From: Candidatus Latescibacterota bacterium
GTDB lineage: Bacteria; Latescibacterota; UBA2968; UBA8231
Length of the DNA stretch: 64,000 nt
Assembly: GCA_965221775.1 (NCBI GenBank)
Contig: CBDCSU010000006.1
Span: forward strand, 1,664,001-1,728,000
Reading direction: 5' to 3'
Position numbers and translations under genes: made by a program. Shown here one piece after another: positions 1 through 64,000 of this stretch. How positions within the stretch are numbered: position 1 is the first letter of the stretch; each line of letters begins with the position of its first letter. The notes under the pieces are model-generated. The model was not told where the DNA came from, searched no databases, and saw only the letters and a program-made list of their open reading frames with translations.

Positions 1-260
1 AGGGGTGGCGAGCCCCCTCGCTGCGCTCGGGTCTCTGGGCCTCTTGGATGTGTACAGTTGATGACCCCGGCCCGGCGTAATGCGCCGCTCAGGCGCGGCC
101 TGCGCGGCCTGCGCCGCCGGCACCGCCCGAGGGGTCCGATCCACCCACACTCTATCTGTACCGTGTGGCGCCGGGCACGGGACCTGAGCCGGGGTGAACC
201 CGGCGCCACGCGATCCGGTGAAGCGCTGGCCCGATGGTCAGCGGCCGCAGGAGTGACAGC

Positions 261-1136
261 ATGCAGATCGTACTGAACTCGAAGTTCTTCGCGGACCTGC
301 CGGTCGCCGAGCTGGGCGCCAGGGCGCTGGAGCTGGGGTACGACGGGATCGACGTCTGCGTCCGACCGGGGCATCCGGTTCACCCTGGCAACGCGAGGGC
401 CGAGCTTCCGGGGGCGGTGGATTTGTGGCGCCGGCAGGGGCTCTCGTGCCCGCTGGCGACGGCGCCGACGGACTTCGTGGATCCCGCCGCACCTGGCGCC
501 GAAGGGCTGTACGCCGCCTGCGCCGAGGCGGGGGTCCCGCGGCTGAAGATCGGGTTCTGGCGGTTCGCGCCGGGCGCCGACTACTGGCAGGCCGTCGATG
601 CGGCGCGGAGAGATCTGGAGGGCTTCGCCGGGCTCAGCGAAAAGCACGGGGTCCAGACCTGCTACCAGGCGCACAGCGGCGCCTGCCTCGGCTCGAACTG
701 CGCCGGGCTGATGCACCTGATCCGCGGCTTCGACCCGCGCCTCGTGGGGGCCTATCCGGATCTCGGGCACCAGGCCCTCGACGGCGAGGACTGGGAGATG
801 GGACTGGCCATGGTGCGCGACCACCTCTCCGTGGTGGGCGTCAAGGACGCCATGTACCGCCGCGAGCCGGAGAGGACGCCGCCCTGGAACCCCTGCTTCG
901 TCAAGGTGGGGGACGGCTGCGTCGACTGGGGCCGCTGTCTCGGCATCCTGCGCGGCTTCGGCTTCGAGGGGCCGCTGACCGTGCACACCGAGTACAGCTT
1001 CGACGAGGCGATCATCCGCCAGGTGGGCTACGCCGAGAGCGCACCGCCCAACCTGGAGGAATGGGCCCGGGCCGACGCGGCCTGGCTGCGGCGGGCGCTG
1101 GCGGCGCTTCCGCCGGACAGCAGCGGCAGTCGGTAG
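261..1136 (+). CDS. Sugar phosphate isomerase/epimerase (xylose isomerase-like TIM barrel)
   Basis: GYDGID near the N-terminus, YPDLGH, VGVKD and VGDGCVDW...GFEGPLTVHTE motifs; AGGAG upstream of ATG 261. Confidence 0.85.
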   Translation: MQIVLNSKFFADLPVAELGARALELGYDGIDVCVRPGHPVHPGNARAELPGAVDLWRRQGLSCPLATAPTDFVDPAAPGAEGLYAACAEAGVPRLKIGFWRFAPGADYWQAVDAARRDLEGFAGLSEKHGVQTCYQAHSGACLGSNCAGLMHLIRGFDPRLVGAYPDLGHQALDGEDWEMGLAMVRDHLSVVGVKDAMYRREPERTPPWNPCFVKVGDGCVDWGRCLGILRGFGFEGPLTVHTEYSFDEAIIRQVGYAESAPPNLEEWARADAAWLRRALAALPPDSSGSR

Positions 1137-1204
1137 TCCCGGCCGGCGCGCCGGTGGCTCCGCCGCGTCCTGCACCCGCCCTCACCTCCCGGGGTGCGGA
1201 CCGC

Positions 1205-1918
1205 TCAAGCCTCTTCCCTGTAGTCCTTGATATCCTGCCAAGTCAGGCCGGGTCGGGAGAAGATCGCGTGGTAGCGGGCCTCTCGCTCCTGGATCTCCAG
1301 GCCCTTCTCCAGCACCATCGCGGGGTCGTCCCCCGCCGGGATCTTGACGACGCCGTCGCGGTCGGCGGCGACGATCTCCCCGGGGAAGATCAGCAGCTCG
1401 TTGACCGTGATCGGGTGATTGTGGCGCACCAGGCTCAGCACGCCGTGACCGGGGGATGTCCCCGTTCCCCAGACCGGCAGTCCCACCCGCTCGATCCCCG
1501 CCAGGTCCCGTATCGATCCGTCGACGATGATGCCGGACACGCCCAGGTGCTTGTGGGTGGCGGCCATGCCGTCTCCGAGGGTGGCGCCGCGTCCGGCGCG
1601 GGTGTCGACGTCCTTCATGATGCTCACCATCGGGGCCGGCGACTCGTCGAGGAAGTCGTAGTACTCGTACCAGTCCAGGGCCGGCATGTCGGGGTCGTGG
1701 GTGGTCAGCTCGCAGGTGGCGGCGTAGCCGACGGCCATGCCGAGCCCGGGCAGCATGCACTGCATCCCGGGGCCCATGTAGTTGAAGGGCATGCCGCCCT
1801 GCCCCTCGAGCTCGCGCCCGCCCTGGCTGGCGCCGCGGGCCTCGATGACGGCGTTGAAGATGGTGGCGGTGTCGAGCTTCCTGAGACCTTCGAAGACCTC
1901 CGGCGATACCGGGTTCAT
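1205..1918 (-). CDS. RraA family / HMG aldolase-like protein
   Basis: C-terminal part of ORF 1205..3367: LDTATIFNA, VGYAAT, GDGMA, DGSIRD, IFPGEIVAADRDGVV. Confidence 0.88.
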   Translation of the reverse strand: MNPVSPEVFEGLRKLDTATIFNAVIEARGASQGGRELEGQGGMPFNYMGPGMQCMLPGLGMAVGYAATCELTTHDPDMPALDWYEYYDFLDESPAPMVSIMKDVDTRAGRGATLGDGMAATHKHLGVSGIIVDGSIRDLAGIERVGLPVWGTGTSPGHGVLSLVRHNHPITVNELLIFPGEIVAADRDGVVKIPAGDDPAMVLEKGLEIQEREARYHAIFSRPGLTWQDIKDYREEA

Positions 1919-1950
1919 TCCCTGCCTCCTGTCGGGTTCTGAGATGCGTC

Positions 1951-2694
1951 CTACTTCAGCTCGATGATCTCGCGCTGCGCCTCGGTGAGGCCCTCCACGA
2001 CACGGTCGCTGAAGTGCAGGCCCTGGCCTCCCCAGTCCGGCATGTATCCGATGCTGTAGCAGTAGTAGAGGGTGCGGCGCGGACGGCCCGAGACGTTGAC
2101 CGTCGAGCCGTGGGTCAGGGCCTCGGTGAAGATGATGGCGTCCCCGGCCCTGGCAGGAACCGGCGCGAGGACCGGGGTCTCGTCGGGATGATGTCCCCAG
2201 GGACGCGGGAAGTTGCTCTTGTGGGCGCCCGGGACCACGGCGAAGCAGCCGTCCTCGACGTCGCAGTCGAGCAGGGGGAAGACCGCCTTGGTCAGGGTCG
2301 AGACCATCTGCCCGTTGCGGCAGTGATACTGGCACTTGGGGATGATCGGCGTGCCGTGCATGTGCAGGCCCGTGTAGCCGCCGCCCCAGCGGTAGATCGT
2401 GTAGGTGTGGTTCAGGCGCCAGGGCCCGCCGGTGACCTCGGCGACGACGTCGAGGACCTCGGGAATGTCGATCAGGGGAGAGAAGACCGGGGACGCTTCG
2501 AGGATGTTGGAGATGTAGAGCTCCTCCTCCGTCTTCTCGGTGCCGAGGCAGAGAGGAGGAGGGTAGTCCTCGGGGTCCATCTCCTCGAACTCGTCGAGGG
2601 ACTGGTTGCACGCCTCGAGGACGGACCGCGGCACCACGTCCTCCAGGACGATGAAGCCCTGCAGGTCGAAGAGGTACTTCTGTTCCGGCGTCAT
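1951..2694 (-). CDS. Phytanoyl-CoA dioxygenase (PhyH) family Fe(II)/2OG enzyme
   Basis: YLFDLQGFIVL start, VVPGAHK, AGDAIIFTEALTHG, RRTLYY. Confidence 0.85.
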   Translation of the reverse strand: MTPEQKYLFDLQGFIVLEDVVPRSVLEACNQSLDEFEEMDPEDYPPPLCLGTEKTEEELYISNILEASPVFSPLIDIPEVLDVVAEVTGGPWRLNHTYTIYRWGGGYTGLHMHGTPIIPKCQYHCRNGQMVSTLTKAVFPLLDCDVEDGCFAVVPGAHKSNFPRPWGHHPDETPVLAPVPARAGDAIIFTEALTHGSTVNVSGRPRRTLYYCYSIGYMPDWGGQGLHFSDRVVEGLTEAQREIIELK

Positions 2695-2875
2695 GGACCG
2701 CTCCCGGTGGATGGGCGCAGATCCTATTCCGCACCTTGGTGTCCGTCAACGAGGGGCGGTGCCGGCGGCGCCCGCCGGTACGCGGCACGAGCGCTTCGAC
2801 CTGCGCTGCCTTGACACCGTGGTCGCTACCACCGTAGAAGGTCCTGGCGCATCGAACAAGACGGAAAAGGTCAGG

Positions 2876-3739
2876 ATGACTATCAAAGTGGTGTGCTGGA
2901 ACATGGACCGGCGCGAGCAGCCGTGGCGCGAGCTCGAGCGCATGGCGAGTGACGGTGACGCGGACCTGGCCCTCCTTCAGGAAGCGGGCAGTCCGCCCGG
3001 AGAACTGGTGGACCTTGCCGCACATGCAGACGACGTGTTCTGGAGCCGGCATCTGTACGACCGCTGGCCCCTGGTCGTGAAACTGTCCGATCGAGTCCGG
3101 ATCGAGCCATATCGACAGGTTCCGCCGATCAGCGATCTCGGGGAAGATGCCATTGGCGTCAGTGGCATCGGCACCCTCGCGGCCGCGAGGGTGGTTCCGC
3201 GCAACAGCGAGGACGAGGCTTTCGTCGCGGTCTCCATGTATGCGCGCTGGCTCAAGCCTCATCCGCATGCCGGGAGCAGTTGGAGGGTCGGCTGCTCGGA
3301 TGCGTCGGCCCACCGAATCATCTCGGACCTCTCCGCGTTCATCGGCCATCGCAACCCCGCAAAGCACAGGATTCTGGCTGCCGGCGACCTGAACATGCTC
3401 TACGGCGCGACGGGTACGAAGCTGTCACTGCCGGAGCGCGACCGCACCGTCTGGGATCGGATGCAGGCCCTCGGGCTGGAGTTCATGGGGCCGCAGGCGC
3501 CGAACGGCCGGCGCGCGGAGGCAGAGCCGGACGACGTTCCGTCCGACACCAGGAACGTCCCGACGTTCTGCGCTCGCGGGGCGAGTCCGGAGACCGCGGC
3601 CAATCAACTGGACTACGCCTTCGCATCTCGCGGGTTTCACCGGAACGTCTCGGTGCGGGCGATGAACGACGTGGAGGAATGGGGACCCAGCGATCACTGC
3701 CGCCTGATGATCGAGGTGCGAACTGGGGGCCAGGGCTGA
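2876..3739 (+). CDS. Endonuclease/exonuclease/phosphatase (EEP) family protein
   Basis: VVCWNM, LALLQEA, AGDLN, LDYAF and SDHC motifs. Confidence 0.88.
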   Translation: MTIKVVCWNMDRREQPWRELERMASDGDADLALLQEAGSPPGELVDLAAHADDVFWSRHLYDRWPLVVKLSDRVRIEPYRQVPPISDLGEDAIGVSGIGTLAAARVVPRNSEDEAFVAVSMYARWLKPHPHAGSSWRVGCSDASAHRIISDLSAFIGHRNPAKHRILAAGDLNMLYGATGTKLSLPERDRTVWDRMQALGLEFMGPQAPNGRRAEAEPDDVPSDTRNVPTFCARGASPETAANQLDYAFASRGFHRNVSVRAMNDVEEWGPSDHCRLMIEVRTGGQG

Positions 3740-3824
3740 CTGAGATCCCTTGTCCGCTTTGCAGACCGGGTCGGCGGATCGGATCTTCCCTCACGGACAG
3801 GGATCATCGGCAAGGAGGTCCGCC

Positions 3825-4927
3825 ATGAAGCCGTGTCGAACAGCCCTCCTGATCCTGGCGATTACCGCTGCCGGCGCCGAGCCGGGATGGTGCCAGGACG
3901 TGTTCAGCGAATCCCTCGGTCCCAGGACCACCTACGGTACCACCTCCGTTGCCGTCGATCCCCGCAATCCGGAGGTGCTCTTCGCGGGCTCCGACGCGGA
4001 CGGGCTCTTCGTCAGCAGGGACGGCGGCGCGAACTGGCAGGCCGTCTGGTCGCAGGGGATCGAGTATATCGAGATCGATCCCGGCAACCCCGATGTCGTC
4101 TACGCGGCGGGGGACCGCATCATCCGGAGTCTGGACGGCGGCCGCACCTGGAGCGCGGCGAGCTGGGGCCCCCTCCCCTGGGTGAGGTCCCTGAAGGCGA
4201 ACCCCCACCTTCCCGGCGTGGTCTACGCGGGACTGGGGGACGGGATCCTGCGATCGACCGACTACGGAGAGACCTGGCATCGCATCCTGTCAGGGACGGA
4301 TCTGCCCGAAGAGGACCGCGGGGTATGGGCGATGTCCGTCGACCCTTGGGACGCCGGGACCATCTATGCCGCTGGGTCCGGCCTGCGAAGGAGCACCGAC
4401 GGCGGGGACTCCTGGGAGGCCATCGAGAACGGTATTCCATTCGACGAGGTGAGGAAGAGCGAGAAGTGGGGCGAGTTGCTGGTTACCGCGCTGGCCGCCG
4501 ACCCGGAGGAATCCGGAGTCGTGACTGCCGGGATCACGCAGTTCCCGCGCGAAACCCCGGGCGGATCTACAGAAGCACGGACGGAGGCGCCAGCTGGAGA
4601 TTGATCTCCGAGGTGGGCAGCTGGCTGACGGCGCTGTTCATCGATCCGGTTCATCCCACGACAATCCTGGTCGGCACGGGGGCGAAGAGGAGCCTGTCGG
4701 GCACATTTCTGAGCACCGACGGAGGCCTGAGCTGGGGACAGATCCAGGGAGGCGGGGCTCGTCAGATCGTCGCCTCTCCAGGCGAGGCCGGGACCTACTT
4801 CACCGCCATGAGGGCCGGCGAAACCCGCGGTGTGGTCCGCATCTCGATCGGCACCACCACGGCCATCGGAAGCACCGGCTGGGGGTCCCTCAAGGCCCTC
4901 ACGGCTCCACCATCACCATCGAGATAG
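3825..4927 (+). pseudogene. Secreted BNR/Asp-box beta-propeller (VPS10/Ycf48-like), frameshifted near 4563
   Basis: Signal peptide and SxDGGxxW repeats in ORF 3750..4604 continue in another frame (IYRSTDGGASW...STDGGLSW) to 4927; could be a sequencing error. Confidence 0.75.
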
Positions 4928-4946
4928 CCCGGGCCTCGAGGAGACC

Positions 4947-5660
4947 ATGCGCGTGCTGATCATGTCCGACATGGAAGGCGTCAGCGGCATCGTGGTGTGG
5001 AACCAGGTGACCGGCGGCGACCCGATGTTCGAGGAGGGGCGGCAGCTCTACACGGAGGAGATCAATGCCGCCGTGCGCGGAGCCAGGGCCGCCGGGGCGA
5101 CGGAGGTCGTCGTCGTCGACTGCCACGGCGCCGGCAGGGGCTGGAGCTTCAACTCCCTCGTCCCCGAGAAGATCCACCCCGATTGCGAGTGGGTCGCCCA
5201 TCATGGGTGGGGCCGCTACGACGACAGGAATCTCTGGTTCAACGACGATCTCGTGGGTGAGACCGGCGTCAACGCGGCGCTCAACGGCCACTACGGGGTC
5301 CCCGTCGCCCTGGTCACCGGCGACGCCGCCGTCTGCCGCGAGGCCAGGGCCCTCCTCGGCGAATCGCTGCCAACCGTTGCGGTGAAGAAGGGGTTGAGCC
5401 GCTTCAGCGCCCGGCAGCTGGCGCCCGTCCGCGCCCGCGAGCTGATCGAGGAGGCGGCCCGGAAGGCGCTCACCGAGCCGGTCCGCACCAAGCCCTACAT
5501 CCCCGAGCGGCCGACGACGATCCGGATCGAGCTGGCCAGCGTCGATCAACTCGCCGATTTCAAGGGCCGGGCCGGGGTGGAAACGACGGGGCCTCTCTCC
5601 GTCGAGAGCCGCGCCGCGGACTGGATGACCGCCTGGAACCAGTTCTGGCCCCTCGCCTGA
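4947..5660 (+). CDS. M55 family D-aminopeptidase (DppA-like) with an internal in-frame deletion
   Basis: SDMEG, DCHG, GETG and VTGD motifs; the G(Y/M)HA...HT segment is absent; 237 aa. Confidence 0.85.
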   Translation: MRVLIMSDMEGVSGIVVWNQVTGGDPMFEEGRQLYTEEINAAVRGARAAGATEVVVVDCHGAGRGWSFNSLVPEKIHPDCEWVAHHGWGRYDDRNLWFNDDLVGETGVNAALNGHYGVPVALVTGDAAVCREARALLGESLPTVAVKKGLSRFSARQLAPVRARELIEEAARKALTEPVRTKPYIPERPTTIRIELASVDQLADFKGRAGVETTGPLSVESRAADWMTAWNQFWPLA

Positions 5661-5681
5661 GCGGGACCGATCCCTGCCGGC

Positions 5682-6518
5682 CTACTCGGCCCGCCACTCC
5701 CCGTCGAAACCGACGTAGCCGTCCATGTAGTGCTTGAGCCGCTCGGGCAGCCTCTCGGCCAGGGCCCGGGCCGAGGCCGGCAGGGGCCAGGGCGCGTCGA
5801 TGCGGAACGACCTGGGCCGGAAGCCGATGCCGCAGGAGTAGCGGCGCTCGCGGGTGGGCATGTTGGCGTGCCAGGTGAGGGCGGCGAAGCAGATGAGGTC
5901 CCCCGGGTCGGCCAGGACCGGCACGCAGCCGGGCACCGCCATGGCGTCGTACGGCGCGTCCGCCGAGCCCTCGGGTTGCAGGCCGCCACGGTCCGGACCG
6001 ATGGCGTACCCCTCCGGCCCTTCCCAGCCGGGGTAGTGGGACTTCTCGATGACGGCGATGCCGCTGCGGCCGGGATCGCTGCCGTTGAGGTAGAACCAGA
6101 GGCCGCTGGGGATGGGAAAGCGGTTGAGCACGTCGTTGGCGCGCTGCGGGCGGGCGATGTGCCCGCGGTGGTCCTGGTGCCAGCCGCCCATGCCCTCGCC
6201 CGGCGTGCGCAGGATGGCGGCGGACCTGTGCAGGCAGAGGTCAGCGGTGCCGTGGACGAGACGGAGGAAGCGCATGAAGGCGGGGTTGTCGACCAGCTCC
6301 CAGACCTCCTCGCTGTCCTCGGCGAAGGTCATGTGGTAGCGGTTGGAAGCCGGCCCGAGATCGCCGTCTGGGTCGAGGTGGCGGTCGATGCTGGCCTTCA
6401 GCGAGGCCACCATCTCCCGGTCGATCATTCCCCGGATCACGCAGAAGCCGTGCTCGTCCAGGCAGGCCAGGGCCGTCTCGTGGTCGTCGCGGTCGAAGTG
6501 GTAGTTGTAGTCGGGCAT
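5682..6518 (-). CDS. Phytanoyl-CoA dioxygenase (PhyH) family protein
   Basis: LDEHGFCVI, WHQD, PGDLICFAALTWH. Confidence 0.85.
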   Translation of the reverse strand: MPDYNYHFDRDDHETALACLDEHGFCVIRGMIDREMVASLKASIDRHLDPDGDLGPASNRYHMTFAEDSEEVWELVDNPAFMRFLRLVHGTADLCLHRSAAILRTPGEGMGGWHQDHRGHIARPQRANDVLNRFPIPSGLWFYLNGSDPGRSGIAVIEKSHYPGWEGPEGYAIGPDRGGLQPEGSADAPYDAMAVPGCVPVLADPGDLICFAALTWHANMPTRERRYSCGIGFRPRSFRIDAPWPLPASARALAERLPERLKHYMDGYVGFDGEWRAE

Positions 6519-6671
6519 GGCGCCGTGGAGCCTCCTCTCACGAGGTTACCGTACGAAAACCAGCGGGTCCTTCCCATCTCGCCACGGGGATCACGGAGGG
6601 GCCTCGCGCCCGCGGGCCGGCCACAGGAGCCCCCGTGGCCGGCTCAAGCCCCCCATGGAAAGGAGCTATCC

Positions 6672-9383
6672 GTGCCTCTTCTCAACGTCGACAGGGCCCG
6701 CGAGAACGTGGCCCGCCACACGTGGGCGCAGGCCATCCTCGAAGGGTGGAAGCAGCAGGTGGCCTACCTGATGGAGCAGGACCGCGGCTTCATCGAGGCG
6801 ATGATGCCCGAGCTGACCCCCTGGCCGCAGTACGGCCAGAACTGCCCGGTCTGCGTCGGCCGCCTCTCCACCATGGGGGAGACCGGCATCTACGACTGGG
6901 ATGTCCGCGATCCCGACCGCCTGGTCTGCAAGTACTGCAAGACCGAGTACCCCGGCCCCGACCACCCCGAGACCGGGAGCGTCACCGCCCCCCGGATGGG
7001 CCAGACCTTCACCTTCTACCTGACCGACGGGGAGCGGGCCCATCCCGGGGACAGGTCGGGCCGCCACGCCTTCAAGTGGGTGAACTGGCCCGTGCACACC
7101 AGCTGGACCGGGATCATCCGCTCGATGAAGATCAACTGGTGCTTCGAGAAGATGCTGCCCCTCGCCAAGCTCTACGCCCTCACCGGCGAGGTGCGCTATG
7201 CCCGCTGGTCGGCGTGGATCATGGACTGCCTGGCGCGGCGCTATCCGACCTGGCTGTTCCACTCCTACGACGGCACCGTGGCCGACTGCCCGCCGGGGGA
7301 GGCGGCCGCTTCCATGGGCGCCCATCCACCGGGCGGGCGCTTCCCCCCGGAGGCTATCATCACCGCCTTCGAGGGGCGTCACCTTCAGGAGGACCACGCC
7401 GTCCTCAACAACGGCTTCTGGGGCGCCGGACGCATGGGGTGCAGCGGCTCCGACGGCCGGATGATCCTCTCGGTCACCCTCGCCTGGGACCTGATCCGCG
7501 GCGCCCGGGAGGCCGACGGCTCCCCGGTGATCACGCCGGAGATGGACCGCCGCATCGTCGACGACCTCATCCTCGCCGGGTGGGCGGACACCGAGAACTG
7601 GAACGCCATCAACAACAAGTGCGGCCCCGGCCGCGCCCTGAGCGCCGCGGCGGGCACCCTCTTCGGGAAGCCGGAGAGCGTGCGCCGCGCCATCGAGGGC
7701 CTCGAGACCCTGCTGGAGGAGGCCTTCCACTTCGACGGCTTCTGCACCGAGTCGCCGGGCTACTCCTCCATGCACCTCAACCTGCTGCGCGACATCCCCG
7801 AGCTGCTCACCGGGTACTCCGACCCGGAGGGCTACGCGCCGGAGAGCGGGCCCCGCCTGGACGACCTCGACCCCTTCCGGCAGTTCGACCGCTACCGCCT
7901 GGCCCTGGAGAGCATGGCACGCATGCTCGACCCCAACCTGCAGGACCCCGTCATCGGCGACTCCCACCACGGCCAGGGCATCGACCCCATCCACGCCGAG
8001 GTCCTGGCCGCCCACTACGGCGGCGGCTACGCCGGCCTGCTGGAGAAGGCCCAGGGCGCTCCCCTGTCGGAGAAGGGGACGGAGTACGCCCTGTGGCACC
8101 GGGACCCCGGTCTGAAGGCCGCGGGTGAGACCGGCCTGCCGCACCGCACCGAGTGGTTCCCGGGCTGGCACGTGGCCGTCCTGCGCGGCGGCGACCCGGA
8201 GGGGCACACGGCCCTGTACCTCAACGGCTATGCCTGCGGCGGCCATCGCCACTACGACAGCCTGGGGCTCATCTACATCGCCCACGGGCGGGAGATGGCC
8301 GCCGACCGCGGCTACATCTGGGATGACCCGAGGAACGCCTGGACCCGCAGCACCCTCTCCCACAACATCGTCACCGTCGACGGCCGCAGTCAGGAAGGCC
8401 GCCCCGAGCCCGCCGCCCTGGAGCTCTTCGGGGCGGGCGCCGGCGTCGAGGTCGTGCAGGCCTCGGCCCGCCAGTACGAGCAGTGCGGGCGCTACCAGCG
8501 GACCTGCGCCCTCGTCCAGCTCCCCGGCGGAGGGACCTACGCCGTCGACTTCTTCCGCGTCGACGGGGGCCGCCTGCACCAGTACGGCTTCCACTGCAAC
8601 GGACGCCTGGCGGGTATCGATGGCGCGAACCTGGAGCCCGTGGACGAGGAGATCGAGTGGCTGGCCAACCTGCGCGCCGGCCGGCCGCGGCAGCCCTTCA
8701 CCGCCACCTGGCAGGAGCAGGAGGTGCGCATGGACCTCACCCTCCTCAACCCCGTGGACCGCCTGCTTCTGGCCGATGCCCCCGGCTGGCGCTCGGACAC
8801 CGGCGACCAGCTCCACGCCCCGCCCGTGCAGCAGATCCTGGCCGAGCGCCGCGGCGCCGCGGACCTGTCGAGCCGCTACGCCGCTGTCATCACCCCCTAC
8901 GTCGAGGAGTCACCGGTGCGCGGGGCCCGGCTGCTGCTGGACGATCCCGCCACCGGCGCCCTCGGCATCGCCGTCGAGTGGCAGGGCCGCACCGACTACA
9001 TCCTCTCGGCGCCGGAGGGCGGCGCCCACGACCTCGGTCCGGTCTCCATCGAGGGCCGCTTCGGCTTCGCTTCCGTCGACGGCGAGGGGAATCCACGGCG
9101 GGCCTTCCTGCTCTGCGGGACCACCCTGCAGTGCGGAGGCCGCGGCCTTCGGCTCGACCAGGCGCAGATCCCGCTGGAGGTCGCCTCGGCGCAGGGCCGC
9201 ACCTTCCACCTCGCCGAAGCCGTGCCCGAGCCGGAAGCCCTCCCCGGGAGCTGGCTGCTGGCGGCGGATACTGGCTACGAGGTCGAGAGCGCCACCGAGA
9301 GGTCGATCACCGTGCGGGACTACCCCGCCGTGGCGTGCGGCGAGATCCGGCTCCTCGGGGCGGCGGCCTTCGTGGAGGAGTGA
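6672..9383 (+). CDS. Heparinase II/III-like polysaccharide lyase family protein
   Basis: GTG start after AGGAG; DGFCTESPGY, GHRHYDSLG and SHNIVTVDG motifs. Confidence 0.82.
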   Translation: MPLLNVDRARENVARHTWAQAILEGWKQQVAYLMEQDRGFIEAMMPELTPWPQYGQNCPVCVGRLSTMGETGIYDWDVRDPDRLVCKYCKTEYPGPDHPETGSVTAPRMGQTFTFYLTDGERAHPGDRSGRHAFKWVNWPVHTSWTGIIRSMKINWCFEKMLPLAKLYALTGEVRYARWSAWIMDCLARRYPTWLFHSYDGTVADCPPGEAAASMGAHPPGGRFPPEAIITAFEGRHLQEDHAVLNNGFWGAGRMGCSGSDGRMILSVTLAWDLIRGAREADGSPVITPEMDRRIVDDLILAGWADTENWNAINNKCGPGRALSAAAGTLFGKPESVRRAIEGLETLLEEAFHFDGFCTESPGYSSMHLNLLRDIPELLTGYSDPEGYAPESGPRLDDLDPFRQFDRYRLALESMARMLDPNLQDPVIGDSHHGQGIDPIHAEVLAAHYGGGYAGLLEKAQGAPLSEKGTEYALWHRDPGLKAAGETGLPHRTEWFPGWHVAVLRGGDPEGHTALYLNGYACGGHRHYDSLGLIYIAHGREMAADRGYIWDDPRNAWTRSTLSHNIVTVDGRSQEGRPEPAALELFGAGAGVEVVQASARQYEQCGRYQRTCALVQLPGGGTYAVDFFRVDGGRLHQYGFHCNGRLAGIDGANLEPVDEEIEWLANLRAGRPRQPFTATWQEQEVRMDLTLLNPVDRLLLADAPGWRSDTGDQLHAPPVQQILAERRGAADLSSRYAAVITPYVEESPVRGARLLLDDPATGALGIAVEWQGRTDYILSAPEGGAHDLGPVSIEGRFGFASVDGEGNPRRAFLLCGTTLQCGGRGLRLDQAQIPLEVASAQGRTFHLAEAVPEPEALPGSWLLAADTGYEVESATERSITVRDYPAVACGEIRLLGAAAFVEE

Positions 9384-9472
9384 CCCCGCGCCCGGGGCTC
9401 AGGGACCGCCTTGCTGCGGGGGTATGACCGCCGCCGGCAGGGATGGGCGGCCTCGAGCCCCCGGGTGCAGGG
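9384..9472. terminator. Long imperfect inverted repeat between convergent genes
   Basis: ccccgcgcccggggctc (9384) pairs with gagcccccgggtgcagggg-like sequence (about 9455); no clear U-tract. Confidence 0.35.
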
Positions 9473-9495
9473 ACCCGTGGCGGGCGGCTCGGGAG

Positions 9496-11667
9496 TCAGA
9501 AGCGGGAGGTGAGGGTGGTGCGGATGCTCCGCGAGGCGCCCGGGTTGCGCTCCTGCAGGTCCACGTACTCAGCCTGCAGGAGGTTGTCGACCCGGGTCTG
9601 CAGGTCCAGGCCCATGACCTCGAGATTCAGCCGCAGGTCGACCACGGTGAAGGCGCTGCGTTCGTCGAGGGGGTAGACGAGGACCGCCTCGGGCCGGGTG
9701 CGGTAGCGCACGTCGAGGGCGATCACCTCTTCCCAGCCGGAGAGGGTCGTGGTGACAACGTGGCGCGACCGGTAGGCGAGCTTGCGGCCCGTGCCCAGAT
9801 CCCTGGAGTCGAGGAAGAGGTAGTTCGTCTGGAGATTGAGCCTGTCGGGGACCAGTTCGGCGCGCAGCCCCGTGTCGATCCCCCGGATCCTGGCCTCGAC
9901 GAGGTTCCGAAACTGGAAGGTGAAGAGCTGGTTGGGCGCGCTGGTGACCTCGATCAGGCCGGAATACTCGCTCCAGAAGATCCCCGCGTCGAACCAGAGC
10001 CGGTCCCCCGGGGTCGCGGTGGCCCCGATCTCCCCGGCCCAGGCGGATTCGCCGCGCAGCTCCAGGTTCGGCACGACCCGAAAGCCGAAGACGACCGTCG
10101 AGGTGTACTGCTCCGAGACGCTCGGGGCCCGGTAGCCGCGGCTCAGCGAGCTCCGCAGACTCAGCAGCCCGGAGGGGCGGTAGACGATTCCGACCTTGGG
10201 ATTGAGGGTCAAGTCGCCCTCGGCGGAAGAGGCCTTGTGTCTGTCGAGGCGGATCCCCACCGAGCCGCGCAACCCCTCGGCGAGCTCGATCTCGTCCTGG
10301 CCGAAGAGGGCCAGGTCCGTCACCTCCGGGGCCGGCTCCAGGAAGTTCGAGGCCACGCCGGTGTAAGCGGCCTCGCCGCCGAGCGTCACCGTGTGCCGGC
10401 CCACCGTGAACACCGAGAGCTGAAGGTCGGTGCCGTAGCGCGTGGAGCGGTGGAAGTCGTCGTTGTGGTCCGGGTCCTCCGGGTCGCCGAAGTAGTTGCG
10501 CGAGCGGAAGTGCTGGATCTGGGGCCGCAGCTCCACCTTGAGCCCGGGCGTCACCAGCGGCGTGGCCGTAAGGCCGAGGATCAGGTCGGATTCGCGCCTC
10601 CAGTCGCCCAGGTTGGCGGGATCGATCTCCAGCCGGCGGTCCTCGGAGAGCCAGGTGAAGAACTCCTCGATGTCGTCGCGCTTCCAGGTGGCGAACAGCT
10701 TCAGGGGGGTCGCCGAATCCCCGAGAATCGCCTTCCCCCGCAGCCGCCAGCCGTCCATGCCGCCGTTCTGGCGAAAGCCGTCGGAGGTCTCGCGCGCCGC
10801 GAAGAGCCCCGTGTGGACGTTGCCGATCCTCCGGGAATGCTGGACCTGAAGCCCCTGCATGCTGAGACGGCCGTCGGAGAAGCCCTGGCCCGTGGGGGTG
10901 TCGAAGAGGCCGTAGTAGCCGCGCAGCACGGTCCGAGCTTCGCGCCTCGGGGGCCGCGTGATCACGTTGACCACGCCCCCCATGGCGTTGGTGCCCCAGA
11001 GGGTCGAATGCGGCCCCTTGACGATCTCGATCCGTTCCACATCGAGGACCGGGAGGACCGAGAAATCGACGGAGGAGCCCACGCCGGAGAGGGTCCGGTG
11101 GCCGTCGAGCAGCATGAGCACCCGGCTGCCCACGCCCCGGGAGAGGCCGCTGGAGCCGCGGATGTCCATCTGCCCGGCGTTGAAGGTCACGCCCTGGGCG
11201 AAGGGCAGGGCCTCGTTGAGGTTGGTGGCCTCCCGCCGCTGCAGCTCGTCGCCGCTGATCACGGCGACGGAGGTGGGAGCGTCGCCGGGATGGGTGCCGC
11301 GGTTGGCGGTGACGGTCAGCCCCGGCACCTCGAAGAACAGCCGCTCCAGCCAGATCCGCACGGGGCCGTCGTCCTCCGGGTCCGGCTCGATCACGGCCTC
11401 GACGGTGCGGAACCCTTCGGCCACCACGACGAGGGTGTACACGCCGCCGTCCGGACGGGCGACCTCGAAGCGTCCCTCCTCGTCCGTGAGCGCCCCCAGC
11501 GGCGTCGAGCGCACCAGCACTTCGGCGCCGGCGACCGGCGCCCCCGTCTCCCCGTCGACGAGGAGGCCCCGGATCGTCGTCGACTCCCCGGCCCCCAGCC
11601 AGACCGGGGCCAGGAGCGCCGCCAGCAATACCCGGCACGAGGGTTGGAAAGCGCCGGACCGGGCCAC
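9496..11667 (-). CDS. TonB-dependent receptor with N-terminal carboxypeptidase-regulatory-like domain
   Basis: Plug motifs IRG...VLMLLDG and VERIEIVKGPHSTLWGTNAMGGVVNVIT; C-terminal Phe. Confidence 0.93.
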   Translation of the reverse strand: MARSGAFQPSCRVLLAALLAPVWLGAGESTTIRGLLVDGETGAPVAGAEVLVRSTPLGALTDEEGRFEVARPDGGVYTLVVVAEGFRTVEAVIEPDPEDDGPVRIWLERLFFEVPGLTVTANRGTHPGDAPTSVAVISGDELQRREATNLNEALPFAQGVTFNAGQMDIRGSSGLSRGVGSRVLMLLDGHRTLSGVGSSVDFSVLPVLDVERIEIVKGPHSTLWGTNAMGGVVNVITRPPRREARTVLRGYYGLFDTPTGQGFSDGRLSMQGLQVQHSRRIGNVHTGLFAARETSDGFRQNGGMDGWRLRGKAILGDSATPLKLFATWKRDDIEEFFTWLSEDRRLEIDPANLGDWRRESDLILGLTATPLVTPGLKVELRPQIQHFRSRNYFGDPEDPDHNDDFHRSTRYGTDLQLSVFTVGRHTVTLGGEAAYTGVASNFLEPAPEVTDLALFGQDEIELAEGLRGSVGIRLDRHKASSAEGDLTLNPKVGIVYRPSGLLSLRSSLSRGYRAPSVSEQYTSTVVFGFRVVPNLELRGESAWAGEIGATATPGDRLWFDAGIFWSEYSGLIEVTSAPNQLFTFQFRNLVEARIRGIDTGLRAELVPDRLNLQTNYLFLDSRDLGTGRKLAYRSRHVVTTTLSGWEEVIALDVRYRTRPEAVLVYPLDERSAFTVVDLRLNLEVMGLDLQTRVDNLLQAEYVDLQERNPGASRSIRTTLTSRF

Positions 11668-11668
11668 T

Positions 11669-12130
11669 CTACTCTCGCTGCCAGACCGTCTTGGAGATGG
11701 CCAGCGCGGGCTCGCTGACCTCGATCGTCAGGGTGTTGCCTTCGAGCTCGTAGGTTCCCCGGCTCTGCCACGCCTCGCCCTCCTGCTCCAACCGACCCTC
11801 CAGGTAATTCCTGTAGGTCCCCTGGTCCACGATCGTGGTGGTTCCACCGGCATTGTCAGGAACGGAGACCGTCATCTCGAAGGTCCCGCTGGCTTCGCCC
11901 CCCGTCACGGATGTCCGCTCCACGGTGAACATGCCGCTCACGTCAGGCGGCGTCAGCGCATTCCCGGCGGTGAGAACGCCGGATGCGAAGGACAGGAGGG
12001 TGTAGGTCCCCGTCAGATCGGGCGGGGCGGGCTCCGGTTCCGGCTCCACGGGATCTTCCCCGCCGCAGCCGGCGGCCAGGAGAACCCCTGCCAGCAGGGA
12101 CGCGATGAGCCCTTTCTCAAGACGCTGCAA
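11669..12130 (-). CDS. Lipoprotein (lipocalin-like beta-barrel), upstream of the TonB receptor
   Basis: Lipobox LAAGC, PEPEP linker, LTGTYTL and GTYELEGNTLTI; GAGGAGG RBS. Confidence 0.7.
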   Translation of the reverse strand: MQRLEKGLIASLLAGVLLAAGCGGEDPVEPEPEPAPPDLTGTYTLLSFASGVLTAGNALTPPDVSGMFTVERTSVTGGEASGTFEMTVSVPDNAGGTTTIVDQGTYRNYLEGRLEQEGEAWQSRGTYELEGNTLTIEVSEPALAISKTVWQRE

Positions 12131-12240
12131 GGTATCCTCCTCGATGTAGGGATCGGGTCAAGCCGGGCGCTGCCTGCTGCGGGAAATTACGCACCCGCTC
12201 CCCCTGCCACCAGAAAAACCCGTCTCTCCGAATGGCCGCT

Positions 12241-13320
12241 TCAGGCCGGGTCCAGGGCCTCGTCGAAGCCGAGGGAATCGGCGTAAGCGAAGAGGGCGGG
12301 GAGGCCCCCCGTGTGCAGGAAAACGACGTTGCCTTCGGCGGGGATGAGCCCCCGCCGGACATGGTCGATCAGGCCCGCCATGGCCTTGGAGGTGTACACC
12401 GGATCGAGGAGCACGCCCTCGTGCCGGCCGGCCAGCAGCATCGCCTCCCGCGCCGCCTCGGTGAGGACGGCGTACCCGGGGCCGACGTAGTCCACCTTGC
12501 TGGTGATCTGCGGCGGCTCGACCGTGGTCTCCAGGCCGAGGATGGACCCGCACTCGTTCGCCACCGAGGAGAGGCACTCCTCGAAGGTCCAGCCCGAGGT
12601 CACCGGCTCCGGCAGCGCCGGCAGGCCCACCAGGCGGATCGGCGACCGCAGGTGCTTCAGGGCCAGGGCGATGCCGGCCTGGGTCGAGTCGGTGGAGCAG
12701 AGCCAGATCTCGTCGATGCGGACCTGCGCGGCCTCGGCCTGGTCGAGCAGCTCGAGGGTGGCCGCCGCGTAGCCCACGGCCGACAGTCCGATCCCGGACT
12801 CGTCACCGACGCGGGCGACGTGGACCTTGCGGCCGGCCGCGGTCAGCTGCCGCCCCTTCTCGCGGATCCGGGCCCCGAGGCTCTCCCAGCTGCCCTCGTC
12901 CTCGACCAGCTCGACCCGGGCGCCGACGAGCAGGTCCAGGAGCAGGCCGCCCTGCACCTCGCGGTCGCGCTCGCCGCGCACCTTGCGCAGCACCAGGTGG
13001 CACTCCAGTCCCAGGCGGGAGCAGGCGGCGGCCAGCTGGCGGCAGTAGTTCGACTGCACCGCGGCGCCGCCGACGACGGTGTCGGCCCCCTCCTCCAGGG
13101 CCTTCCCGAGGACGAACTCGAACATGCGGGTCTTGTTGCCGCCGGCGGCCAGGCCCGTGAGGTCGTCGCGCTTGATCCAGATCCGCGGCCCCCCCAGCGC
13201 CTTCGACAGGTGCGGGCAGGGCTCGAAGGGGGTCGGCAGAGCCGCCAGGCCGACCCGCGGCATCGCTTCCACCGCCGCCTGCAGTTCCGCCCGTCGACCG
13301 GGGTCGTGCTCGTTGATCAC
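12241..13320 (-). CDS. D-cysteine desulfhydrase / ACC deaminase family PLP enzyme
   Basis: IKRDDLTG, GGNKTR, QSNYCR, LLDPVYTSK, FLHTGG; GTGA overlap with the upstream gene. Confidence 0.92.
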   Translation of the reverse strand: MINEHDPGRRAELQAAVEAMPRVGLAALPTPFEPCPHLSKALGGPRIWIKRDDLTGLAAGGNKTRMFEFVLGKALEEGADTVVGGAAVQSNYCRQLAAACSRLGLECHLVLRKVRGERDREVQGGLLLDLLVGARVELVEDEGSWESLGARIREKGRQLTAAGRKVHVARVGDESGIGLSAVGYAAATLELLDQAEAAQVRIDEIWLCSTDSTQAGIALALKHLRSPIRLVGLPALPEPVTSGWTFEECLSSVANECGSILGLETTVEPPQITSKVDYVGPGYAVLTEAAREAMLLAGRHEGVLLDPVYTSKAMAGLIDHVRRGLIPAEGNVVFLHTGGLPALFAYADSLGFDEALDPA

Positions 13321-14213
13321 GAGCCGCTCTCGGCGGGGACCTCGCCGATGCCCGCCAGCCGGGTCCTGGCCTCGGCGTAGAGATCGGCGGGCAGGGGGCC
13401 GGCCCGGGCGGCGTCGAGGTTGGACCGCATGTGGTCGAGGCTGGTGGTGCCCACGATCGTGGTGTGGCAGGCGGGGTGGGCGAGGGTGAAGCGCAGGATG
13501 AACTCGTGGCGGCTCATGCCGCCGGCGACCTCCTCCAGGCCCGCCCTCTCCCAGGTGGCCTGGCGGCCCTCGTTGGCCCGGTGCCCGAGGCTGATGCCGC
13601 CCCTCACGAGAATCCCGGCACCGGCGTCGGCCGCCTCCTGCATCATCGTCTCGTGCTCGCGCTCGAGGGCGGAATAGGGGATCTGGAAGACGTCGAAGGC
13701 GCCGGAGGCGACGAAGGCGGCCAAGTGCGGGTTGGTGGAGGAGACGCCGATGAAGCGGGCCTTGCCAGCCCCGCGGATTTCCTCCAGGGCCTCGATCAGG
13801 CCTCCCCGCTCGACATCCTCCACGGAGGGGTTGTGCATCTGCAGCAGGTCGACGCAGTCGGTGCGCAGGCGGCGGAGGCTCTGGTCGATGTTGGAGCGCA
13901 GGCGTTCGGCGGTCCACAGGTGGCCCGGCTCCAGGCGGTTGCCGTCGGCGTCGATGTTGCAGCCGCACTTGGTGGCCAGGTGGAACTCACGCCGGCGGTG
14001 GCCGACGTAGCGGCCGATGCGCTCCTCGCTGGCGCCGTAGTCGGGGGCCGTGTCGATGAGGTTGACGCCCGCGTCGAGGGCGGCGTTGAGCACCCCGGCG
14101 GCCTGGGCGTCGAAGTCGGCCGAATCGGGCAGGCCGCGCTCGGCGGCCCCGAAGCCGAGCTGCGTGACCTCCAGGCCCGTGCGGCCCAGGGTGCGGCGGG
14201 CGAGATCGCTCAT
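13317..14213 (-). CDS. Aldo/keto reductase
   Basis: RTLGRTGLEVTQLGFG, IDTAPDYG, LATKCG, DLLQMH. Confidence 0.93.
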   Translation of the reverse strand: MSDLARRTLGRTGLEVTQLGFGAAERGLPDSADFDAQAAGVLNAALDAGVNLIDTAPDYGASEERIGRYVGHRRREFHLATKCGCNIDADGNRLEPGHLWTAERLRSNIDQSLRRLRTDCVDLLQMHNPSVEDVERGGLIEALEEIRGAGKARFIGVSSTNPHLAAFVASGAFDVFQIPYSALEREHETMMQEAADAGAGILVRGGISLGHRANEGRQATWERAGLEEVAGGMSRHEFILRFTLAHPACHTTIVGTTSLDHMRSNLDAARAGPLPADLYAEARTRLAGIGEVPAESGS

Positions 14214-14273
14214 GCGGGAAAGATCATCCGCGCCGCCGGGCAGCGGCAAGGCGCGCCGGGAAGAGCCCCTTCT

Positions 14274-14603
14274 CTAGTGATGGTTGATCCGGCCGGAGCG
14301 GCGGTACCGGGCCAGGCGCTGGCGGACGCTGCGCCGCAACCGGAGATCGGGATCGTCGTACATGCCCTTGAGAGCGGCCAGCACATCCGCCTCGCGCTGC
14401 CTCGGCGATCCGTCGGTCAGGGTGTGGAAGGCGATGCGCCGCACGCCCGCGTCGTCGTCGCGGGTGAGCTCGAAGACACGGGACCAGGCCTCGGGGTGGT
14501 CGGCCTTCAGCTCGCAGGGGCACAACTCGCGGGCGGCGCTCCGGCGCAGGCGGGCGTCCTTCGAGCGCGAGTCCTCCAGGATCTGCTCCAGGCTCTGTCT
14601 CAT
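14274..14603 (-). CDS. Small HEAT-repeat protein
   Basis: Repeated DDDAGVRRIA / DPDLRLRR helical-repeat motifs. Confidence 0.7.
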   Translation of the reverse strand: MRQSLEQILEDSRSKDARLRRSAARELCPCELKADHPEAWSRVFELTRDDDAGVRRIAFHTLTDGSPRQREADVLAALKGMYDDPDLRLRRSVRQRLARYRRSGRINHH

Positions 14604-14618
14604 CTCTCCCGCCTTTCG

Positions 14619-14646
14619 TTGACGAACCTCACCTCGAAGGTAAATT
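14619..14646 (+). promoter_or_regulatory. Putative sigma70 promoter of nfuA
   Basis: TTGACG-N16-TAAATT, with an overlapping GAACCT...AGGTTC inverted repeat. Confidence 0.45.
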
Positions 14647-14700
14647 CAGGTTCACTCATCCACAGTAGCAACCCCCGACACGGATGGTGAATCCCCGGCC

Positions 14701-15282
14701 ATGTTGACGATTACCGACCTCGCGCAGAGCAAGATCCTCGAGCTCATCGGCAAGAGCCCCAACCCGGTCAGAGGCCTGCGCATCGGCGCGACCTCCGTCT
14801 CTCCCCTCAAGGTCGACTACCGGATGGCCTTCATCGGCGAGGGGCAGGAGAACGACGGGGATGCCGTCATCCCCTTCGATGGCTTCGACGTCTACGTCGA
14901 CCCCGACAGCGGCGACAACGTGCAGGAGGCCACCGTCGACTACGTCGAGGGCCTGATGGGCTCCGGATTCAAGATCGAGCGCCCCCGCACCCTGCCCGAG
15001 GGCGTCGACGGCACCCTCCTCGACCGGGTGCAGCACGTCCTCGAAGAGAAGATCAACCCCGCCGTCTCCGGCCACGGCGGCCGGGTCTCCCTGATCGACC
15101 TGAAGGAGAAGACCGTCTACCTCCAGCTCGAAGGCGGCTGCCAGGGCTGCGGCATGGCCGACGTCACCCTCAAGCAGGGCATCGAGGTGATGATCAAGGA
15201 GTCGGTGCCCGAGATCGAGGAGATCTACGACGTCACCGACCACGCCAACGGCAAGAACCCCTACTACCGGGCACCCGCCTAG
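14701..15282 (+). CDS. nfuA: Fe/S biogenesis protein NfuA
   Basis: Degenerate A-type carrier N-domain plus NifU-C domain INPAVSGHGG...GGCQGCG; DVTDH..GKNPYY. Confidence 0.9.
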   Translation: MLTITDLAQSKILELIGKSPNPVRGLRIGATSVSPLKVDYRMAFIGEGQENDGDAVIPFDGFDVYVDPDSGDNVQEATVDYVEGLMGSGFKIERPRTLPEGVDGTLLDRVQHVLEEKINPAVSGHGGRVSLIDLKEKTVYLQLEGGCQGCGMADVTLKQGIEVMIKESVPEIEEIYDVTDHANGKNPYYRAPA

Positions 15283-15320
15283 GGTCAGCCGCCCGGCCGG
15301 CACCCTTCACCCGCTACCAC

Positions 15321-16544
15321 ATGCTCACCGTCGAGGAGGCGCGCGGCGCCGTCCTGGAGCGCATCCGCCCCCTGGGGGCCGAGCGCGTCGCCCTCACCGG
15401 GGCTCTCGGCCGCGTGCTGGCCGCCGACGTGGCGGCCCCGTACGACAACCCGCCCCACGACAACTCGGCCATGGACGGCTTCGCCGTGCGCTTCGCCGAC
15501 GTGGCCGCCGCCACCGAGGAGAGTCCCGCGGCGCTGCCGGTGATCGAGGACATCCCCGCCGGCCGCGTCCCGGAGCACCGGCTGGAGGCCGGCCAGGCGA
15601 GCCGCATCATGACCGGCGCGCCGGTCCCGCCCGGCTGCGACACGGTGATCCGCGTGGAGGACACCCGCGACCACGGCGACCGCGTCGACATCCTGGTGCC
15701 GCAGGAGGAGGGCGCCAACATCCGCCGCCGCGGCGAGGACATGCGCGAGGGCGAGCCCCTGATCCGCGCCGGCGCCGAGCTCGGCTCCGGAGAGGTGGGC
15801 GTCCTCGCAGCGGTGCAGCAGAGCTTCGTCGCCGTCGGCCGGCGGCCCACGGTGGCGGTGCTGTCCTCGGGCGACGAGCTGGTCGAGATCGACCAGGTCC
15901 GCGGTCCGGGGCAGATCGTCAACAGCAACACCCCCGCCCTCGGCGCCGTGGCCCGCGCCTGCGGCGCCGAGCCGGTGCTGCTGCCCACGGTGGCCGACGA
16001 CGAGGCCGCCATCCGCGCCTCGGTGGAGACCGCCCTCACCTGCGACTTCGTGGTCTCCTCCGGCGGCGTCTCCGTGGGCGAGCACGACTACGTGAAGAAG
16101 GTCCTCGACGACCTCGGCGCCGAGGAGGTGCTCTGGCGGGTGGCGATGAAGCCGGGCAAGCCCCTGTTCTTCTGCATGCTCCGGGGCAAGCCCTACTTCG
16201 GGCTGCCCGGCAACCCCGTGTCGAGCCTGATGTCGTTCCTGCAGTTCGTCGGCCCCGCCGTGCGCAAGGCCGCCGGCCACCCGCCGGAGCGCTGGCCCCT
16301 GCCCGAGAGCACCGCCCTCATGGAGCACGACGTGGCCAACGACGGCGACCGCCGCAACTTCCTGCGGGCGCGGCTGCGCCTCGACGGCGGCGGCCGCCTG
16401 ACGGCCAGCACCTCGCACCGGGCCCAGGGCTCCCACATCCTCACCTCCATGCTCGGGGCCAACGGCATCGTCGTCCTCGACCCGGACCAGGCCGCCGCCG
16501 CGGGCGACCCCGTGACGGTGCAGATCATCGGCGCCGTCGCCTGA
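15321..16544 (+). CDS. moeA: Molybdopterin molybdotransferase MoeA
   Basis: SAMDGFAV, IMTGAPVP, SSGDEL, SGGVSVG, MKPGKP, GLPGNPVS. Confidence 0.96.
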   Translation: MLTVEEARGAVLERIRPLGAERVALTGALGRVLAADVAAPYDNPPHDNSAMDGFAVRFADVAAATEESPAALPVIEDIPAGRVPEHRLEAGQASRIMTGAPVPPGCDTVIRVEDTRDHGDRVDILVPQEEGANIRRRGEDMREGEPLIRAGAELGSGEVGVLAAVQQSFVAVGRRPTVAVLSSGDELVEIDQVRGPGQIVNSNTPALGAVARACGAEPVLLPTVADDEAAIRASVETALTCDFVVSSGGVSVGEHDYVKKVLDDLGAEEVLWRVAMKPGKPLFFCMLRGKPYFGLPGNPVSSLMSFLQFVGPAVRKAAGHPPERWPLPESTALMEHDVANDGDRRNFLRARLRLDGGGRLTASTSHRAQGSHILTSMLGANGIVVLDPDQAAAAGDPVTVQIIGAVA

Positions 16545-16546
16545 GG

Positions 16547-17122
16547 ATGGGGCGGGTCGAGGTCCACGGCCGCCGGACCCTGCTCGACCGCTTCTTCCGG
16601 GTGGAGGAGGTCGACCTCAGCCACGAGCGTCCCGACGGCTCCATGAGCCGCCCCCTGACGCGGCTCAACGTCGACCGCGGCGACGGGGCGGCGGTGGTGC
16701 TCCACGACCCGGAGCGCGGCGTCGTCGTTCTGGTGCGCCAGTTCCGCTTCTCCGCCTGGGAGAAGGGCCCGGGCTGGCTGCACGAGCTGGTGGCGGGGAC
16801 GGTCCCCGAAGGGCAGCAGCCCGAGGATGTGGCCCGCGCCGAGTGCCTGGAGGAAGCCGGCTACGAGGTGGACCGCCTCGAGCCGGTCGGCAGCTTCTAC
16901 CTGACCCCGGGCGGCTCCTCGGAGCGGATCTTCCTCTACTACGCGGCGGTGGGCGCCGGACAGCGCCGCGGCCCCGGCGGCGGCCTCGAGGGGGAGGGCG
17001 AGAGCATCGAGGTCCTGGAGTGGCCCGAGGAGGAGGTCTGGGCCGCCCTGGACGCCGGAAGGATCGCCGACGCCAAGACCCTGGTGGGCCTCATGTGGCT
17101 GCGGCGGCGCCTCTTTTCCTGA
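16547..17122 (+). CDS. NUDIX hydrolase (ADP-ribose/GDP-mannose pyrophosphatase type)
   Basis: LVRQFR, Nudix box AG...[22 protein letters not shown]. Confidence 0.9.
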
Positions 17123-17183
17123 GGTCGGGGTCTGCGGATATTACCCCGGCTTCACCGGGAATCCCATCAAGGAGCCACTCCCC

Positions 17184-19157
<1,974 letters not shown>

Positions 19158-19161
19158 TCCC

Positions 19162-20775
19162 GTGTACGACCTGCTCGTCACCGGAGGCCGTCTCCTCGAC
19201 GGGACCGGCGCCCCGTCACGCGCCGCCGACGTGGCCGTCCAGAACGGCCGCATCGCCGCCATCGGCGATCTCGCCGGGTCCCCGGCCGGGTCCACCGTCG
19301 ACGCCTCCGGGCGCTTCGTCGCCCCCGGCTTCATCGACATCCACACCCACTCCGACCTCACCCTCCTGGTGGAGGGCCGCGCCTCCTCCTCCGTGGCCCA
19401 GGGGATCACCACCCAGATCGTCGGCAACTGCGGCGTTTCGGCGGCGCCGACCCGGGACTACGAGCCCTACTACGGCCCCCTGGACCCGGCCATGACCCGC
19501 GGCCTCGAGTGCGACTGGACCGGCTTCGACGGCTACTTCGCGCGCCTGGAGGACCAGGGCGTCGGCACCAACGTGGCCGCCCTCGTGGGCCACGGGAACG
19601 TGCGGGTGGCAGCCATGGGCTGGGACGACCGCGAGGCGACGGCGGCGGAGATGGAGCGCATGAGGCAACTCACCGCCCGGGCCATGGAGGACGGCGCCGT
19701 CGGCCTCTCCAGCGGCCTGGCCTACGCCCCCGGGCCCTATGCCCCGCTGGACGAGCTCATCGCCCTCGGCGAGGTGATCGCCTCCTTCGGCGGCATCTAC
19801 ACCAGCCACATCCGCAACCAGACGAAGGGGATCGCCGAGGCCGTGGCCGAGGTCACCGCCGTCGCCGAGGGCGCCGGGGTGGCGGGCCACGTGTCGCACA
19901 TGCAGCCGGGGTCCCCCATGCTCGGCGCCACCGCCGGCCTGCTGGCCGACCTGGACGCCCTTCGGCAGCGCGGGGTCGACGTCAGCTGCGACGCCATCCC
20001 CTACACGATCGGCTCCACGACCCTGAAGTCGCTGCTACCGCCCTGGTCCCTCGACGGCGGCGACGAGGCGCTGCTGCGCCGGCTGCGCGACCCGGAGCAG
20101 CGCCGCGCCATCCAGGCCGACACCCTCGCCCACGGGGCCGAGAGCGGCGGCAGCCGCAAGCGCAACCTCGCCAAGGAGGGGGCCTGGGACCGCATCTGGC
20201 TCGGCAGCGCCGGCGACGCCAACGCCCACCTGACGGGCCGCTCCTTCGCCGAGATCGGCCGGCTCCGCGGCCAGGACCCGCACGACGCCGTCCTCGACAT
20301 CCTGATCGAGGAGGAGGCGCGGCCCTGGATGCTGGCCGAGGACGTGGGCGAGGAGGACTTCCTCAACATCGCCCGCCACGAGACCGGCGGGGTGATCTCC
20401 GACGGCTTCTCGCTGATCCCGGAGGGGGTCCTGGCCGAGGGCAAGCACCACCCGCGGTCGTACGGCGCCTTCCCCTACTTCCTGCGCCGCTTCATCCGCG
20501 ACCAGGGGGCCCTCACCTGGGAGCAGGCCGTGCACAAGCTCACCGGACACGCGGCGGCGCGCTTCCGCCTCGACGGGCGGGGCGTGCTGCGCGAGGGCGC
20601 CTGGGCGGACCTCGTCGTCTTCGACCCCGAAACCGTGGGCGAGACGGCCGACTTCGACGACCCCTATCGCTACCCGCGGGGGATCGACCACGTGTACGTC
20701 AACGGCGTCGCCGCCGTGAGCGGCGGCCGGCTCACCGACCGCTGCCCCGGGCGAGTGCTGCGCCGGGCGGCCTGA
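19162..20775 (+). CDS. N-acyl-D-amino-acid deacylase (D-aminoacylase)
   Basis: PGFIDIHTHSD, GITTQIVGNCG, HPRSYGAFP, ADLVVFDP. Confidence 0.92.
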   Translation: MYDLLVTGGRLLDGTGAPSRAADVAVQNGRIAAIGDLAGSPAGSTVDASGRFVAPGFIDIHTHSDLTLLVEGRASSSVAQGITTQIVGNCGVSAAPTRDYEPYYGPLDPAMTRGLECDWTGFDGYFARLEDQGVGTNVAALVGHGNVRVAAMGWDDREATAAEMERMRQLTARAMEDGAVGLSSGLAYAPGPYAPLDELIALGEVIASFGGIYTSHIRNQTKGIAEAVAEVTAVAEGAGVAGHVSHMQPGSPMLGATAGLLADLDALRQRGVDVSCDAIPYTIGSTTLKSLLPPWSLDGGDEALLRRLRDPEQRRAIQADTLAHGAESGGSRKRNLAKEGAWDRIWLGSAGDANAHLTGRSFAEIGRLRGQDPHDAVLDILIEEEARPWMLAEDVGEEDFLNIARHETGGVISDGFSLIPEGVLAEGKHHPRSYGAFPYFLRRFIRDQGALTWEQAVHKLTGHAAARFRLDGRGVLREGAWADLVVFDPETVGETADFDDPYRYPRGIDHVYVNGVAAVSGGRLTDRCPGRVLRRAA

Positions 20776-20784
20776 AGGGACATC

Positions 20785-21519
20785 GTGAGGGAGCCGTTAT
20801 ACGAGGACACCGACCTGATTCCGGGACAGCCCTGGCGCGTTCACGACAGCGGGCGTCCGCAGCCCCGCATCGTCACCCCCGCCGCCGAGCCGGGGGGACC
20901 GCCCTCCGACGCGGTGGTGCTCTTCGACGGCAGCGACCTGTCCGAGTGGGAGAGCGCCGGCAACCCGGGGCAGGAGGCGGGCTGGAAGGTCGCCGACGGC
21001 TGCGTGGAGGTCGTGCCCGGCACCGGGGACATGCAGACCGTCAGGCGCTTCGGGGACTGCCAGGTTCACCTGGAGTGGGCGACACCGACCGAGGTCACCG
21101 ACGACAGCCAGCTGCGCGGCAACAGCGGCGTCTACCTCATGGGACTCTACGAGATCGCGATCCTCGACGGCTACGACAACCCCACCTACGCCGACGGCGC
21201 CGCCGGCTCGATCTACGGCCAGTTCCCGCCCTTCATCAACGCCTGCCGCGCGCCTGGAGACTGGCAGTCCTTCGACATCTTCTTCGAGACCCCCCGCTGG
21301 GACGAGGGCTGGCTGGTGGAACCGGCGCGCTTCACCGTGCTCCACAACGGCCTGCTGCTGCACCACCGCCAGGAGGCGATGGGTCCCACGGTCCACCTCG
21401 ACACCAGCAGCTACGCCTCCCCTCACGACGAGGAAGGCCCGCTGCTGCTGCAGGACCACGGCCCCATGCGTTTCCGCAATATCTGGCTACGGCCGCTAAC
21501 CGACTACGACGCCGAATGA
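20785..21519 (+). CDS. DUF1080 / 3-keto-disaccharide hydrolase family, copy 1
   Basis: PPSDAVVLFDG, GNSGVY, LQDHG, FRNIW. Confidence 0.9.
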   Translation: MREPLYEDTDLIPGQPWRVHDSGRPQPRIVTPAAEPGGPPSDAVVLFDGSDLSEWESAGNPGQEAGWKVADGCVEVVPGTGDMQTVRRFGDCQVHLEWATPTEVTDDSQLRGNSGVYLMGLYEIAILDGYDNPTYADGAAGSIYGQFPPFINACRAPGDWQSFDIFFETPRWDEGWLVEPARFTVLHNGLLLHHRQEAMGPTVHLDTSSYASPHDEEGPLLLQDHGPMRFRNIWLRPLTDYDAE

Positions 21520-21544
21520 GGCCGGGAGGCCTGAAGGAGGATCG

Positions 21545-22282
21545 ATGGCAAGCCTGGGATACGACGACACCGACCTGATACCTGGACAGCCCTGGCGAGT
21601 CCACGACAGCCGGCGCCCGCACCCTCGCATCGTCACCCCCGCCGCCGCGCCGGGGGGGCCGCCCTCCGACGCGGTGGTGCTCTTCGACGGCACCGACCTG
21701 TCCGAGTGGGAGAGCGCCCGCAGCCCGGGGGAGGAGGCGGCCTGGAAGGTGGAGGACGGCCACGTGGAGGTCGTGCCCGGCACCGGGGACATTCAGACCG
21801 TCAAGCGCTTTGGCGACTGTCAGCTCCACCTGGAGTGGGCGAGCCCGTCCGAGGTCTCCGGCGAGAGCCAGGGCCGCGGCAACAGCGGCGTCTTCCTCAT
21901 GGGGCTCTACGAGATCCAGGTCCTCGACGGCTACGACAACCCCACCTACGCCGACGGCGGCGCCGGCTCCATCTACGGCCAGTTCCCGCCCTTCGTGAAC
22001 GCCTGCCGCCCACCGGGGGAGTGGCAGTCCTACGACCTCGTATTCGAGACCCCGCGCTGGGACGAGGGCTGGCTGGTGGAGCCGGCGCGCCTCACCCTGT
22101 TCCACAACGGCCTGCTGCTGCACCACCGCCAGGAGGCGCAGGGGCCCACGGGTCACCGCAACACCTGCTCCTACGCCACGCAACACGACGAGGAAGGCCC
22201 CCTGAAGCTGCAGGACCACGGCAACCCGACGCGCTTCCGCAACATCTGGATGCGGCCGCTCACCGACTACGACGCCGAATGA
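21545..22282 (+). CDS. DUF1080 / 3-keto-disaccharide hydrolase family, copy 2
   Basis: PPSDAVVLFDG, GNSGVF, YEIQVLD, LQDHGNPTRFRNIW. Confidence 0.92.
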   Translation: MASLGYDDTDLIPGQPWRVHDSRRPHPRIVTPAAAPGGPPSDAVVLFDGTDLSEWESARSPGEEAAWKVEDGHVEVVPGTGDIQTVKRFGDCQLHLEWASPSEVSGESQGRGNSGVFLMGLYEIQVLDGYDNPTYADGGAGSIYGQFPPFVNACRPPGEWQSYDLVFETPRWDEGWLVEPARLTLFHNGLLLHHRQEAQGPTGHRNTCSYATQHDEEGPLKLQDHGNPTRFRNIWMRPLTDYDAE

Positions 22283-24858
22283 GGCCGGCCGCCGCCGGGA
22301 TCCTCGGCCCGGGCACGGCCCTGGTCCTTGCGATGGCCGTGGCCGCCTGGCCCTCCACCGGGCCGGTGGTCTCCGTGGTGCGCTCCGACGACGCCGGCCT
22401 GCCGGCGCCGGTGCCCGCCGACCAGTCCCTCGACTACGCCGCCCACGTCCGGCCCATGGTCCGCGCCGCCGTGGAGCGCTCCGGCCTCCGGGAACGGGTC
22501 CAGGCCGCCCGCCCGGGCCCCGACGGCGTCGTCGACGTGGTCTGCAAGGTCAACATCGTTCACGTCGACCATGTGCCGGGCGACATCACCGACTCTCGGG
22601 TGGTCAAGGCGCTCCTCGAGGCGGTCCACGAGTGGGCTCCGGGCGCCCGGCTGACGATCGCCGAGGGCGGCGTCTGGATACCGCCGGAGCGCAAGGACCT
22701 GATCGCGCTGCTCGACCGCGTGGAGGTCGGCGACGGCTTCGAGGCCGCCGGGTACCGCGCCCTGCTCCGCGACCCCGACCTCGCCGGCGCCGACCTGCGC
22801 ATCGTCGACCTCAACTACGACGACGCCGTCGAGGTGGAGCCGCCGGGCGGAGGGCTGTCGGCCGAGAGCTACTGGGTGCCGCGGACGGTGCGGGAGGCGG
22901 AGGTCCTGATCAGCGTGCCGGTGCTCAAGATCACCGGCGTCGTGGGCATGACCGTGGCGATGAAGAACCTGATCGGCATCGCCCCGGGACTGAAGTACGG
23001 CTGGCCGAAGCTGAGAGGCTGGCCCCCGGAGTCGGGCAGCCCCGGCCTGTGGCACACGCACCAGACCCTCGACGAGACGATCGTCGACCTGGCCGGCGTG
23101 GCCGGGGTGGACTTCGCCGTGGTCGACGGCATCGTCGGCATGGAGCGGGAACGGATCCGCTCGGAGGGCGGCTTTCCCGTGCGCGTCAACACGATCGTGG
23201 CCGGCCCGGACATGCTCGCCGTCGACGCCGTGGCCGCCCGGCTGATGGGGTTGAACCCCGCCGACATGGAGTTTCTGCAGGTCGGACAGCGCCTCGGCCT
23301 GGGGGTGGCCGACCTCGACCGCCTCCGGGTGCGGGACGACCTCGAGGACCTCGTCCGCCGCTTCGAGAAGAAGCCCCACGACGAGAACTCCCGCTACGGC
23401 ATGGGCAACCGCACCTGGCTCCTCAAGGGCCCGGTTCCCGTTGACGCCGACGCCGGCCTCGATCCGGCGGTCACGCCCCGTCCCGGCGCCGGCGGCTGGT
23501 CCGGCTCCGTCTACTTCCACGACGACCGGATCGACCTCGACCGCCACTTCTCCGACCCCACCCACTGCGTGGTCTACGCCTACGCCGAGTTCGACGCCCC
23601 CCGCGACGAGCCCGCCGAGCTGTGGGTCGGGTCGGACGAGGGTCTGACGGTCTGGATCGACGGGCGGGAGCTCCACCGGTTCCGCGGCCGGCGGCGTCAC
23701 TTCCTGCCCTGCGAGCGCGTGCCCATCCACCTGACGAAGGGCCGCCACCGGGTGCTCGTGCGCGCCGAGCAGCGGCGCGGCGACTTCGACTTCAGCCTCA
23801 AGCTGTGCGAGGCGGAAGAGGACGAGCGCTACGACGGCAACGCCGTTCTCGGCCTGCGCTGGCGCACCCCCGAAGGAGCGGGGCCGGCAACGGAGGTCCG
23901 GGTCCAGCAGGGCCGCCGCACCCTGCCCTGGTACGCCGAGACCCTGGTGGACGAGACCCGGCGCGGCCACCTGCTCCTCTCCGCCATCCTGCCGGCCCAC
24001 GGACAGACCGCCTGGGCGGGGATGGAGCGGGCGGTCATGTGGGCCAACCCGATGGAGCTGTCCATCGACCTCACGGGCCCGGCCCCCCGCATCATCACCG
24101 ACAACCTCTCCGCCTTCCGGCTGAACCGCACCGGCCCCCTGGCCGGGCTCCGGTCCTCCGCGGCGGTGTCGATCGACGGCTCCGAGGTGGCCCTCGGCGG
24201 CGGCGACCAGCTCTGCCTGGCCCGGGACGAGGCGGGCTCCTGGCGGGCCGGGGACCCGTCGGCGTGCGAATCGGTGCCCCCCGTGGCCACGGCGGCCGCC
24301 ACCCTGGCGAACGACGATCTCACCGGGCCCTGGTACGACACGGCCCTCGGCAACTGGTTCTGCGACTCCATCCTCTTCGCCACCGGCGCCGAGATCGCCT
24401 TCCAGAACAACGCCGGCATCCGCCAGCCCCTGGAGGAGGGGCAGATCACCATCGGCGCCATCTTCCGCATGAACTTCCGCGACGAGCTCTACACCTTCGA
24501 GCTCACCGGCGCCGAGGTGCTCGACATCCTCGAGTTCGACGCCCGGGACGGCAAGGAACGGCCGATGCAGGTGGCGGGCCTCTCCTATGCCGTGGACCGG
24601 TCGCGGCCCGAGGGCCGGCGGGTGGTCGAGCACGACCTCGACCTGCAGCGGACCTACAAGCTGGCCGCCGAGGACTACCTCGTCCTGCGGGCAGACCGGT
24701 TCTTCGACCGCGAGGTAAAGTGGACCAACACGGAGGTACAGATCGTGGACGCCCAGATCCGCTACGCCAGCCGGCAGGGGACGGTGACGCCGCCGCCCTT
24801 GGGACGGATCCGGCGGCTGGACGCGCCCGCCGGCGCCGACCGCGAGGAAGCCCCGTGA
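22279..24858 (+). CDS. Secreted multidomain protein: DUF362 + PA14-like beta-sandwich + 5'-nucleotidase C-terminal domain
   Basis: Signal peptide; KVN, IAEG, ISVPVLK and TVAMKNLIG (DUF362); LWVGSDEGLTVWIDG; LGNWFCD...NNAGIR...QVAGLSY (5'-NT C domain); ATGA overlap. Confidence 0.8.
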   Translation: MRPAAAGILGPGTALVLAMAVAAWPSTGPVVSVVRSDDAGLPAPVPADQSLDYAAHVRPMVRAAVERSGLRERVQAARPGPDGVVDVVCKVNIVHVDHVPGDITDSRVVKALLEAVHEWAPGARLTIAEGGVWIPPERKDLIALLDRVEVGDGFEAAGYRALLRDPDLAGADLRIVDLNYDDAVEVEPPGGGLSAESYWVPRTVREAEVLISVPVLKITGVVGMTVAMKNLIGIAPGLKYGWPKLRGWPPESGSPGLWHTHQTLDETIVDLAGVAGVDFAVVDGIVGMERERIRSEGGFPVRVNTIVAGPDMLAVDAVAARLMGLNPADMEFLQVGQRLGLGVADLDRLRVRDDLEDLVRRFEKKPHDENSRYGMGNRTWLLKGPVPVDADAGLDPAVTPRPGAGGWSGSVYFHDDRIDLDRHFSDPTHCVVYAYAEFDAPRDEPAELWVGSDEGLTVWIDGRELHRFRGRRRHFLPCERVPIHLTKGRHRVLVRAEQRRGDFDFSLKLCEAEEDERYDGNAVLGLRWRTPEGAGPATEVRVQQGRRTLPWYAETLVDETRRGHLLLSAILPAHGQTAWAGMERAVMWANPMELSIDLTGPAPRIITDNLSAFRLNRTGPLAGLRSSAAVSIDGSEVALGGGDQLCLARDEAGSWRAGDPSACESVPPVATAAATLANDDLTGPWYDTALGNWFCDSILFATGAEIAFQNNAGIRQPLEEGQITIGAIFRMNFRDELYTFELTGAEVLDILEFDARDGKERPMQVAGLSYAVDRSRPEGRRVVEHDLDLQRTYKLAAEDYLVLRADRFFDREVKWTNTEVQIVDAQIRYASRQGTVTPPPLGRIRRLDAPAGADREEAP

Positions 24859-26231
24859 CCCGGGCCCCCGCACGCGGCATCGACCGCCCGGCGCTGGACG
24901 CCGCCTGCGCCGAGGAGGAGGCCGTCTTCGCGGAGCGCAACCCGCGCTCGGCGGCGATGTTCGCCCGCGCCGCCGGCTCCCTGCCCGGCGGCAACACGCG
25001 CACCGGCGTGCACATGCCCCCCTTTCCCCTGTATGCCGAGCGGGGCGAGGGCGTCTGGCTGCACGACCTCGACGGCCACCGGCTGCTGGACTTCGTCAAC
25101 AACAACACCGCCCTCGTCCTCGGACACGCCCATCCCGCCGTGGTCTCGGCCCTGCGGGAGGCCGTGGGCCGGGGCACCGGGTTCAGCCGCCCCACCGCCC
25201 TCGAGGTCGAGATGGCCGAGCTCATCCGCCGGCGGCTGCCGTCGCTGGAGCGGCTGCGGTTCTGCAGCTCCGGCTCCGAGGCCGTGATCAACGCCCTGAG
25301 GGCCGCCCGCGCCTTCACCGGGCGCACGGGGACGGCCAAGTTCGAGGGCGCCTTCCACGGCATCGACGACCACGCCATGGTCAGCTACCTGCCGCCGGTC
25401 GGTCCGGACCTCGGTCCCGCCGAGGCGCCGCACTCCGTGGCTTCCACGGCGGGTCTCTCCTCGGCGGCCCTCGAGGACGTGGTGGTCCTGCCCTTCAACG
25501 ACGCCGGCGCCGTCGAGGCCATCCTCGCCGAGCATGGCAGCCGGCTCGCCGCCGTCATCGTCGATCCCCTGTCCACGGCGGCGGGGCTGGCCCTGCCCCA
25601 GGAGGGCTTCCTCGAGCGGGTGCGGGATGCCGCCCACCGCGCCGGGGCCCTGCTCGTCTTCGACGAGATCGTCAGCTTCCGCATGGGGCCGGGAGGGGTG
25701 CAGGAGCATCTGGGCGTGCGGCCCGACCTGACCTGCCTCGGCAAGGTCATCGCCGGCGGCACCCCGGGAGCTGTCTTCGGGGGCCGCAAGGAGGTCATGG
25801 CCCTCTACGATCCCGGCCGCGGCGCCAGGATCCCCCAGTCGGGGACGTTCAACGCCAACCCCTTCGCCCTGACCGCGGGCAAGGTCACACTGGAGACGAT
25901 GACCCCCGCCGCCTACGCGCGGATCGCGGAGCTGGCGCAGGCCGCGGCCCGGGGGCTGGAGCGGGTCTTCGGTGAGTTGGGGCTGGCGGCCTGCGTGGTC
26001 GTGGCCGGCTCGATCTTCCGCGTCTACTTCCTGGAGAAGCCGCCGCGCAACTACCGCGAGGCGGCGGCCGACGACGCGCCGCTGCAGCGCTGGCTGCACC
26101 TGCGCCTGCTGAACCGCGGGATCTACTGGCGGCAGGGGGGCAGCATCTCCCTGCCCCTGGAGGGCGAGCACGTGGACCAGCTCGTGGAGACGGTGCGCGA
26201 CAGCCTGGCGGAGTTGACGCGGGAGGGCTGA
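24855..26231 (+). CDS. Class III PLP aminotransferase (glutamate-1-semialdehyde aminomutase-like)
   Basis: LPGGNTR, LGHAHP, SGSEA, KFEGAFHG, FDEIV, LGKVIAGG, SGTFNANP. Confidence 0.9.
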   Translation: MTRAPARGIDRPALDAACAEEEAVFAERNPRSAAMFARAAGSLPGGNTRTGVHMPPFPLYAERGEGVWLHDLDGHRLLDFVNNNTALVLGHAHPAVVSALREAVGRGTGFSRPTALEVEMAELIRRRLPSLERLRFCSSGSEAVINALRAARAFTGRTGTAKFEGAFHGIDDHAMVSYLPPVGPDLGPAEAPHSVASTAGLSSAALEDVVVLPFNDAGAVEAILAEHGSRLAAVIVDPLSTAAGLALPQEGFLERVRDAAHRAGALLVFDEIVSFRMGPGGVQEHLGVRPDLTCLGKVIAGGTPGAVFGGRKEVMALYDPGRGARIPQSGTFNANPFALTAGKVTLETMTPAAYARIAELAQAAARGLERVFGELGLAACVVVAGSIFRVYFLEKPPRNYREAAADDAPLQRWLHLRLLNRGIYWRQGGSISLPLEGEHVDQLVETVRDSLAELTREG

Positions 26232-26246
26232 GGACGAGGAGGCACC

Positions 26247-26624
26247 GTGAGCTGTCCCTTCTGTCCACCGCAGGTCGAGGACCAACCCGTACCGCTCGAG
26301 AACGAGTCGAGCCTCTTCATCGATCTGAAGCACCCGGTCCTGCAAGGGTCCGGGGTCATCGTGCCGAGAGCCCACCGGCCGTCGGTCTTCGATCTCACAC
26401 CGGAGGAGATCACCTCCGCCTTCTCACTCCTGGCGGAGGTCAAGGCCCTCCTCGACGCCGAGCACGAACCGCAGGGATACAACGTGGGGTGGAACTGCGG
26501 CGCCGTGGCCGGACAGACCGTGTTCCACGCCCACCTGCACGTGATTCCGCGCTACGCGGCCGAACCCCACGCCGGCAAGGGCATCCGCTACTGGATCAAG
26601 CAGGAATCCAATCGCCGCACCTGA
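26247..26624 (+). CDS. HIT family hydrolase
   Basis: CPFC, AGQTVFHAHLHVIPR histidine triad. Confidence 0.93.
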   Translation: MSCPFCPPQVEDQPVPLENESSLFIDLKHPVLQGSGVIVPRAHRPSVFDLTPEEITSAFSLLAEVKALLDAEHEPQGYNVGWNCGAVAGQTVFHAHLHVIPRYAAEPHAGKGIRYWIKQESNRRT

Positions 26625-26637
26625 CCCCGGCCACGCC

Positions 26638-26699
26638 CGGTCGGGTTCGGGTTGACGTTGGTCCTGGCTGACGCCGCGCCCGGGCAGCCGGTGCGCGGG
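26638..26699 (-). repeat. Degenerate copy of the 3' part of the K+ channel gene (matches 26858-26928)
   Basis: cggtcgggttcgggttgacgttggtc versus cggtcgggtccgggttgacgttggtc (25/26 identical), then shared gcagccggtgcgcggg. Confidence 0.8.
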
Positions 26700-26736
26700 G
26701 TCTGCAGGCCGTGTGCGCAGGCGGTCTCGCGCACGT

Positions 26737-26755
26737 CCCCCCCCCCCCCCCCCCC
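26737..26755. repeat. C19 homopolymer run
   Basis: 19 consecutive C just downstream of the K+ channel stop codon. Confidence 0.9.
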
Positions 26756-26771
26756 GGCACCTCGTACGGCC

Positions 26772-28457
26772 TCAGACGCCGCTGAACTCCTTGAGGAAGA
26801 GGCGCTCGCCCTCGGCCGTGGCGATGAGGATCATCTCGCCGCCCGCCGGCAGGGCCTCGGTCGGGTCCGGGTTGACGTTGGTCGAGCCATCCTGGCGGAC
26901 GGCCACGACGGAGCAGCCGGTGCGCGGGCGGATCCCGGACCCCGCGATGCTGGCGCCGGCCAGGTCCCGGGGCACGGGCAGGCGGATCACGCCCAGTCCC
27001 TCGGCGATCGTCAAGGTGCTGCTGCGCTCCAGCAGGTTGGTGATCTCGCGGGCCCCCATGGACGGATAGGACATGACGAAGTCGGTGCCGGCGCGGTGCA
27101 GGGTCGGCACGTTGCGGTCCTGGTTCGCCCGGGCGATGATCTGGATGTCGGGGCGCAGCCGGCGGCAGTAGATGGCCAGGTAGATGTTGGTCTCGTCGTC
27201 CCGCGTGGTCAGCACCACCGCCGGCGCCGTGTCGATGCCGGCCTCCTGCAGCACCTCCAGCTCCGCCGCCGAACCCGTCACGATCGTGCGGTCATCTTCC
27301 CCGGCGGCCTCCGGATCGCGCTCGACGATGCGGTAGTCGACCCTGCGCTCGGCCAGGGAGCGCGCCGTGGCGCGGCCGACGCGGCCGGCGCCGATGATGA
27401 TCACCGGCTCGGCGGACTGGTTGTAGATGGCGAAGAGGCTGTTGTAGCGGTAGAGCTGGTCGTGGTCGGCGGCGAGGACGAGGACGGTCTGGGCGGTGAT
27501 GAGGGTCTCCGGCCGCGCCGGCTGGAACTGCCCCCGCTCCCAGACGCCGATCACGTGGATGCCCACCTTCCTGCGCAGGTCCGCCTCGACCAGGGTCTGG
27601 CCGACGATGGGCGTGTTCGTCGTCGTCGCCTCGGCGATGAGCAACTCGCCGAACTCGCCGATGACGTGGGCCATGGCGTCGCCCGCCGTGGTGCGCCGCG
27701 CCAGGGACTCGCCCAGCAGATCGCCCAACTGCAGCACCCGGTTGCAGCCCGCCAGCTCGAGGATGTCCACCGAGGCCGTCAGGTCGGCGGTGCCGATGAT
27801 CGGCGTGTCCTCGGAGATGGCCCGCACCGTCGAGGCGATCTGCGTGTTCGTCTCGTCGGAACGGGCGGTGACCACGAGGGCGGCGTCGGCCACCCGGGCG
27901 CCGCGGTAGGTCCTGGGATCGTCGAGGTCGCCGAGGATCACGTTGATCCCCTCGTCGGCCAGGCGCGCGGCCTCCGCCGGGTCCGGCTCGATCAGCACGT
28001 ACGAGTACTGGAACTGCACGAGCCGCTCGATCAGGGCCACGGACATGGCGTCGTGCTGCACGAGGATGACGTGGTCGCGGGTGCCGGCGTCGAGCTTGCG
28101 CGGCCGGCGCCTGAGGGCCTGGGCCTCCATCCACGGCATCCAGAAGAACTGCAGGAAGGTCAGGGGCAGCAGGATCAGCATGAAGATCGTGCCGCTGATG
28201 AGCACGACGGCGGTGAAGATCCTCCCGGGAACGGCCTCGAAGGTGATGTCGCCGAAGCCGGTGGTGGACATGGTGGTGAGCGTCCAGTACACCCCGTCGA
28301 ACCAGGAGAAATGCTTGCCCTCGTGGAGCATGAGCAGGTGAAAGAGGACACTGTAGAGGAGGCCGATGAGGAGGAAGGCGGAGAGCACCCACAGGAGCCG
28401 CACGATGCCCCGGCGGCGCCCGCGATGCTCGAGGAAGAAGGCGATCAGTCTCAGCAC
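26772..28457 (-). CDS. Potassium channel family protein with tandem RCK (TrkA-N/TrkA-C) domains
   Basis: Pore signature TMSTTGFGD, IIGAGRVG, two TrkA-N/C pairs; GTG start after GGAG. Confidence 0.9.
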   Translation of the reverse strand: MLRLIAFFLEHRGRRRGIVRLLWVLSAFLLIGLLYSVLFHLLMLHEGKHFSWFDGVYWTLTTMSTTGFGDITFEAVPGRIFTAVVLISGTIFMLILLPLTFLQFFWMPWMEAQALRRRPRKLDAGTRDHVILVQHDAMSVALIERLVQFQYSYVLIEPDPAEAARLADEGINVILGDLDDPRTYRGARVADAALVVTARSDETNTQIASTVRAISEDTPIIGTADLTASVDILELAGCNRVLQLGDLLGESLARRTTAGDAMAHVIGEFGELLIAEATTTNTPIVGQTLVEADLRRKVGIHVIGVWERGQFQPARPETLITAQTVLVLAADHDQLYRYNSLFAIYNQSAEPVIIIGAGRVGRATARSLAERRVDYRIVERDPEAAGEDDRTIVTGSAAELEVLQEAGIDTAPAVVLTTRDDETNIYLAIYCRRLRPDIQIIARANQDRNVPTLHRAGTDFVMSYPSMGAREITNLLERSSTLTIAEGLGVIRLPVPRDLAGASIAGSGIRPRTGCSVVAVRQDGSTNVNPDPTEALPAGGEMILIATAEGERLFLKEFSGV

Positions 28458-28558
28458 CGGGCGTCTCCCTGAGGCGGCCGTCCCTTTGGGAGGAAGAGCC
28501 GCACGATACCCCGGCTCCGACCGCGGTGCTCGAGGAAGAAGGCGCTCAGGCTCGGCAC
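28451..28558 (-). pseudogene. 35-aa remnant or leader ORF duplicating the K+ channel N-terminus
   Basis: VPSLSAFFLEHRGRSRGIVRL versus VLRLIAFFLEHRGRRRGIVRL; strong AGGAGG RBS; stop codon overlaps the channel start region. Confidence 0.7.
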
Positions 28559-28711
28559 CGATGTCCTCCTCTCGTTGCGGGCCCGGGCAGGGGCAGAAAA
28601 GGTAGGCTCCGGGCCCCGGGGGCGCACCGGGCATCCCCGGCCGGTTTTCCGGTCCCCCGGTCGTCCGCTCCTCGCTTCGGCGCGCCGGACAGGCCCTTCA
28701 TCCGGCGCTGA

Positions 28712-29612
28712 CTCTGCACCGGCTGCAGCCTGTTTCAGCGAGGCTCCGGACCCGGCACCGATCTGGTCTTCCCGGAGGGCTTCCGGTTCGGCGCCGCCAC
28801 CTCGGCCTACCAGGTCGAGGGCGCCTGGCAGGAGGACGGCAAGGGCCTGTCGGTCCTCGACTTCTACACCAACGAGATCGGGATCGCCGCAGGGGCGACG
28901 GGCAACGTCGCCATCGACCACTACCACCGCTACGGAGAGGACATCGACCATCTGCGCCGGTTGGGCATCGACACCTACCGGTTCTCCATCGCCTGGCCGC
29001 GGATCCTTCCCCAGGGGGTCGGGCCGGTGAACGAGGCCGGACTCAGGCACTACGGCGCGGTCATCGACTCGCTGCGGGCGGCGGGTATCGAGCCGGTGGT
29101 CACCCTCTACCACCAGGACCTGCCGCTGGAGCTGGGGCGCCGCGGCGGCTGGGCCAATCCCCGGTCACCCGAGTGGTTCGCCGGGTACGCCCGCGTCCTC
29201 TTCAAGGCCTACGGCGACCGGGTGTCCACCTGGATCACGCTGAACGAGCCCTACATGGAAACCATGTACATCGGCAGCATCGCCAAGGGGCTGCTGCACC
29301 TGGCCCCCGATGGCCGCTTCGTCCCGGTGCCGGGGGAGGCGCTGGCGGCGCAGGCCGTGGATACCCACAACCACCTGCTGGCCCACGGCCGGGCGGTGGA
29401 GGTCTTCCGCGAGATGGGCCTGCCGGGCAGGATCGGGATCGCCCTGAACCTGTCTCCCGTGTACGCCGCGTCGGAGCGGCCGAAGGATGTCGCCGCGGCG
29501 CGGCTGGAGGACGGCATCCTCAACCGCTGGTTCCTCGACGCCCGTGCTGCGCGGGTCCTATCCGGAGGACGTGCTGCAGCGCTACCGCGCCGCGGGACTG
29601 AGGACCGCGTGA
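28712..29612 (+). pseudogene. GH1 beta-glucosidase fragment (no start codon, frameshift near 29540, C-terminal half missing)
   Basis: FPEGFRFGAATSAYQVEG, YRFSIAWPRI and TLNEP present; no (I/V)TENG nucleophile motif; WFLD continues as PVLRGSYPE in a shifted frame. Confidence 0.85.
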
Positions 29613-29857
29613 GCCAGGACCCGCCAGCCTCAGGCCGACCGGTCCAGGCCCCGGACGACGACCAGCCAGACGGGCGCGCTGTAGAGCCCCATCCAGGCGC
29701 TGCCGATGGCGCGGCCCGGAAGGGAGGCGCCGAGGGGAGCCCCCAGCATGACGGCGAAGTAGATCTCGAAGAGGAGGGTGTACAGCAGCCAGCCCGCCGC
29801 CGTCAGGAGGACGCCGCGCGGCGTGATGCGCGGCAGGGGTGGCAGGACCTGGGTCAT
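29582..29857 (-). pseudogene. Truncated membrane protein, possibly the N-terminus of a LytS/YehU-like sensor kinase
   Basis: Two hydrophobic helices; reading through TGA 29630 gives DRSA*GWRVLAHAVLSP; family assignment is from recalled similarity. Confidence 0.45.
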
Positions 29858-29911
29858 CTGCGGATGGCGTGCCGGGGCCGCTGCGGCCCCGCGGCCGGTG
29901 CCCCGCCGGGG

Positions 29912-30493
29912 TCAGGACTCTGCGGCGCCGTCGACCTCGAAGCCGCGGAGGGCGGCGCCGCAGGGATGCCCGTGCAGGGCCGGGGCCATGTGCACCTTGC
30001 GCAGGTAGTCGAGCGTCCCCGACAGCTCCTCGAAGCGGTCGGCCATGCCGCGGAAGAGCCGGGCCTGGCGGGCGCCCGCCAGCTGCAGGTGCTCGCCCAC
30101 GAGGCGGTAGCTCTCGCCCCCTTCCTTCAGGTAGTAGGAGAGGTGTCCGCCGGCCTCGACGTGGGGACGGAAGACGCCGGACAGGAAGAGGGCGTAGTCG
30201 CCGCAGTGGCGCCGCAGGTCGACCTCCCGGTCGAAGGACCAGGCCCGGTCCGAACCCCACTCCTCCATCAGCTCCAGCAGCAGGTCGGTGAGGGTGTGCA
30301 GCGGCCGTCCGCGGCTGTCGCGGACCCGGTACAGCTGGTCGGTGCGGGAAAAGCGGGCGAGCAGGTCGGTGACGTAGTCGGCCAGCTCCCCCGCGCCGAG
30401 TCCGAGGCTGGCGAAGCAGGGGCGCACCATGGCCCCGAAGAACCGGCGCAGCGCCGGCGGCGGGGGACGGGATGTGGATGCGCGGGAAACCAT
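29912..30493 (-). CDS. Conserved hypothetical helical protein
   Basis: ADYVTDLLARF...RRHCGDYALFLSGVF...YYLKEGGESY pattern; perfect TATAAT upstream. Confidence 0.7.
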   Translation of the reverse strand: MVSRASTSRPPPPALRRFFGAMVRPCFASLGLGAGELADYVTDLLARFSRTDQLYRVRDSRGRPLHTLTDLLLELMEEWGSDRAWSFDREVDLRRHCGDYALFLSGVFRPHVEAGGHLSYYLKEGGESYRLVGEHLQLAGARQARLFRGMADRFEELSGTLDYLRKVHMAPALHGHPCGAALRGFEVDGAAES

Positions 30494-30507
30494 GGCGGCC
30501 GCCGCAG

Positions 30508-30559
30508 ATTATAGGCCCTCGGATTGCGGTTGACACTGTCGAAGTGGAGAGGATACCCT
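30508..30559. promoter_or_regulatory. Overlapping divergent sigma70-type promoters
   Basis: Minus strand TATAAT at 30513-30508; plus strand TTGACA (30530-35)-N18-TACCCT (30554-59). Confidence 0.55.
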
Positions 30560-30567
30560 CACAGACC

Positions 30568-32664
30568 ATGGTCCGCTGGCCGCGACATCTGACCAACTCC
30601 CTCGACGACGCCTCCCGCCGGGAGGTGGCGCGCCTGGTGCAGGCCGAACGCGGCGCGAAGCCCGCTCTCGAGCGCGCCGGCGCCGTGCTGGAGTTCCGCC
30701 GCGGGGGCCAGCTTCAGTGCGGGTATCTCGCCCGGGATCCGCAGAACCGCAGGGGCTACGACGTCGTCGGCGTCGACGGCCGGCGGCTCCACCTCCGCCG
30801 CGACAAGGTGGTGGACGTATCCCCCGAGTACGTGTCGATGCACACGCCCGAGACGGCGCTGTCCGACCTCCGCCGCATCGACCGGAGGCGCGAGGAGGCC
30901 CGCGGCGCCGTCGACCTCACCGCCCTCTGGCAGGTCGCTCTCGAAGCGGGCCCGGAGGGCGGCGAGTGGCGCCTCGACGATCTGGTCGAGCTCCACGACC
31001 CCCGCGATCCGACCGCCAGCCGCCGGGCCGGCTTGCTCCGGGCCCTGTGGCGCGGCCACCGGTTCGAGCGCCACGGCGCCCGCTGGCGCCCCCGCCCCCC
31101 GGCGGCGGTGGAGAGGATCGAGGCGTCCTCCGCCCGCGAGGAGGTGGAGGAGGGCCGCCAGGCCGAGCTGGCCTCGTGGGTCCGAAGGGTCGCCGACGGG
31201 CATCCAGCCAACCCCCGTCCCGCCGGGGCGGACTCGGCGGTGAACCTGCTCGAGGCCACCGCCCTGGGCGAGGCGAGCGCGGAGGCCGCCCGTCTCATGA
31301 AGGCCGCCCACCTGCACGGGAGCGCCGCCGCCTTCGACGTCCTCGTCCGTCTGGGTCACTGGTCCGCCGACGAGAACCTGGAGCTGCACCGCCTCGGCCT
31401 TCCCGTGGACTTCTCCGAGGCGGCGGTGAAGGCGGCGCACGGCCTCGATCCCTCGCCCGTCCTCGCGGGGTGGGCAGGCCGCCGCCGCTGGGGCGCCGGC
31501 CTCTGCGTCACCCGTTGCGGCCAGCGGGCCTACCGTCTCCGCCGGAGCCTGCTCGGCCACACCGTCGTCGACATCCACGTGGCCGTGCCGGCCCTGTGGG
31601 TGGAGGACGGCGGCGCCATCGATCAGGAAGCCGCCGCCCGGGGCCTCAGCGTGCGCCTGCTGGAGCGGGAGATCCCGATGCTGCCGCCGGAGCTGACCGA
31701 CGCCTGCCGGCTGACGGCGGACGAGGCCCGACCCGTCCTGATCCTGAGCGTGCGCCTGGACCGCGAGCTGGCGCCGCGGAAGGTGCGGCTGTCCCTGGGC
31801 CGCGCCCGGCCCCGTGCGGCCCTCGCGGCCGGGGAAGGCAGCGCCCCGGTGCGCCGCCTGGCGGCGCTGGCCGAGGGGCGGCGGCAGAGACGGCGGCGAG
31901 CGGGGGCTTGGCAGCAACTGCATCCCGCCCACCGGATCGCGGTCCTCCAGGGGCGGGCGGCGCCGGCGGCGGAGGGGGTGGAGGACCGCATCGACTCGGA
32001 GCTGCGCCTGCTGGCGGCCGAAGCGATCGCCCGCCTCTGCCGCGACGCGGCGCCCGCGATCCACGCGGCGCGCGAGGCCCCGCCCGCCGAGTCCGGGATC
32101 CCCGGCGCCGCCGACTCCACGTCGGCCGAGGTCCTCCGCACCCATCTGCTCGAGGGCGGTGCCCCCCGCGAGAGGTTCGGGACGCCGCCGGCCCCCCACG
32201 CGGGTCTCGGACTGCCGGGCTGCGCCCCGGGCGCCAGCCCCCTGTCGAGCTACGTCGACCTGGCCATGCAGCGGCAGTTGCTGTGGATCGCGGGCCGGCG
32301 CTCCGACCCCCTCACGGCGGAGGACCTCGAGCGCATCCTGCTGGAGACGCGCGAGGCCCGGGAGGCGGCGGAGCGCGTGCGCCGCGGCAGCCGCCGCTAC
32401 TGGACGCTCAAGTGGCTCGAGGGCTTCGGGGACGAGGCGCGGCTGGAGTGCGTGGTCGCCGAACCGCGCGGCCCCGGGCACCTGGTACTGCTGCCCGAGG
32501 GTCCGGTGGCGTGCCATGTCCCGGCCCCCCGGGGGCAGCGGCTGCAGGCGGCGCCGGGCCAGCGCCTGCGGGTGCGGGTGGAGCAGGCCTCCGCCCGGCG
32601 CGACCTGTTGCGGCTGGCCGACCCCGAGCCCGCCCGGAGAGCGGACCCGCTCCCACCGGCCTGA
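30568..32664 (+). CDS. RNB-domain (RNase II-like) protein, predicted catalytically inactive
   Basis: HVAVP...IDQEAAARGLSV.L.EREIPMLP, PHAGLGL...SPLSSYVDLAMQRQL, C-terminal S1-like region; acidic catalytic motif missing. Confidence 0.8.
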   Translation: MVRWPRHLTNSLDDASRREVARLVQAERGAKPALERAGAVLEFRRGGQLQCGYLARDPQNRRGYDVVGVDGRRLHLRRDKVVDVSPEYVSMHTPETALSDLRRIDRRREEARGAVDLTALWQVALEAGPEGGEWRLDDLVELHDPRDPTASRRAGLLRALWRGHRFERHGARWRPRPPAAVERIEASSAREEVEEGRQAELASWVRRVADGHPANPRPAGADSAVNLLEATALGEASAEAARLMKAAHLHGSAAAFDVLVRLGHWSADENLELHRLGLPVDFSEAAVKAAHGLDPSPVLAGWAGRRRWGAGLCVTRCGQRAYRLRRSLLGHTVVDIHVAVPALWVEDGGAIDQEAAARGLSVRLLEREIPMLPPELTDACRLTADEARPVLILSVRLDRELAPRKVRLSLGRARPRAALAAGEGSAPVRRLAALAEGRRQRRRRAGAWQQLHPAHRIAVLQGRAAPAAEGVEDRIDSELRLLAAEAIARLCRDAAPAIHAAREAPPAESGIPGAADSTSAEVLRTHLLEGGAPRERFGTPPAPHAGLGLPGCAPGASPLSSYVDLAMQRQLLWIAGRRSDPLTAEDLERILLETREAREAAERVRRGSRRYWTLKWLEGFGDEARLECVVAEPRGPGHLVLLPEGPVACHVPAPRGQRLQAAPGQRLRVRVEQASARRDLLRLADPEPARRADPLPPA

Positions 32665-32666
32665 GA

Positions 32667-34019
32667 ATGGTCCGAGCGGGCCTGTGCGCGGCCCTCGCGG
32701 GGGCCTGCTGGCTGCTGGCCGGGGCCGCCGCCGCGGGTGAGCCGGAGACCGAGGCAAGCCGATTCTGGCCCGCCTGGCGCGGCCCCCTGGGCACCGGCGC
32801 CTCTCCCCACGCTGAGCCCCCGCTCCAGTGGAGCCAGACCCGCAACCTGCGCTGGAAGGCGTCCCTGCCCGGCGGCGGCCACTCTACGCCGGTGGTCTGG
32901 GGCGACCGGGTCTTCATCACCGCCGCAGTCCCGTACGGCGAGCCCCTGCCGCCGACGTACAGCGGGCTGCCGGGCGGCCACGACGAACGGCCGGTCACCC
33001 ATCGCCACCGGTTCGTCGTCCTTGCCCTGAGCCGCACCACGGGGCGGGTCCTCTGGCAGCGGGTCGTGCGCCACGACCTGCCCCGCGCCGGGGGCCACTA
33101 CACCGCCAGCCTGGCCTCCGCCTCGGCGGTGACCGACGGCGAGCACCTGGTCGCCTCCTTCGGCTCCCACGGGATCTACGGCCTCGACCTCGAGGGGGAG
33201 CTGCTGTGGGAGTTGGACCTCGGCCCCATGGAGCCGCTTCACGGCCACGGCGAAGGCAGCTCGCCGGCGCTCGCCGGCGGGACGCTGATCGTCAACTGGG
33301 ACCACGAGGGCGAGTCCTTCCTCGCCGCCTTCGACAAGAGGACGGGCGGCCTGCGCTGGAAGGCTCCGCGCGAGCCGGCCTCGTCCTGGACCACCCCCAT
33401 CGTGACCGACGCCGGCGGCCGCATCCAGGTCGTGGTCAGCGGCTCCGGGGGAGTGCGCGGCTACGACCTGGCCGACGGCCGCAGGATCTGGGAGTGCCCC
33501 GGCCTCTCGGTGGAGAACGTGGTCTCCACGCCGGTGGCCGGCTTCGGCCTCGTCTTCGCGGGCAGCAGCTACGACCGGCAGGCGGTGCTGGCGATTCCGC
33601 TGCAAGCCGCCGCGGACGAGACCGGCGGGCCCCGCCGGGCCGCCTGGAGCCGCACCCGGGGGGCGCCGTACGTCCCCTCCTTCCTGCTCTACGGGGACGC
33701 CCTCTACTTTGTCCGCCACTTCCAGAACATCCTCACCCGCGTCGACGCCCGAACGGGGCGGGACCGGCCGGGGCCGATGCGCCTGAAGGGCCTCGACCGG
33801 GTCTTCGCCTCTCCCGTCGCCGCTGCCGGCCGCGTGTACGTCACCAGCCGCAACGGCGTCACCGTGGTGGTCAGCCACGCCGATTCGCCCGCCCTCCTGG
33901 CCGTCAACCATCTCGACGACAGCTTCAGCGCCTCGGCGGCACTGGCCGGCGGCGAGCTCTACCTGCGAGGACGACACCACCTCTACTGCATCGCGGAGCA
34001 TCCGCCCCCGGCCCGGTGA
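32667..34019 (+). CDS. Secreted PQQ-like beta-propeller protein (BamB-like repeats)
   Basis: Signal peptide, WPAWRGP, GHSTPVVWGDRVF, SWTTP, FSASAALAGGELYLRG. Confidence 0.88.
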   Translation: MVRAGLCAALAGACWLLAGAAAAGEPETEASRFWPAWRGPLGTGASPHAEPPLQWSQTRNLRWKASLPGGGHSTPVVWGDRVFITAAVPYGEPLPPTYSGLPGGHDERPVTHRHRFVVLALSRTTGRVLWQRVVRHDLPRAGGHYTASLASASAVTDGEHLVASFGSHGIYGLDLEGELLWELDLGPMEPLHGHGEGSSPALAGGTLIVNWDHEGESFLAAFDKRTGGLRWKAPREPASSWTTPIVTDAGGRIQVVVSGSGGVRGYDLADGRRIWECPGLSVENVVSTPVAGFGLVFAGSSYDRQAVLAIPLQAAADETGGPRRAAWSRTRGAPYVPSFLLYGDALYFVRHFQNILTRVDARTGRDRPGPMRLKGLDRVFASPVAAAGRVYVTSRNGVTVVVSHADSPALLAVNHLDDSFSASAALAGGELYLRGRHHLYCIAEHPPPAR

Positions 34020-34044
34020 ACCCGGCAGGCGCCGGCGGTGTCAA
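34017..34044 (+). promoter_or_regulatory. Putative ECF-type (autoregulatory) promoter
   Basis: TGAACC-N16-TGTCAA, ending 15 nt before the sigma ATG; GGAGG at 34051-55. Confidence 0.55.
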
Positions 34045-34059
34045 CCGGGTGGAGGCCGG

Positions 34060-34665
34060 ATGGGGAAGAGCGACGAGGAGCTGGTCCGCGGGGTGATCGA
34101 GGGGCGGCAGGAAGACTTCGCCGAGCTCTTCGAGCGCTACCGCGCCGATGTGCAGCGGCACCTGCGGCGGATCCATCGCCATGACGAGGACGCCGCCGAC
34201 GTCGGGCAGGAGGTGTTCCTGCGCCTGTGGCACCGCGCCGGACAGTGGAAGGGCGACGGCCCCCTGCTCGCCTGGCTGCTGCGCATCGCCACCAACCTCG
34301 CCCTCAACCACATCCGCTCGGTCCGGCGCCGCCGCGAGCAGCCGCTGCAGCCGCCCCCCGCCATGGACGGAGAGGAGGAGGACGACACCCGGGTTCCGGA
34401 GTGGATGATCGACGCCTCCACCCTTCCGCCCGACGAGGTCCTGGCCGTGGCCGAGCGCCGGCGGCTGCTGCGCGGCCTGGTGACGCGTCTGCCCGAGGAC
34501 GGGCGCAGGGTCATCCGGCTGATCTACGACGGCCACCTGAACACGCGCCAGGCCGCTACCGAGCTGGGCATACCCGAGGGCACGGTGAAGTCCCGGATCC
34601 ACCACGCCCGCAAACAGATCGCTCGATCCTGGCGCGACCTGGGGATCGACTGGGAGGAGGACTAG
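34060..34665 (+). CDS. ECF (sigma-70 family group 4) RNA polymerase sigma factor
   Basis: FAELFERY, DAADVGQEVFLRLW, WLLRIATNLALNHIR (region 2); ELGIPEGTVKSRIHHAR (region 4.2). Confidence 0.95.
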   Translation: MGKSDEELVRGVIEGRQEDFAELFERYRADVQRHLRRIHRHDEDAADVGQEVFLRLWHRAGQWKGDGPLLAWLLRIATNLALNHIRSVRRRREQPLQPPPAMDGEEEDDTRVPEWMIDASTLPPDEVLAVAERRRLLRGLVTRLPEDGRRVIRLIYDGHLNTRQAATELGIPEGTVKSRIHHARKQIARSWRDLGIDWEED

Positions 34666-34667
34666 GC

Positions 34668-37600
34668 ATGGCGACCGCACCGTCCAACCCGTGGCACAAG
34701 GCGTCCTTCGACGAATTCCTGCACCGCCGCCTTCCCGAGTTGCTGGCCGCACGGCTGGGGGTGACCACCTGCCGCGCCGCAGGGGCCGGCGGTCACGCCT
34801 GCCGGATCGTCCTCGGCGGGCGTTCCGCCGAGGGGGACTTCGAGGTCGAGTACGACGGGCTGCCCGCACCGGACGAGGAGGGCGTCTTCCGGTTGCCGGG
34901 TTCCCCGGACCCGGACGGCGGGCCCCGCCTGCCGCCCCCGAGGACGTACCACGGGGGGGAGCGCGAGCCCTCGGGCGAAGTCGAGCTGGTCGTGCTGCCC
35001 GTGGCCGACCGGGACGACCTGGCCGAGGCCCGAATCGACTGTCTCGGCGACCGGCTCTCGACCTTCATCGAGTCCCGCCTCGGGGAGGTCCCCGGCCACA
35101 CCCCCCTCGACGGGTCCCTCCTGCGGACCCTGGCGCCTCTGAAGGACTGGTTCCACTCCTTCCTGGCCTCCTGCGGCGAGCGGCTCGACGACACCAACTG
35201 GCTGTCCCGGTCCGCGCACCTGCGCCGGATCCTGGTCCCGGACCGCCAGGAGGTATTCACCCCCGGCCACTTCGGCCGCACCTGCCCCTTCGAGACCCCG
35301 GAGGGACCGAACATCGGCCGCGTCCTGACGATCTCCCGGGGCGCGGAGATCCGCGGCCGCCGGCTGGTGATCGTCGACGCGAAGCCCGCGGAGGGACTGG
35401 GCATGTCCAGCGCATGCATCCCCTTCCTCGAGCACGACGACGGCAACCGCGTGCTCATGGGCGCCAACATGATGCGCCAGTGGCTGGCGCCCGCCGAGAG
35501 AGAGCCGGCCTTCGTGCGGACCGGCCTCGAGCCGCGGGCGCCGGACTTCTGGTGCGGCCGGAACCTGCTCACGGCTCTGCTCTCGTGGGACGGGGACGCC
35601 TTCGAGGACGCCGTGCTGCTCAGCCGGTCCGGCGCCCGCAAGCTCGCCTGCCCGGAGCCCCTCGAGCCCGGCGACAAGCTCAGCAACCGCCACGGGATCA
35701 AGGGCGTCGTGTCCCGGGTGGCGCCCGACGAGGAGATGCCGCGGCTGCCCGACGGCACCCCCGTGGAGCTGGTCTTCAGCTTCTCCGGCATTCCGTCCCG
35801 CTGGGTCATGGGGCTGGTCCGGGAGGCCGCCCTCGGACACGCGGCTCACCTGCGGGGGGAGCCCGCCGTCGTGCCCCCCTTCAAGGCGCCTTCCGACGAG
35901 CAGTTGCGGAACCTGCTTCAGGGCAGCGGCCTGCGCGCCGACGGCATGACCACGCTGACCCTCGACGGCACTCCCCTGCGGCGGCCGGCCACGGCCGGAT
36001 CGGTCTACTGGGGCTGCACCGTGCATCGCGCTCGCCCGAAACTGAGGGCCGCCGTCCACCCCGACGACCGGGGCCAGCGCCTGGGGGAGATGGAGGTGCG
36101 GGCCCTGGCCGAGGCCGGGGCGCCCGCGGTGATCCGGGAGCTGACCAACACCTGCTCCAGCCAACGCGGCGACGCCGGTTCCCTGGCCGAGAGGGCCGCC
36201 GCCGGACCGGTCGAGCCGGCGAGCACCCCCTCTCCCGCCTTCTCGGCCCTGGCGGCGGGTCTGGCGCAGGCCGGAATCCGCGCCGAGGCCGGCCCCCGGG
36301 GGGTCGCCTTCCGGTTGGAACCACCCCGGGGGCCGACGCTGTCCCTGGCCGCCGGCGTGCCCCACCCCTGGTTGCCGGGGAAGACCCTGTCCGAGGTCTG
36401 CGCAGCCGAGGGGGCCGCCGGATATCCCGAGGTCCTCGCCGCCAACGGCAGGCTCGCCCGCCTGCCGAAGGACGGGGCTCCCGAGCCCCTGGCAGCCGCG
36501 GCTCTCGACGATCTGGCCGCCGCTGTCTCGGACCTGTACGACGGACTGGCCGCCGCGCCGCGGCTGGGGCGGGATGGGAATGTCCTCTTCAGCGGCCGTG
36601 CGGTGATCGTCCCCGGGGGCGATCTGCCGGCCGACCGGCTCGGCCTCCCGGCGGAGATGGCCTGGAGCCTCTTCGGGCCGCTGGTGGCCCGCGCGCTGGG
36701 GGATCCCGAAGCGGTGGGGCAGCGCTCCACCGAGGCCGAGGCCGCCCTCGCCGCCGCCATGGAGGCCCACTGGGTCATCCTCGGCCACGCTCCATCGGTC
36801 AGTCCCACGGCGATGCTGGCCTTCCGGCCCCTGCCGATCCCGGGCCACGCCATCCGTCTCTGCCCCCTGGCCTGCGGCCTGTTGGACGCCGATTTCGACG
36901 GCGACCAGGCGGCCGTCTTCCTGCCTCTCACGGAGGCGGCTCAGCGCGAGACCCGCGAGCGGCTGTCCATCGCCGGCCACCTGGCCCGTGACCCCGGCCT
37001 CGTGGAGGACCTCTTCCCGCGCATGGACGCCCTCTTCGGGCTGGCCTGCCTCAGCCGCTCGGCAGCGGGCCGGAAGGCGATTACGCAAGCCGCCGGCCGG
37101 GAGCCGAACCTCGAGGGCGGCCTCCTCACCCGCGAGGCGGCGGCGATGCTGCTGCGGGGTGTCCTGACCGACGAGGGGGAGCAGGCGGCCCTGGGCGTGG
37201 CCGCGGAACTGATGCGGTTGGGGTTCGAGACGGCCCGCGCGGAGGGAGGCTCCGTGGGGCCCTTCATCGGCAGCACCCTCGAACTGCCCGTCCCCCCGGG
37301 GGAGGACGACGCGCCGCAGTGGCAGGCCTGCACGGAGGAAGCCCGGGCGATCGTCGCCGGCTTCCGCGACTACGACGACCACGACCTGGGGGCCGCCGCC
37401 CTGCTGTGCCACAGCGGCGCCCGGGCCACGGTCCATCAGCTCACCACCCTGGTGGGGCCGGGCGGACTCGTTCGCGACGTCGAGGGCCGGGTCCTCGGAG
37501 TCGCCCGCTCCTGGCGGGAGGGACTGACCGCGCGGGAGGTGCTGGCCCGGGTCGTCGGCGCCCGCCGCGGCCTGTTCCGCGTCCTGACGGAGTTCGGATC

Positions 37601-37769
37601 CCTCGGCCGGGAGCGGTCCGGGTCCGGGCCGGAGGGGTTCGGCGTCCTGGCCCGGGCCCGCCGGGTCGAGCGCCCGGGCCTCGTCTTCGCGAGGGCTGCC
37701 CTCAGGGGCGAGGTCGATCCCCTGGAAGACGAGCAATCGCGGCTGCTGGTCGGACTGTCCAGGCCGTGA
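34668..37769 (+). CDS. Miniaturised single-chain RpoB-RpoC (beta-beta') RNA-polymerase-like protein, 1033 aa
   Basis: Collinear beta motifs (GRTCPFETPEGPNIG, IPFLEHDDGNRVLMGANM, FED, GDKLSNRHGIKG, PSR, GQRLGEMEV) followed by beta' motifs (FSGRAVI, GLPAEMA, ADFDGDQ, SGAR, REGL, GARRGL). Confidence 0.92.
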   Translation: MATAPSNPWHKASFDEFLHRRLPELLAARLGVTTCRAAGAGGHACRIVLGGRSAEGDFEVEYDGLPAPDEEGVFRLPGSPDPDGGPRLPPPRTYHGGEREPSGEVELVVLPVADRDDLAEARIDCLGDRLSTFIESRLGEVPGHTPLDGSLLRTLAPLKDWFHSFLASCGERLDDTNWLSRSAHLRRILVPDRQEVFTPGHFGRTCPFETPEGPNIGRVLTISRGAEIRGRRLVIVDAKPAEGLGMSSACIPFLEHDDGNRVLMGANMMRQWLAPAEREPAFVRTGLEPRAPDFWCGRNLLTALLSWDGDAFEDAVLLSRSGARKLACPEPLEPGDKLSNRHGIKGVVSRVAPDEEMPRLPDGTPVELVFSFSGIPSRWVMGLVREAALGHAAHLRGEPAVVPPFKAPSDEQLRNLLQGSGLRADGMTTLTLDGTPLRRPATAGSVYWGCTVHRARPKLRAAVHPDDRGQRLGEMEVRALAEAGAPAVIRELTNTCSSQRGDAGSLAERAAAGPVEPASTPSPAFSALAAGLAQAGIRAEAGPRGVAFRLEPPRGPTLSLAAGVPHPWLPGKTLSEVCAAEGAAGYPEVLAANGRLARLPKDGAPEPLAAAALDDLAAAVSDLYDGLAAAPRLGRDGNVLFSGRAVIVPGGDLPADRLGLPAEMAWSLFGPLVARALGDPEAVGQRSTEAEAALAAAMEAHWVILGHAPSVSPTAMLAFRPLPIPGHAIRLCPLACGLLDADFDGDQAAVFLPLTEAAQRETRERLSIAGHLARDPGLVEDLFPRMDALFGLACLSRSAAGRKAITQAAGREPNLEGGLLTREAAAMLLRGVLTDEGEQAALGVAAELMRLGFETARAEGGSVGPFIGSTLELPVPPGEDDAPQWQACTEEARAIVAGFRDYDDHDLGAAALLCHSGARATVHQLTTLVGPGGLVRDVEGRVLGVARSWREGLTAREVLARVVGARRGLFRVLTEFGSLGRERSGSGPEGFGVLARARRVERPGLVFARAALRGEVDPLEDEQSRLLVGLSRP

Positions 37770-37854
37770 CGGCCAGGCCGTGCGGCCTCACCCGCCGACC
37801 GCCTGGGCGTGCCCGCGGGAGTGGTGTCGAGTGTCGGCCCGGCGGCCGGCAGCG

Positions 37855-38784
37855 CTAGCCGTCCGGCCCGCGCAACTCGATGGCGTCCAGCAGTTGCTGA
37901 GGGTTGGCCAGGTCCACGGGCAGGAGCACGTCCGTCTTGCCGTCGGCCAGACCGCGCAACGTCTTGAGATAGCGCTCCGCCAGCTGCAGGTGCACCGACT
38001 GGGCGCCGCCGGCGACGCTGATCGAGGCGGCGATCTTCTCGATCGACTCGGCCGTCGCATGGGCGATGGCCCGGACCTCCTCGGCCTGACCCTGGGCCTC
38101 GTTGATGGTGCGCTGCATCTCGCCCTCCGAGCGGTTGATCAGCTCCAGGCGCCGGCCCTCCGAGGTGTTGATGCGGCTCTGCTTGTCGCCCTCGGACTGG
38201 GCCACGACGGCGCGGCGGTCGCGCTCGGCGGTGACCTGCTTCTCCATGGCGTCCTTCACCGTCGGCGGCGGCGACAGGTTCTTGATCTCGTAGCGGTGGA
38301 CGCGGATCCCCCAGGTCTCCCCCGACCTCTCCAGCACCTCCACCACTTTGGCCGAGATCAGGTCGCGCTCCTCGAAGGTCCGGTCGAGCTCGAGGGTGCC
38401 GATGACCGAACGGGTCGTGGTCTGCGCCAGTTGCATGGCGGCGAAGGAGTAGTTGGTCACCCCGTAACTGGCCTTCACCGGATCGGTGACCGAGATGTAG
38501 AGGACGCCGTCCACCTCGACCTGGACCTCGTCCCGGGTGAAGCACTCCTGGGGCGGCACGTCGACGGTCTCCTCCTTGAGATCGCGGATGAAGGCCACCT
38601 TCTCGATGAAGGGCACGAGGGCGTGGAAACCGGGGTTCAGAGTTCTGGAGTACTTGCCGAGCCGCTCGACGACGTACGCCGACTGGGTCGGCACCAGCCG
38701 GATCGAGCGCAGGAACTTGACGATCAGGACCAGGAACAGGACGGCCCAGACGATGAGGTTGAAGATCTCGAAGACGGTCGACAT
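37855..38784 (-). CDS. SPFH/stomatin (paraslipin-like) protein
   Basis: VVERLGKY, VEVDGVLY, AQTTTRSVIG, WGIRVHRYEI, MEKQVTAER. Confidence 0.93.
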   Translation of the reverse strand: MSTVFEIFNLIVWAVLFLVLIVKFLRSIRLVPTQSAYVVERLGKYSRTLNPGFHALVPFIEKVAFIRDLKEETVDVPPQECFTRDEVQVEVDGVLYISVTDPVKASYGVTNYSFAAMQLAQTTTRSVIGTLELDRTFEERDLISAKVVEVLERSGETWGIRVHRYEIKNLSPPPTVKDAMEKQVTAERDRRAVVAQSEGDKQSRINTSEGRRLELINRSEGEMQRTINEAQGQAEEVRAIAHATAESIEKIAASISVAGGAQSVHLQLAERYLKTLRGLADGKTDVLLPVDLANPQQLLDAIELRGPDG

Positions 38785-38785
38785 G

Positions 38786-39718
38786 TCAGGCCTCCTTCTT
38801 CTGGTTCGGCACGCCGGCGGCGACCTCGCCCAGCCCCTCGAAGAAGCCCTTGATCCGGGCCAGCTCCAGGGGCACGACGGAGACGCTGGACTTGGCGGCG
38901 ATCTCCCGGATCGTCTCGATGTACTCCTCCACCAGCTGCATCTTCAGCGCCGCCGGTCCGCCTTCCTTCTGCACCGCGGCGGCGATCCGCTCGGTGCCCT
39001 CGGCGGTGGCCTCGGCGATGATGGAGATCGCCTCGGCCTGTCCCCTGGCGACGTTGATCCGGCGTTGCTTCTCGCCCTCGGAGATGTTGATCTCCTCCTG
39101 GCGCTCGCCCTCGGAGAGGTTGATGGTGCTCTCCTTCTCCGCCGCGGCGCGGGTGATCTCGGCGCGCTTCTCGCGCTCCGCCTCCATCTGCTTCTCGAGG
39201 GTGTTCACCACGTTCGCCGAGGGCGTGATGTTGCGCAGCTCGTAGCGCAGCACCTTGATCCCCCAGGGATTCGAGGCCTTGTCGATCTCCTGGACGATCG
39301 TCTCGTTCAGGGACTCGCGCTCGTAGAACGACTGGCCCAGGGTCAGCTTGCCGATCTCGGCCCGCATCGTCGTCTGCGCCAGGTTGATGCTGGCGCGGCG
39401 GTAGTCCTCGATGCCGTAGCTGGCGCGCTCGGGATCGAGGACCTGCAGGTAGACCAGGCCGTCCACCTCGACCTGGATGTTGTCGCGCGTGATGCAGGCC
39501 TGGCTGGGGACGTCGATCACCTGCTCGCGCGTCTCGTGGCGATAGGCGATGCGGTCGAAAAAGGGGATGAGGAAGTGGAACCCCGGCTGCAGGACCGCCC
39601 GGAACTTGCCCAGCCGCTCGACGATGACCGCCGCGCGCATGGGCACGACGACAAATGTCTTGAGCACCAGGAACAGGGCGATCAGCACGAGGATCGTGAA
39701 GTACGTCAGAAGGGGCAT
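38786..39718 (-). CDS. SPFH/stomatin (paraslipin-like) protein
   Basis: IVERLGKF, ITRDNIQVEVDG, AQTTMRAEIG, WGIKVLRYE. Confidence 0.93.
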   Translation of the reverse strand: MPLLTYFTILVLIALFLVLKTFVVVPMRAAVIVERLGKFRAVLQPGFHFLIPFFDRIAYRHETREQVIDVPSQACITRDNIQVEVDGLVYLQVLDPERASYGIEDYRRASINLAQTTMRAEIGKLTLGQSFYERESLNETIVQEIDKASNPWGIKVLRYELRNITPSANVVNTLEKQMEAEREKRAEITRAAAEKESTINLSEGERQEEINISEGEKQRRINVARGQAEAISIIAEATAEGTERIAAAVQKEGGPAALKMQLVEEYIETIREIAAKSSVSVVPLELARIKGFFEGLGEVAAGVPNQKKEA

Positions 39719-39721
39719 CGC

Positions 39722-40186
39722 TCAATTCTCCTGTAAGGGACCGCCGCCGTCGGGCCCGGCGGCCTCGACGACCCACACGAGGTTCTCGCGATAGGCGAGG
39801 ATCGCCTTCTCTCCCGCCTCGATGGTGCCGTCGTAGCAGATCGCCTGCCAGGTGGCGTCCCGGTAGTGGATCCGCCCCGCCTGGTCCGGCGCGATCCTCT
39901 CCACCACGTCCACGACCGTGCCGTAGGCGTCCTCCTCCTCGTCGGTGGACTGTCGCTCGGACCCGCCTCCGACGAAGCGCAGGAAGAGGCCGCGCAGGCT
40001 CAGCAGCAGGACGAGGGAGAGGATGAACCAGGTGGTGAGGGCCGGGATCAGGCCGTCGATCCAGCCCAGCCAGATGAGGGCGGCCACGATCAGGGCGCTC
40101 GACCCGAGAAAGCCGAGCACCATTCCGGGCAGGAACAACTCCAGCAGGATCATGACGGCGCCGGCGACGATCCAGGCTGTGAGCAT
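39722..40186 (-). CDS. NfeD family membrane protein
   Basis: WIVAGAVMILLELFLPG transmembrane region plus C-terminal OB-like GRIHYRDATWQA; adjacent to SPFH genes. Confidence 0.88.
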   Translation of the reverse strand: MLTAWIVAGAVMILLELFLPGMVLGFLGSSALIVAALIWLGWIDGLIPALTTWFILSLVLLLSLRGLFLRFVGGGSERQSTDEEEDAYGTVVDVVERIAPDQAGRIHYRDATWQAICYDGTIEAGEKAILAYRENLVWVVEAAGPDGGGPLQEN

Positions 40187-40318
40187 AGGGCCTCCGGGGA
40201 TTGGCAGGCGGAGACGGCGTCGGGGAAGGATAGGGCGGATGAGAGGGGGGAGCGAGATTGCGGGGAAGGCCGGGCGCCCGGAGCGCACCGGGGCGGCCTC
40301 CCCCGGCGGTGCAAGGGA

Positions 40319-40792
40319 TCAGCCGATCCACTGCCGCCACTGCTCGGGCAGCTCCTTGCCGAGGGAGCGCAGGTACACGCTCACCTTGGCGCAGAAGATC
40401 AGGATCGACTCGCGGTAGATGTGGAACTGCACCCCCACGGGCACGCTGTAGGCCCCGCGATCGATCTGCTTGCCCTGCACGTCCTCCTCGCCGAGGGCGT
40501 GGAGGGCCGCCTTCAGGGCGGCGTCCGAGCGGGCGTACCACTCCCGCAGGACCGATACCCTCGTCTCCGCTCCCCCGGGGGGCGGCCGCTCCTTCCAGTC
40601 CATGGCGAAAGTCCGGAAGGAGTCGGTATAGATCTCCTCCAGCTGGCCCGCCTCGCGGCACAGCGCGCCGAGAGACGGGTTGCCGGGCAGGGCGTGAGCG
40701 AGATCGGCGTCGCCCAGGACGTCCAGCAACTGTGTGCGCAGCGAGAGGGTCTGCTCCAGCAGAGGGAGCTCCCGTTCCGCGAGACTGTTCAT
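40319..40792 (-). CDS. Hypothetical protein, DinB-like four-helix bundle
   Basis: LLDVLGDADLAHALPGNPSLGALCRE and KVSVYLRSLGKELP patterns; GGAGG RBS. Confidence 0.65.
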   Translation of the reverse strand: MNSLAERELPLLEQTLSLRTQLLDVLGDADLAHALPGNPSLGALCREAGQLEEIYTDSFRTFAMDWKERPPPGGAETRVSVLREWYARSDAALKAALHALGEEDVQGKQIDRGAYSVPVGVQFHIYRESILIFCAKVSVYLRSLGKELPEQWRQWIG

Positions 40793-40840
40793 GGTTCCTC
40801 CCGTTGGGTGAGCCCCCCGCCCCGGCGCGGCCGTTTTCGC

Positions 40841-40869
40841 TTGACTTCTCCCTCCGGAGCGGTTAGGGT
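40841..40869 (+). promoter_or_regulatory. Putative sigma70 promoter
   Basis: TTGACT-N17-TAGGGT upstream of ATG 40920. Confidence 0.5.
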
Positions 40870-40919
40870 GCTGAACCGGCCTGTCATCAGCGGCCCCGCT
40901 CAACCTCCGGAGGTAACGT

Positions 40920-41678
40920 ATGCTCTCTCTCAGGAAGGGAACCACCGCCGGCCTGTGCGCCGCCATCCTCTGCTTCGGCCCCGTCCGCTCCGACGCCCAG
41001 AGCGGGTTGGTCCGCGCCGTCGACGACATTCCGCCCGCGCCGGTCACCGGCCTCACGGCCGTTCTCATGGAGGACAACATCCTCCTGACCTGGAACGCCT
41101 CGGACGACGACAGCGCCGTGGGATCGACCTTCGGCGGGCAGCACGTCTATCGCAACCTCGTCCACGGATACCGCGTATACCGAAGCATCGACGGCGGCGA
41201 GCCGTCGGAGATCGGCAGCACCCCGCCCGGCATCACGGAATACACCGACACCGACATCCTCACCGGCGGCGGGGTCTACGTCTACGACGTACGCGCCTAC
41301 GACTCCGACAACGAGGCCATGCTGGCCATCGAGCCCGGGTCCGAGGCCGACCGGGCCCGTACCGTCACCCCGGCCCCGCTGCCTCGCGATGCCGATGGCA
41401 ATCTGGTCCTCGGCTGGTTCAGTTACGAGGGCGTGAGAGTCGGCCTGGACGACTTCTTTCTGCTCCACGAGAATCTCGGCCGGAAGGAAGGTGACGAGGA
41501 CTTCGAGCCGGTCTACGACCTGAATGCCGACGGTGTCGTCGGGTTCGACGACTTCTTCATCTTCAACGACCACTTCCGCACCGAAATCGCCAACGCCGAC
41601 GAAGTCCAGGAGTTCATCACCTCGGCTGGAAGCGCCGAGGCGATCAACGCGGCCATCGCTTTCCAGATCAAGGAATAG
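40920..41678 (+). CDS. Secreted protein with an FN3-like domain and a dockerin/EF-hand-like C-terminal module
   Basis: Signal peptide, PPAPVTGL..LTWNAS..GYRVYRS..YVYDVRAYD; DLNADGVVGFDDFFIF. Confidence 0.75.
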   Translation: MLSLRKGTTAGLCAAILCFGPVRSDAQSGLVRAVDDIPPAPVTGLTAVLMEDNILLTWNASDDDSAVGSTFGGQHVYRNLVHGYRVYRSIDGGEPSEIGSTPPGITEYTDTDILTGGGVYVYDVRAYDSDNEAMLAIEPGSEADRARTVTPAPLPRDADGNLVLGWFSYEGVRVGLDDFFLLHENLGRKEGDEDFEPVYDLNADGVVGFDDFFIFNDHFRTEIANADEVQEFITSAGSAEAINAAIAFQIKE

Positions 41679-41786
41679 CCTCCTTCCTCGGTCACACGGG
41701 CGGCCCCCGACCCGGGAGCCGCTGACCCGGCCTCACCGCCCGAGCCCGGCCGGATTCGTCTCGCCCCGCCGGCAGCGGCAGTCCTC

Positions 41787-42737
41787 ATGAAGATCGTCGT
41801 TCTCGATGGCTACACCCTGAATCCCGGCGACCTCAGCTGGTCCGGCCTCGAATCCCTGGGCGATGTCACCGTTCACGAACACTCCACCGCCGATCAGGTC
41901 CTGGAGAGAGCCCACGGCGCCGAGATCCTGCTGACCAACAAGACCGTCGTCTCCGGTGAGCACATCGCCCGGCTCCCCGGCCTGCGGTACATCGGCGTGC
42001 TGGCCACGGGCTTCAACATCGTCGACGTGGAAGCCGCCCGTGAGCGCGGCATCCCGGTGTGCAACGTGCCCACCTACGGCACCGCCTCGGTAGCCCAGGC
42101 CGCCATCGCCCACCTCCTCAACCTGACCCAGCGCATCGGCGACCACGCCGCCGCCGTCAACGCCGACCGCTGGGCCGAGTGCCGGGACTTCAGCTTCTGG
42201 GACCACCCTCTCGTCGAGCTCGAGGGACTCCTCTTCGGCGTCGTCGGCATGGGCCGCATCGGCCGCCGCACCGCCGAGCTGGCGAGGGCCTTCGGCATGC
42301 AGGTCCTGGCCCACACGCGCACCCCCGATCCGTCCCTCGACTGGGTGGAGCACGCGGGTGTGGACGACCTCTTCCGCCGCTGTGACGCGGTCTCCCTGCA
42401 CTGCCCGCTGACGCCGGAGACCGAGGGGATCGTCGATCGCAGGCGGCTGTCGCTGATGAAGCCGACGGCCTTCCTCATCAACACGAGCCGCGGGCCGCTG
42501 GTGGACGAGGAGGCCCTGAGAGAGGCTCTCGAGGAGGGGCGCATCGCCGGCGCCGGGCTGGACGTGATGGCCGTGGAGCCTCCGGCCTCCGGGCATCCGC
42601 TCTACGGAGTGCGGAACTGCTACATCACGCCCCACAACGCCTGGGCCACGGGCGCCGCCCGCAAGCGCCTGCTCGACACCGTGGTCGACAACGTGGGGGC
42701 CTTTCTCGACGGGAGTCCTCGGAACGTCGTCAACTGA
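41787..42737 (+). CDS. D-2-hydroxyacid dehydrogenase (glycerate dehydrogenase/HprA-like)
   Basis: MKIVVLDGYTLNPGDL, GMGRIG, SLHCPL, INTSRG, ITPHNAW. Confidence 0.93.
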   Translation: MKIVVLDGYTLNPGDLSWSGLESLGDVTVHEHSTADQVLERAHGAEILLTNKTVVSGEHIARLPGLRYIGVLATGFNIVDVEAARERGIPVCNVPTYGTASVAQAAIAHLLNLTQRIGDHAAAVNADRWAECRDFSFWDHPLVELEGLLFGVVGMGRIGRRTAELARAFGMQVLAHTRTPDPSLDWVEHAGVDDLFRRCDAVSLHCPLTPETEGIVDRRRLSLMKPTAFLINTSRGPLVDEEALREALEEGRIAGAGLDVMAVEPPASGHPLYGVRNCYITPHNAWATGAARKRLLDTVVDNVGAFLDGSPRNVVN

Positions 42738-42755
42738 GGACCCGCCCGACCCCGC

Positions 42756-43913
42756 TCACCAGTTCGTGTAGGACCCGTCCCGCCGCCGCAGGTGGGGCGC
42801 CTCCCAGAATTCGAAGCGCTGCGCCGCCGCGGCTTCCTCGTTGAACTCCACCCCGAGGCCGGGCCCCTCCGGAACCGGGAACCGGTCCCCCTCCAGCTCC
42901 AGCTGCACGGGGAACAGGCCGCGGTCGTCGAACCCCAGGTCCTCCGTGGGCGAGACCCGCGCCTCCAGCCAGGCGAAGTTCGGCACCGCCGCCCCGAGGT
43001 GGACGCTGGCGGCCGTGCAGATCGGCCCCAGGGGGTTGTGGGGCATCAGGTCGATGTAGTGGGCCTCGCACATGGCGGCGACCTTCAGCGCCTCGGTGAA
43101 ACCGCCGACGTTGCAGATGTCGAGGCGGGCGAACTGCGTGATGCCGCGCTCCACGTAGGGCAGGAACTGCCACTTGCTCGGGAACTCCTCGCCGATGGCG
43201 AAGGGCACGTCCGTCATCGTGCGCAGGGACTCGTAGGCCTCGGGGGACTCGTCGCGGATCGGCTCCTCGAGGAAGTCGAGGGTTCCCGGCGGCATGCGCT
43301 GGCAGAAGGAGGCGGCCTCGGCCACCGACAGCCGGTGGTGGTAGTCGATGCCGAGGACGGGGTCCGTGCCGATCTCGGCGCGCAGGGCGGTGAGCCATTC
43401 GGCGGTGACGCCGATCGACTCCCGGGGCTCGAACCGCCCCGCGCCGCTCTCCGGGCGGGAGGCGATGCCCGTGCGGATCACGCTCCAGCCGTTGTCGAGG
43501 AGCAGCCTGGCGTTGGCGACGAGCTGCTCCAGGGAGCCGGCGCCGGTGGTGGCGAAGCAGGGCACGAAGTCGCGCTGCCTGCCGCCGAGCAGCTGGTGCA
43601 CCGGCACGTCCAGGGACCGGGCGGTGACGTCGTAGAGGGCGATGTCGATGGCGGAAATCGCCCCGGTCAGGATCCGTCCGCCCTCGAAGTACTGACTGCG
43701 GTACATCTCCTGCCACAGAGCCCCGGGCCGGCGCGGGTCCCGCCCGATCAGGAACTCCCGGTAGTGGCGCACCGCTCCCTGCACCGCCAGCTCGCGGCCG
43801 GAGACGCCGGACTCGCCCCAGCCGTGGATTCCCTCGTCGGTCTCCACCTTGACGATCAGCTGGTTCCGGTGGCCGACCCGGGCGGGATAGACCTTGATGT
43901 CGGAGATGCGCAA
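42756..43913 (-). CDS. Mandelate racemase/muconate lactonising family (galactonate dehydratase-like)
   Basis: TTG start after AGGAG; GIHGWGE, SAIDIALYD, DYH, LEEP, IGEE, MPHNP. Confidence 0.9.
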   Translation of the reverse strand: MRISDIKVYPARVGHRNQLIVKVETDEGIHGWGESGVSGRELAVQGAVRHYREFLIGRDPRRPGALWQEMYRSQYFEGGRILTGAISAIDIALYDVTARSLDVPVHQLLGGRQRDFVPCFATTGAGSLEQLVANARLLLDNGWSVIRTGIASRPESGAGRFEPRESIGVTAEWLTALRAEIGTDPVLGIDYHHRLSVAEAASFCQRMPPGTLDFLEEPIRDESPEAYESLRTMTDVPFAIGEEFPSKWQFLPYVERGITQFARLDICNVGGFTEALKVAAMCEAHYIDLMPHNPLGPICTAASVHLGAAVPNFAWLEARVSPTEDLGFDDRGLFPVQLELEGDRFPVPEGPGLGVEFNEEAAAAQRFEFWEAPHLRRRDGSYTNW

Positions 43914-44082
43914 CGCCCCTGCTCCTTTCCCGGCCCTCGGAGGGGCCGGCGATGGGATCGACGGGCCCTCCCCGGGGCCCGCTCCGGGCAATCAGGGCGA
44001 TTCCCCGGCCGCGGGCAATCCGGCCGGCCGGGTGGCTGCGTCCATTGACTCGCCGAAGGCGCCCGCCGGTTCTTTGGCGCCC

Positions 44083-45261
44083 ATGATCATCGACGAGGTC
44101 CGCGCCTTCCCCATCCATGCCGCCCCCCACCCGGCGACCCCTCCGCGCATCCCGCGGCGGGAGGACGCGCCTCCACTCGTCAGTCCCATGCGCCGCTACC
44201 CGGAGTTCCTGCCCGCCTGGCAGGGCCGCTGGACGGATCTGGCCTGCGTGGTCACCGCCCGGGACGGGACCTGGGGGTTCGGCTTCGGCTCGTTCTCGCC
44301 GCCGGCGGCCAGCATCATCAACGACCATCTCGGCCCGCTGATCACGGGGCAGAGCTGCATGGCCACGGAGAAGCTCTTCGACGTCATGCAGCGCGCCACC
44401 GCTCACTACGGGACCTCCGGCCTGGCCAGCTACGCCATCAGCGCCGTCGACATGGCCCTGTGGGACCTCAAGGGCAAGGTGCTGCAGCGGCCGGTCTACG
44501 AGCTGCTGGGAGGCCCGCAGAAGAGCTCGATCCCCTGCTACGCCAGCGCCACCGGCCACGACTACGGCCTGGAGAGCACCATCGAGTGGTTCCTCGAGCT
44601 CGGCTTCAAGGCGGTCAAGGTCTTCTTCCGCCACGGGCCGTCCGACGACATGGAGGGGCTGCGCCGCAACGAGGAGCTGGTGGCCACGGCCCGGGAGCTG
44701 ATCGGCGACGAGCGCGAGCTGATGGTCGACGCCTGGATGTCCTTCGACGTGGAGTACGTGGTGCGCCTCTCCGAGGCCCTTAAGCCGTACCGCATCAAGT
44801 GGTTCGAGGACTCCCTGCGTCCGGAGGACCTGGGCAGCTACTCCCGCCTGCGGCAGCGCATCCCCCACCAGATCCTGGCCACCGGCGAGCACTGGTACTC
44901 CATCCCGCCCTTCGCCTTCGCCGCGGCCAACGGGCTGATCGACATCTTCCAGCCCGACATCCGCTGGGTGGGCGGGATCAGCGCCGTTCTGCGCATCTGC
45001 CATCTCGCCGAAGGGCATGGCCAGAGCGTGCTCCCCCACGGAGGCATGAACTACCCGTACGGACAGCACCTCTCCTTCGCCATGCCCGCCGTCGCCTGGG
45101 GCGAGCGCTCGGAGGGGGTCTCGCCGCCGGGGGTGCCGCTGGCGGAGATGGTGAAGCTGCCGGGGACCGCCGTCATCGAGAACGGCGAGCTCGTGCCGAG
45201 CGACGCTCCCGGCTTCGGTCTGGAGATCACCAGGGACTGGCTGGAGGAACGGGCGGCCTGA
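44083..45261 (+). CDS. Enolase-superfamily dehydratase (L-rhamnonate dehydratase-like)
   Basis: SAVDMALWDLKGK, LMVDAWMS, WFED, ATGEHWY, QPDIRWVGG. Confidence 0.85.
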   Translation: MIIDEVRAFPIHAAPHPATPPRIPRREDAPPLVSPMRRYPEFLPAWQGRWTDLACVVTARDGTWGFGFGSFSPPAASIINDHLGPLITGQSCMATEKLFDVMQRATAHYGTSGLASYAISAVDMALWDLKGKVLQRPVYELLGGPQKSSIPCYASATGHDYGLESTIEWFLELGFKAVKVFFRHGPSDDMEGLRRNEELVATARELIGDERELMVDAWMSFDVEYVVRLSEALKPYRIKWFEDSLRPEDLGSYSRLRQRIPHQILATGEHWYSIPPFAFAAANGLIDIFQPDIRWVGGISAVLRICHLAEGHGQSVLPHGGMNYPYGQHLSFAMPAVAWGERSEGVSPPGVPLAEMVKLPGTAVIENGELVPSDAPGFGLEITRDWLEERAA

Positions 45262-45278
45262 AGGCCGCGGAGGGCACC

Positions 45279-46211
45279 ATGCTGATACTGACGGAAGAGG
45301 CCGTGTACCGCGCCGACGCGACGGCGCCGCAGCCTGTGCGCGTGCTCGACGCGGCCGCCCGGGCTGTCGACGCATCCACGGGCGCAGGTGTGGCGACGCT
45401 GGAGGACGGCGAGATCGCCCTCATCCGGGCGGAGGGCGCCGATCGGCTGGACAGCGGCATCGGCGACGAGATCCACTGCATCCACGTGCTGCGGGAGGAC
45501 CCGCTGAGCCTGCTCATCGGCACCGAGCCGGCCCACCTCTACCGCCTGGAGGACGGCCAGCCGGCGGCGCGGGTCGAGTCCTTCGACCGCCTGGAGGTCC
45601 GCGGCGACTGGTACACGCCCTGGGGAGGTCCGCCGGCGGTGCGCAGCCTGGCCCGCTCCGGCGGCGACGTGTACGCCGATATCCACGTGGGCAGCATCGT
45701 GCGCTCCGCCGACTCGGGGCAGTCCTGGGCGCCGGTGAAGCCCGGCCTGCACCCGGACGTGCACCAGGTTGCCGTCTGCCCCGCCGCCCCGGAGCGGGTC
45801 TACGTCAACACCGCCGACGCCGTCTTCGTCAGCCAGGACCGCGGCGAGTCCTGGCGCCACCGCGCCGACGGCCTGCCGTGCCGGTACGGCCGGGCCATCG
45901 CCGTCCATCCCGAGGACCCGGACTGCCTGCTTGCCTCGGTGAGCCGCGGGCCCCGCGCCGAGGGCACGGGGCGGCTCTTCCGCAGCGACGACGGAGGGCG
46001 CGCGTGGGCGCCGCCGGACGGCGGCTTTCCGGAGACCACCCGGGACAACGTCGACACCTTCCAGGTGGCCTTCGACGCCGGCGGCGCGGCCTGGGCCTCC
46101 GTCGAGGACCGGCTGTACCGCAGCGGCGACCGCGGCCGGAACTGGAGGGTCGAGTGGCAGGCCCCCGCACCGATCGTCGCCATCTCCTGCCCTCCATCGG
46201 GAACCTCATGA
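45279..46211 (+). CDS. BNR/Asp-box repeat beta-propeller protein
   Basis: GTEPAHLY, RSADSGQSW, HPDVHQV, SQDRGESW, RSDDGGRAW. Confidence 0.82.
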   Translation: MLILTEEAVYRADATAPQPVRVLDAAARAVDASTGAGVATLEDGEIALIRAEGADRLDSGIGDEIHCIHVLREDPLSLLIGTEPAHLYRLEDGQPAARVESFDRLEVRGDWYTPWGGPPAVRSLARSGGDVYADIHVGSIVRSADSGQSWAPVKPGLHPDVHQVAVCPAAPERVYVNTADAVFVSQDRGESWRHRADGLPCRYGRAIAVHPEDPDCLLASVSRGPRAEGTGRLFRSDDGGRAWAPPDGGFPETTRDNVDTFQVAFDAGGAAWASVEDRLYRSGDRGRNWRVEWQAPAPIVAISCPPSGTS

Positions 46212-47356
46212 CCGGCGCCGTCGAGTACGATCTGCTGATCATCGCCGGCCGCGTGTTCTGCGCCGAGACGGGCCTCGACGGCCCGGGCGCGGTCGCGGTG
46301 CGCGGGGGCCGCATCGCCGCCTCGGGCGCGGCCGTGGAGGGCACCGCCGCCAAGACCCTGGCCTACCCCGACGCCCTGCTGCTGCCCGGACTCGTGGACA
46401 TGCACGCCCATCCGGCCCTCGGAGGCTCCCGCTATGGCGTCGACCCGGACGAGCAGTTCCTGCCTCGGGGGGTCACCACCTGCATGTCCCAGGGCGACGC
46501 CGGGGCCCTCGACTGGCCGGCCTACCGCGACGAGGTGATCGGCGGCTGCCGCACCCGGGTGCGGCTGGCCCTGCACCTGTCCAAGCACGGCGAGTCGCGC
46601 GGGGCCCACTGCTTCGAGCGGTTGGACGACGCCGACGTCGATCTGTGCGCCGCCACCGCCGCCGCGGCCGGCGAGGAGATCTGGGGAATCGCCTTCAACA
46701 CCATGCGGAGCCCGGTGATCTCCCACGATCCGAGGGAGATCATGCGCCGCGGCATCGAGGCCGCCGACCGCTGCGGGCGCCCCATCCTCTACGGGCCGCG
46801 GTTCAAGAGGGACTTCCCCCTGGAGGAGCAGCTGCCCTGGCTGCGGGCGGGAGACCTGGTGACCTACACCTTCTGCTTCCTCGAGGACAACATCATCGCC
46901 GGCGGCAGGCTGCGACCGGAGGTTTGGGAGGCCAGGGAGCGGGGGGTCCTGTTCGACGGCTGCCACGGCATGCAGTCCTTCAGCTTCGAACACGCCGAGG
47001 CCGCCATGGCCGAGGGTTTCTACCCCGACACCGTCTCCACCGATCAGTACAACCGCCACCTCGGCAGCGACCCGCCCCACGACCTGCCGCGGACGATGTC
47101 GAAGTTCATCGCCGCCGGCATGCCCGAGACCGAGGTCCTGGCGCGGGCCACGGCGCGGCCGGCGGAACTTCTCGGCCTGAAGGGAGAGGCCGGAACCCTG
47201 GCCCCTGGGGCCTGCGCCGACCTGGCGCTGCTGCAATGGAACGAGGAGGGAAGGCTGAGGGACTGCCGGGACGTGGAACGCGCCGGTGGCTGCTGGGAGC
47301 CGCTGGCCACGTTCCGGGCGGGACAGTTGGTGCGGCCGGGCCCCGATGGGGCATAG
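46208..47356 (+). CDS. Amidohydrolase (dihydroorotase/deacetylase-like)
   Basis: PGLVDMHAH, GVTT, PDTVSTD, GTLAPGACADL; ATGA overlap. Confidence 0.88.
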   Translation: MTGAVEYDLLIIAGRVFCAETGLDGPGAVAVRGGRIAASGAAVEGTAAKTLAYPDALLLPGLVDMHAHPALGGSRYGVDPDEQFLPRGVTTCMSQGDAGALDWPAYRDEVIGGCRTRVRLALHLSKHGESRGAHCFERLDDADVDLCAATAAAAGEEIWGIAFNTMRSPVISHDPREIMRRGIEAADRCGRPILYGPRFKRDFPLEEQLPWLRAGDLVTYTFCFLEDNIIAGGRLRPEVWEARERGVLFDGCHGMQSFSFEHAEAAMAEGFYPDTVSTDQYNRHLGSDPPHDLPRTMSKFIAAGMPETEVLARATARPAELLGLKGEAGTLAPGACADLALLQWNEEGRLRDCRDVERAGGCWEPLATFRAGQLVRPGPDGA

Positions 47357-47388
47357 AAAAAGCCCCGGGAGGATCCCCCGGAGCTTTG
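47357..47388. terminator. Bidirectional intrinsic terminator
   Basis: aaaaagccccgggaggatcccccggagcttt hairpin with A/T tails between the amidohydrolase gene and the tRNA. Confidence 0.75.
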
Positions 47389-47392
47389 GTAG

Positions 47393-47469
47393 TGGTGGGC
47401 GATGCTGGAATTGAACCAGCGACCTCCTGCATGTCAAGCAGGCACTCTAACCAGCTGAGCTAATCGCCC
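47393..47469 (-). tRNA. tRNA-Val (GAC)
   Basis: GGGCGATTAGCTCAGCTGGTTAGAG...CCTGC-TTGACAT-GCAGG...GGTTCAATTCC...TCGCCCACCA; 77 nt with encoded CCA. Confidence 0.97.
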
Positions 47470-47536
47470 GACGAGGCAAGAGCGTACGGCCCCCCCGAAA
47501 TACGGTCAAGGCCGGCTCCGGCCCCCGAAAGAGAGG

Positions 47537-48592
47537 ATGGAAATGGCTTCGATCTATCGCGCGGGCCTCGTGGGATGCGGGCGGATGGGCGCCACCATCG
47601 ACGACGAGGTGAAGGGCCGTCCCGACAGCGAGCTGTTCCTGCCGTACTCGCATGCAGCGGCGGTCAGCGCCTGCGCCCGGACGGACCTTGCGGCGGTCTG
47701 CGACCCTGTGGCGACCAAGGCGGAGGAGGCTGCAGCCCGGTACGGAGCGGCCGCGGTGTACACCGACCCCGAGGAGATGATCCGGCGGGAGGGACTCGAC
47801 ATCGTCTGCATCGCCACCCGGCCTTCGCCGCATGCGCCGGTGACGATCCTCGCCGCCGAGAACGGCGTGCGCGCCGTCTACTGCGAGAAGCCGCTCTGCA
47901 ACTCGATGGCCGAGGCCGACGCCATGGCGGCGGCGGTCGCCGCCAACGGCGTCAAGTTCAACTACGGGACCCAGCGGCGCTACGTGCGCCTCTACCGCAA
48001 CGCCCGGGAGATGATCGACGCCGGCCGCATCGGCCAGTTGCAGGCGGTGATCGCCCACTGCGGCACGGGCGCCGCCCAGTGGGGGCACACGCACGCCGCC
48101 GACATGGTGCTGATGCTGGCCGGCGACGGGGAGGCGGAGTTCGTGCAGGCCACCTGCCGGTTCGCGGAGGACCAGTGGCAGGCGGGGCGCCTGACCGTCG
48201 ATCCGCCGATCGAGATGGGCTACGTACGCTTCGCCAACGGTGTGCACGCCTACTTCGTCGCCTCGGGGGGATACGAATTCGAGGCCTGCGGCAGCGAGGG
48301 CAAGCTGCGCACCCTGTCCAACGGCGGCGGCTACACCTGGCGCCGGGAGGGCGAGCATGGTCTCGAGGAAGCCGCCGGACCGGAGGTGCGGATCGAGAGC
48401 GGCACCCTGCGAGCGATCGAGGATCTCGTGAGAGCCCTCGACGAAGACAGCGATACCCAGGGCGGCATCGAGCTGGCCTGTCGCAGCCAGGAGATCGTCC
48501 TCGGCCTGGTCGCCTCGAGCCGGGAGGACGGCCGGCGCATCGCCCTGCCGCTGGAGGACCGTTCGCTGTCCGTCAGGCCGGACGCCTACTGA
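47537..48592 (+). CDS. Gfo/Idh/MocA family oxidoreductase
   Basis: GLVGCGRMG, DIVCIAT, YCEKPL, GRIG. Confidence 0.92.
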   Translation: MEMASIYRAGLVGCGRMGATIDDEVKGRPDSELFLPYSHAAAVSACARTDLAAVCDPVATKAEEAAARYGAAAVYTDPEEMIRREGLDIVCIATRPSPHAPVTILAAENGVRAVYCEKPLCNSMAEADAMAAAVAANGVKFNYGTQRRYVRLYRNAREMIDAGRIGQLQAVIAHCGTGAAQWGHTHAADMVLMLAGDGEAEFVQATCRFAEDQWQAGRLTVDPPIEMGYVRFANGVHAYFVASGGYEFEACGSEGKLRTLSNGGGYTWRREGEHGLEEAAGPEVRIESGTLRAIEDLVRALDEDSDTQGGIELACRSQEIVLGLVASSREDGRRIALPLEDRSLSVRPDAY

Positions 48593-48617
48593 GGGGGCCG
48601 GGGGCCCCGCGCCGCCC

Positions 48618-49760
48618 CTAGAAGTAGCTGAGCAGCTTCTCCCAGACGCTCATGCGGGCCACGGTATCGGCGGCCACAAGGTCGACCCGGGCGAGGACGG
48701 CGTCGTCCAGGCGCAGGTGAAGCACACCGAGGCTGTCGCCCGCCGCCACCGGCGCCGGCTGCTCCTCCGGCAGCTCCACTCGGCGCTCCACGCGCCGGCG
48801 CTGCTCCGGGGTGAGGACGGCGACGAAGGTGTCGGAGGTCACCGCCGCCACCTCCGGCTCCAGCCCCCAGTCAAGGGAGACCTTCCCTATCGGCTCACCC
48901 GCCAGCGTCAGCGGCCCCTTGACGAAGTGAGCGAAGCCCCACTCCAACAGGCGGGCCGTCTCCCGGTCCCGCAACCGCTCCCTGCGTGCTCCCAGGATGA
49001 TCGAGATGAGGCGCATGTCGCGGCGCTGGGCGGTGGCCACCAGGCACGACCCCGCCCGTCTCGTGTATCCGGTCTTCAACCCGTCGAGCCCCGGGAAGCG
49101 GCGGAGGAGCTTGTTCGTCGTGTAGAGGGTGAAGGCGCCGTTGCGGAAAGGGCGCATGCGGATCGAGGACCACTCGAAGATCTGGCGGTACGGAAGCAGG
49201 GCCCGTGCGACGGCGCCGAGATCCCTCGCAGTGGTTACGTTGCCCTTGTCCCAAGGGGTGTCATCGAGTCCATGGACGTTCACGCATCGCGAGGACGCCA
49301 TGCCGAGCTCCCGGGCCTTGGCGTTCATCATTGCGACGAACCCCTCCACCGAGCCGCCGATGTGCTCCGCCACCGCCACGCAGGCGTCGTTGGCGGAGGA
49401 GATGACGATGGCCGCCATCATCTCCGAGAGGGGAAAGACCTCCCCCTGCTGCAGGTAGACCTGCGACCCACCCGTACGACTCGCCCGCGCGGAGGTGTGG
49501 ACGGGGTCGGTCAGGGCGACACGGCCGTCCCTCAGGGCTTCCATGACCACGAGTTGGAGCAGCAGCTTCTGGGTGCTGGCTGGAGATCTCGGCGCATCGG
49601 CCCGGTATTCGAACAGGACGGATCCGGTGGAGGCCTCCAGCAGCAGGGCGGAGGCGAAGGGCGGGTTGCTGCCGACGTCGTACGCGGCGGCGCTGATGGG
49701 GGTGATGGACAGCCCCGCCAGGCACAGAGGGGGCACAAGGATCCGGAGCAGAGAGCGCAT
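48618..49760 (-). CDS. D-alanyl-D-alanine carboxypeptidase (peptidase S11, PBP5/DacA-like)
   Basis: ASTQK (SxxK), SAN (SxN), LKTG; signal peptide. Confidence 0.93.
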   Translation of the reverse strand: MRSLLRILVPPLCLAGLSITPISAAAYDVGSNPPFASALLLEASTGSVLFEYRADAPRSPASTQKLLLQLVVMEALRDGRVALTDPVHTSARASRTGGSQVYLQQGEVFPLSEMMAAIVISSANDACVAVAEHIGGSVEGFVAMMNAKARELGMASSRCVNVHGLDDTPWDKGNVTTARDLGAVARALLPYRQIFEWSSIRMRPFRNGAFTLYTTNKLLRRFPGLDGLKTGYTRRAGSCLVATAQRRDMRLISIILGARRERLRDRETARLLEWGFAHFVKGPLTLAGEPIGKVSLDWGLEPEVAAVTSDTFVAVLTPEQRRRVERRVELPEEQPAPVAAGDSLGVLHLRLDDAVLARVDLVAADTVARMSVWEKLLSYF

Positions 49761-49876
49761 GGAGGCTCCGTCTTCGGGACAGGCGGGAGTGTTGATGAAG
49801 CTGATTGGGCGAGGGGAGTGCCAAAGATAGCGAGAGGTGTGGACGGAGGGCAATCAGGCTTTTTCCTTTGGCAACC

Positions 49877-50845
49877 ATGAGAGACGTGACCGAACCGGGA
49901 CCGACCTACAACGGCGAAGCCATGGATGCCGGGGCGGACGCCTTCGGCGAGCTCCGGCGCTCCGACGACATCGCCGGCGACACCGAGGCCCAGCGGCAGC
50001 GGCTGGCCGAGGACGGATACCTGTTCCTGCCCGGACTGCTGCACCGGGAGGAGGTGCTCGAGGCGCGGCGGGAGGTGCTGCGGCGGCTGGCGCTGGCGGG
50101 AGTCGTGGACGACACCGATCACCCCCTCCTCGACGGTGTCGTGCTCCCCGGGGCCGACCTGGCCAACGCCCACGACCTGGCCAGGAACAACGCCCCCCTG
50201 GAGCGGGTGTTGTACGCCGGCCCCATGATCGCCTTCTACGAGGCCCTCCTCGGCGGCCCCGTGCGTCACTTCGACTACACCTGGTTCCGCGCCAAGATGC
50301 CGGGACCGTCGGTTACCCAGCCCCACTACGACGTGGTCTTCATGGGCCGGGGGACGAAGGACCTGTGGACCTCCTGGACGCCCCTCGGCGATGTTCCGCG
50401 CGAGCACGGCGGCCTCCTCGTCCTCGAGGGGTCGCATCGCCTGGAGGAGCTGCGCCGCACCTACGGCGCCGCCGACGTCGACATGTACTGCGAGAACCGC
50501 GGCGACGGGGCCCGCATCGTCCCGGCTGCGCAGTCCGAAGGCCGGGACCTGACCGCCGAGGAACAGCAGCGGATCGAGTGGCAGGGGCGCGGACACTATT
50601 CCCCCGACGCCATCGCCGCCCGTCGCGAGCTGGGCGGGCGCTGGCTGACCGCCGACTACCGCGCCGGCGACCTGCTGGTGCTGAGCATGTACACCATGCA
50701 CGCCAGCTTCGACAACCGCTCGGACCGCATCCGGTTGTCCTCCGACTCCCGCTACCAGCTGGCCTCGGAGCCGGTGGACGAACGCTGGATCGGCGACGAC
50801 CCCATGCTGCACGGGATCCGCGCCAAGCGCGGTCTGATCTGCTAG
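49877..50845 (+). CDS. Phytanoyl-CoA dioxygenase (PhyH) family protein
   Basis: LAEDGYLFL, PHYD, WTPLGD, LEGSH, AGDLLV...MHAS, RLSSDSRYQ. Confidence 0.88.
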   Translation: MRDVTEPGPTYNGEAMDAGADAFGELRRSDDIAGDTEAQRQRLAEDGYLFLPGLLHREEVLEARREVLRRLALAGVVDDTDHPLLDGVVLPGADLANAHDLARNNAPLERVLYAGPMIAFYEALLGGPVRHFDYTWFRAKMPGPSVTQPHYDVVFMGRGTKDLWTSWTPLGDVPREHGGLLVLEGSHRLEELRRTYGAADVDMYCENRGDGARIVPAAQSEGRDLTAEEQQRIEWQGRGHYSPDAIAARRELGGRWLTADYRAGDLLVLSMYTMHASFDNRSDRIRLSSDSRYQLASEPVDERWIGDDPMLHGIRAKRGLIC

Positions 50846-51432
50846 TTGAGAGTCGGGTCCTCGGGGATGAAGGACATGGGGACGTACTTGCCGCCCAGGG
50901 AGATCAGGGCCTGCTGCCACATGGCCCCGGGATCGTCGCTGAAGATCAGGTCGAGGTCGCCGGGGGCCAGGATCCAGGCGCCGAGGGCGATCTCCGACTC
51001 CAGCTGACCCGGCTGCCACTCCGAATAACCCAGAAAGAAGCGCAGGAAGGGGGACTCCCCGGCCCCGGCCCGGTACTCGCGCAGGGAGTCGAGATCGCCG
51101 CCGGCGAACAGACCGGGGCGGATCGGCGTGGCCTCTCCCCGGAGGTGCTCCACCCGGTGCAGGAAGATCAGGGAACCGGGCTCCACCGGACCTCCCTGGT
51201 AGAACATCTCGCCGCGGGCGGCGGACTCCCGTCCCATCCCCAACGTCAGGCGGTCGAGCTCTTCCCGCGGGTAGAGCTTGGCCCGCTCCCCGAGGGGGCG
51301 GTTGATGACCACCCCGAGGGTGACCTCGTCCGGCATGTGCTGCAGAATGAGGACGATGGTCCTGGAGAAGGCGGGATCCTCCAGGCCGAGAGAGGCGATG
51401 AGGAAGGTCCCTGGTTCGAGGGCCGCGGGCAT
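50842..51432 (-). CDS. YqgE/AlgH family protein
   Basis: FLIAS..L.DPAFSRTIV, GVVINRP, GGPV, GYSEWQPGQLESEI. Confidence 0.92.
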   Translation of the reverse strand: MPAALEPGTFLIASLGLEDPAFSRTIVLILQHMPDEVTLGVVINRPLGERAKLYPREELDRLTLGMGRESAARGEMFYQGGPVEPGSLIFLHRVEHLRGEATPIRPGLFAGGDLDSLREYRAGAGESPFLRFFLGYSEWQPGQLESEIALGAWILAPGDLDLIFSDDPGAMWQQALISLGGKYVPMSFIPEDPTLN

Positions 51433-51476
51433 GGGAAGAGAATCAAGCCGGCCTTCGAAACCCGGTCAACGCGGCC

Positions 51477-52643
51477 TCACCCACCGTAGCGCAGATACCG
51501 CCGCCGGTACTCCTCGAAGGGACGCCGGTCCCGCGCCCACCGCTCGATCAGGTCTTCCACCTCGGCGCCGGCGTCCAGCGCTTCGCGGACCGTGTCGGTG
51601 CCGGCGAGCTTGTCGAAGTTGTGGATGCCCTCGGGGTTCGTGCGCCACTCGAACTCCTCCGGCCAGCCGCGGCGCACCGCGGCGAGCAGGTGGAAGCCGG
51701 TGCGCACGGGGGAGAAGCCCTCGTCTCCCGTGACGTGCAGCTGGACCCCCGCGCAGGAGAGGCCCTCGTGCTTGCCGAAGGACGGCCGGAAGAAGACCGG
51801 CCTGACGGCGGCGGCCGGCAGCCCCAGGGCCTCGACGCGGCCGGCGAGGAGGAAACCGTCGATGTACGGCGCGCCGATCTGCTCGAAGGGGCTCGCCGTC
51901 CCCCGCCCCTCCGAGACGTTGGTCCCCTCGAAGAAGCACATACCCGGGTACACGGCCACGGTCCCCGGGGTCGGCATGTTCGGCGACGGCGGCACCCAGG
52001 GAAGGGCGGTGTGGCGCCAGCGCATGCTCCGCCGCCAGCCCCTCATCTCGACCACGTGCAGCTCGGCGCCGATCCCGTACTCCTCGTTGAACAGCCCCGC
52101 CAGCTCGCCGATGGTCAGGCCGTAGCGCACCGGGATCGGGTAACGGCCCACGAAGGAGGCGAAGGCCGGCGCGTCGAGCACGTTCCCCTCCACCACGAGG
52201 CCGCCCAGCGGGTTCGGCCGGTCGAGAACCACGAAAGGAACACCCGCCTCGGCGCAAGCCTCCATGGCCAGGCTCATGGTGTACAGGTAGGTGTAGAACC
52301 GCACGCCCACGTCCTGGATGTCGAAGAGCAGCACGTCGAGCTGATCGAGCTCTTCGGGAGTGGGATGGCGGCGCTCTCCGTAGAGACTCACCGCCGGCGC
52401 GCCGGTGCGAAGGTCGACGGCGGTCTCCACCGCGACGCCGTCCTCGGCGTCTCCCCGGATCCCGTGCTCGGGGCCGAAGAGCATGGCCAGATCGACGCCG
52501 GCGCGCGCGTGCAGCACGTCGGCGGTGGCCCGCAGTCGCCGGTCGACGCCGGAGGGGTTGGTCACCAGCCCGACGCGGCGCCCCTCCACCAGGCGGAAGG
52601 CCAGCGGGTCGGTGAAGAGCCGTTCGCAGCCGAGCTCGACCAT
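51477..52643 (-). CDS. namZ: Exo-beta-N-acetylmuramidase NamZ (DUF1343) family
   Basis: GLVTNPSG, FGPEHG, DIQDVGVRFYTY, LDRPNP, PPSPN, SEGRGT. Confidence 0.9.
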   Translation of the reverse strand: MVELGCERLFTDPLAFRLVEGRRVGLVTNPSGVDRRLRATADVLHARAGVDLAMLFGPEHGIRGDAEDGVAVETAVDLRTGAPAVSLYGERRHPTPEELDQLDVLLFDIQDVGVRFYTYLYTMSLAMEACAEAGVPFVVLDRPNPLGGLVVEGNVLDAPAFASFVGRYPIPVRYGLTIGELAGLFNEEYGIGAELHVVEMRGWRRSMRWRHTALPWVPPSPNMPTPGTVAVYPGMCFFEGTNVSEGRGTASPFEQIGAPYIDGFLLAGRVEALGLPAAAVRPVFFRPSFGKHEGLSCAGVQLHVTGDEGFSPVRTGFHLLAAVRRGWPEEFEWRTNPEGIHNFDKLAGTDTVREALDAGAEVEDLIERWARDRRPFEEYRRRYLRYGG

Positions 52644-53659
52644 CAGGCGGCCCTGGGCTCGCTCCGCGGCCCGGTACGGCGCAGCACGAAGGCGATGCCC
52701 CCGAGAGCGCTGGCGCAGATGCCGGCGGCGTAGCCCAGCAGGGAGGCGGCGAAGGCGAGGCTCTCCTCGACCCCCACGCTCCCGAAGAGCTCGACCAGCA
52801 CGCCCTCGCGCACCCCGAGTCCGCCCACCGAGATGGGCAGCGCCGCGACGATCGCCGCCGCCGGCTGGAATCCCATGAAGTAGCGCAGCCCGACATCGAG
52901 GCCGACGGCCAGTCCCGCCGCCCAGTAGACGAGGATGCGGCTGAACTGCACGCCGAGGGAGACGGCCCAGGCGGCGGCCAGCAGGCCCGTCTGCTCGCGG
53001 TAGACGGCGATCGCGGCCCTCAACCTCTCGACGCCTGCCCCGAGGCGGCGCGGCAGCAGCAGGCCGAGGAAGCCCCGGACCCGGCCGAGGCGCCGGCTCA
53101 TCCCCATGGCCAGCAACCCCGCCAGGGTCAGCCAGACGGTGGCGAGGAGGGTGACCAGACCCGGGCGCCGCACCTCGGCCACCAGGGCACAGGCCCCCAG
53201 CGCCAGGCAGCAGGTGGAGAACAGGCCGATGAAGCGATCCATGAAAGTCGCCGCCGCGGCGCGGCGGGTGGCCCCCGTAAGGCGGCGCACGTCGTAGATG
53301 CGAACAGCGTCGCCGCCGATGTTGCCGGGGAGCAGGTTGTTGAAGAACACCCCCACCCAGTAGACGACCGCCGTCTGCCCCGGAGAGACGGCGAGGGACT
53401 GGCCGCGCAGCAGCAGGTACCACTGTCCGGCGCCGAGAGCATTGCTCAGAACGAAGAAACAGGCGGCCACGGCGAAGAGGGCGGCGTCGGTGCGGCCCAG
53501 GACCCCGGCAAAAGCCTCCAGGTCGGACTGGGACAGCAGCCAGTAGAGGAGCCCCCCGCTCACCACCAGCTTGAGGAGGGGATCGCCGAAGCGGCGCCAG
53601 ACCGGGCGGCCGGGCGAGCCGTCGCCGCCGGAGTTCTGCCGCCGTCCGGAGGCTGCCAT
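52643..53659 (-). CDS. Lysylphosphatidylglycerol synthase TM-domain (flippase-like) protein
   Basis: FFNNLLPGNIGGDAVR, LPISVGGLGVRE; multiple TM helices. Confidence 0.88.
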   Translation of the reverse strand: MAASGRRQNSGGDGSPGRPVWRRFGDPLLKLVVSGGLLYWLLSQSDLEAFAGVLGRTDAALFAVAACFFVLSNALGAGQWYLLLRGQSLAVSPGQTAVVYWVGVFFNNLLPGNIGGDAVRIYDVRRLTGATRRAAAATFMDRFIGLFSTCCLALGACALVAEVRRPGLVTLLATVWLTLAGLLAMGMSRRLGRVRGFLGLLLPRRLGAGVERLRAAIAVYREQTGLLAAAWAVSLGVQFSRILVYWAAGLAVGLDVGLRYFMGFQPAAAIVAALPISVGGLGVREGVLVELFGSVGVEESLAFAASLLGYAAGICASALGGIAFVLRRTGPRSEPRAA

Positions 53660-54702
53660 CAGCGCTCCCCCATAAGCGCCGACGCCGTGCGCCGCCGCAG
53701 CAGGTAGTAGTGGATCAGAGCGCTCCCGGGGAACACGCCTTCCTCCCCCGTCTCGCGGCTGGCGGCGGCGAGTCGGCGGCTGTCACCGCGGCGGCGCCTC
53801 AGGTTGCCCGGATGGGCGGCGATCCAGGCCAGGCCCGCCAGGGGCGCCGCGGCGCAAAGGGGCCGCCGCGCCGCGTAGCGCAGGCAGGAGAGCAGCTCCA
53901 GGAGCACCCGCACGGGCAGGAGCCACAGCAGGCGGCGGGCGGGCAGGTTCTTGATCAGCGCCACCAGGTTGTTGCGGTGGTTGAGATAGGCCTTGCGGAA
54001 GCTGTCGGCCGGGAGGGACTGCCCCGCGTGGTGGAAGACCCTGGACTCCGGCACGGCGAGGATCCGCCAGCCCGCCAGGCGCAGGCGCCAGCACAGATCG
54101 ATCTCCTCGAAGTGCATGAAGTAGTCCAGGTCGAGGGGGCCGACCTCGCGCAACGCCTCGAGACGGAGGAACATCGCCGTGCCGCAGGCCCAGAACAGCT
54201 CCCGGCGGCCGTCGTACTGCCCCTCGTCGCGCTCCACCGTGTCGAAGACCCGGCCCCGGCAGAAGGTGTATCCGAGCCGGTCGATGTAGCCGCCGGCGGC
54301 GCCGCTAGGATCGAAGTACCCCGGCCGGGTCTCCCACAGCAGCTTGGGCTGGCACACGGCCACTTCCGGAGCCTCCGAGGCCGCGTCCTCCAGAGGGGCG
54401 AGCCAGCCCGGCGTCACGCGGGTGTCGTCGTTGAGCAGCAGGGCGAAGGGGGTCTCCGCCGCCTCCAGCCCCCGGTTGCACGAGCCCGTGAAACCCAGGC
54501 GCCGGTCATTGCTCAAAACCTCCATCCGGGGGAACCGGCCGCGGGCGGACTCCAGGGCCGGACCGCCGCCGCCGTCGTCGACGACCAGGACGCGCACCGG
54601 CCGGTCGCTGTGCCGATAGAGGGAATCCAGGCAGTCGCTGAGGGTGTCGGCCCGGTAGTGGGGGATGACGACCGTCGTGGCCGGCTCCGGCCCGGAGGTC
54701 AT
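53659..54702 (-). CDS. Glycosyltransferase family 2
   Basis: VVIPHY, VVDDG, GFTGSCN, LLNDD, FMHFEEIDLCWR. Confidence 0.92.
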   Translation of the reverse strand: MTSGPEPATTVVIPHYRADTLSDCLDSLYRHSDRPVRVLVVDDGGGGPALESARGRFPRMEVLSNDRRLGFTGSCNRGLEAAETPFALLLNDDTRVTPGWLAPLEDAASEAPEVAVCQPKLLWETRPGYFDPSGAAGGYIDRLGYTFCRGRVFDTVERDEGQYDGRRELFWACGTAMFLRLEALREVGPLDLDYFMHFEEIDLCWRLRLAGWRILAVPESRVFHHAGQSLPADSFRKAYLNHRNNLVALIKNLPARRLLWLLPVRVLLELLSCLRYAARRPLCAAAPLAGLAWIAAHPGNLRRRRGDSRRLAAASRETGEEGVFPGSALIHYYLLRRRTASALMGER

Positions 54703-57494
54703 TCGGCCGGGGCGCCGGACCCGGTGGCCGACGTCTCGGCGTCGGCCGTCTCGAGGCGCTCCAGGGCCTTGATCAGGATCTCCCGGTCCAGACTGGCCGA
54801 GTCGAGCTCCCCGTACTCCTCGACGTAGCCCTCGATCACGCCGAGGGCCTCCCGCGCGCGGCCCCCCGCCTGCAGCGTGGCGGCCAGCTCGTGGTAGGCG
54901 GCATAGCCGCGGGGGCGCAGGGCGATGGTCCGGCGGTAGACCTCCTCGGCCCGGTCCAAGGCCCCGTAGTCGTTGTAGAGGATGCTGGCCAGGGCCAGGG
55001 CGTTGTCGTACGTGGCGGACGGGTCGGCGCCATAGCGCTCGACGAGCCCGTGGGCCGCCTTCTCGACGAACTCGGCGGCCAGATCGAACCGCCCCGCCTG
55101 CCGGTAGTTCTCGCTGGCCGCGTAGAGGCCCTCCCATCCCATGGGGACGTTCTCCTCCGCCCACCGGAGCAGCGTCGCCATCTCGTCGACGCGCCCCTCG
55201 GTCTGGTAGATGTCGGCCAGGGTGAGGACGCAGGCCCGGTAGTTCTGCAGCAGCCGGCTGGTGTTCTCGTCCTTGTAGATCGACTCGTCCCGAATGCCCC
55301 GGAAGCGGTAGACCTCCATCAGGTTGCGGGCCAGGGCCTCGGCGTTGCCGCCGCCCCGCACCTTCTCGCGCTTCAGCTTCAGGGTCATGCCCTCCATCTC
55401 GAGATAGGGATCGAGACCGACGCGGTTGGAGCCGGCCACGGTGATGGCGAAGTGGACGGGCCGCCTGAAGTCGTTCCAGTAGACGATGCCGATGACCATG
55501 ATGTCCTGCACCCGCAGCAGATTGTGGCCCGGCGGCGCCGAGACCTCCACGTCGAGTCCGAGGTCCCTGAATTCCCGCGGCCTCTTCGGCGTCAGCCACA
55601 GCCGCTTCTCGAGATCGACCATCTGCGTGTCGGTGAGGGTGGAGTCGATGAAGACGTCGCCCAGCGGCGCCCCGCCGTCCCTGGACATGGCCACCCGGGG
55701 ATCGCGGTCGCGCAGCTGCTTGATGTACCACCCCGTGTTGAGCAGGCTCAGATTGATGATGCTCACGTCCCGGCGGATGCCCTCCACGTGCTGCAGGTAC
55801 CACAGGGGGAAGGTGTCGTTGTCGCCGTTGGTGAAGAGCAGCGAGTTCGGATCGCAGGACTGCAGCAGGTTGTGGGCGTAGTCCCAGGCGATGTAGTCGC
55901 CCCGGCGGTCCTCGATGTGATGCAGCCTCGCGCCGACACCGGCCGGCAGCAGCAGACCGATGCAGGAAACGGCGGCGACCCATCCCGTCCGCAGCGAGAG
56001 CCTCCGGCGCAGGGCCTCGAGGACGGCGGTCCAGCCGAGGCCCATCCACACGGCCCAGGCCAGGAACATGCCCCCGAAGACGTAGTGGCGCTCGCGCGGC
56101 TGCGGGTCGGGCATGTTCAGGTAGAAGGACAGCCCGAAGCCCATGACCAGGAACATCAGGAAGAGGGCCAGGAACCGGCGCCAGTCCCGCCGCAACTGCC
56201 ACCCCAGGCCGAGGAGACCGGCCAGCAGCGGCACGGCGGAGACCGAGATCACGTGGGGCGTCCTCTCGGTGGCCCAGCGGAACACCATGTCCCGCTCGAG
56301 GAAGGGGAAGGGCCACTGCTGCAGGAAGTACTTGAACTGCTGGTGCCACAACTGGTAGACGCGGTCGGCGCGGGGCGTGAGCATGCCCAGCAGCTGGCTC
56401 TCCGTGCCGTACTGCTCGCGGCGGAGGAAGGAGAGGAAGTTGCCCAGGTTCTCCGGGTCGTTCATGTCGATGGCCGGGTCCAGCCCCGAGCGCAGGAACA
56501 GGGCCAGGTAGGTCGAGTACCCGAGCAGGAAGAGGACGCCCACTCCGACCATCAGCCCCAGGGCCCGGCGGTCTTCCCGGTAGAGGTGCACCACCAGGCC
56601 GATACCGCCCGCCAGGAGCACGAGGGCCAGAAGGGGCGCCGAGTCGAGGGCCTTGGCCACGACCACGGCGGCGCCGATGCCGACCGTCACCGCCAGGCTG
56701 TTGCGGTACTCCGGGTGCGTCGAGCCGACGTAGAGGCACAGGGCGACAGCGGCGAGTCCGGCCAGCACGCCGAGGAGTCTCGCCGATGGCGGGTACGGGG
56801 CGAAGGCGCTCATGGACACGGCGGCGGCGAGTCCGGCGACGAGCAGGATCAGGATGGAGCGCCGCAACTGCTGGTCGCCGAACCAGGCCAGCAGCACGAG
56901 GCTGGGGATGGTCAGGAGACAGAGGAGGTGGAGACCGCCCCCGAGCCCGAAGAAGTAGGCGATGAAGAACAGCCAGCGGTCGTTGCCGGCCCCGTGCCGC
57001 GTGCCTTCCCAGTAGAGGATCAGCCACAGGCCGCCGCAGACGAAGAACAGCGAGTAGGCGTAGACCTCGGCCTCGGTGCCGTTGAACCAGAAGGTGTAGG
57101 AGGTGGCCAGGCACAGGGCGGCGACGGCCGAGCCCAGGGTGGCCGTCCAGTCGCGGGCGTCCCCGAAGAAGCGCAGCGCCTCGCCCCCCATGGCGCGGCG
57201 GCAGAGGGCCACGGCGCTCTGGTAGGTGAACCAGACAGCCGCGGCCGATGCCAGGACGGACATGAAGACGACCCGGTTGGCCACGGTCCCTGCGGGGAAA
57301 AGGCTGAAGACCCGGCCGAGGAGGACGTACAGGGGCGACCCGGGCGGATGGGGGATCCCCAGGACGTGGGAGCAGGTGATGAACTCGCCCGTGTCCCAGA
57401 ACGATGTGGAGGGCGCCATGGTCTGCGTGTACAGACCGAGGGTGATCAGGAAGACAGCCCCGCCGGCCAGACGATGCAGTTGTAGTGGGGTCAT
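54699..57494 (-). CDS. DUF2723 / TMEM260-like GT-C membrane glycosyltransferase with C-terminal TPR-like repeats
   Basis: SFWDTGEF..HPPGSPLY, EAEVY, RERHY, FTNGDNDTFPLWY. Confidence 0.9.
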   Translation of the reverse strand: MTPLQLHRLAGGAVFLITLGLYTQTMAPSTSFWDTGEFITCSHVLGIPHPPGSPLYVLLGRVFSLFPAGTVANRVVFMSVLASAAAVWFTYQSAVALCRRAMGGEALRFFGDARDWTATLGSAVAALCLATSYTFWFNGTEAEVYAYSLFFVCGGLWLILYWEGTRHGAGNDRWLFFIAYFFGLGGGLHLLCLLTIPSLVLLAWFGDQQLRRSILILLVAGLAAAVSMSAFAPYPPSARLLGVLAGLAAVALCLYVGSTHPEYRNSLAVTVGIGAAVVVAKALDSAPLLALVLLAGGIGLVVHLYREDRRALGLMVGVGVLFLLGYSTYLALFLRSGLDPAIDMNDPENLGNFLSFLRREQYGTESQLLGMLTPRADRVYQLWHQQFKYFLQQWPFPFLERDMVFRWATERTPHVISVSAVPLLAGLLGLGWQLRRDWRRFLALFLMFLVMGFGLSFYLNMPDPQPRERHYVFGGMFLAWAVWMGLGWTAVLEALRRRLSLRTGWVAAVSCIGLLLPAGVGARLHHIEDRRGDYIAWDYAHNLLQSCDPNSLLFTNGDNDTFPLWYLQHVEGIRRDVSIINLSLLNTGWYIKQLRDRDPRVAMSRDGGAPLGDVFIDSTLTDTQMVDLEKRLWLTPKRPREFRDLGLDVEVSAPPGHNLLRVQDIMVIGIVYWNDFRRPVHFAITVAGSNRVGLDPYLEMEGMTLKLKREKVRGGGNAEALARNLMEVYRFRGIRDESIYKDENTSRLLQNYRACVLTLADIYQTEGRVDEMATLLRWAEENVPMGWEGLYAASENYRQAGRFDLAAEFVEKAAHGLVERYGADPSATYDNALALASILYNDYGALDRAEEVYRRTIALRPRGYAAYHELAATLQAGGRAREALGVIEGYVEEYGELDSASLDREILIKALERLETADAETSATGSGAPAE

Positions 57495-57549
57495 GGGAAC
57501 GGCCTAAGGTACGAGGGGCGCCCAGGCGCCGAAAGCAAGGGGCGGCGTG

Positions 57550-58203
57550 TCAGCGCAACTCCGCCGTGCCCCAGCGACTCGGGTCCGAGTAGAAGGGCGG
57601 CGAGCGGTCGACCGACCAGGACTGGGACCCGCGATCGACGTCGTTGAGGACGTAGTTGAAGCCGATCCGGTCGAACTCCCGGGGACGGTAGCCGTTGAGC
57701 CCTTCCGCCGGCACGAAGACCTCCATCTGGTAGCTCCGCTTCAGTCGCCGCAGACCGACCTGAAGGGCGTCCTCGGGGCACGGCGGCGCCTGCTCCCGGG
57801 CCCGGTCGATCGACGTCTGGCGGCCTATCGGCTCCGTGCCGTGCCGGCCCCTGCCCCCGGGCAGGAAGAGGAAGTGGTGGCAATAGCGGTTGGCCCGGTG
57901 GCTGTCCTTCACGTCGCGGGTGTCGATCCACACCTCGAAGGAGTCGGCCTGCCAGTGGTTGCGGGGATCGATCCGGAAGCTCTGCTTGCCCTTCACCTGC
58001 ACCGCGAACCACAGCCCGGCGTCGCTCCAGGCCATGTACAGATCGGCGAAGCTGGAGCCCCCATCGACCTCCAGCAGGGGTGGAACCCGGTAAGACGAGT
58101 CCCAGTCTCGCAGGTTCCCGTCGACTACGGGCGGATCCTCCCGGTAGCGGCAAGGGAAGGCGAAGCGGAAGAACGCCCGCCCCGGGGCGGCGATCATGCT
58201 CAT
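57550..58203 (-). CDS. CBM9-like/DOMON-like sugar-binding domain protein
   Basis: VDGNLRDW, YMAWSDAGLWF, DSFEVWIDT, IGFNYVLND. Confidence 0.75.
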   Translation of the reverse strand: MSMIAAPGRAFFRFAFPCRYREDPPVVDGNLRDWDSSYRVPPLLEVDGGSSFADLYMAWSDAGLWFAVQVKGKQSFRIDPRNHWQADSFEVWIDTRDVKDSHRANRYCHHFLFLPGGRGRHGTEPIGRQTSIDRAREQAPPCPEDALQVGLRRLKRSYQMEVFVPAEGLNGYRPREFDRIGFNYVLNDVDRGSQSWSVDRSPPFYSDPSRWGTAELR

Positions 58204-58231
58204 GGGTAGAGCCCGCGCGGTCCGTTCACGG

Positions 58232-63946
<5,715 letters not shown>

Positions 63947-64000
63947 GGACCTCCGGGTGGGGCTGCAAGGGAGGAAGAAGGCAAACGTGACAATTTACGG

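Follow-up and report, generated by a model that had tools for sequence, protein, structure and literature searches.

Full-size bacterial RNA polymerases grip sigma factors mainly in two places, with the clamp helices of β′ and with the flap tip of β, and the canonical enzyme depends on the flap tip for use of a −35 promoter element. In E. coli, residues R275, E295, and A302 of β′ have been described as essential for sigma binding, and the RNA polymerases of Hodgkinia endosymbionts are described with substitutions at these three positions and loss of the flap-tip helix (PMC8321222). Single-chain enzymes are also known. YonO of the Bacillus prophage SPβ, which carries both catalytic barrels on one chain of ∼100 kDa, has been proven to act as a processive DNA-dependent RNA polymerase; it is reported to be missing most canonical domains, its homology to the cellular enzymes is confined to a few residues, trigger loop homology is described as undetectable, and the account leaves open the need for any factor (PMC5467207). 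Also described are Orf6 of the yeast killer plasmid pGKL2, an Rpb2::Rpb1 fusion of 982 aa and eukaryotic descent, and NCgl1702 of C. glutamicum, a distant β::β′ fusion of 2169 aa with ∼40 conserved residues (PMC2919709).

The locus described here, found in a 64,000-nucleotide stretch of DNA from a Candidatus Latescibacterota bacterium (the window), places a gene for a single-chain β::β′ polymerase, hereafter the mini polymerase, directly behind an ECF sigma gene (Table 1). With moderate confidence, we read the pair as a self-contained transcription module, made up of the ECF sigma and a 115-kDa single-chain polymerase whose clamp-helix hairpin would be the surviving canonical sigma dock.

Table 1. 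Features of the sigma and mini polymerase locus, in window coordinates.
Feature	Position	Strand	Details
ECF-type promoter TGAACC-N13-CGGTGTC	34017..34042	+	17 nt before the sigma start codon; contig 1698017-1698042
ECF sigma gene	34060..34665	+	201 aa; regions 2 and 4, conserved linker VPxWMID
β::β′ mini RNA polymerase gene	34668..37769	+	1033 aa + stop; ATG 3 nt past the sigma stop
β-like half	34668..36299	+	aa 1-544; ends at the last residue of E. coli β (1342), from hhalign blocks
FED	35601..35609	+	aa 312-314
20-codon connector at flap position	35610..35669	+	modelled as strand 316-319 and helix 320-325 (AlphaFold2)
GDK	35670..35678	+	aa 335-337; G335 and D336 invariant
β′-like half	36300..37766	+	aa 545-1033, from hhalign and VIA
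Clamp-helix hairpin	36423..36548	+	aa 586-627; helix 586-601, turn GAP 603-605, helix 606-627
Short connector after hairpin	36549..36578	+	aa 628-637; E. coli β′ ∼22-25 residues longer (312-335, up to GRFRQNLLGKR)
DFDGD catalytic aspartates	36891..36905	+	aa 742-746 = E. coli β′ 460-464
Long helix	37530..37622	+	aa 955-985; first part = start of the β′ bridge-helix region (E. coli ∼770-792)

The mini polymerase ORF matches the Pfam families Rpb2_3, Rpb2_6, and Rpb1_2, so that both large subunits are represented in one reading frame. It scores 163.5 bits against TIGR02013 (cut-off 801.15) and 100.4 bits against TIGR02386 (cut-off 963.5), far under the RpoB and RpoC equivalog cut-offs, which places it outside both families as whole proteins. 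The same genome encodes a separate full RpoC (1771.9 bits), and the host RpoB and RpoC are intact beside the mini polymerase. A profile of the family aligns to host and E. coli β and β′ with hhalign probabilities of 99.9–100, and the mini polymerase holds long blocks of 30–50% identity to bacterial β and β′, which set it apart from the published description of YonO. The AlphaFold2 model has a pLDDT of 92.0 and a pTM of 0.89. Superposition on E. coli RNA polymerase, which the first-pass annotation had named as a check, was carried out with VIA and placed residues 22–513 of a model of aa 521–1033 on residues 16–1358 of E. coli β′ (7xya_D; Z 28.9, 475 residues, rmsd 8.6). For the β-like half, VIA placed model residues 1–519 on residues 22–1137 of the β structure 8i23_C (Z 30.3, 491 residues, rmsd 2.5).

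The mini polymerase thus superposes on the bacterial core at Z values of about 29–30 and has in common with it both catalytic barrels, the fork region, the C-terminal end of β, the clamp helices, the DFDGD loop, and the start of the bridge helix. It differs in being one chain of 1033 aa where E. coli has 1342 + 1407, and, judged by length, in lacking β lobes, flap, and zinc-binding region, in a shortened piece after the clamp helices, and in leaving no room for a trigger loop. Orf6 and NCgl1702, compared by description, share its design, with the second-largest subunit before the largest and about half of the coding deleted; neither is described there with a sigma factor (PMC2919709), and none is described for YonO in its account (PMC5467207), whereas the mini polymerase is sigma-linked. 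The full-size β/β′ fusions PRK09603 and PRK14844 (∼2840–2890 positions) have the same order of halves and are matched at 145–155 bits, but they consist of two complete subunits in a row (cut-offs 4632 and 5372 bits), and the mini polymerase is about one third of their length. The Hodgkinia enzymes, as described, are sole, essential polymerases eroded in a reduced genome; the mini polymerase, in contrast, is an accessory second enzyme beside intact host RpoB and RpoC, and the whole flap domain is lost.

Loss of the β flap had been claimed in the first-pass annotation from the 20 codons that separate the motifs FED and GDK, and profile comparison bears this out. Because query residues 290–324 of the family profile map to E. 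coli β 790–824 and residues 330–394 to β 1058–1122, FED corresponds to β 812–814 and GDK to β 1063–1065. The two motifs lie 20 residues apart in the mini polymerase and also in the family consensus, against 248 in E. coli and ∼240 in host β, and the flap domain with its tip, the canonical sigma-binding element, is absent. The β-type barrel residues that border this junction, E813/D814 and K1065/K1073 in E. coli, are present as E313, D314, K337, and K345 (56, 62, 61, and 62 of 66, respectively, in an alignment of 66 family members from which all per-position counts are taken), and R341 is invariant (66/66).

The clamp helices, conversely, are kept. The hhalign match to β′ begins at query residue 583 (E. 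coli 266) and runs without gaps across aa 586–626, equivalent to 269–309; the alignment was obtained with E. coli and with host β′, the probability of 99.9 and E of 5e-33 applying to the alignment as a whole. These residues are the 41-mer (window 36423–36545) that had been matched by eye, ungapped, to the clamp helices, and a scan of the segment alone concurs. Slid gapless over all of E. coli β′, the 41-mer scored highest at offset 269 (score 41, runner-up 16; 14/41 identical), and shuffled versions reached this score anywhere in 2 of 2000 trials against E. coli β′ and in 0 of 2000 against host β′. Two AlphaFold2 models fold the segment as a helical hairpin, the outcome on which the earlier reading had been staked. 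Most basic residues are indeed replaced, as had also been proposed, with three K/R in the segment, nine in E. coli, ten in the host, and a family mean of 5.3.

Across the 66 members the hairpin is a conserved block nearly free of indels, in which the hydrophobic core, N276 (N593, 49/66), R278 (R595, 46/66), R281 (R598, 42/66), and P288 (P605, 62/66) are retained. The R275/E295/A302 set is incomplete. Alanine occupies the R275 position (A592; Ala in 52/66) and the E295 position (A612; Ala in 48/66), and the A302 position is A619, with Ala in 25/66 or Arg in 16/66 of the family; host β′ has R, E, and A. The alignment supports a clamp hairpin that has been retained with its surface altered, a reshaping on the polymerase side. 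That aa 586–626 are an inherited scaffold, such that the hairpin binds no partner and sigma and polymerase never touch, is very improbable. The alanines at the R275 and E295 positions and the three basic residues in place of the 9–10 of full-size enzymes would suit such a scaffold, but exposed positions are conserved, indels are almost absent across the 66 members, and co-occurrence with the sigma gene, described below, is strict.

The absence of β′ zinc-binding CxxC motifs, also pointed out in the first-pass annotation, extends to the family, as none was found in the β′-like half of 34 family sequences; the sole CxxC, CP[YFH]C at about aa 183–207, lies in the β-like half of 20 of these 34. 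No sequence alignment of the mini polymerase reached β′ residues before 266. At the connector that follows the hairpin, hhalign opens gaps of 14 and 8–11 residues, and the missing piece is presumably the rudder. The DFDGD aspartates are conserved family-wide (D742 64/66, D744 64/66, D746 63/66), and the 48 residues that follow the long helix are, by length, too few for a trigger loop. The window protein has His (H707) at the β′ R425 position, where the family has R in 52/66 and H in 7/66, and Asp (D740) at the β′ N458 position, a conserved site in the family. β′ R425 (Rpb1 R446) is described as among eight residues common to all two-barrel polymerases (PMC2919709). The hairpin is kept in the family while neighbouring canonical elements are deleted.

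The sigma protein matches Pfam Sigma70_r2 (53.7 bits) and Sigma70_r4_2 (46.9 bits) and scores 89.9 bits against TIGR02937 (cut-off 42.9). With regions 2 and 4 only and a score above the family cut-off, it classes as an ECF (group 4) sigma, and it aligns to E. coli sigma-E over residues 2–193 (hhalign probability 99.5, E 4e-23). The sigma family gave no useful hhalign alignment with the single E. coli sigma-70 sequence (probability 1.4). Invariant in a 32-sequence alignment are P113 and, in what we take to be region 2.2 by sigma-70 numbering, D47, Q50, and E51. ECF holoenzymes, such as those of E. coli sigma-E and M. tuberculosis sigma-H (5zx3), likewise have a two-domain sigma with a canonical region 2.2, a GAAC ... 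GTC promoter type, and the clamp helices as the expected sigma dock. The mini polymerase departs from them in offering no flap tip to region 4 and in its alanines at the R275 and E295 positions, and the sigma in its family-specific linker motif VPxWMID.

The partner sigma postulated by the first-pass annotation is a constant of the locus. An orthologous sigma gene lies upstream on the same strand at 34 of 34 loci and at 32 of 33 further loci, the one exception having it 2.95 kb upstream on the same strand; less three repeats and including the window's own, these make 64 distinct places, all with the sigma upstream. At many loci the sigma stop and polymerase start codons touch or overlap. Among five loci inspected with 6-kb flanks, the sigma and the mini polymerase are the only genes in common, and no conserved α- or ω-like gene lies beside the pair. 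Four genomes each have exactly one sigma match at E ≤ 1e-30. Five genomes without the mini polymerase gave no full-length sigma match above 67 bits, though one of them holds a 58-aa sigma fragment with 74% identity, so that intact orthologues are absent from all five.

A promoter of ECF type precedes the sigma gene in the window (Table 1). The family consensus is TGAACY-N13-CGGTGTC, with a −35-like element at fixed spacing, and the strict motif occurs upstream of the sigma at 55 of 64 loci but in only 3 of 64 control stretches. A scan of the window's own genome returned 8 matches against 9 reversed-control matches; five other genomes gave 9 against 1 control, of which 5 of the 9 were the operons' own sites, and no consistent extra sites emerged in these six genomes to suggest a regulon beyond the operon. 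Two genomes hold near-identical motif sites, and the one inspected is antisense inside a Lon protease gene. Two further matches lie in one of the five genomes. One sponge metatranscriptome run supplied a 1070-nt contig of ∼91% identity over window positions 33912–34987 that bridges the sigma/polymerase junction, and a few short contigs further inside the polymerase gene; they come from a relative, strand and starts are not readable from them, and DNA carry-over is possible, so we do not treat them as proof of expression.

A promoter with a −35-like element fits reading by the host core, as the flap is absent from the mini polymerase. The sigma could thus be an ordinary self-activating ECF factor acting on the host core, with the mini polymerase as sigma-independent cargo, like YonO as known, and the hairpin retained to serve another factor or the folding of the clamp core. 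We regard this as unlikely, but much at the locus agrees with it. The sigma is canonical along its whole length, the −35 element stands at fixed spacing, host β′ has an unaltered hairpin and host β a flap-sized region, and a single-chain enzyme whose need for a factor is left open has its precedent in the YonO account (PMC5467207). The first-pass annotation had gone further and proposed a reshaped, possibly orthogonal sigma interface, of which the polymerase side stands, in the alanines at the R275 and E295 positions, whereas the sigma side is not visibly reshaped, D47, Q50, and E51 being invariant. Host β′ keeps R, E, and A, and there is thus no argument for excluding the sigma from the host core; given its canonical region 2.2 and the intact host hairpin, it could serve the host core instead or also. 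Alanine at two of three key hairpin residues could likewise signify weaker, and not re-tuned, binding. Cargo of this kind, however, leaves unexplained the conservation of N593, R595, R598, A592, and A612 in a protein that has lost flap, zinc region, and post-hairpin piece, and it accounts neither for stop and start codons that touch or overlap nor for a sigma with no visible target except this operon.

Complex prediction also speaks, weakly, against cargo that the sigma never meets, by hinting at contact. The sigma with aa 240–1033 of the mini polymerase scored 0.56 (runs 0.59, 0.56, and 0.56), rated as weak support, and the best control 0.01. Of 80 solved complexes, 58 reach the mark passed here, as do 2 of 110 mismatched pairs, only 7 of the 80 solved complexes and both of the passing mismatches lying at or below 0.60. 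Partner pLDDT does not fall below 64, and at least 39% of contacts recur between runs, the prediction giving no interface; resemblance to holoenzymes of solved structure may account for the score. Inter-protein covariation drew on 61 sigma/polymerase pairs, reduced to 36 at 90% identity, a set that is underpowered and in which the key contact residues are invariant. In these 36 pairs, mutual information with average-product correction showed no enrichment at the hairpin (6 hairpin pairs in the top 200, 9.1 expected), and the best z between sigma region 2 and the hairpin was 3.67, against 4.70 elsewhere. Gene linkage and complex prediction together are consistent with binding of the sigma to the mini polymerase. 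We infer that this binding is physical and takes place at the hairpin, and that the sigma is used by the mini polymerase rather than by the host core alone.

ECF sigma genes usually have an anti-sigma gene next to them. At the five loci inspected, no anti-sigma gene is conserved next to the sigma, and its only conserved neighbor is the mini polymerase. This raises the possibility, which we consider quite improbable, that the mini polymerase itself has the anti-sigma role, its hairpin titrating the sigma off the host core whether or not the protein polymerizes. The locus has no third conserved gene, the gene behind the sigma bears a canonical sigma-binding element, and the coupled gene arrangement would suit a stoichiometric binder. 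A chain of 1033 aa is nevertheless a costly decoy, and the catalytic residues of both barrels, kept family-wide, would be needless in a pure one. An anti-sigma role needs the same hairpin contact as the module proposed here, and so would be an added role more than a rival to it.

In the module as we propose it, strongly trimmed bacterial β and β′ are fused into one 115-kDa chain. Gone are the β lobes, the flap in its entirety, the zinc-binding region of β′, the piece that follows the clamp helices, and all that lies from the bridge helix to the C-terminal helices. The two catalytic barrels and the clamp-helix hairpin were left in place, the latter presumably because it still docks region 2 of the co-encoded sigma. 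That sigma would be the initiation factor of the mini polymerase and would drive the conserved promoter ahead of its own operon, its region 4, no longer held by the flap tip, being free or held otherwise. More tentatively, the pair may be a portable two-gene transcription system in which initiation proceeds through a lone canonical contact, region 2 on the hairpin, without flap, zinc region, or trigger loop. If so, no sigma-dependent relative of the cellular RNA polymerases would be smaller, and the system would spread as a unit across phyla of sponge-associated and other bacteria, and the mini polymerase may be insulated from factors that target host enzyme domains missing here.

A natural enzyme in which one sigma dock has been dropped and the other kept would serve as a test of how much core a sigma needs, and of whether a flapless enzyme can still read a −35 element. 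In evolutionary terms, the family represents a recent, clearly bacterial reduction of β/β′ to about one third of their length. It adds to YonO and Orf6 a third way of arriving at a single-chain enzyme with two barrels, and alone among the three it has a dedicated sigma. As a 3.7-kb cassette that brings its own promoter motif, the pair would also be attractive to engineers in need of a compact transcription unit.

This large family has no name, and we found no description of it in the literature searched. It comprises 389 representatives at E ≤ 1e-30 in a 50%-identity library and occurs in 66 of the 168 genomes from the window's phylum; wherever a source name is given among the top 120 proteins listed, it is 'hypothetical protein'. 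Among the papers listed in searches that paired ECF, sigma, or Gemmatimonadota with fused, single-chain, or two-barrel polymerases, none dealt with the family, and the terms RpoB, RpoC, and 'polymerase subunit' are absent from the main texts of the ECF reclassification (PMC7826278) and of a review of non-canonical ECFs, the supplementary tables of which (neighborhood tables in the former) could list the sigma. PADLOC anti-phage defense models matched neither protein (0 families), and matches in PHROGs were confined to generic families of full-size RNA polymerases and of sigma factors. Among the best 80 viral loci, identity was at most 21–50% over parts and no family member was recognized. Searched against genome contigs, the whole-family profile found four family members among its best 80 loci, where ordinary rpoB and rpoC dominate. 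At the one viral locus inspected, the genes are two and separate, with products of 902 and 1000 aa.

The mini polymerase joins a beta-like and a beta'-like half in one open reading frame and is preceded on the same strand by an ECF sigma gene. A first-pass annotation had placed FED, GDK and a 41-residue segment (the 41-mer) at three coordinates; translation gives exactly these, all inside the single frame. Pfam assigns Rpb2 domains 3 and 6 and Rpb1 domain 2 to this one protein, and sigma-70 regions 2 and 4 to its upstream neighbour. Its scores against the NCBIfam rpoB (163.5 bits, cut-off 801) and rpoC models (100.4 bits, cut-off 963.5) fall far under both cut-offs, and on a different contig the host genome has a full rpoC of its own (1771.9 bits), with rpoB adjoining; the gene is a second, accessory polymerase-like gene of its host. 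The protein clearly descends from bacterial beta and beta'. Structure alignment (VIA) matches the beta-like half to bacterial beta (Z 30.3, rmsd 2.5, 491 residues) and the beta'-like half to E. coli beta' 16..1358 (Z 28.9, rmsd 8.6, 475 residues), blocks of similarity to beta and beta' share 30-50% identity, and among PDB entries bacterial beta gives the best matches (E 4e-41).

Features of the sigma-polymerase gene pair in the window
Feature	Window position	Strand	Remarks
Promoter motif	34017-34042	+	pattern match
ECF sigma gene	34060-34665	+	201 aa; stop 3 nt before polymerase ATG
Sigma linker VPxWMID	34384-34410		sigma aa 109-117
Mini polymerase ORF	34668-37769	+	1033 aa
FED			polymerase aa 312-314
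GDK			polymerase aa 335-337
41-mer			polymerase aa 586-626
His707	36786-36788		at beta' R425
Asp740	36885-36887		at beta' N458

A profile of 66 full-length family members, compared with host and E. coli beta, pairs residues 290-324 with E. coli beta 790-824 and 330-394 with 1058-1122, so that FED corresponds to beta 812-814 and GDK to beta 1063-1065. Between these motifs lie 248 residues in E. coli and about 240 in host beta, but only 20 in the mini polymerase, in agreement with the proposed loss of the flap; the spacing is fixed in the family consensus TFEDGIVxSxSAAxRLxxPxPLExGDKLSNRHG, and AlphaFold2 builds the connector as a short strand and a helix. The missing stretch comprises the flap domain, tip helix included, and in E. 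coli also a lineage-specific insertion. E. coli beta 1 to ~386 is also absent, with ~70-110 residues in its place, segments 707-789 and 1123-1176 are deleted, and the beta-like half ends at residue 544, the equivalent of the last beta residue. On the beta' side, no sequence alignment reaches the residues before 266, and the zinc-binding motifs are indeed absent, since 34 family sequences have no CxxC in their beta'-like half. Immediately after the clamp-helix hairpin, ~22-25 residues (beta' 312-335) are missing. A long helix spans 955-985 and aligns, at its start, to the bridge-helix region. Only 48 residues come after it; they structurally match the far C-terminus of beta', and, judged by length, the trigger loop would therefore have no room.

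Three independent lines identify the 41-mer as gapless clamp helices. By hhalign against E. coli and host beta', the family alignment starts at residue 583 (E. coli 266) and pairs 586-626 with E. coli beta' 269-309 without a gap (probability 99.9, E 5e-33 for the whole alignment), and 33 polymerase sequences drawn only from loci fetched for this analysis fall in the same register. Slid gaplessly over the 1407 residues of E. coli beta', the 41-mer alone scores best at offset 269 (41, runner-up 16; 14/41 identical), a score equalled anywhere by 2 of 2000 shuffles, or by 0 of 2000 on host beta'. Lastly, AlphaFold2 on the 66-member alignment (mean pLDDT 92.0, pTM 0.89; block pLDDT 83-93 across the hairpin) gives a helix at 586-601, a four-residue turn and a helix at 606-627, and a separate model of residues 521-1033 (pLDDT 82.5) gives a similar hairpin whose first helix is shorter (its helices 66-77 and 86-107, full-length 586-597 and 606-627). 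Failure to model as a coiled coil had been named beforehand as grounds for abandoning the assignment; a helical hairpin was obtained, and the assignment holds. The initial observation (coordinates, flap loss, hairpin and zinc motifs) was thus borne out.

Replacement of most basic residues in the hairpin, as first described, is true of the window copy, which has 3 Lys/Arg where E. coli has 9 and the host 10, but only half true of the family (mean 5.3, range 3-8). In beta' numbering, the family retains the buried positions (V/L at 272, L279, L282/283, L at 291, L299, V303 and an aromatic residue or Leu at 306) as well as P288 (62/66), N276 (49/66), R278 (46/66) and R281 (42/66). According to excerpts of a study of endosymbiont polymerases, the hairpin residues essential for binding sigma region 2.2 are R275, E295 and A302, with sigma-70 residues 403, 406, 407 and 409 as partners (PMC8321222). 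The family has Ala at the R275 position in 52/66 and at E295 in 48/66, and at A302 either Ala (25/66) or Arg (16/66). By these position-by-position counts, the hairpin retains its scaffold and some of the surface that faces sigma, with two key charged residues consistently neutralised.

The partner sigma aligns end to end with E. coli sigma-E (hhalign, 2-193 with 4-187, probability 99.5, E 4e-23), and its region 4 is standard. Region 2.2 residues D47, Q50 and E51, which we take to be the equivalents of sigma-70 D403, Q406 and E407, are invariant in 32 orthologues. The reshaped interface that had been proposed is therefore partly supported: the core side is reshaped, with Ala at the R275 and E295 positions, but the sigma side, with its canonical region 2.2, looks unchanged. 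Between regions 2 and 4 runs a family-specific conserved linker, VPxWMID, in which P113 is invariant and W115 is present in at least 90%. In ECF holoenzymes of full size, the corresponding linker passes through the cleft and the RNA exit path, and in the mini polymerase this path is heavily trimmed. At the key hairpin positions, all three, host beta' carries R, E and A, and since the sequences of sigma and host beta' give no sign that sigma is barred from the host core, an orthogonal interface stays a guess.

Sigma and polymerase are tightly linked. A sigma orthologue lies directly upstream on the same strand at 34/34 loci (4 from a profile search of genome contigs and 30 of the window's phylum, its own included), scoring 142-231 bits among non-close relatives; at two of these loci the sigma frame is split. 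The same arrangement holds at 32/33 loci of two other phyla, the lone exception (L147) having sigma on the same strand but 2.95 kb upstream; three loci are repeats (L119 = L006, L124 = L005, L111 = L008), which leaves 64 distinct places. The sigma stop and polymerase start codons often touch or overlap, and at L128-L132, L137, L141, L146 and L147 a gap of ~0.2-0.7 kb (2.95 kb at L147) separates the genes. At five loci with 6-kb flanks these are the only genes in common. Exactly one sigma match at E <= 1e-30 was found per genome in four genomes, and no full-length match above 67 bits in five polymerase-less genomes (87-96% complete) of the window's family. On a connected reading the polymerase, sitting in the slot usual for an anti-sigma in ECF operons, would also serve as a sink for sigma; we regard this as quite unlikely.

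The motif TGAACY-N13-CGGTGTC stands ~17-40 nt before the start codon of every sigma gene inspected. A strict pattern detects it in 55/64 loci and a relaxed one in 58/64, compared with 3/64 control stretches, and several misses are artefacts of the homology start position. Its spacing is invariant and it is conserved across phyla. It reads as an ECF-type promoter, so that sigma most likely drives its own operon, and because six scanned genomes held no convincing second site, a closed self-activating loop is suggested. In the canonical enzyme, the flap tip places region 4 on the -35 element; with the -35 fixed here, this leaves two options: reading of the promoter by the host core, or a new placement of region 4 by the mini enzyme. 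The first option accords with the main rival explanation, in which the host core is the only enzyme that sigma serves and the polymerase is cargo acting independently of sigma; we consider this improbable, if less so than the sink.

Complex prediction of sigma with polymerase residues 240-1033, using their own alignments, gave 0.56 (runs 0.59, 0.56 and 0.56; best of three controls 0.01), which rates as 'weak support': the mark is reached by 58/80 solved complexes and 2/110 mismatched pairs, and passes with scores <=0.60 comprise only 7 of those 80 complexes along with both passing mismatches. Partner pLDDT was at least 64, at least 39% of contacts were common to the runs, and no interface is reported; resemblance to solved holoenzymes may account for the pass. 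Covariation between sigma and polymerase gave no signal in 36 non-redundant pairs, an underpowered sample. The best-supported account, which we judge somewhat probable, is a two-gene module of a trimmed polymerase and its own sigma, in which the hairpin would have been retained because it still docks region 2 of that sigma.

Catalytic residues are conserved family-wide, which argues for a working polymerase. The aspartate triad is conserved throughout, but, as a caveat, the residue pair at beta' R425 and N458 varies by clade: R/N in 33/66 and H/D, as in the window protein, in 6/66 of the aligned family, and R/N in 34, S/E in 15 and H/D in 3 of 61 locus-derived sequences. These two positions read the sugar of the incoming nucleotide, and substrate choice (rNTP or dNTP) may therefore differ between clades. 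R425 is listed among eight residues common to all two-barrel polymerases in excerpts of PMC2919709.

The mini polymerase represents a known type of enzyme in a new form, one linked to a sigma. Its 30-50% identical blocks set it apart from YonO, whose homology to cellular enzymes is limited to a few residues according to excerpts of its paper (PMC5467207). Orf6 of a yeast plasmid has the same fused, halved design and NCgl1702 resembles it more distantly, with no sigma described for either in the excerpted text (PMC2919709). The beta/beta' fusions PRK09603 and PRK14844 of NCBIfam, unlike the mini polymerase, are complete full-size subunits, and in Hodgkinia, per excerpts of PMC8321222, the flap tip alone is lost. 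The literature searched yielded no paper on the family, though the neighbourhoods in ECF-classification supplements could list the gene pair.

The family is patchy, occurring in 66/168 genomes of the window's phylum (4/9 others in its genus), in 32/176 of the phylum of a Poribacteria record and in 3/301 sampled from that of a Caldilineaceae record. Protein collections hold 389 representatives at E <= 1e-30, and every source name shown among the best 120 listed is 'hypothetical protein'. One of the five polymerase-less genomes, a member of the window's genus, encodes a 58-aa fragment with 74% identity to sigma 23-80 (G167:C1:3859727-3859900), which resembles a scar left by deletion of the module. 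Nine loci from the Poribacteria record's phylum (L142-L150) carry a 1089-1108-aa variant with sigma still linked; the family profile covers only positions 1-767 of 1009, and its C-terminal third therefore seems diverged or replaced. Many IMG/VR viral contigs (L160-L239) have compact beta-like and beta'-like genes with 21-26% identity to residues 185-980; in the one inspected (L205) these are separate (902 and 1000 aa). They fall outside the family, and may represent the phage lineage whose multisubunit polymerase branches deeply.

In the window, the module is flanked (30472-34019 and 37855-40288) by an RNB-domain RNase II-like gene, a PQQ/BamB-like beta-propeller gene, two SPFH/Band 7 genes and an NfeD gene on the opposite strand. 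Beside the module in other genomes, none of these is conserved. Public labels clash: a Candidatus Latescibacterota record (L008/L111) covers the same place as a genome in the window's family, and the closest named proteins are labelled Gemmatimonadaceae. Near-identical or related DNA to window 33800-37900 is held in sponge or marine metagenome runs of seven studies, so the organism appears sponge-associated, and one sponge metatranscriptome contig (~91% identity) crosses the sigma/polymerase junction.

Follow-up and report, generated by a model that had tools for sequence, protein, structure and literature searches.

What might a bacterium do with a second, much shortened RNA polymerase whose active site departs from the canonical one at the residues that sense the sugar of the incoming nucleotide? 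This question is raised by a locus within 64,000 nucleotides of contig CBDCSU010000006.1 of a Candidatus Latescibacterota bacterium, a stretch that is here called the window; positions are counted from its first letter. The earlier note on this DNA had proposed that the enzyme, if active, might have a relaxed or altered sugar specificity, for example as a primase-like or nucleotidyltransferase activity. The sigma factor gene, the promoter-like motif, the polymerase gene and all its parts described below lie on the plus strand.

The gene in question (34668..37769) encodes a single chain of 1033 aa, the mini-RNAP, which Pfam, NCBIfam, AlphaFold2 and Foldseek identify as a fused and trimmed beta-beta' polypeptide. 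Its likely start is the ATG at 34668, which follows a GGAGG sequence and gives the same length as that of the 1033-aa homolog P0003. Pfam recognised the domains Rpb2_3, Rpb2_6 and Rpb1_2, and the NCBIfam models for rpoB and rpoC matched with E-values of 5.2e-48 and 6.2e-29, respectively. None of the equivalog cutoffs was reached, neither those for rpoB (TIGR02013, 163.5 bits vs 801.15) and rpoC (TIGR02386, 100.4 vs 963.5 bits) nor those for the full-length beta-beta' fusions of about 2850 aa (NF011417, 154.8 vs 4632 bits; NF007172, 145.1 vs 5372 bits), which share the subunit order of mini-RNAP and keep all domains. The AlphaFold2 model had a mean pLDDT of 90.3 and a pTM of 0.88. The best 50 Foldseek matches listed for the PDB were bacterial or plastid beta/beta' chains, and the PDB profile matches were to beta and beta' only. 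The hallmarks of a double-psi beta-barrel polymerase, that is a DxDGD triad with the basic residues of beta and the Pfam domains Rpb1_2 and Rpb2_6, are all present. Canonical rpoB and rpoC are found elsewhere in the same genome, on contig C4, and mini-RNAP is, by these comparisons, a paralog of the canonical polymerase and not rpoC.

The chain begins with a family-specific domain (residues 1-132, 34668..35063) that stands in place of the beta lobes and has no match in Pfam. A phmmer search with these residues against 1.84 billion representatives returned 105 matches at E<=0.001, all of them at or near a protein N-terminus except that in P0195, where it is internal to 4641 aa; among the matching proteins, those of about 1000 aa belong to the family over their whole length. 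The beta-derived part follows (residues 133-544, 35064..36299) and comprises the fork region, the beta barrel and the beta C-terminus. In the family HMM alignment to E. coli beta, residues 133-227 correspond to 474-580, 236-291 to 653-708, 289-323 to 789-823, 326-398 to 1054-1126 and 395-544 to 1177-1342. Residues 323 and 326 flank a gap that in E. coli beta runs from 823 to 1054, so that the flap is missing; other segments have been deleted too. In canonical enzymes the flap with its tip is the dock of sigma region 4.

The beta'-derived part includes the clamp helices (residues 584-627, 36417..36548), which were located by the family HMM, whose positions 558-600 align to the clamp helices of E. 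coli beta' (267-311), and by the AlphaFold2 model, which has helices at 586-601 and 606-627. In canonical enzymes these helices are the dock of sigma region 2. The equivalents of E. coli R275, E295 and A302, clamp-helix residues that contact sigma-70, are not conserved in the family consensus, a comparison to which we give no weight. According to the HMM, about 25 residues that follow the clamp helices in E. coli (the rudder region) are missing from the family. Near the C-terminus, residues 906-984 align to beta' 718-799 and the model has one helix at 955-985, which corresponds to the bridge helix (37530..37622). Since only 48 residues remain after this helix, there is no trigger loop, and the family HMM gave no alignment to beta' 800-1306. 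In a one-sequence search the C-terminal tail matched beta' 1307-1354 best, though weakly (E 0.056 and 0.069), which is no proof by itself. The trigger-loop Gln and Met, which also contact the substrate in canonical enzymes, have gone together with the loop. As aligned, mini-RNAP is thus a chain without beta lobes, flap, beta' zinc N-terminus, rudder, trigger loop and jaw, and it keeps both barrels, a segment of the fork/rifampicin region, the clamp helices, the bridge helix and, by the weak match, a C-terminal beta' motif.

Only 2 nt upstream of the mini-RNAP start ends a gene for an ECF-type sigma factor of 201 aa (34060..34665, with its stop TAG at 34663-34665), as identified by Pfam, NCBIfam and its orthologs. 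The Pfam domains Sigma70_r2 (1.8e-14) and Sigma70_r4_2 (2.2e-12) were found, but no region 3; the score against TIGR02937 (sigma70-ECF) was 89.9 bits vs a cutoff of 42.9, while no equivalog cutoff was reached. The linkage of the two genes recurs at other loci. A sigma ortholog lies upstream of the mini-RNAP gene at 43 of the 46 loci with upstream DNA, and in every one of the 34 genome loci of this kind (the window's included) it precedes the gene on the same strand. In 28 of these it is directly adjacent; in the remaining 6 a gene intervenes, and an ABC exporter occupies this place in 5 loci. The two genes also adjoin in 9 of the 12 metagenome loci with upstream DNA. Among 168 genomes of the phylum, mini-RNAP was present in 65 and a sigma ortholog in 63, such that 62 of the 66 genomes with either gene carry both. 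No sigma ortholog (E<=1e-25) was detected in genomes without mini-RNAP, save in G157, where the sigma gene lies at a contig end. Conversely, the single-contig genomes G144 and G147 encode mini-RNAP with only paralog-level sigma matches that are far from the gene, and loci L125 and L127 have no adjacent sigma gene. A co-transcribed anti-sigma gene is typical of ECF sigma factors, although not universal; Pfam revealed no anti-sigma domain in the operon or its neighbours, and the gene that follows sigma is mini-RNAP. The linker motif VPGWMID is conserved in this group of sigma factors. For the upstream ORF (32828-34016) Pfam found no family, and an initial label as PQQ-like propeller was dropped for this reason.

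A promoter-like motif of ECF type, TGAACC-N13-CGGTGTC, is located at 34017..34042, where its leading TGA doubles as the stop codon of the upstream gene and its end lies 17 nt before the sigma start codon. Transcription is predicted to start about 7 nt after GTGTC. GAAC at -35 and GTC at -10 are typical of ECF promoters. The site at 34017..34042 was the sole exact match to the full motif in the 5.36-Mb genome. Of 53 family loci, 31 had a single copy of the bipartite motif, at a distance of about 45 nt from the sigma start; it was conserved across phyla and was found nowhere else on either strand of 336 kb of locus DNA; at L127 it directly precedes the mini-RNAP gene. In a weight-matrix scan of the genome the operon's own site came first (22.3), closely followed by the next site (21.4). 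Neither the exact motif nor the weight matrix yielded regulon targets in the whole genome beyond the operon's own promoter, and none can be defined as the motif is unique and the two best scores lie so close together. No sigma-70-type promoters or intrinsic terminators were found in 33500-38200.

A complex prediction for sigma with mini-RNAP residues 1-799 scored 0.53 (median of three runs) vs 0.00 for the best control, with at least 62% of contacts in agreement between runs and a partner pLDDT of at least 66. Of 80 solved complexes, 58 reached the score mark, as did 2 of 110 mismatched pairs; scores of 0.60 or lower, however, comprised only 7 of the 80 solved complexes and both mismatches that passed. 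As sigma-core complexes are abundant among solved structures, the pass may also reflect likeness to these. The prediction thus lends weak support to a sigma-mini-RNAP complex.

The reading that we favour by a modest degree is that mini-RNAP is an active, sigma-directed minimal RNA polymerase, a second and accessory enzyme that shares a two-gene operon with its own sigma factor. Under this reading sigma would recognise TGAACC-N13-CGGTGTC, and its region 2 would dock on the clamp helices of mini-RNAP, for which the structural model gives weak support. By analogy with YonO, the single chain may then make RNA on DNA without alpha, omega and trigger loop, and the module would feed back on its own promoter. 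With beta and beta' fused, the assembly platform of alpha and omega may be superfluous. In the window's clade His stands in place of the 2'-OH-sensing Arg, combined with Asp at the N458 position as in many other family members, and the enzyme is otherwise fully conserved.

The alternative that survives best, even if we hold it to be unlikely, is that sigma is a regulator only and works with the host core, while mini-RNAP acts sigma-free in primer or nick extension, RNA copying or the synthesis of short RNAs. Autoregulation from a promoter immediately ahead of the gene is common among ECF sigma factors, and the operon's promoter fits this pattern. This alternative would also account for the missing flap dock of region 4, the weak complex score and the four cases (G144, G147, L125 and L127) in which mini-RNAP has no adjacent cognate sigma. 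It is harder to reconcile with the retention of the clamp helices in a chain that has lost most of the beta' N-terminus around them, and with the co-occurrence of both genes and their 2-nt spacing in the window. The lack of an anti-sigma gene in the operon and the conserved linker motif argue against it as well.

How, then, should the altered active site be understood? The codons CTC GGC CAC GCT CCA TCG at 36780..36797 encode LGHAPS, with the His codon CAC at 36786-36788, and GAC GCC GAT TTC GAC GGC GAC at 36885..36905 encodes DADFDGD; both are in frame in the ORF 34227..37769. In blastp comparisons with E. coli beta and with K-12 beta' from NC_000913, residues 697-756 aligned without gaps to beta' 415-474. 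This places G706 at N424, H707 at R425 (the main 2'-OH sensor), D740 at N458, and D742, D744 and D746 at the metal-binding D460, D462 and D464. On the beta side (35604..36026), E313/D314 correspond to E813/D814, K337 to K1065, K345 to K1073, R378 to R1106 and H453 to H1237. The earlier note had reported LGHAPS in place of LNRAPT and DADFDGD in place of NADFDGD, with the Asp triad and this beta-side set retained, and both observations are borne out by the codons and alignments. Both positions vary in the mini-RNAP family, in contrast to canonical beta': of 76 canonical rpoC loci, including that of the same genome, 72 reach the motif and all 72 have NRAP and NADFDGD, from which it follows that the deviation at H707 and D740 is real. 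Of the 11 clade sequences in which this column is present (the product encoded in the window and 10 relatives from other assemblies), 9 have His, so the codon is no sequencing slip.

The earlier note had recognised that the changes could be private drift if homologs mostly kept Arg and Asn. This turned out to be so for Arg and less so for Asn. At the R425 position, the 121 family sequences have R in 109, H in 10, T in 1 and a gap in 1, and Arg is present in 32 of 38 cluster representatives. At the N458 position, N is found in only 67, next to D in 31, Q in 16, E in 2, S in 2 and V in 2. The three Asp residues of the triad are kept in 118, 119 and 120 of the 121, and the equivalents of E313, D314, K337, K345, R378 and H453 in 34, 36, 34, 36, 38 and 35 of the 38 representatives, respectively. 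DADFDGD is therefore a common state of a position that varies family-wide and marks no special event at this locus. His at the R425 position, by comparison, occurs only in the window's genus-level clade. Even there R and H toggle among sequences that are 79-89% identical, P0009 and P0010 having R. Across the 175 strongly conserved columns (>=95% in the 109 non-clade members), the query differs at just 3 (L32V, Y35C and R707H) and keeps 172.

Published work on the E. coli enzyme upholds the statement in the earlier note that beta' R425 and N458 shape the choice between rNTPs and dNTPs, with R425 as the strong determinant: according to PMC7862312, selectivity drops in R425K by a factor of 17 at the binding step and of 25 upon incorporation and is lost in R425L as well, loss of R425 raises dNMP incorporation, and the effect of N458S is only about 4-fold. 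As R425K and R425L lower selectivity, rNTP/dNTP discrimination is probably weaker in the His clade, provided that mini-RNAP is active. To this extent the proposal of an altered sugar specificity is a fair one. For its two examples, a primase-like and a nucleotidyltransferase role, we found no support; what the sigma gene and promoter next to mini-RNAP suggest is transcription directed by a promoter.

It is in our view improbable that the His/Asp site has changed the substrate class, with dNTPs or 3'-modified nucleotides being preferred or freely used by a primase-like enzyme, a DNA polymerase or a nucleotidyltransferase. Such a change would fit the loss of the main 2'-OH sensor (PMC7862312), the absence of the trigger-loop Gln and Met, the presence of R707H among so few changes at conserved columns, and the frequency of Asp or Glu at the N458 position, which is 5 of 6 among representatives without Arg vs 9 of 32 among those with Arg. 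It would also fit a parallel with DP2 of archaeal PolD, a two-barrel DNA polymerase in which, according to PMC7708050, the His of GLAPHT is the steric gate against rNTPs and resides on the loop that in RNA polymerases carries the Arg of the RxPxLH motif. H707 is on this loop, and the Gly-x-Ala-Pro context of its G-H-A-P-S resembles the published motif. However, H707 replaces the Arg itself and is thereby two residues before the position of the PolD His, L-G-H-A-P-S-V lacks the invariant PHT of the motif as published, and the rest of mini-RNAP is of RNA polymerase type, unlike PolD. Moreover, a toggle between R and H in such similar sequences is what one would expect of two interchangeable states rather than of a new function, the His clade has its sigma gene and promoter unaltered, and members with Asp at the N458 position (31/121) otherwise mostly keep Arg. 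The R-to-H change is therefore best read as a tolerated or tuned variant of the active site, and not as a switch to another kind of enzyme.

Less plausible still is that mini-RNAP is no working polymerase, as a decaying paralog or a non-catalytic binder such as a sigma sink or a nucleic-acid-binding scaffold: the absence of trigger loop, flap and lobes, a moderately high dN/dS and a patchy distribution (65/168 genomes of the phylum and 4/9 other genomes of the genus) would suit it, but nearly all members, at identities down to about 36%, retain the Asp triad together with the Lys, Arg and His of the beta side, the query keeps 172 of the 175 conserved columns, the frames are full-length without stops in 65 genomes, and the model is compact and confident.

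The dN/dS of mini-RNAP against three same-genus relatives was 0.33-0.38, with a GC3 near 0.9 that limits dS; this is not low for an essential enzyme, and mini-RNAP appears to be under purifying selection. The family is chromosomal. Among 72,556 plasmid records, and likewise among 50,697 phage records, no match spanned 80% or more of the query, and the plasmid matches listed (8 of 68 records) fell on rpoB/rpoC or on unannotated stretches. IMG/VR gave one match of 57 residues at a contig end, PHROGs gave only full-size beta-like and beta'-like families and a generic sigma family, and no PADLOC defence-system model matched sigma or mini-RNAP. The contig scans for family loci returned mostly canonical rpoB-rpoC, because the search patterns are common to both; 5 (genome) and 13 (metagenome) of the 80 loci kept per scan belonged to the family. 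A single RNA-library run carried some of the stretch, in contigs from a relative that is about 91% identical; these show no starts, strand or level, and the library may hold DNA. We found no earlier description of the mini-RNAP family in the literature searched, although one may exist, and the main text of the ECF classification paper does not mention it.

Compared with the bacterial core and an ECF sigma, mini-RNAP has the same beta/beta' derivation, both barrels, the Asp triad, the beta Lys, Arg and His, the clamp helices, the bridge helix, an ECF-type sigma and a promoter of ECF appearance, but all in one 1033-aa chain instead of about 2700 aa. One parallel is YonO of the Bacillus prophage SPbeta, which PMC5467207 describes as a single polypeptide of about 100 kDa that is homologous to multisubunit enzymes and, while having no trigger-loop homology, makes phosphodiester bonds as well as these do. 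Like YonO, mini-RNAP is a single chain without trigger loop that is encoded beside a normal polymerase. The two show no detectable relationship when the family profile is aligned to YonO with hhalign (probability 0.33%, E 0.18, 23 columns around DxDGD), and the 35 phage records with a tblastn match include no Bacillus phage, judged by the first word of the organism name; the SPbeta record was in the collection. We know of no sigma partner for YonO. Other differences are that YonO is encoded by a prophage whereas the mini-RNAP family is chromosomal and absent from the phage and plasmid collections, and that mini-RNAP, unlike YonO, is near enough to bacterial beta/beta' for recognition by Pfam. 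A second parallel is Orf6 of the Kluyveromyces lactis linear plasmid pGKl2, an Rpb2::Rpb1 fusion of 982 aa with about half of the sequence deleted, according to PMC2919709. By that description it resembles mini-RNAP in its order (second-largest, then largest subunit) and its size of about 1000 aa. Unlike mini-RNAP, Orf6 is of eukaryotic plasmid origin and has no sigma factor.

A bolder extension, to which we attach very little probability, is that sigma, promoter and the 115-kDa chain form a complete and portable transcription system, with no need for alpha, omega, flap or trigger loop, in which the clade's His, placed on the loop that bears the steric gate in PolD, would allow promoter-started DNA or mixed ribo/deoxy polymers; if true, nature would have provided an intermediate between RNA polymerases and two-barrel DNA polymerases. 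The family further offers a natural series of variants at the two sugar-contacting positions, the first (R425) being R, H, K or S and the second (N458) N, D, Q or E. As all of this takes place without a trigger loop, the choice between ribose and deoxyribose in two-barrel polymerases becomes testable on natural proteins. The same question of sugar choice underlies the proposed descent of PolD from the RNA polymerase core. As an orthogonal expression system, a compact pair of sigma and core whose promoter is defined would have practical appeal too. Finally, if the module works as read here, it would be the smallest sigma-dependent RNA polymerase of cellular type known, and it would show which parts of the bacterial core of about 400 kDa are dispensable for promoter-directed transcription.

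The two motifs lie in the same frame of a long ORF (34227..37769, + strand) in the translated window, LGHAPS at 36780-36797 (its His encoded by CAC, 36786-36788) and DADFDGD at 36885-36905. The real start of this gene is most likely the ATG at 34668, since it lies 2 nt past the preceding stop, has GGAGG ahead of it and yields a product of 1033 aa, the same length as P0003, a homolog with 98% identity found by protein search. Within this single 1033-aa chain, Pfam detected Rpb2_3, Rpb2_6 and a weak Rpb2_7 in the N-terminal half and Rpb1_2 in the C-terminal half. The product scored 163.5 on the NCBIfam rpoB model (cutoff 801), 100.4 on the rpoC model (cutoff 963.5) and far under the cutoffs of the models for full-length beta/beta' fusions, and the ordinary rpoB (1312-aa frame) and rpoC (1389-aa frame) of the same genome sit on another contig. 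This gene is neither rpoC nor rpoB, and we refer to its product as the mini-polymerase.

Alignment of the family profile with the E. coli subunits revealed that the mini-polymerase retains beta residues 474-580, 653-708, 789-823, 1054-1126 and 1177-1342 together with beta' residues 267-515, 589-640 and 718-799. By the same comparison the flap (beta 824-1053) is deleted, as are the rudder and the N-terminal part of beta' that carries the zinc-binding cysteines; beta residues 1 to ~440 are absent, a family-specific domain of ~130 residues standing in their place. This N-terminal domain was found in 105 representatives at E<=0.001 and in no other protein context, bar one internal match in the 4641-aa protein P0195. 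Profile and model both contain the clamp helices (beta' 267-311) and the bridge helix; past the bridge helix, up to the last conserved beta' motif, neither has the trigger loop with its insertion or the jaw, and the C-terminal tail weakly matches beta' 1307-1354. The AlphaFold2 model is compact and confident (mean pLDDT 90.3, pTM 0.88) and, among the matches listed, the Foldseek PDB and sequence-profile matches were bacterial or plastid beta or beta' chains.

A protein search with the mini-polymerase as query gave 370 matches at E<=0.001. The best 120 of these, of which nearly all measure 1000-1090 aa, share 43-98% identity with it across the full length; where names are given they read 'hypothetical protein', with Gemmatimonadota, Chloroflexota, Hydrogenedentes and Anaerolineae represented. 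Members were also found in species genomes of Poribacteria, Caldilineaceae and Latescibacterota and in a Spirochaetales MAG. Within the window's phylum the distribution is patchy (65 of 168 genomes, 19 of the 52 high-quality ones); 4 of 9 other genomes of the window's genus carry the gene, and one single-contig genome of this genus lacks it. Plasmid and phage collections contained no member of the family and IMG/VR almost none, and defence-system models gave zero matches to the mini-polymerase. The gene does not appear to be decaying: among the 175 columns with 95% or higher conservation in 109 members outside its clade, the query is off consensus at three (L32V, Y35C and R707H), and its dN/dS against three same-genus relatives is 0.33-0.38.

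Directly ahead of the polymerase gene lies an ECF-type sigma gene with regions 2 and 4 (34060-34665, + strand), whose stop falls 2 nt before the mini-polymerase start; its product scored 89.9 bits on TIGR02937 (cutoff 42.9) and had no equivalog match. Of the genome loci, 34 (the window's included) extend upstream past the polymerase start, and all 34 have a sigma ortholog there on the same strand (phmmer E from ~1e-49 to 1e-135), directly adjacent in 28. In five loci, all from genomes of the window's phylum, the order is sigma-exporter-polymerase (exporter at L117 2315-4093, L118 7133-8962, L119 2384-4246, L120 7348-9213 and L122 3435-5261); this ~600-aa ABC exporter, with ABC_membrane and ABC_tran, was confirmed by Pfam in two of them, the other three being near-identical by eye. 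In one locus a 388-aa ORF without assigned identity separates the two genes. The linker between regions 2 and 4 is usually variable in ECF sigmas; at this place (window 34360-34420, residues ~101-120) the orthologs have in common an acidic stretch and the motif VPGWMID, which is conserved among them.

Across the phylum, a sigma ortholog (E<=1e-25) occurs in 63 of 168 genomes, 62 of which also carry the polymerase; the lone sigma-only genome has its sigma at a contig end. Three genomes are polymerase-only, two of them single-contig (G144 and G147), and in these two the sigma matches elsewhere score no higher than ordinary ECF paralogs do (80-98 bits vs at least 167 for orthologs); the polymerase frame of G147 is shorter (966 aa). 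Among 12 metagenome loci with upstream DNA the sigma is adjacent in nine. L125 has no sigma found upstream of its polymerase gene, L136 holds a truncated gene, and L127 (polymerase gene at 826-4007) has no sigma gene in the 825 nt upstream.

The complete genome G071 carries two sigma-polymerase pairs, at ~1.43 and ~3.37 Mb of contig C1, and in metagenome locus L133 two extra sigma-like ORFs flank the pair (389-2068 and 5914-6963), one with an N-terminal extension of ~245 residues. The sigma ortholog of L088 (G166, 4593-5387) is split into two ORFs by one in-frame TGA, which points to an error in the assembly or to a broken gene. An observation on L096 (G162, contig C165) and L008 concerns the window's genus: the copy in one genome there is just 47% identical to the window's, and its sigma N-terminus matches that of a Latescibacterota contig exactly; the 5.7-kb contig may be mis-binned.

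A bipartite promoter-like motif, TGAACC-N13-CGGTGTC, lies ~45 nt ahead of the sigma start and was visible in 20 of 20 upstream regions examined from four phyla, L008 having a variant. The strict pattern occurred once each in 31 of 53 family loci, always in the same place, and nowhere else on either strand of 336 kb. The window's copy (34017-34042, + strand) is the single exact one in the 5.36-Mb genome, and scans with the exact motif and a weight matrix found no further promoters for the module in that genome. In L127 the motif directly precedes the polymerase gene, at a distance of 44 nt, and stands immediately behind a gene for a class II aminoacyl-tRNA synthetase.

Observed here are the domain architecture, conservation of the catalytic residues, the two-gene operon, the joint occurrence of both genes and the promoter motif, and we read the mini-polymerase, partly by inference, as an autonomous, sigma-directed minimal RNA polymerase. 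The sigma would read TGAACC-N13-CGGTGTC, with the clamp helices that the mini-polymerase retains as its binding site, and the single chain would transcribe DNA without a trigger loop, as has been reported for YonO (PMC5467207). Kinship between YonO and the family is limited to the DxDGD motif (hhalign probability 0.33%). The main alternative is that the sigma drives the operon via the host core only and that the mini-polymerase acts without it. This would fit the missing flap, the few loci carrying a polymerase without sigma and the low score of a complex prediction. That prediction, of the sigma with polymerase residues 1-799, supports their pairing weakly: it scored 0.53 vs 0.00 for the best control (at least 62% of contacts agreeing between runs, partner pLDDT at least 66). 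Of 80 solved complexes 58 reached the mark, as did 2 of 110 mismatched pairs; few true complexes (7 of the 80) passed at 0.60 or below, and both false passes lay in that range. Because many sigma-core structures have been solved, the pass may reflect likeness to these. We retain the sigma-directed reading.

DNA runs from several coded studies, labelled sponge or marine metagenome, hold the stretch 33900-37800 at high word share, and most runs holding it are so labelled. One sponge metatranscriptome library contained a 1070-nt contig from a relative, ~91% identical and spanning 33912-34987, which covers that relative's promoter, sigma gene and first 320 nt of the polymerase gene, as well as shorter contigs over 35310-36428. 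This is a weak hint that the module is expressed. Poribacteria, Caldilineaceae, Latescibacterota and Gemmatimonadota have been reported from sponge/marine-type samples, and the module is possibly exchanged within such a community. The neighbours of the pair in the window are not conserved at other loci; they comprise a gene for an RNase II-like protein that carries an RNB domain and a double HTH (30472-32664, + strand), an ORF of 396 aa that Pfam assigned to no family and whose stop lies within the promoter motif (32828-34019, + strand), and two SPFH/Band 7 genes with an NfeD gene (37855-40288, - strand).

With residues numbered from E. coli K-12 rpoB and rpoC (NC_000913), blastp aligned query residues 697-756 with beta' 415-474 without gaps, so that G706, H707 and D740 correspond to N424, R425 and N458, and D742/D744/D746 to D460/D462/D464. 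On the beta side, E313/D314 correspond to E813/D814, K337 to K1065, K345 to K1073, R378 to R1106 and H453 to H1237. The earlier note had described the two motifs, the Asp triad and the beta-side set correctly. In canonical rpoC (76 loci, the own genome's included), NRAP and NADFDGD were present in 72 of the 72 that reach the motif. The earlier note would have put the changes down to private drift if homologs mostly kept R and N. Among 121 aligned family members, R is indeed mostly kept (R 109, H 10, T 1, gap 1), but N458 is often changed (N 67, D 31, Q 16, E 2, S 2, V 2, gap 1). The N424 position has N in 63, H in 31 and Y in 13, the others being scattered, with G in the query and its 98% twin only; the Asp triad is intact in 118, 119 and 120. 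In 38 less redundant full-length cluster representatives we counted R 32, K 3, S 2 and G 1 at the R425 position and N 20, D 11, E 3, Q 2 and G 2 at that of N458. These counts indicate that, in contrast to canonical beta', the family as a whole accommodates substitutions of N458 and N424, and that the Arg is lost rarely yet repeatedly.

Asp or Glu at the N458 position accompanied 5 of 6 representatives without the Arg vs 9 of 32 with it, a hint of coupling between the two positions in counts that ignore the tree. His was confined to the query's clade, a genus-level group of at least 79% identity to it, and one other sequence. Since the Arg-bearing P0009 and P0010 are nested among His members in the clade tree, R and H have toggled; the switch is one transition, CGC to CAC or the reverse. 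The His/Asp observation is a clade-level detail of a larger object, the mini-polymerase family.

The choice of rNTPs over 2'-dNTPs has been reported to depend chiefly on R425; in R425K, selectivity falls 17-fold at the binding step and 25-fold on incorporation, and the effect of R425L is similar, so the absence of Arg is what matters (PMC7862312). The same report describes a small, ~4-fold effect of N458S and places the third sugar contact, Q929, on the trigger loop, which the mini-polymerase does not have. If the mechanism holds without this loop, the His/Asp enzyme should be less selective against dNTPs than its Arg-bearing relatives. In PolD, a two-barrel DNA polymerase, the His of GLAPHT is described as a steric gate excluding rNTPs that shares its loop with the Arg of RxPxLH in RNA polymerases (PMC7708050). 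The window's G-H-A-P-S resembles this context and the parallel is suggestive, but its His lies two residues earlier and the invariant PHT of PolD is missing. For the primase-like or nucleotidyltransferase role that had been suggested from these residues we found no support. The R/H toggling in close relatives and the unchanged sigma and promoter of the His clade point to a variant of one function, not a new enzyme.

Full-length beta-beta' fusions are already known, as is YonO, a single-chain two-barrel RNA polymerase. The Orf6 fusion of a yeast plasmid has been reported as another such polymerase (PMC2919709). In the literature covered we found no description of a ~1030-aa beta/beta'-derived bacterial family that lacks flap and trigger loop and is tied to its own ECF sigma and promoter. 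The ESM Atlas holds other unnamed clusters with Rpb2_6 and Rpb1_2 in one chain (~1220, 1330, 1450, 1610, 1675 and 1790 aa), leads that may represent further fused-polymerase families. The sigma-tied mini-polymerase family is widespread in bacteria and clearly derived from beta and beta', and within it the His/Asp residue observation is worth testing.
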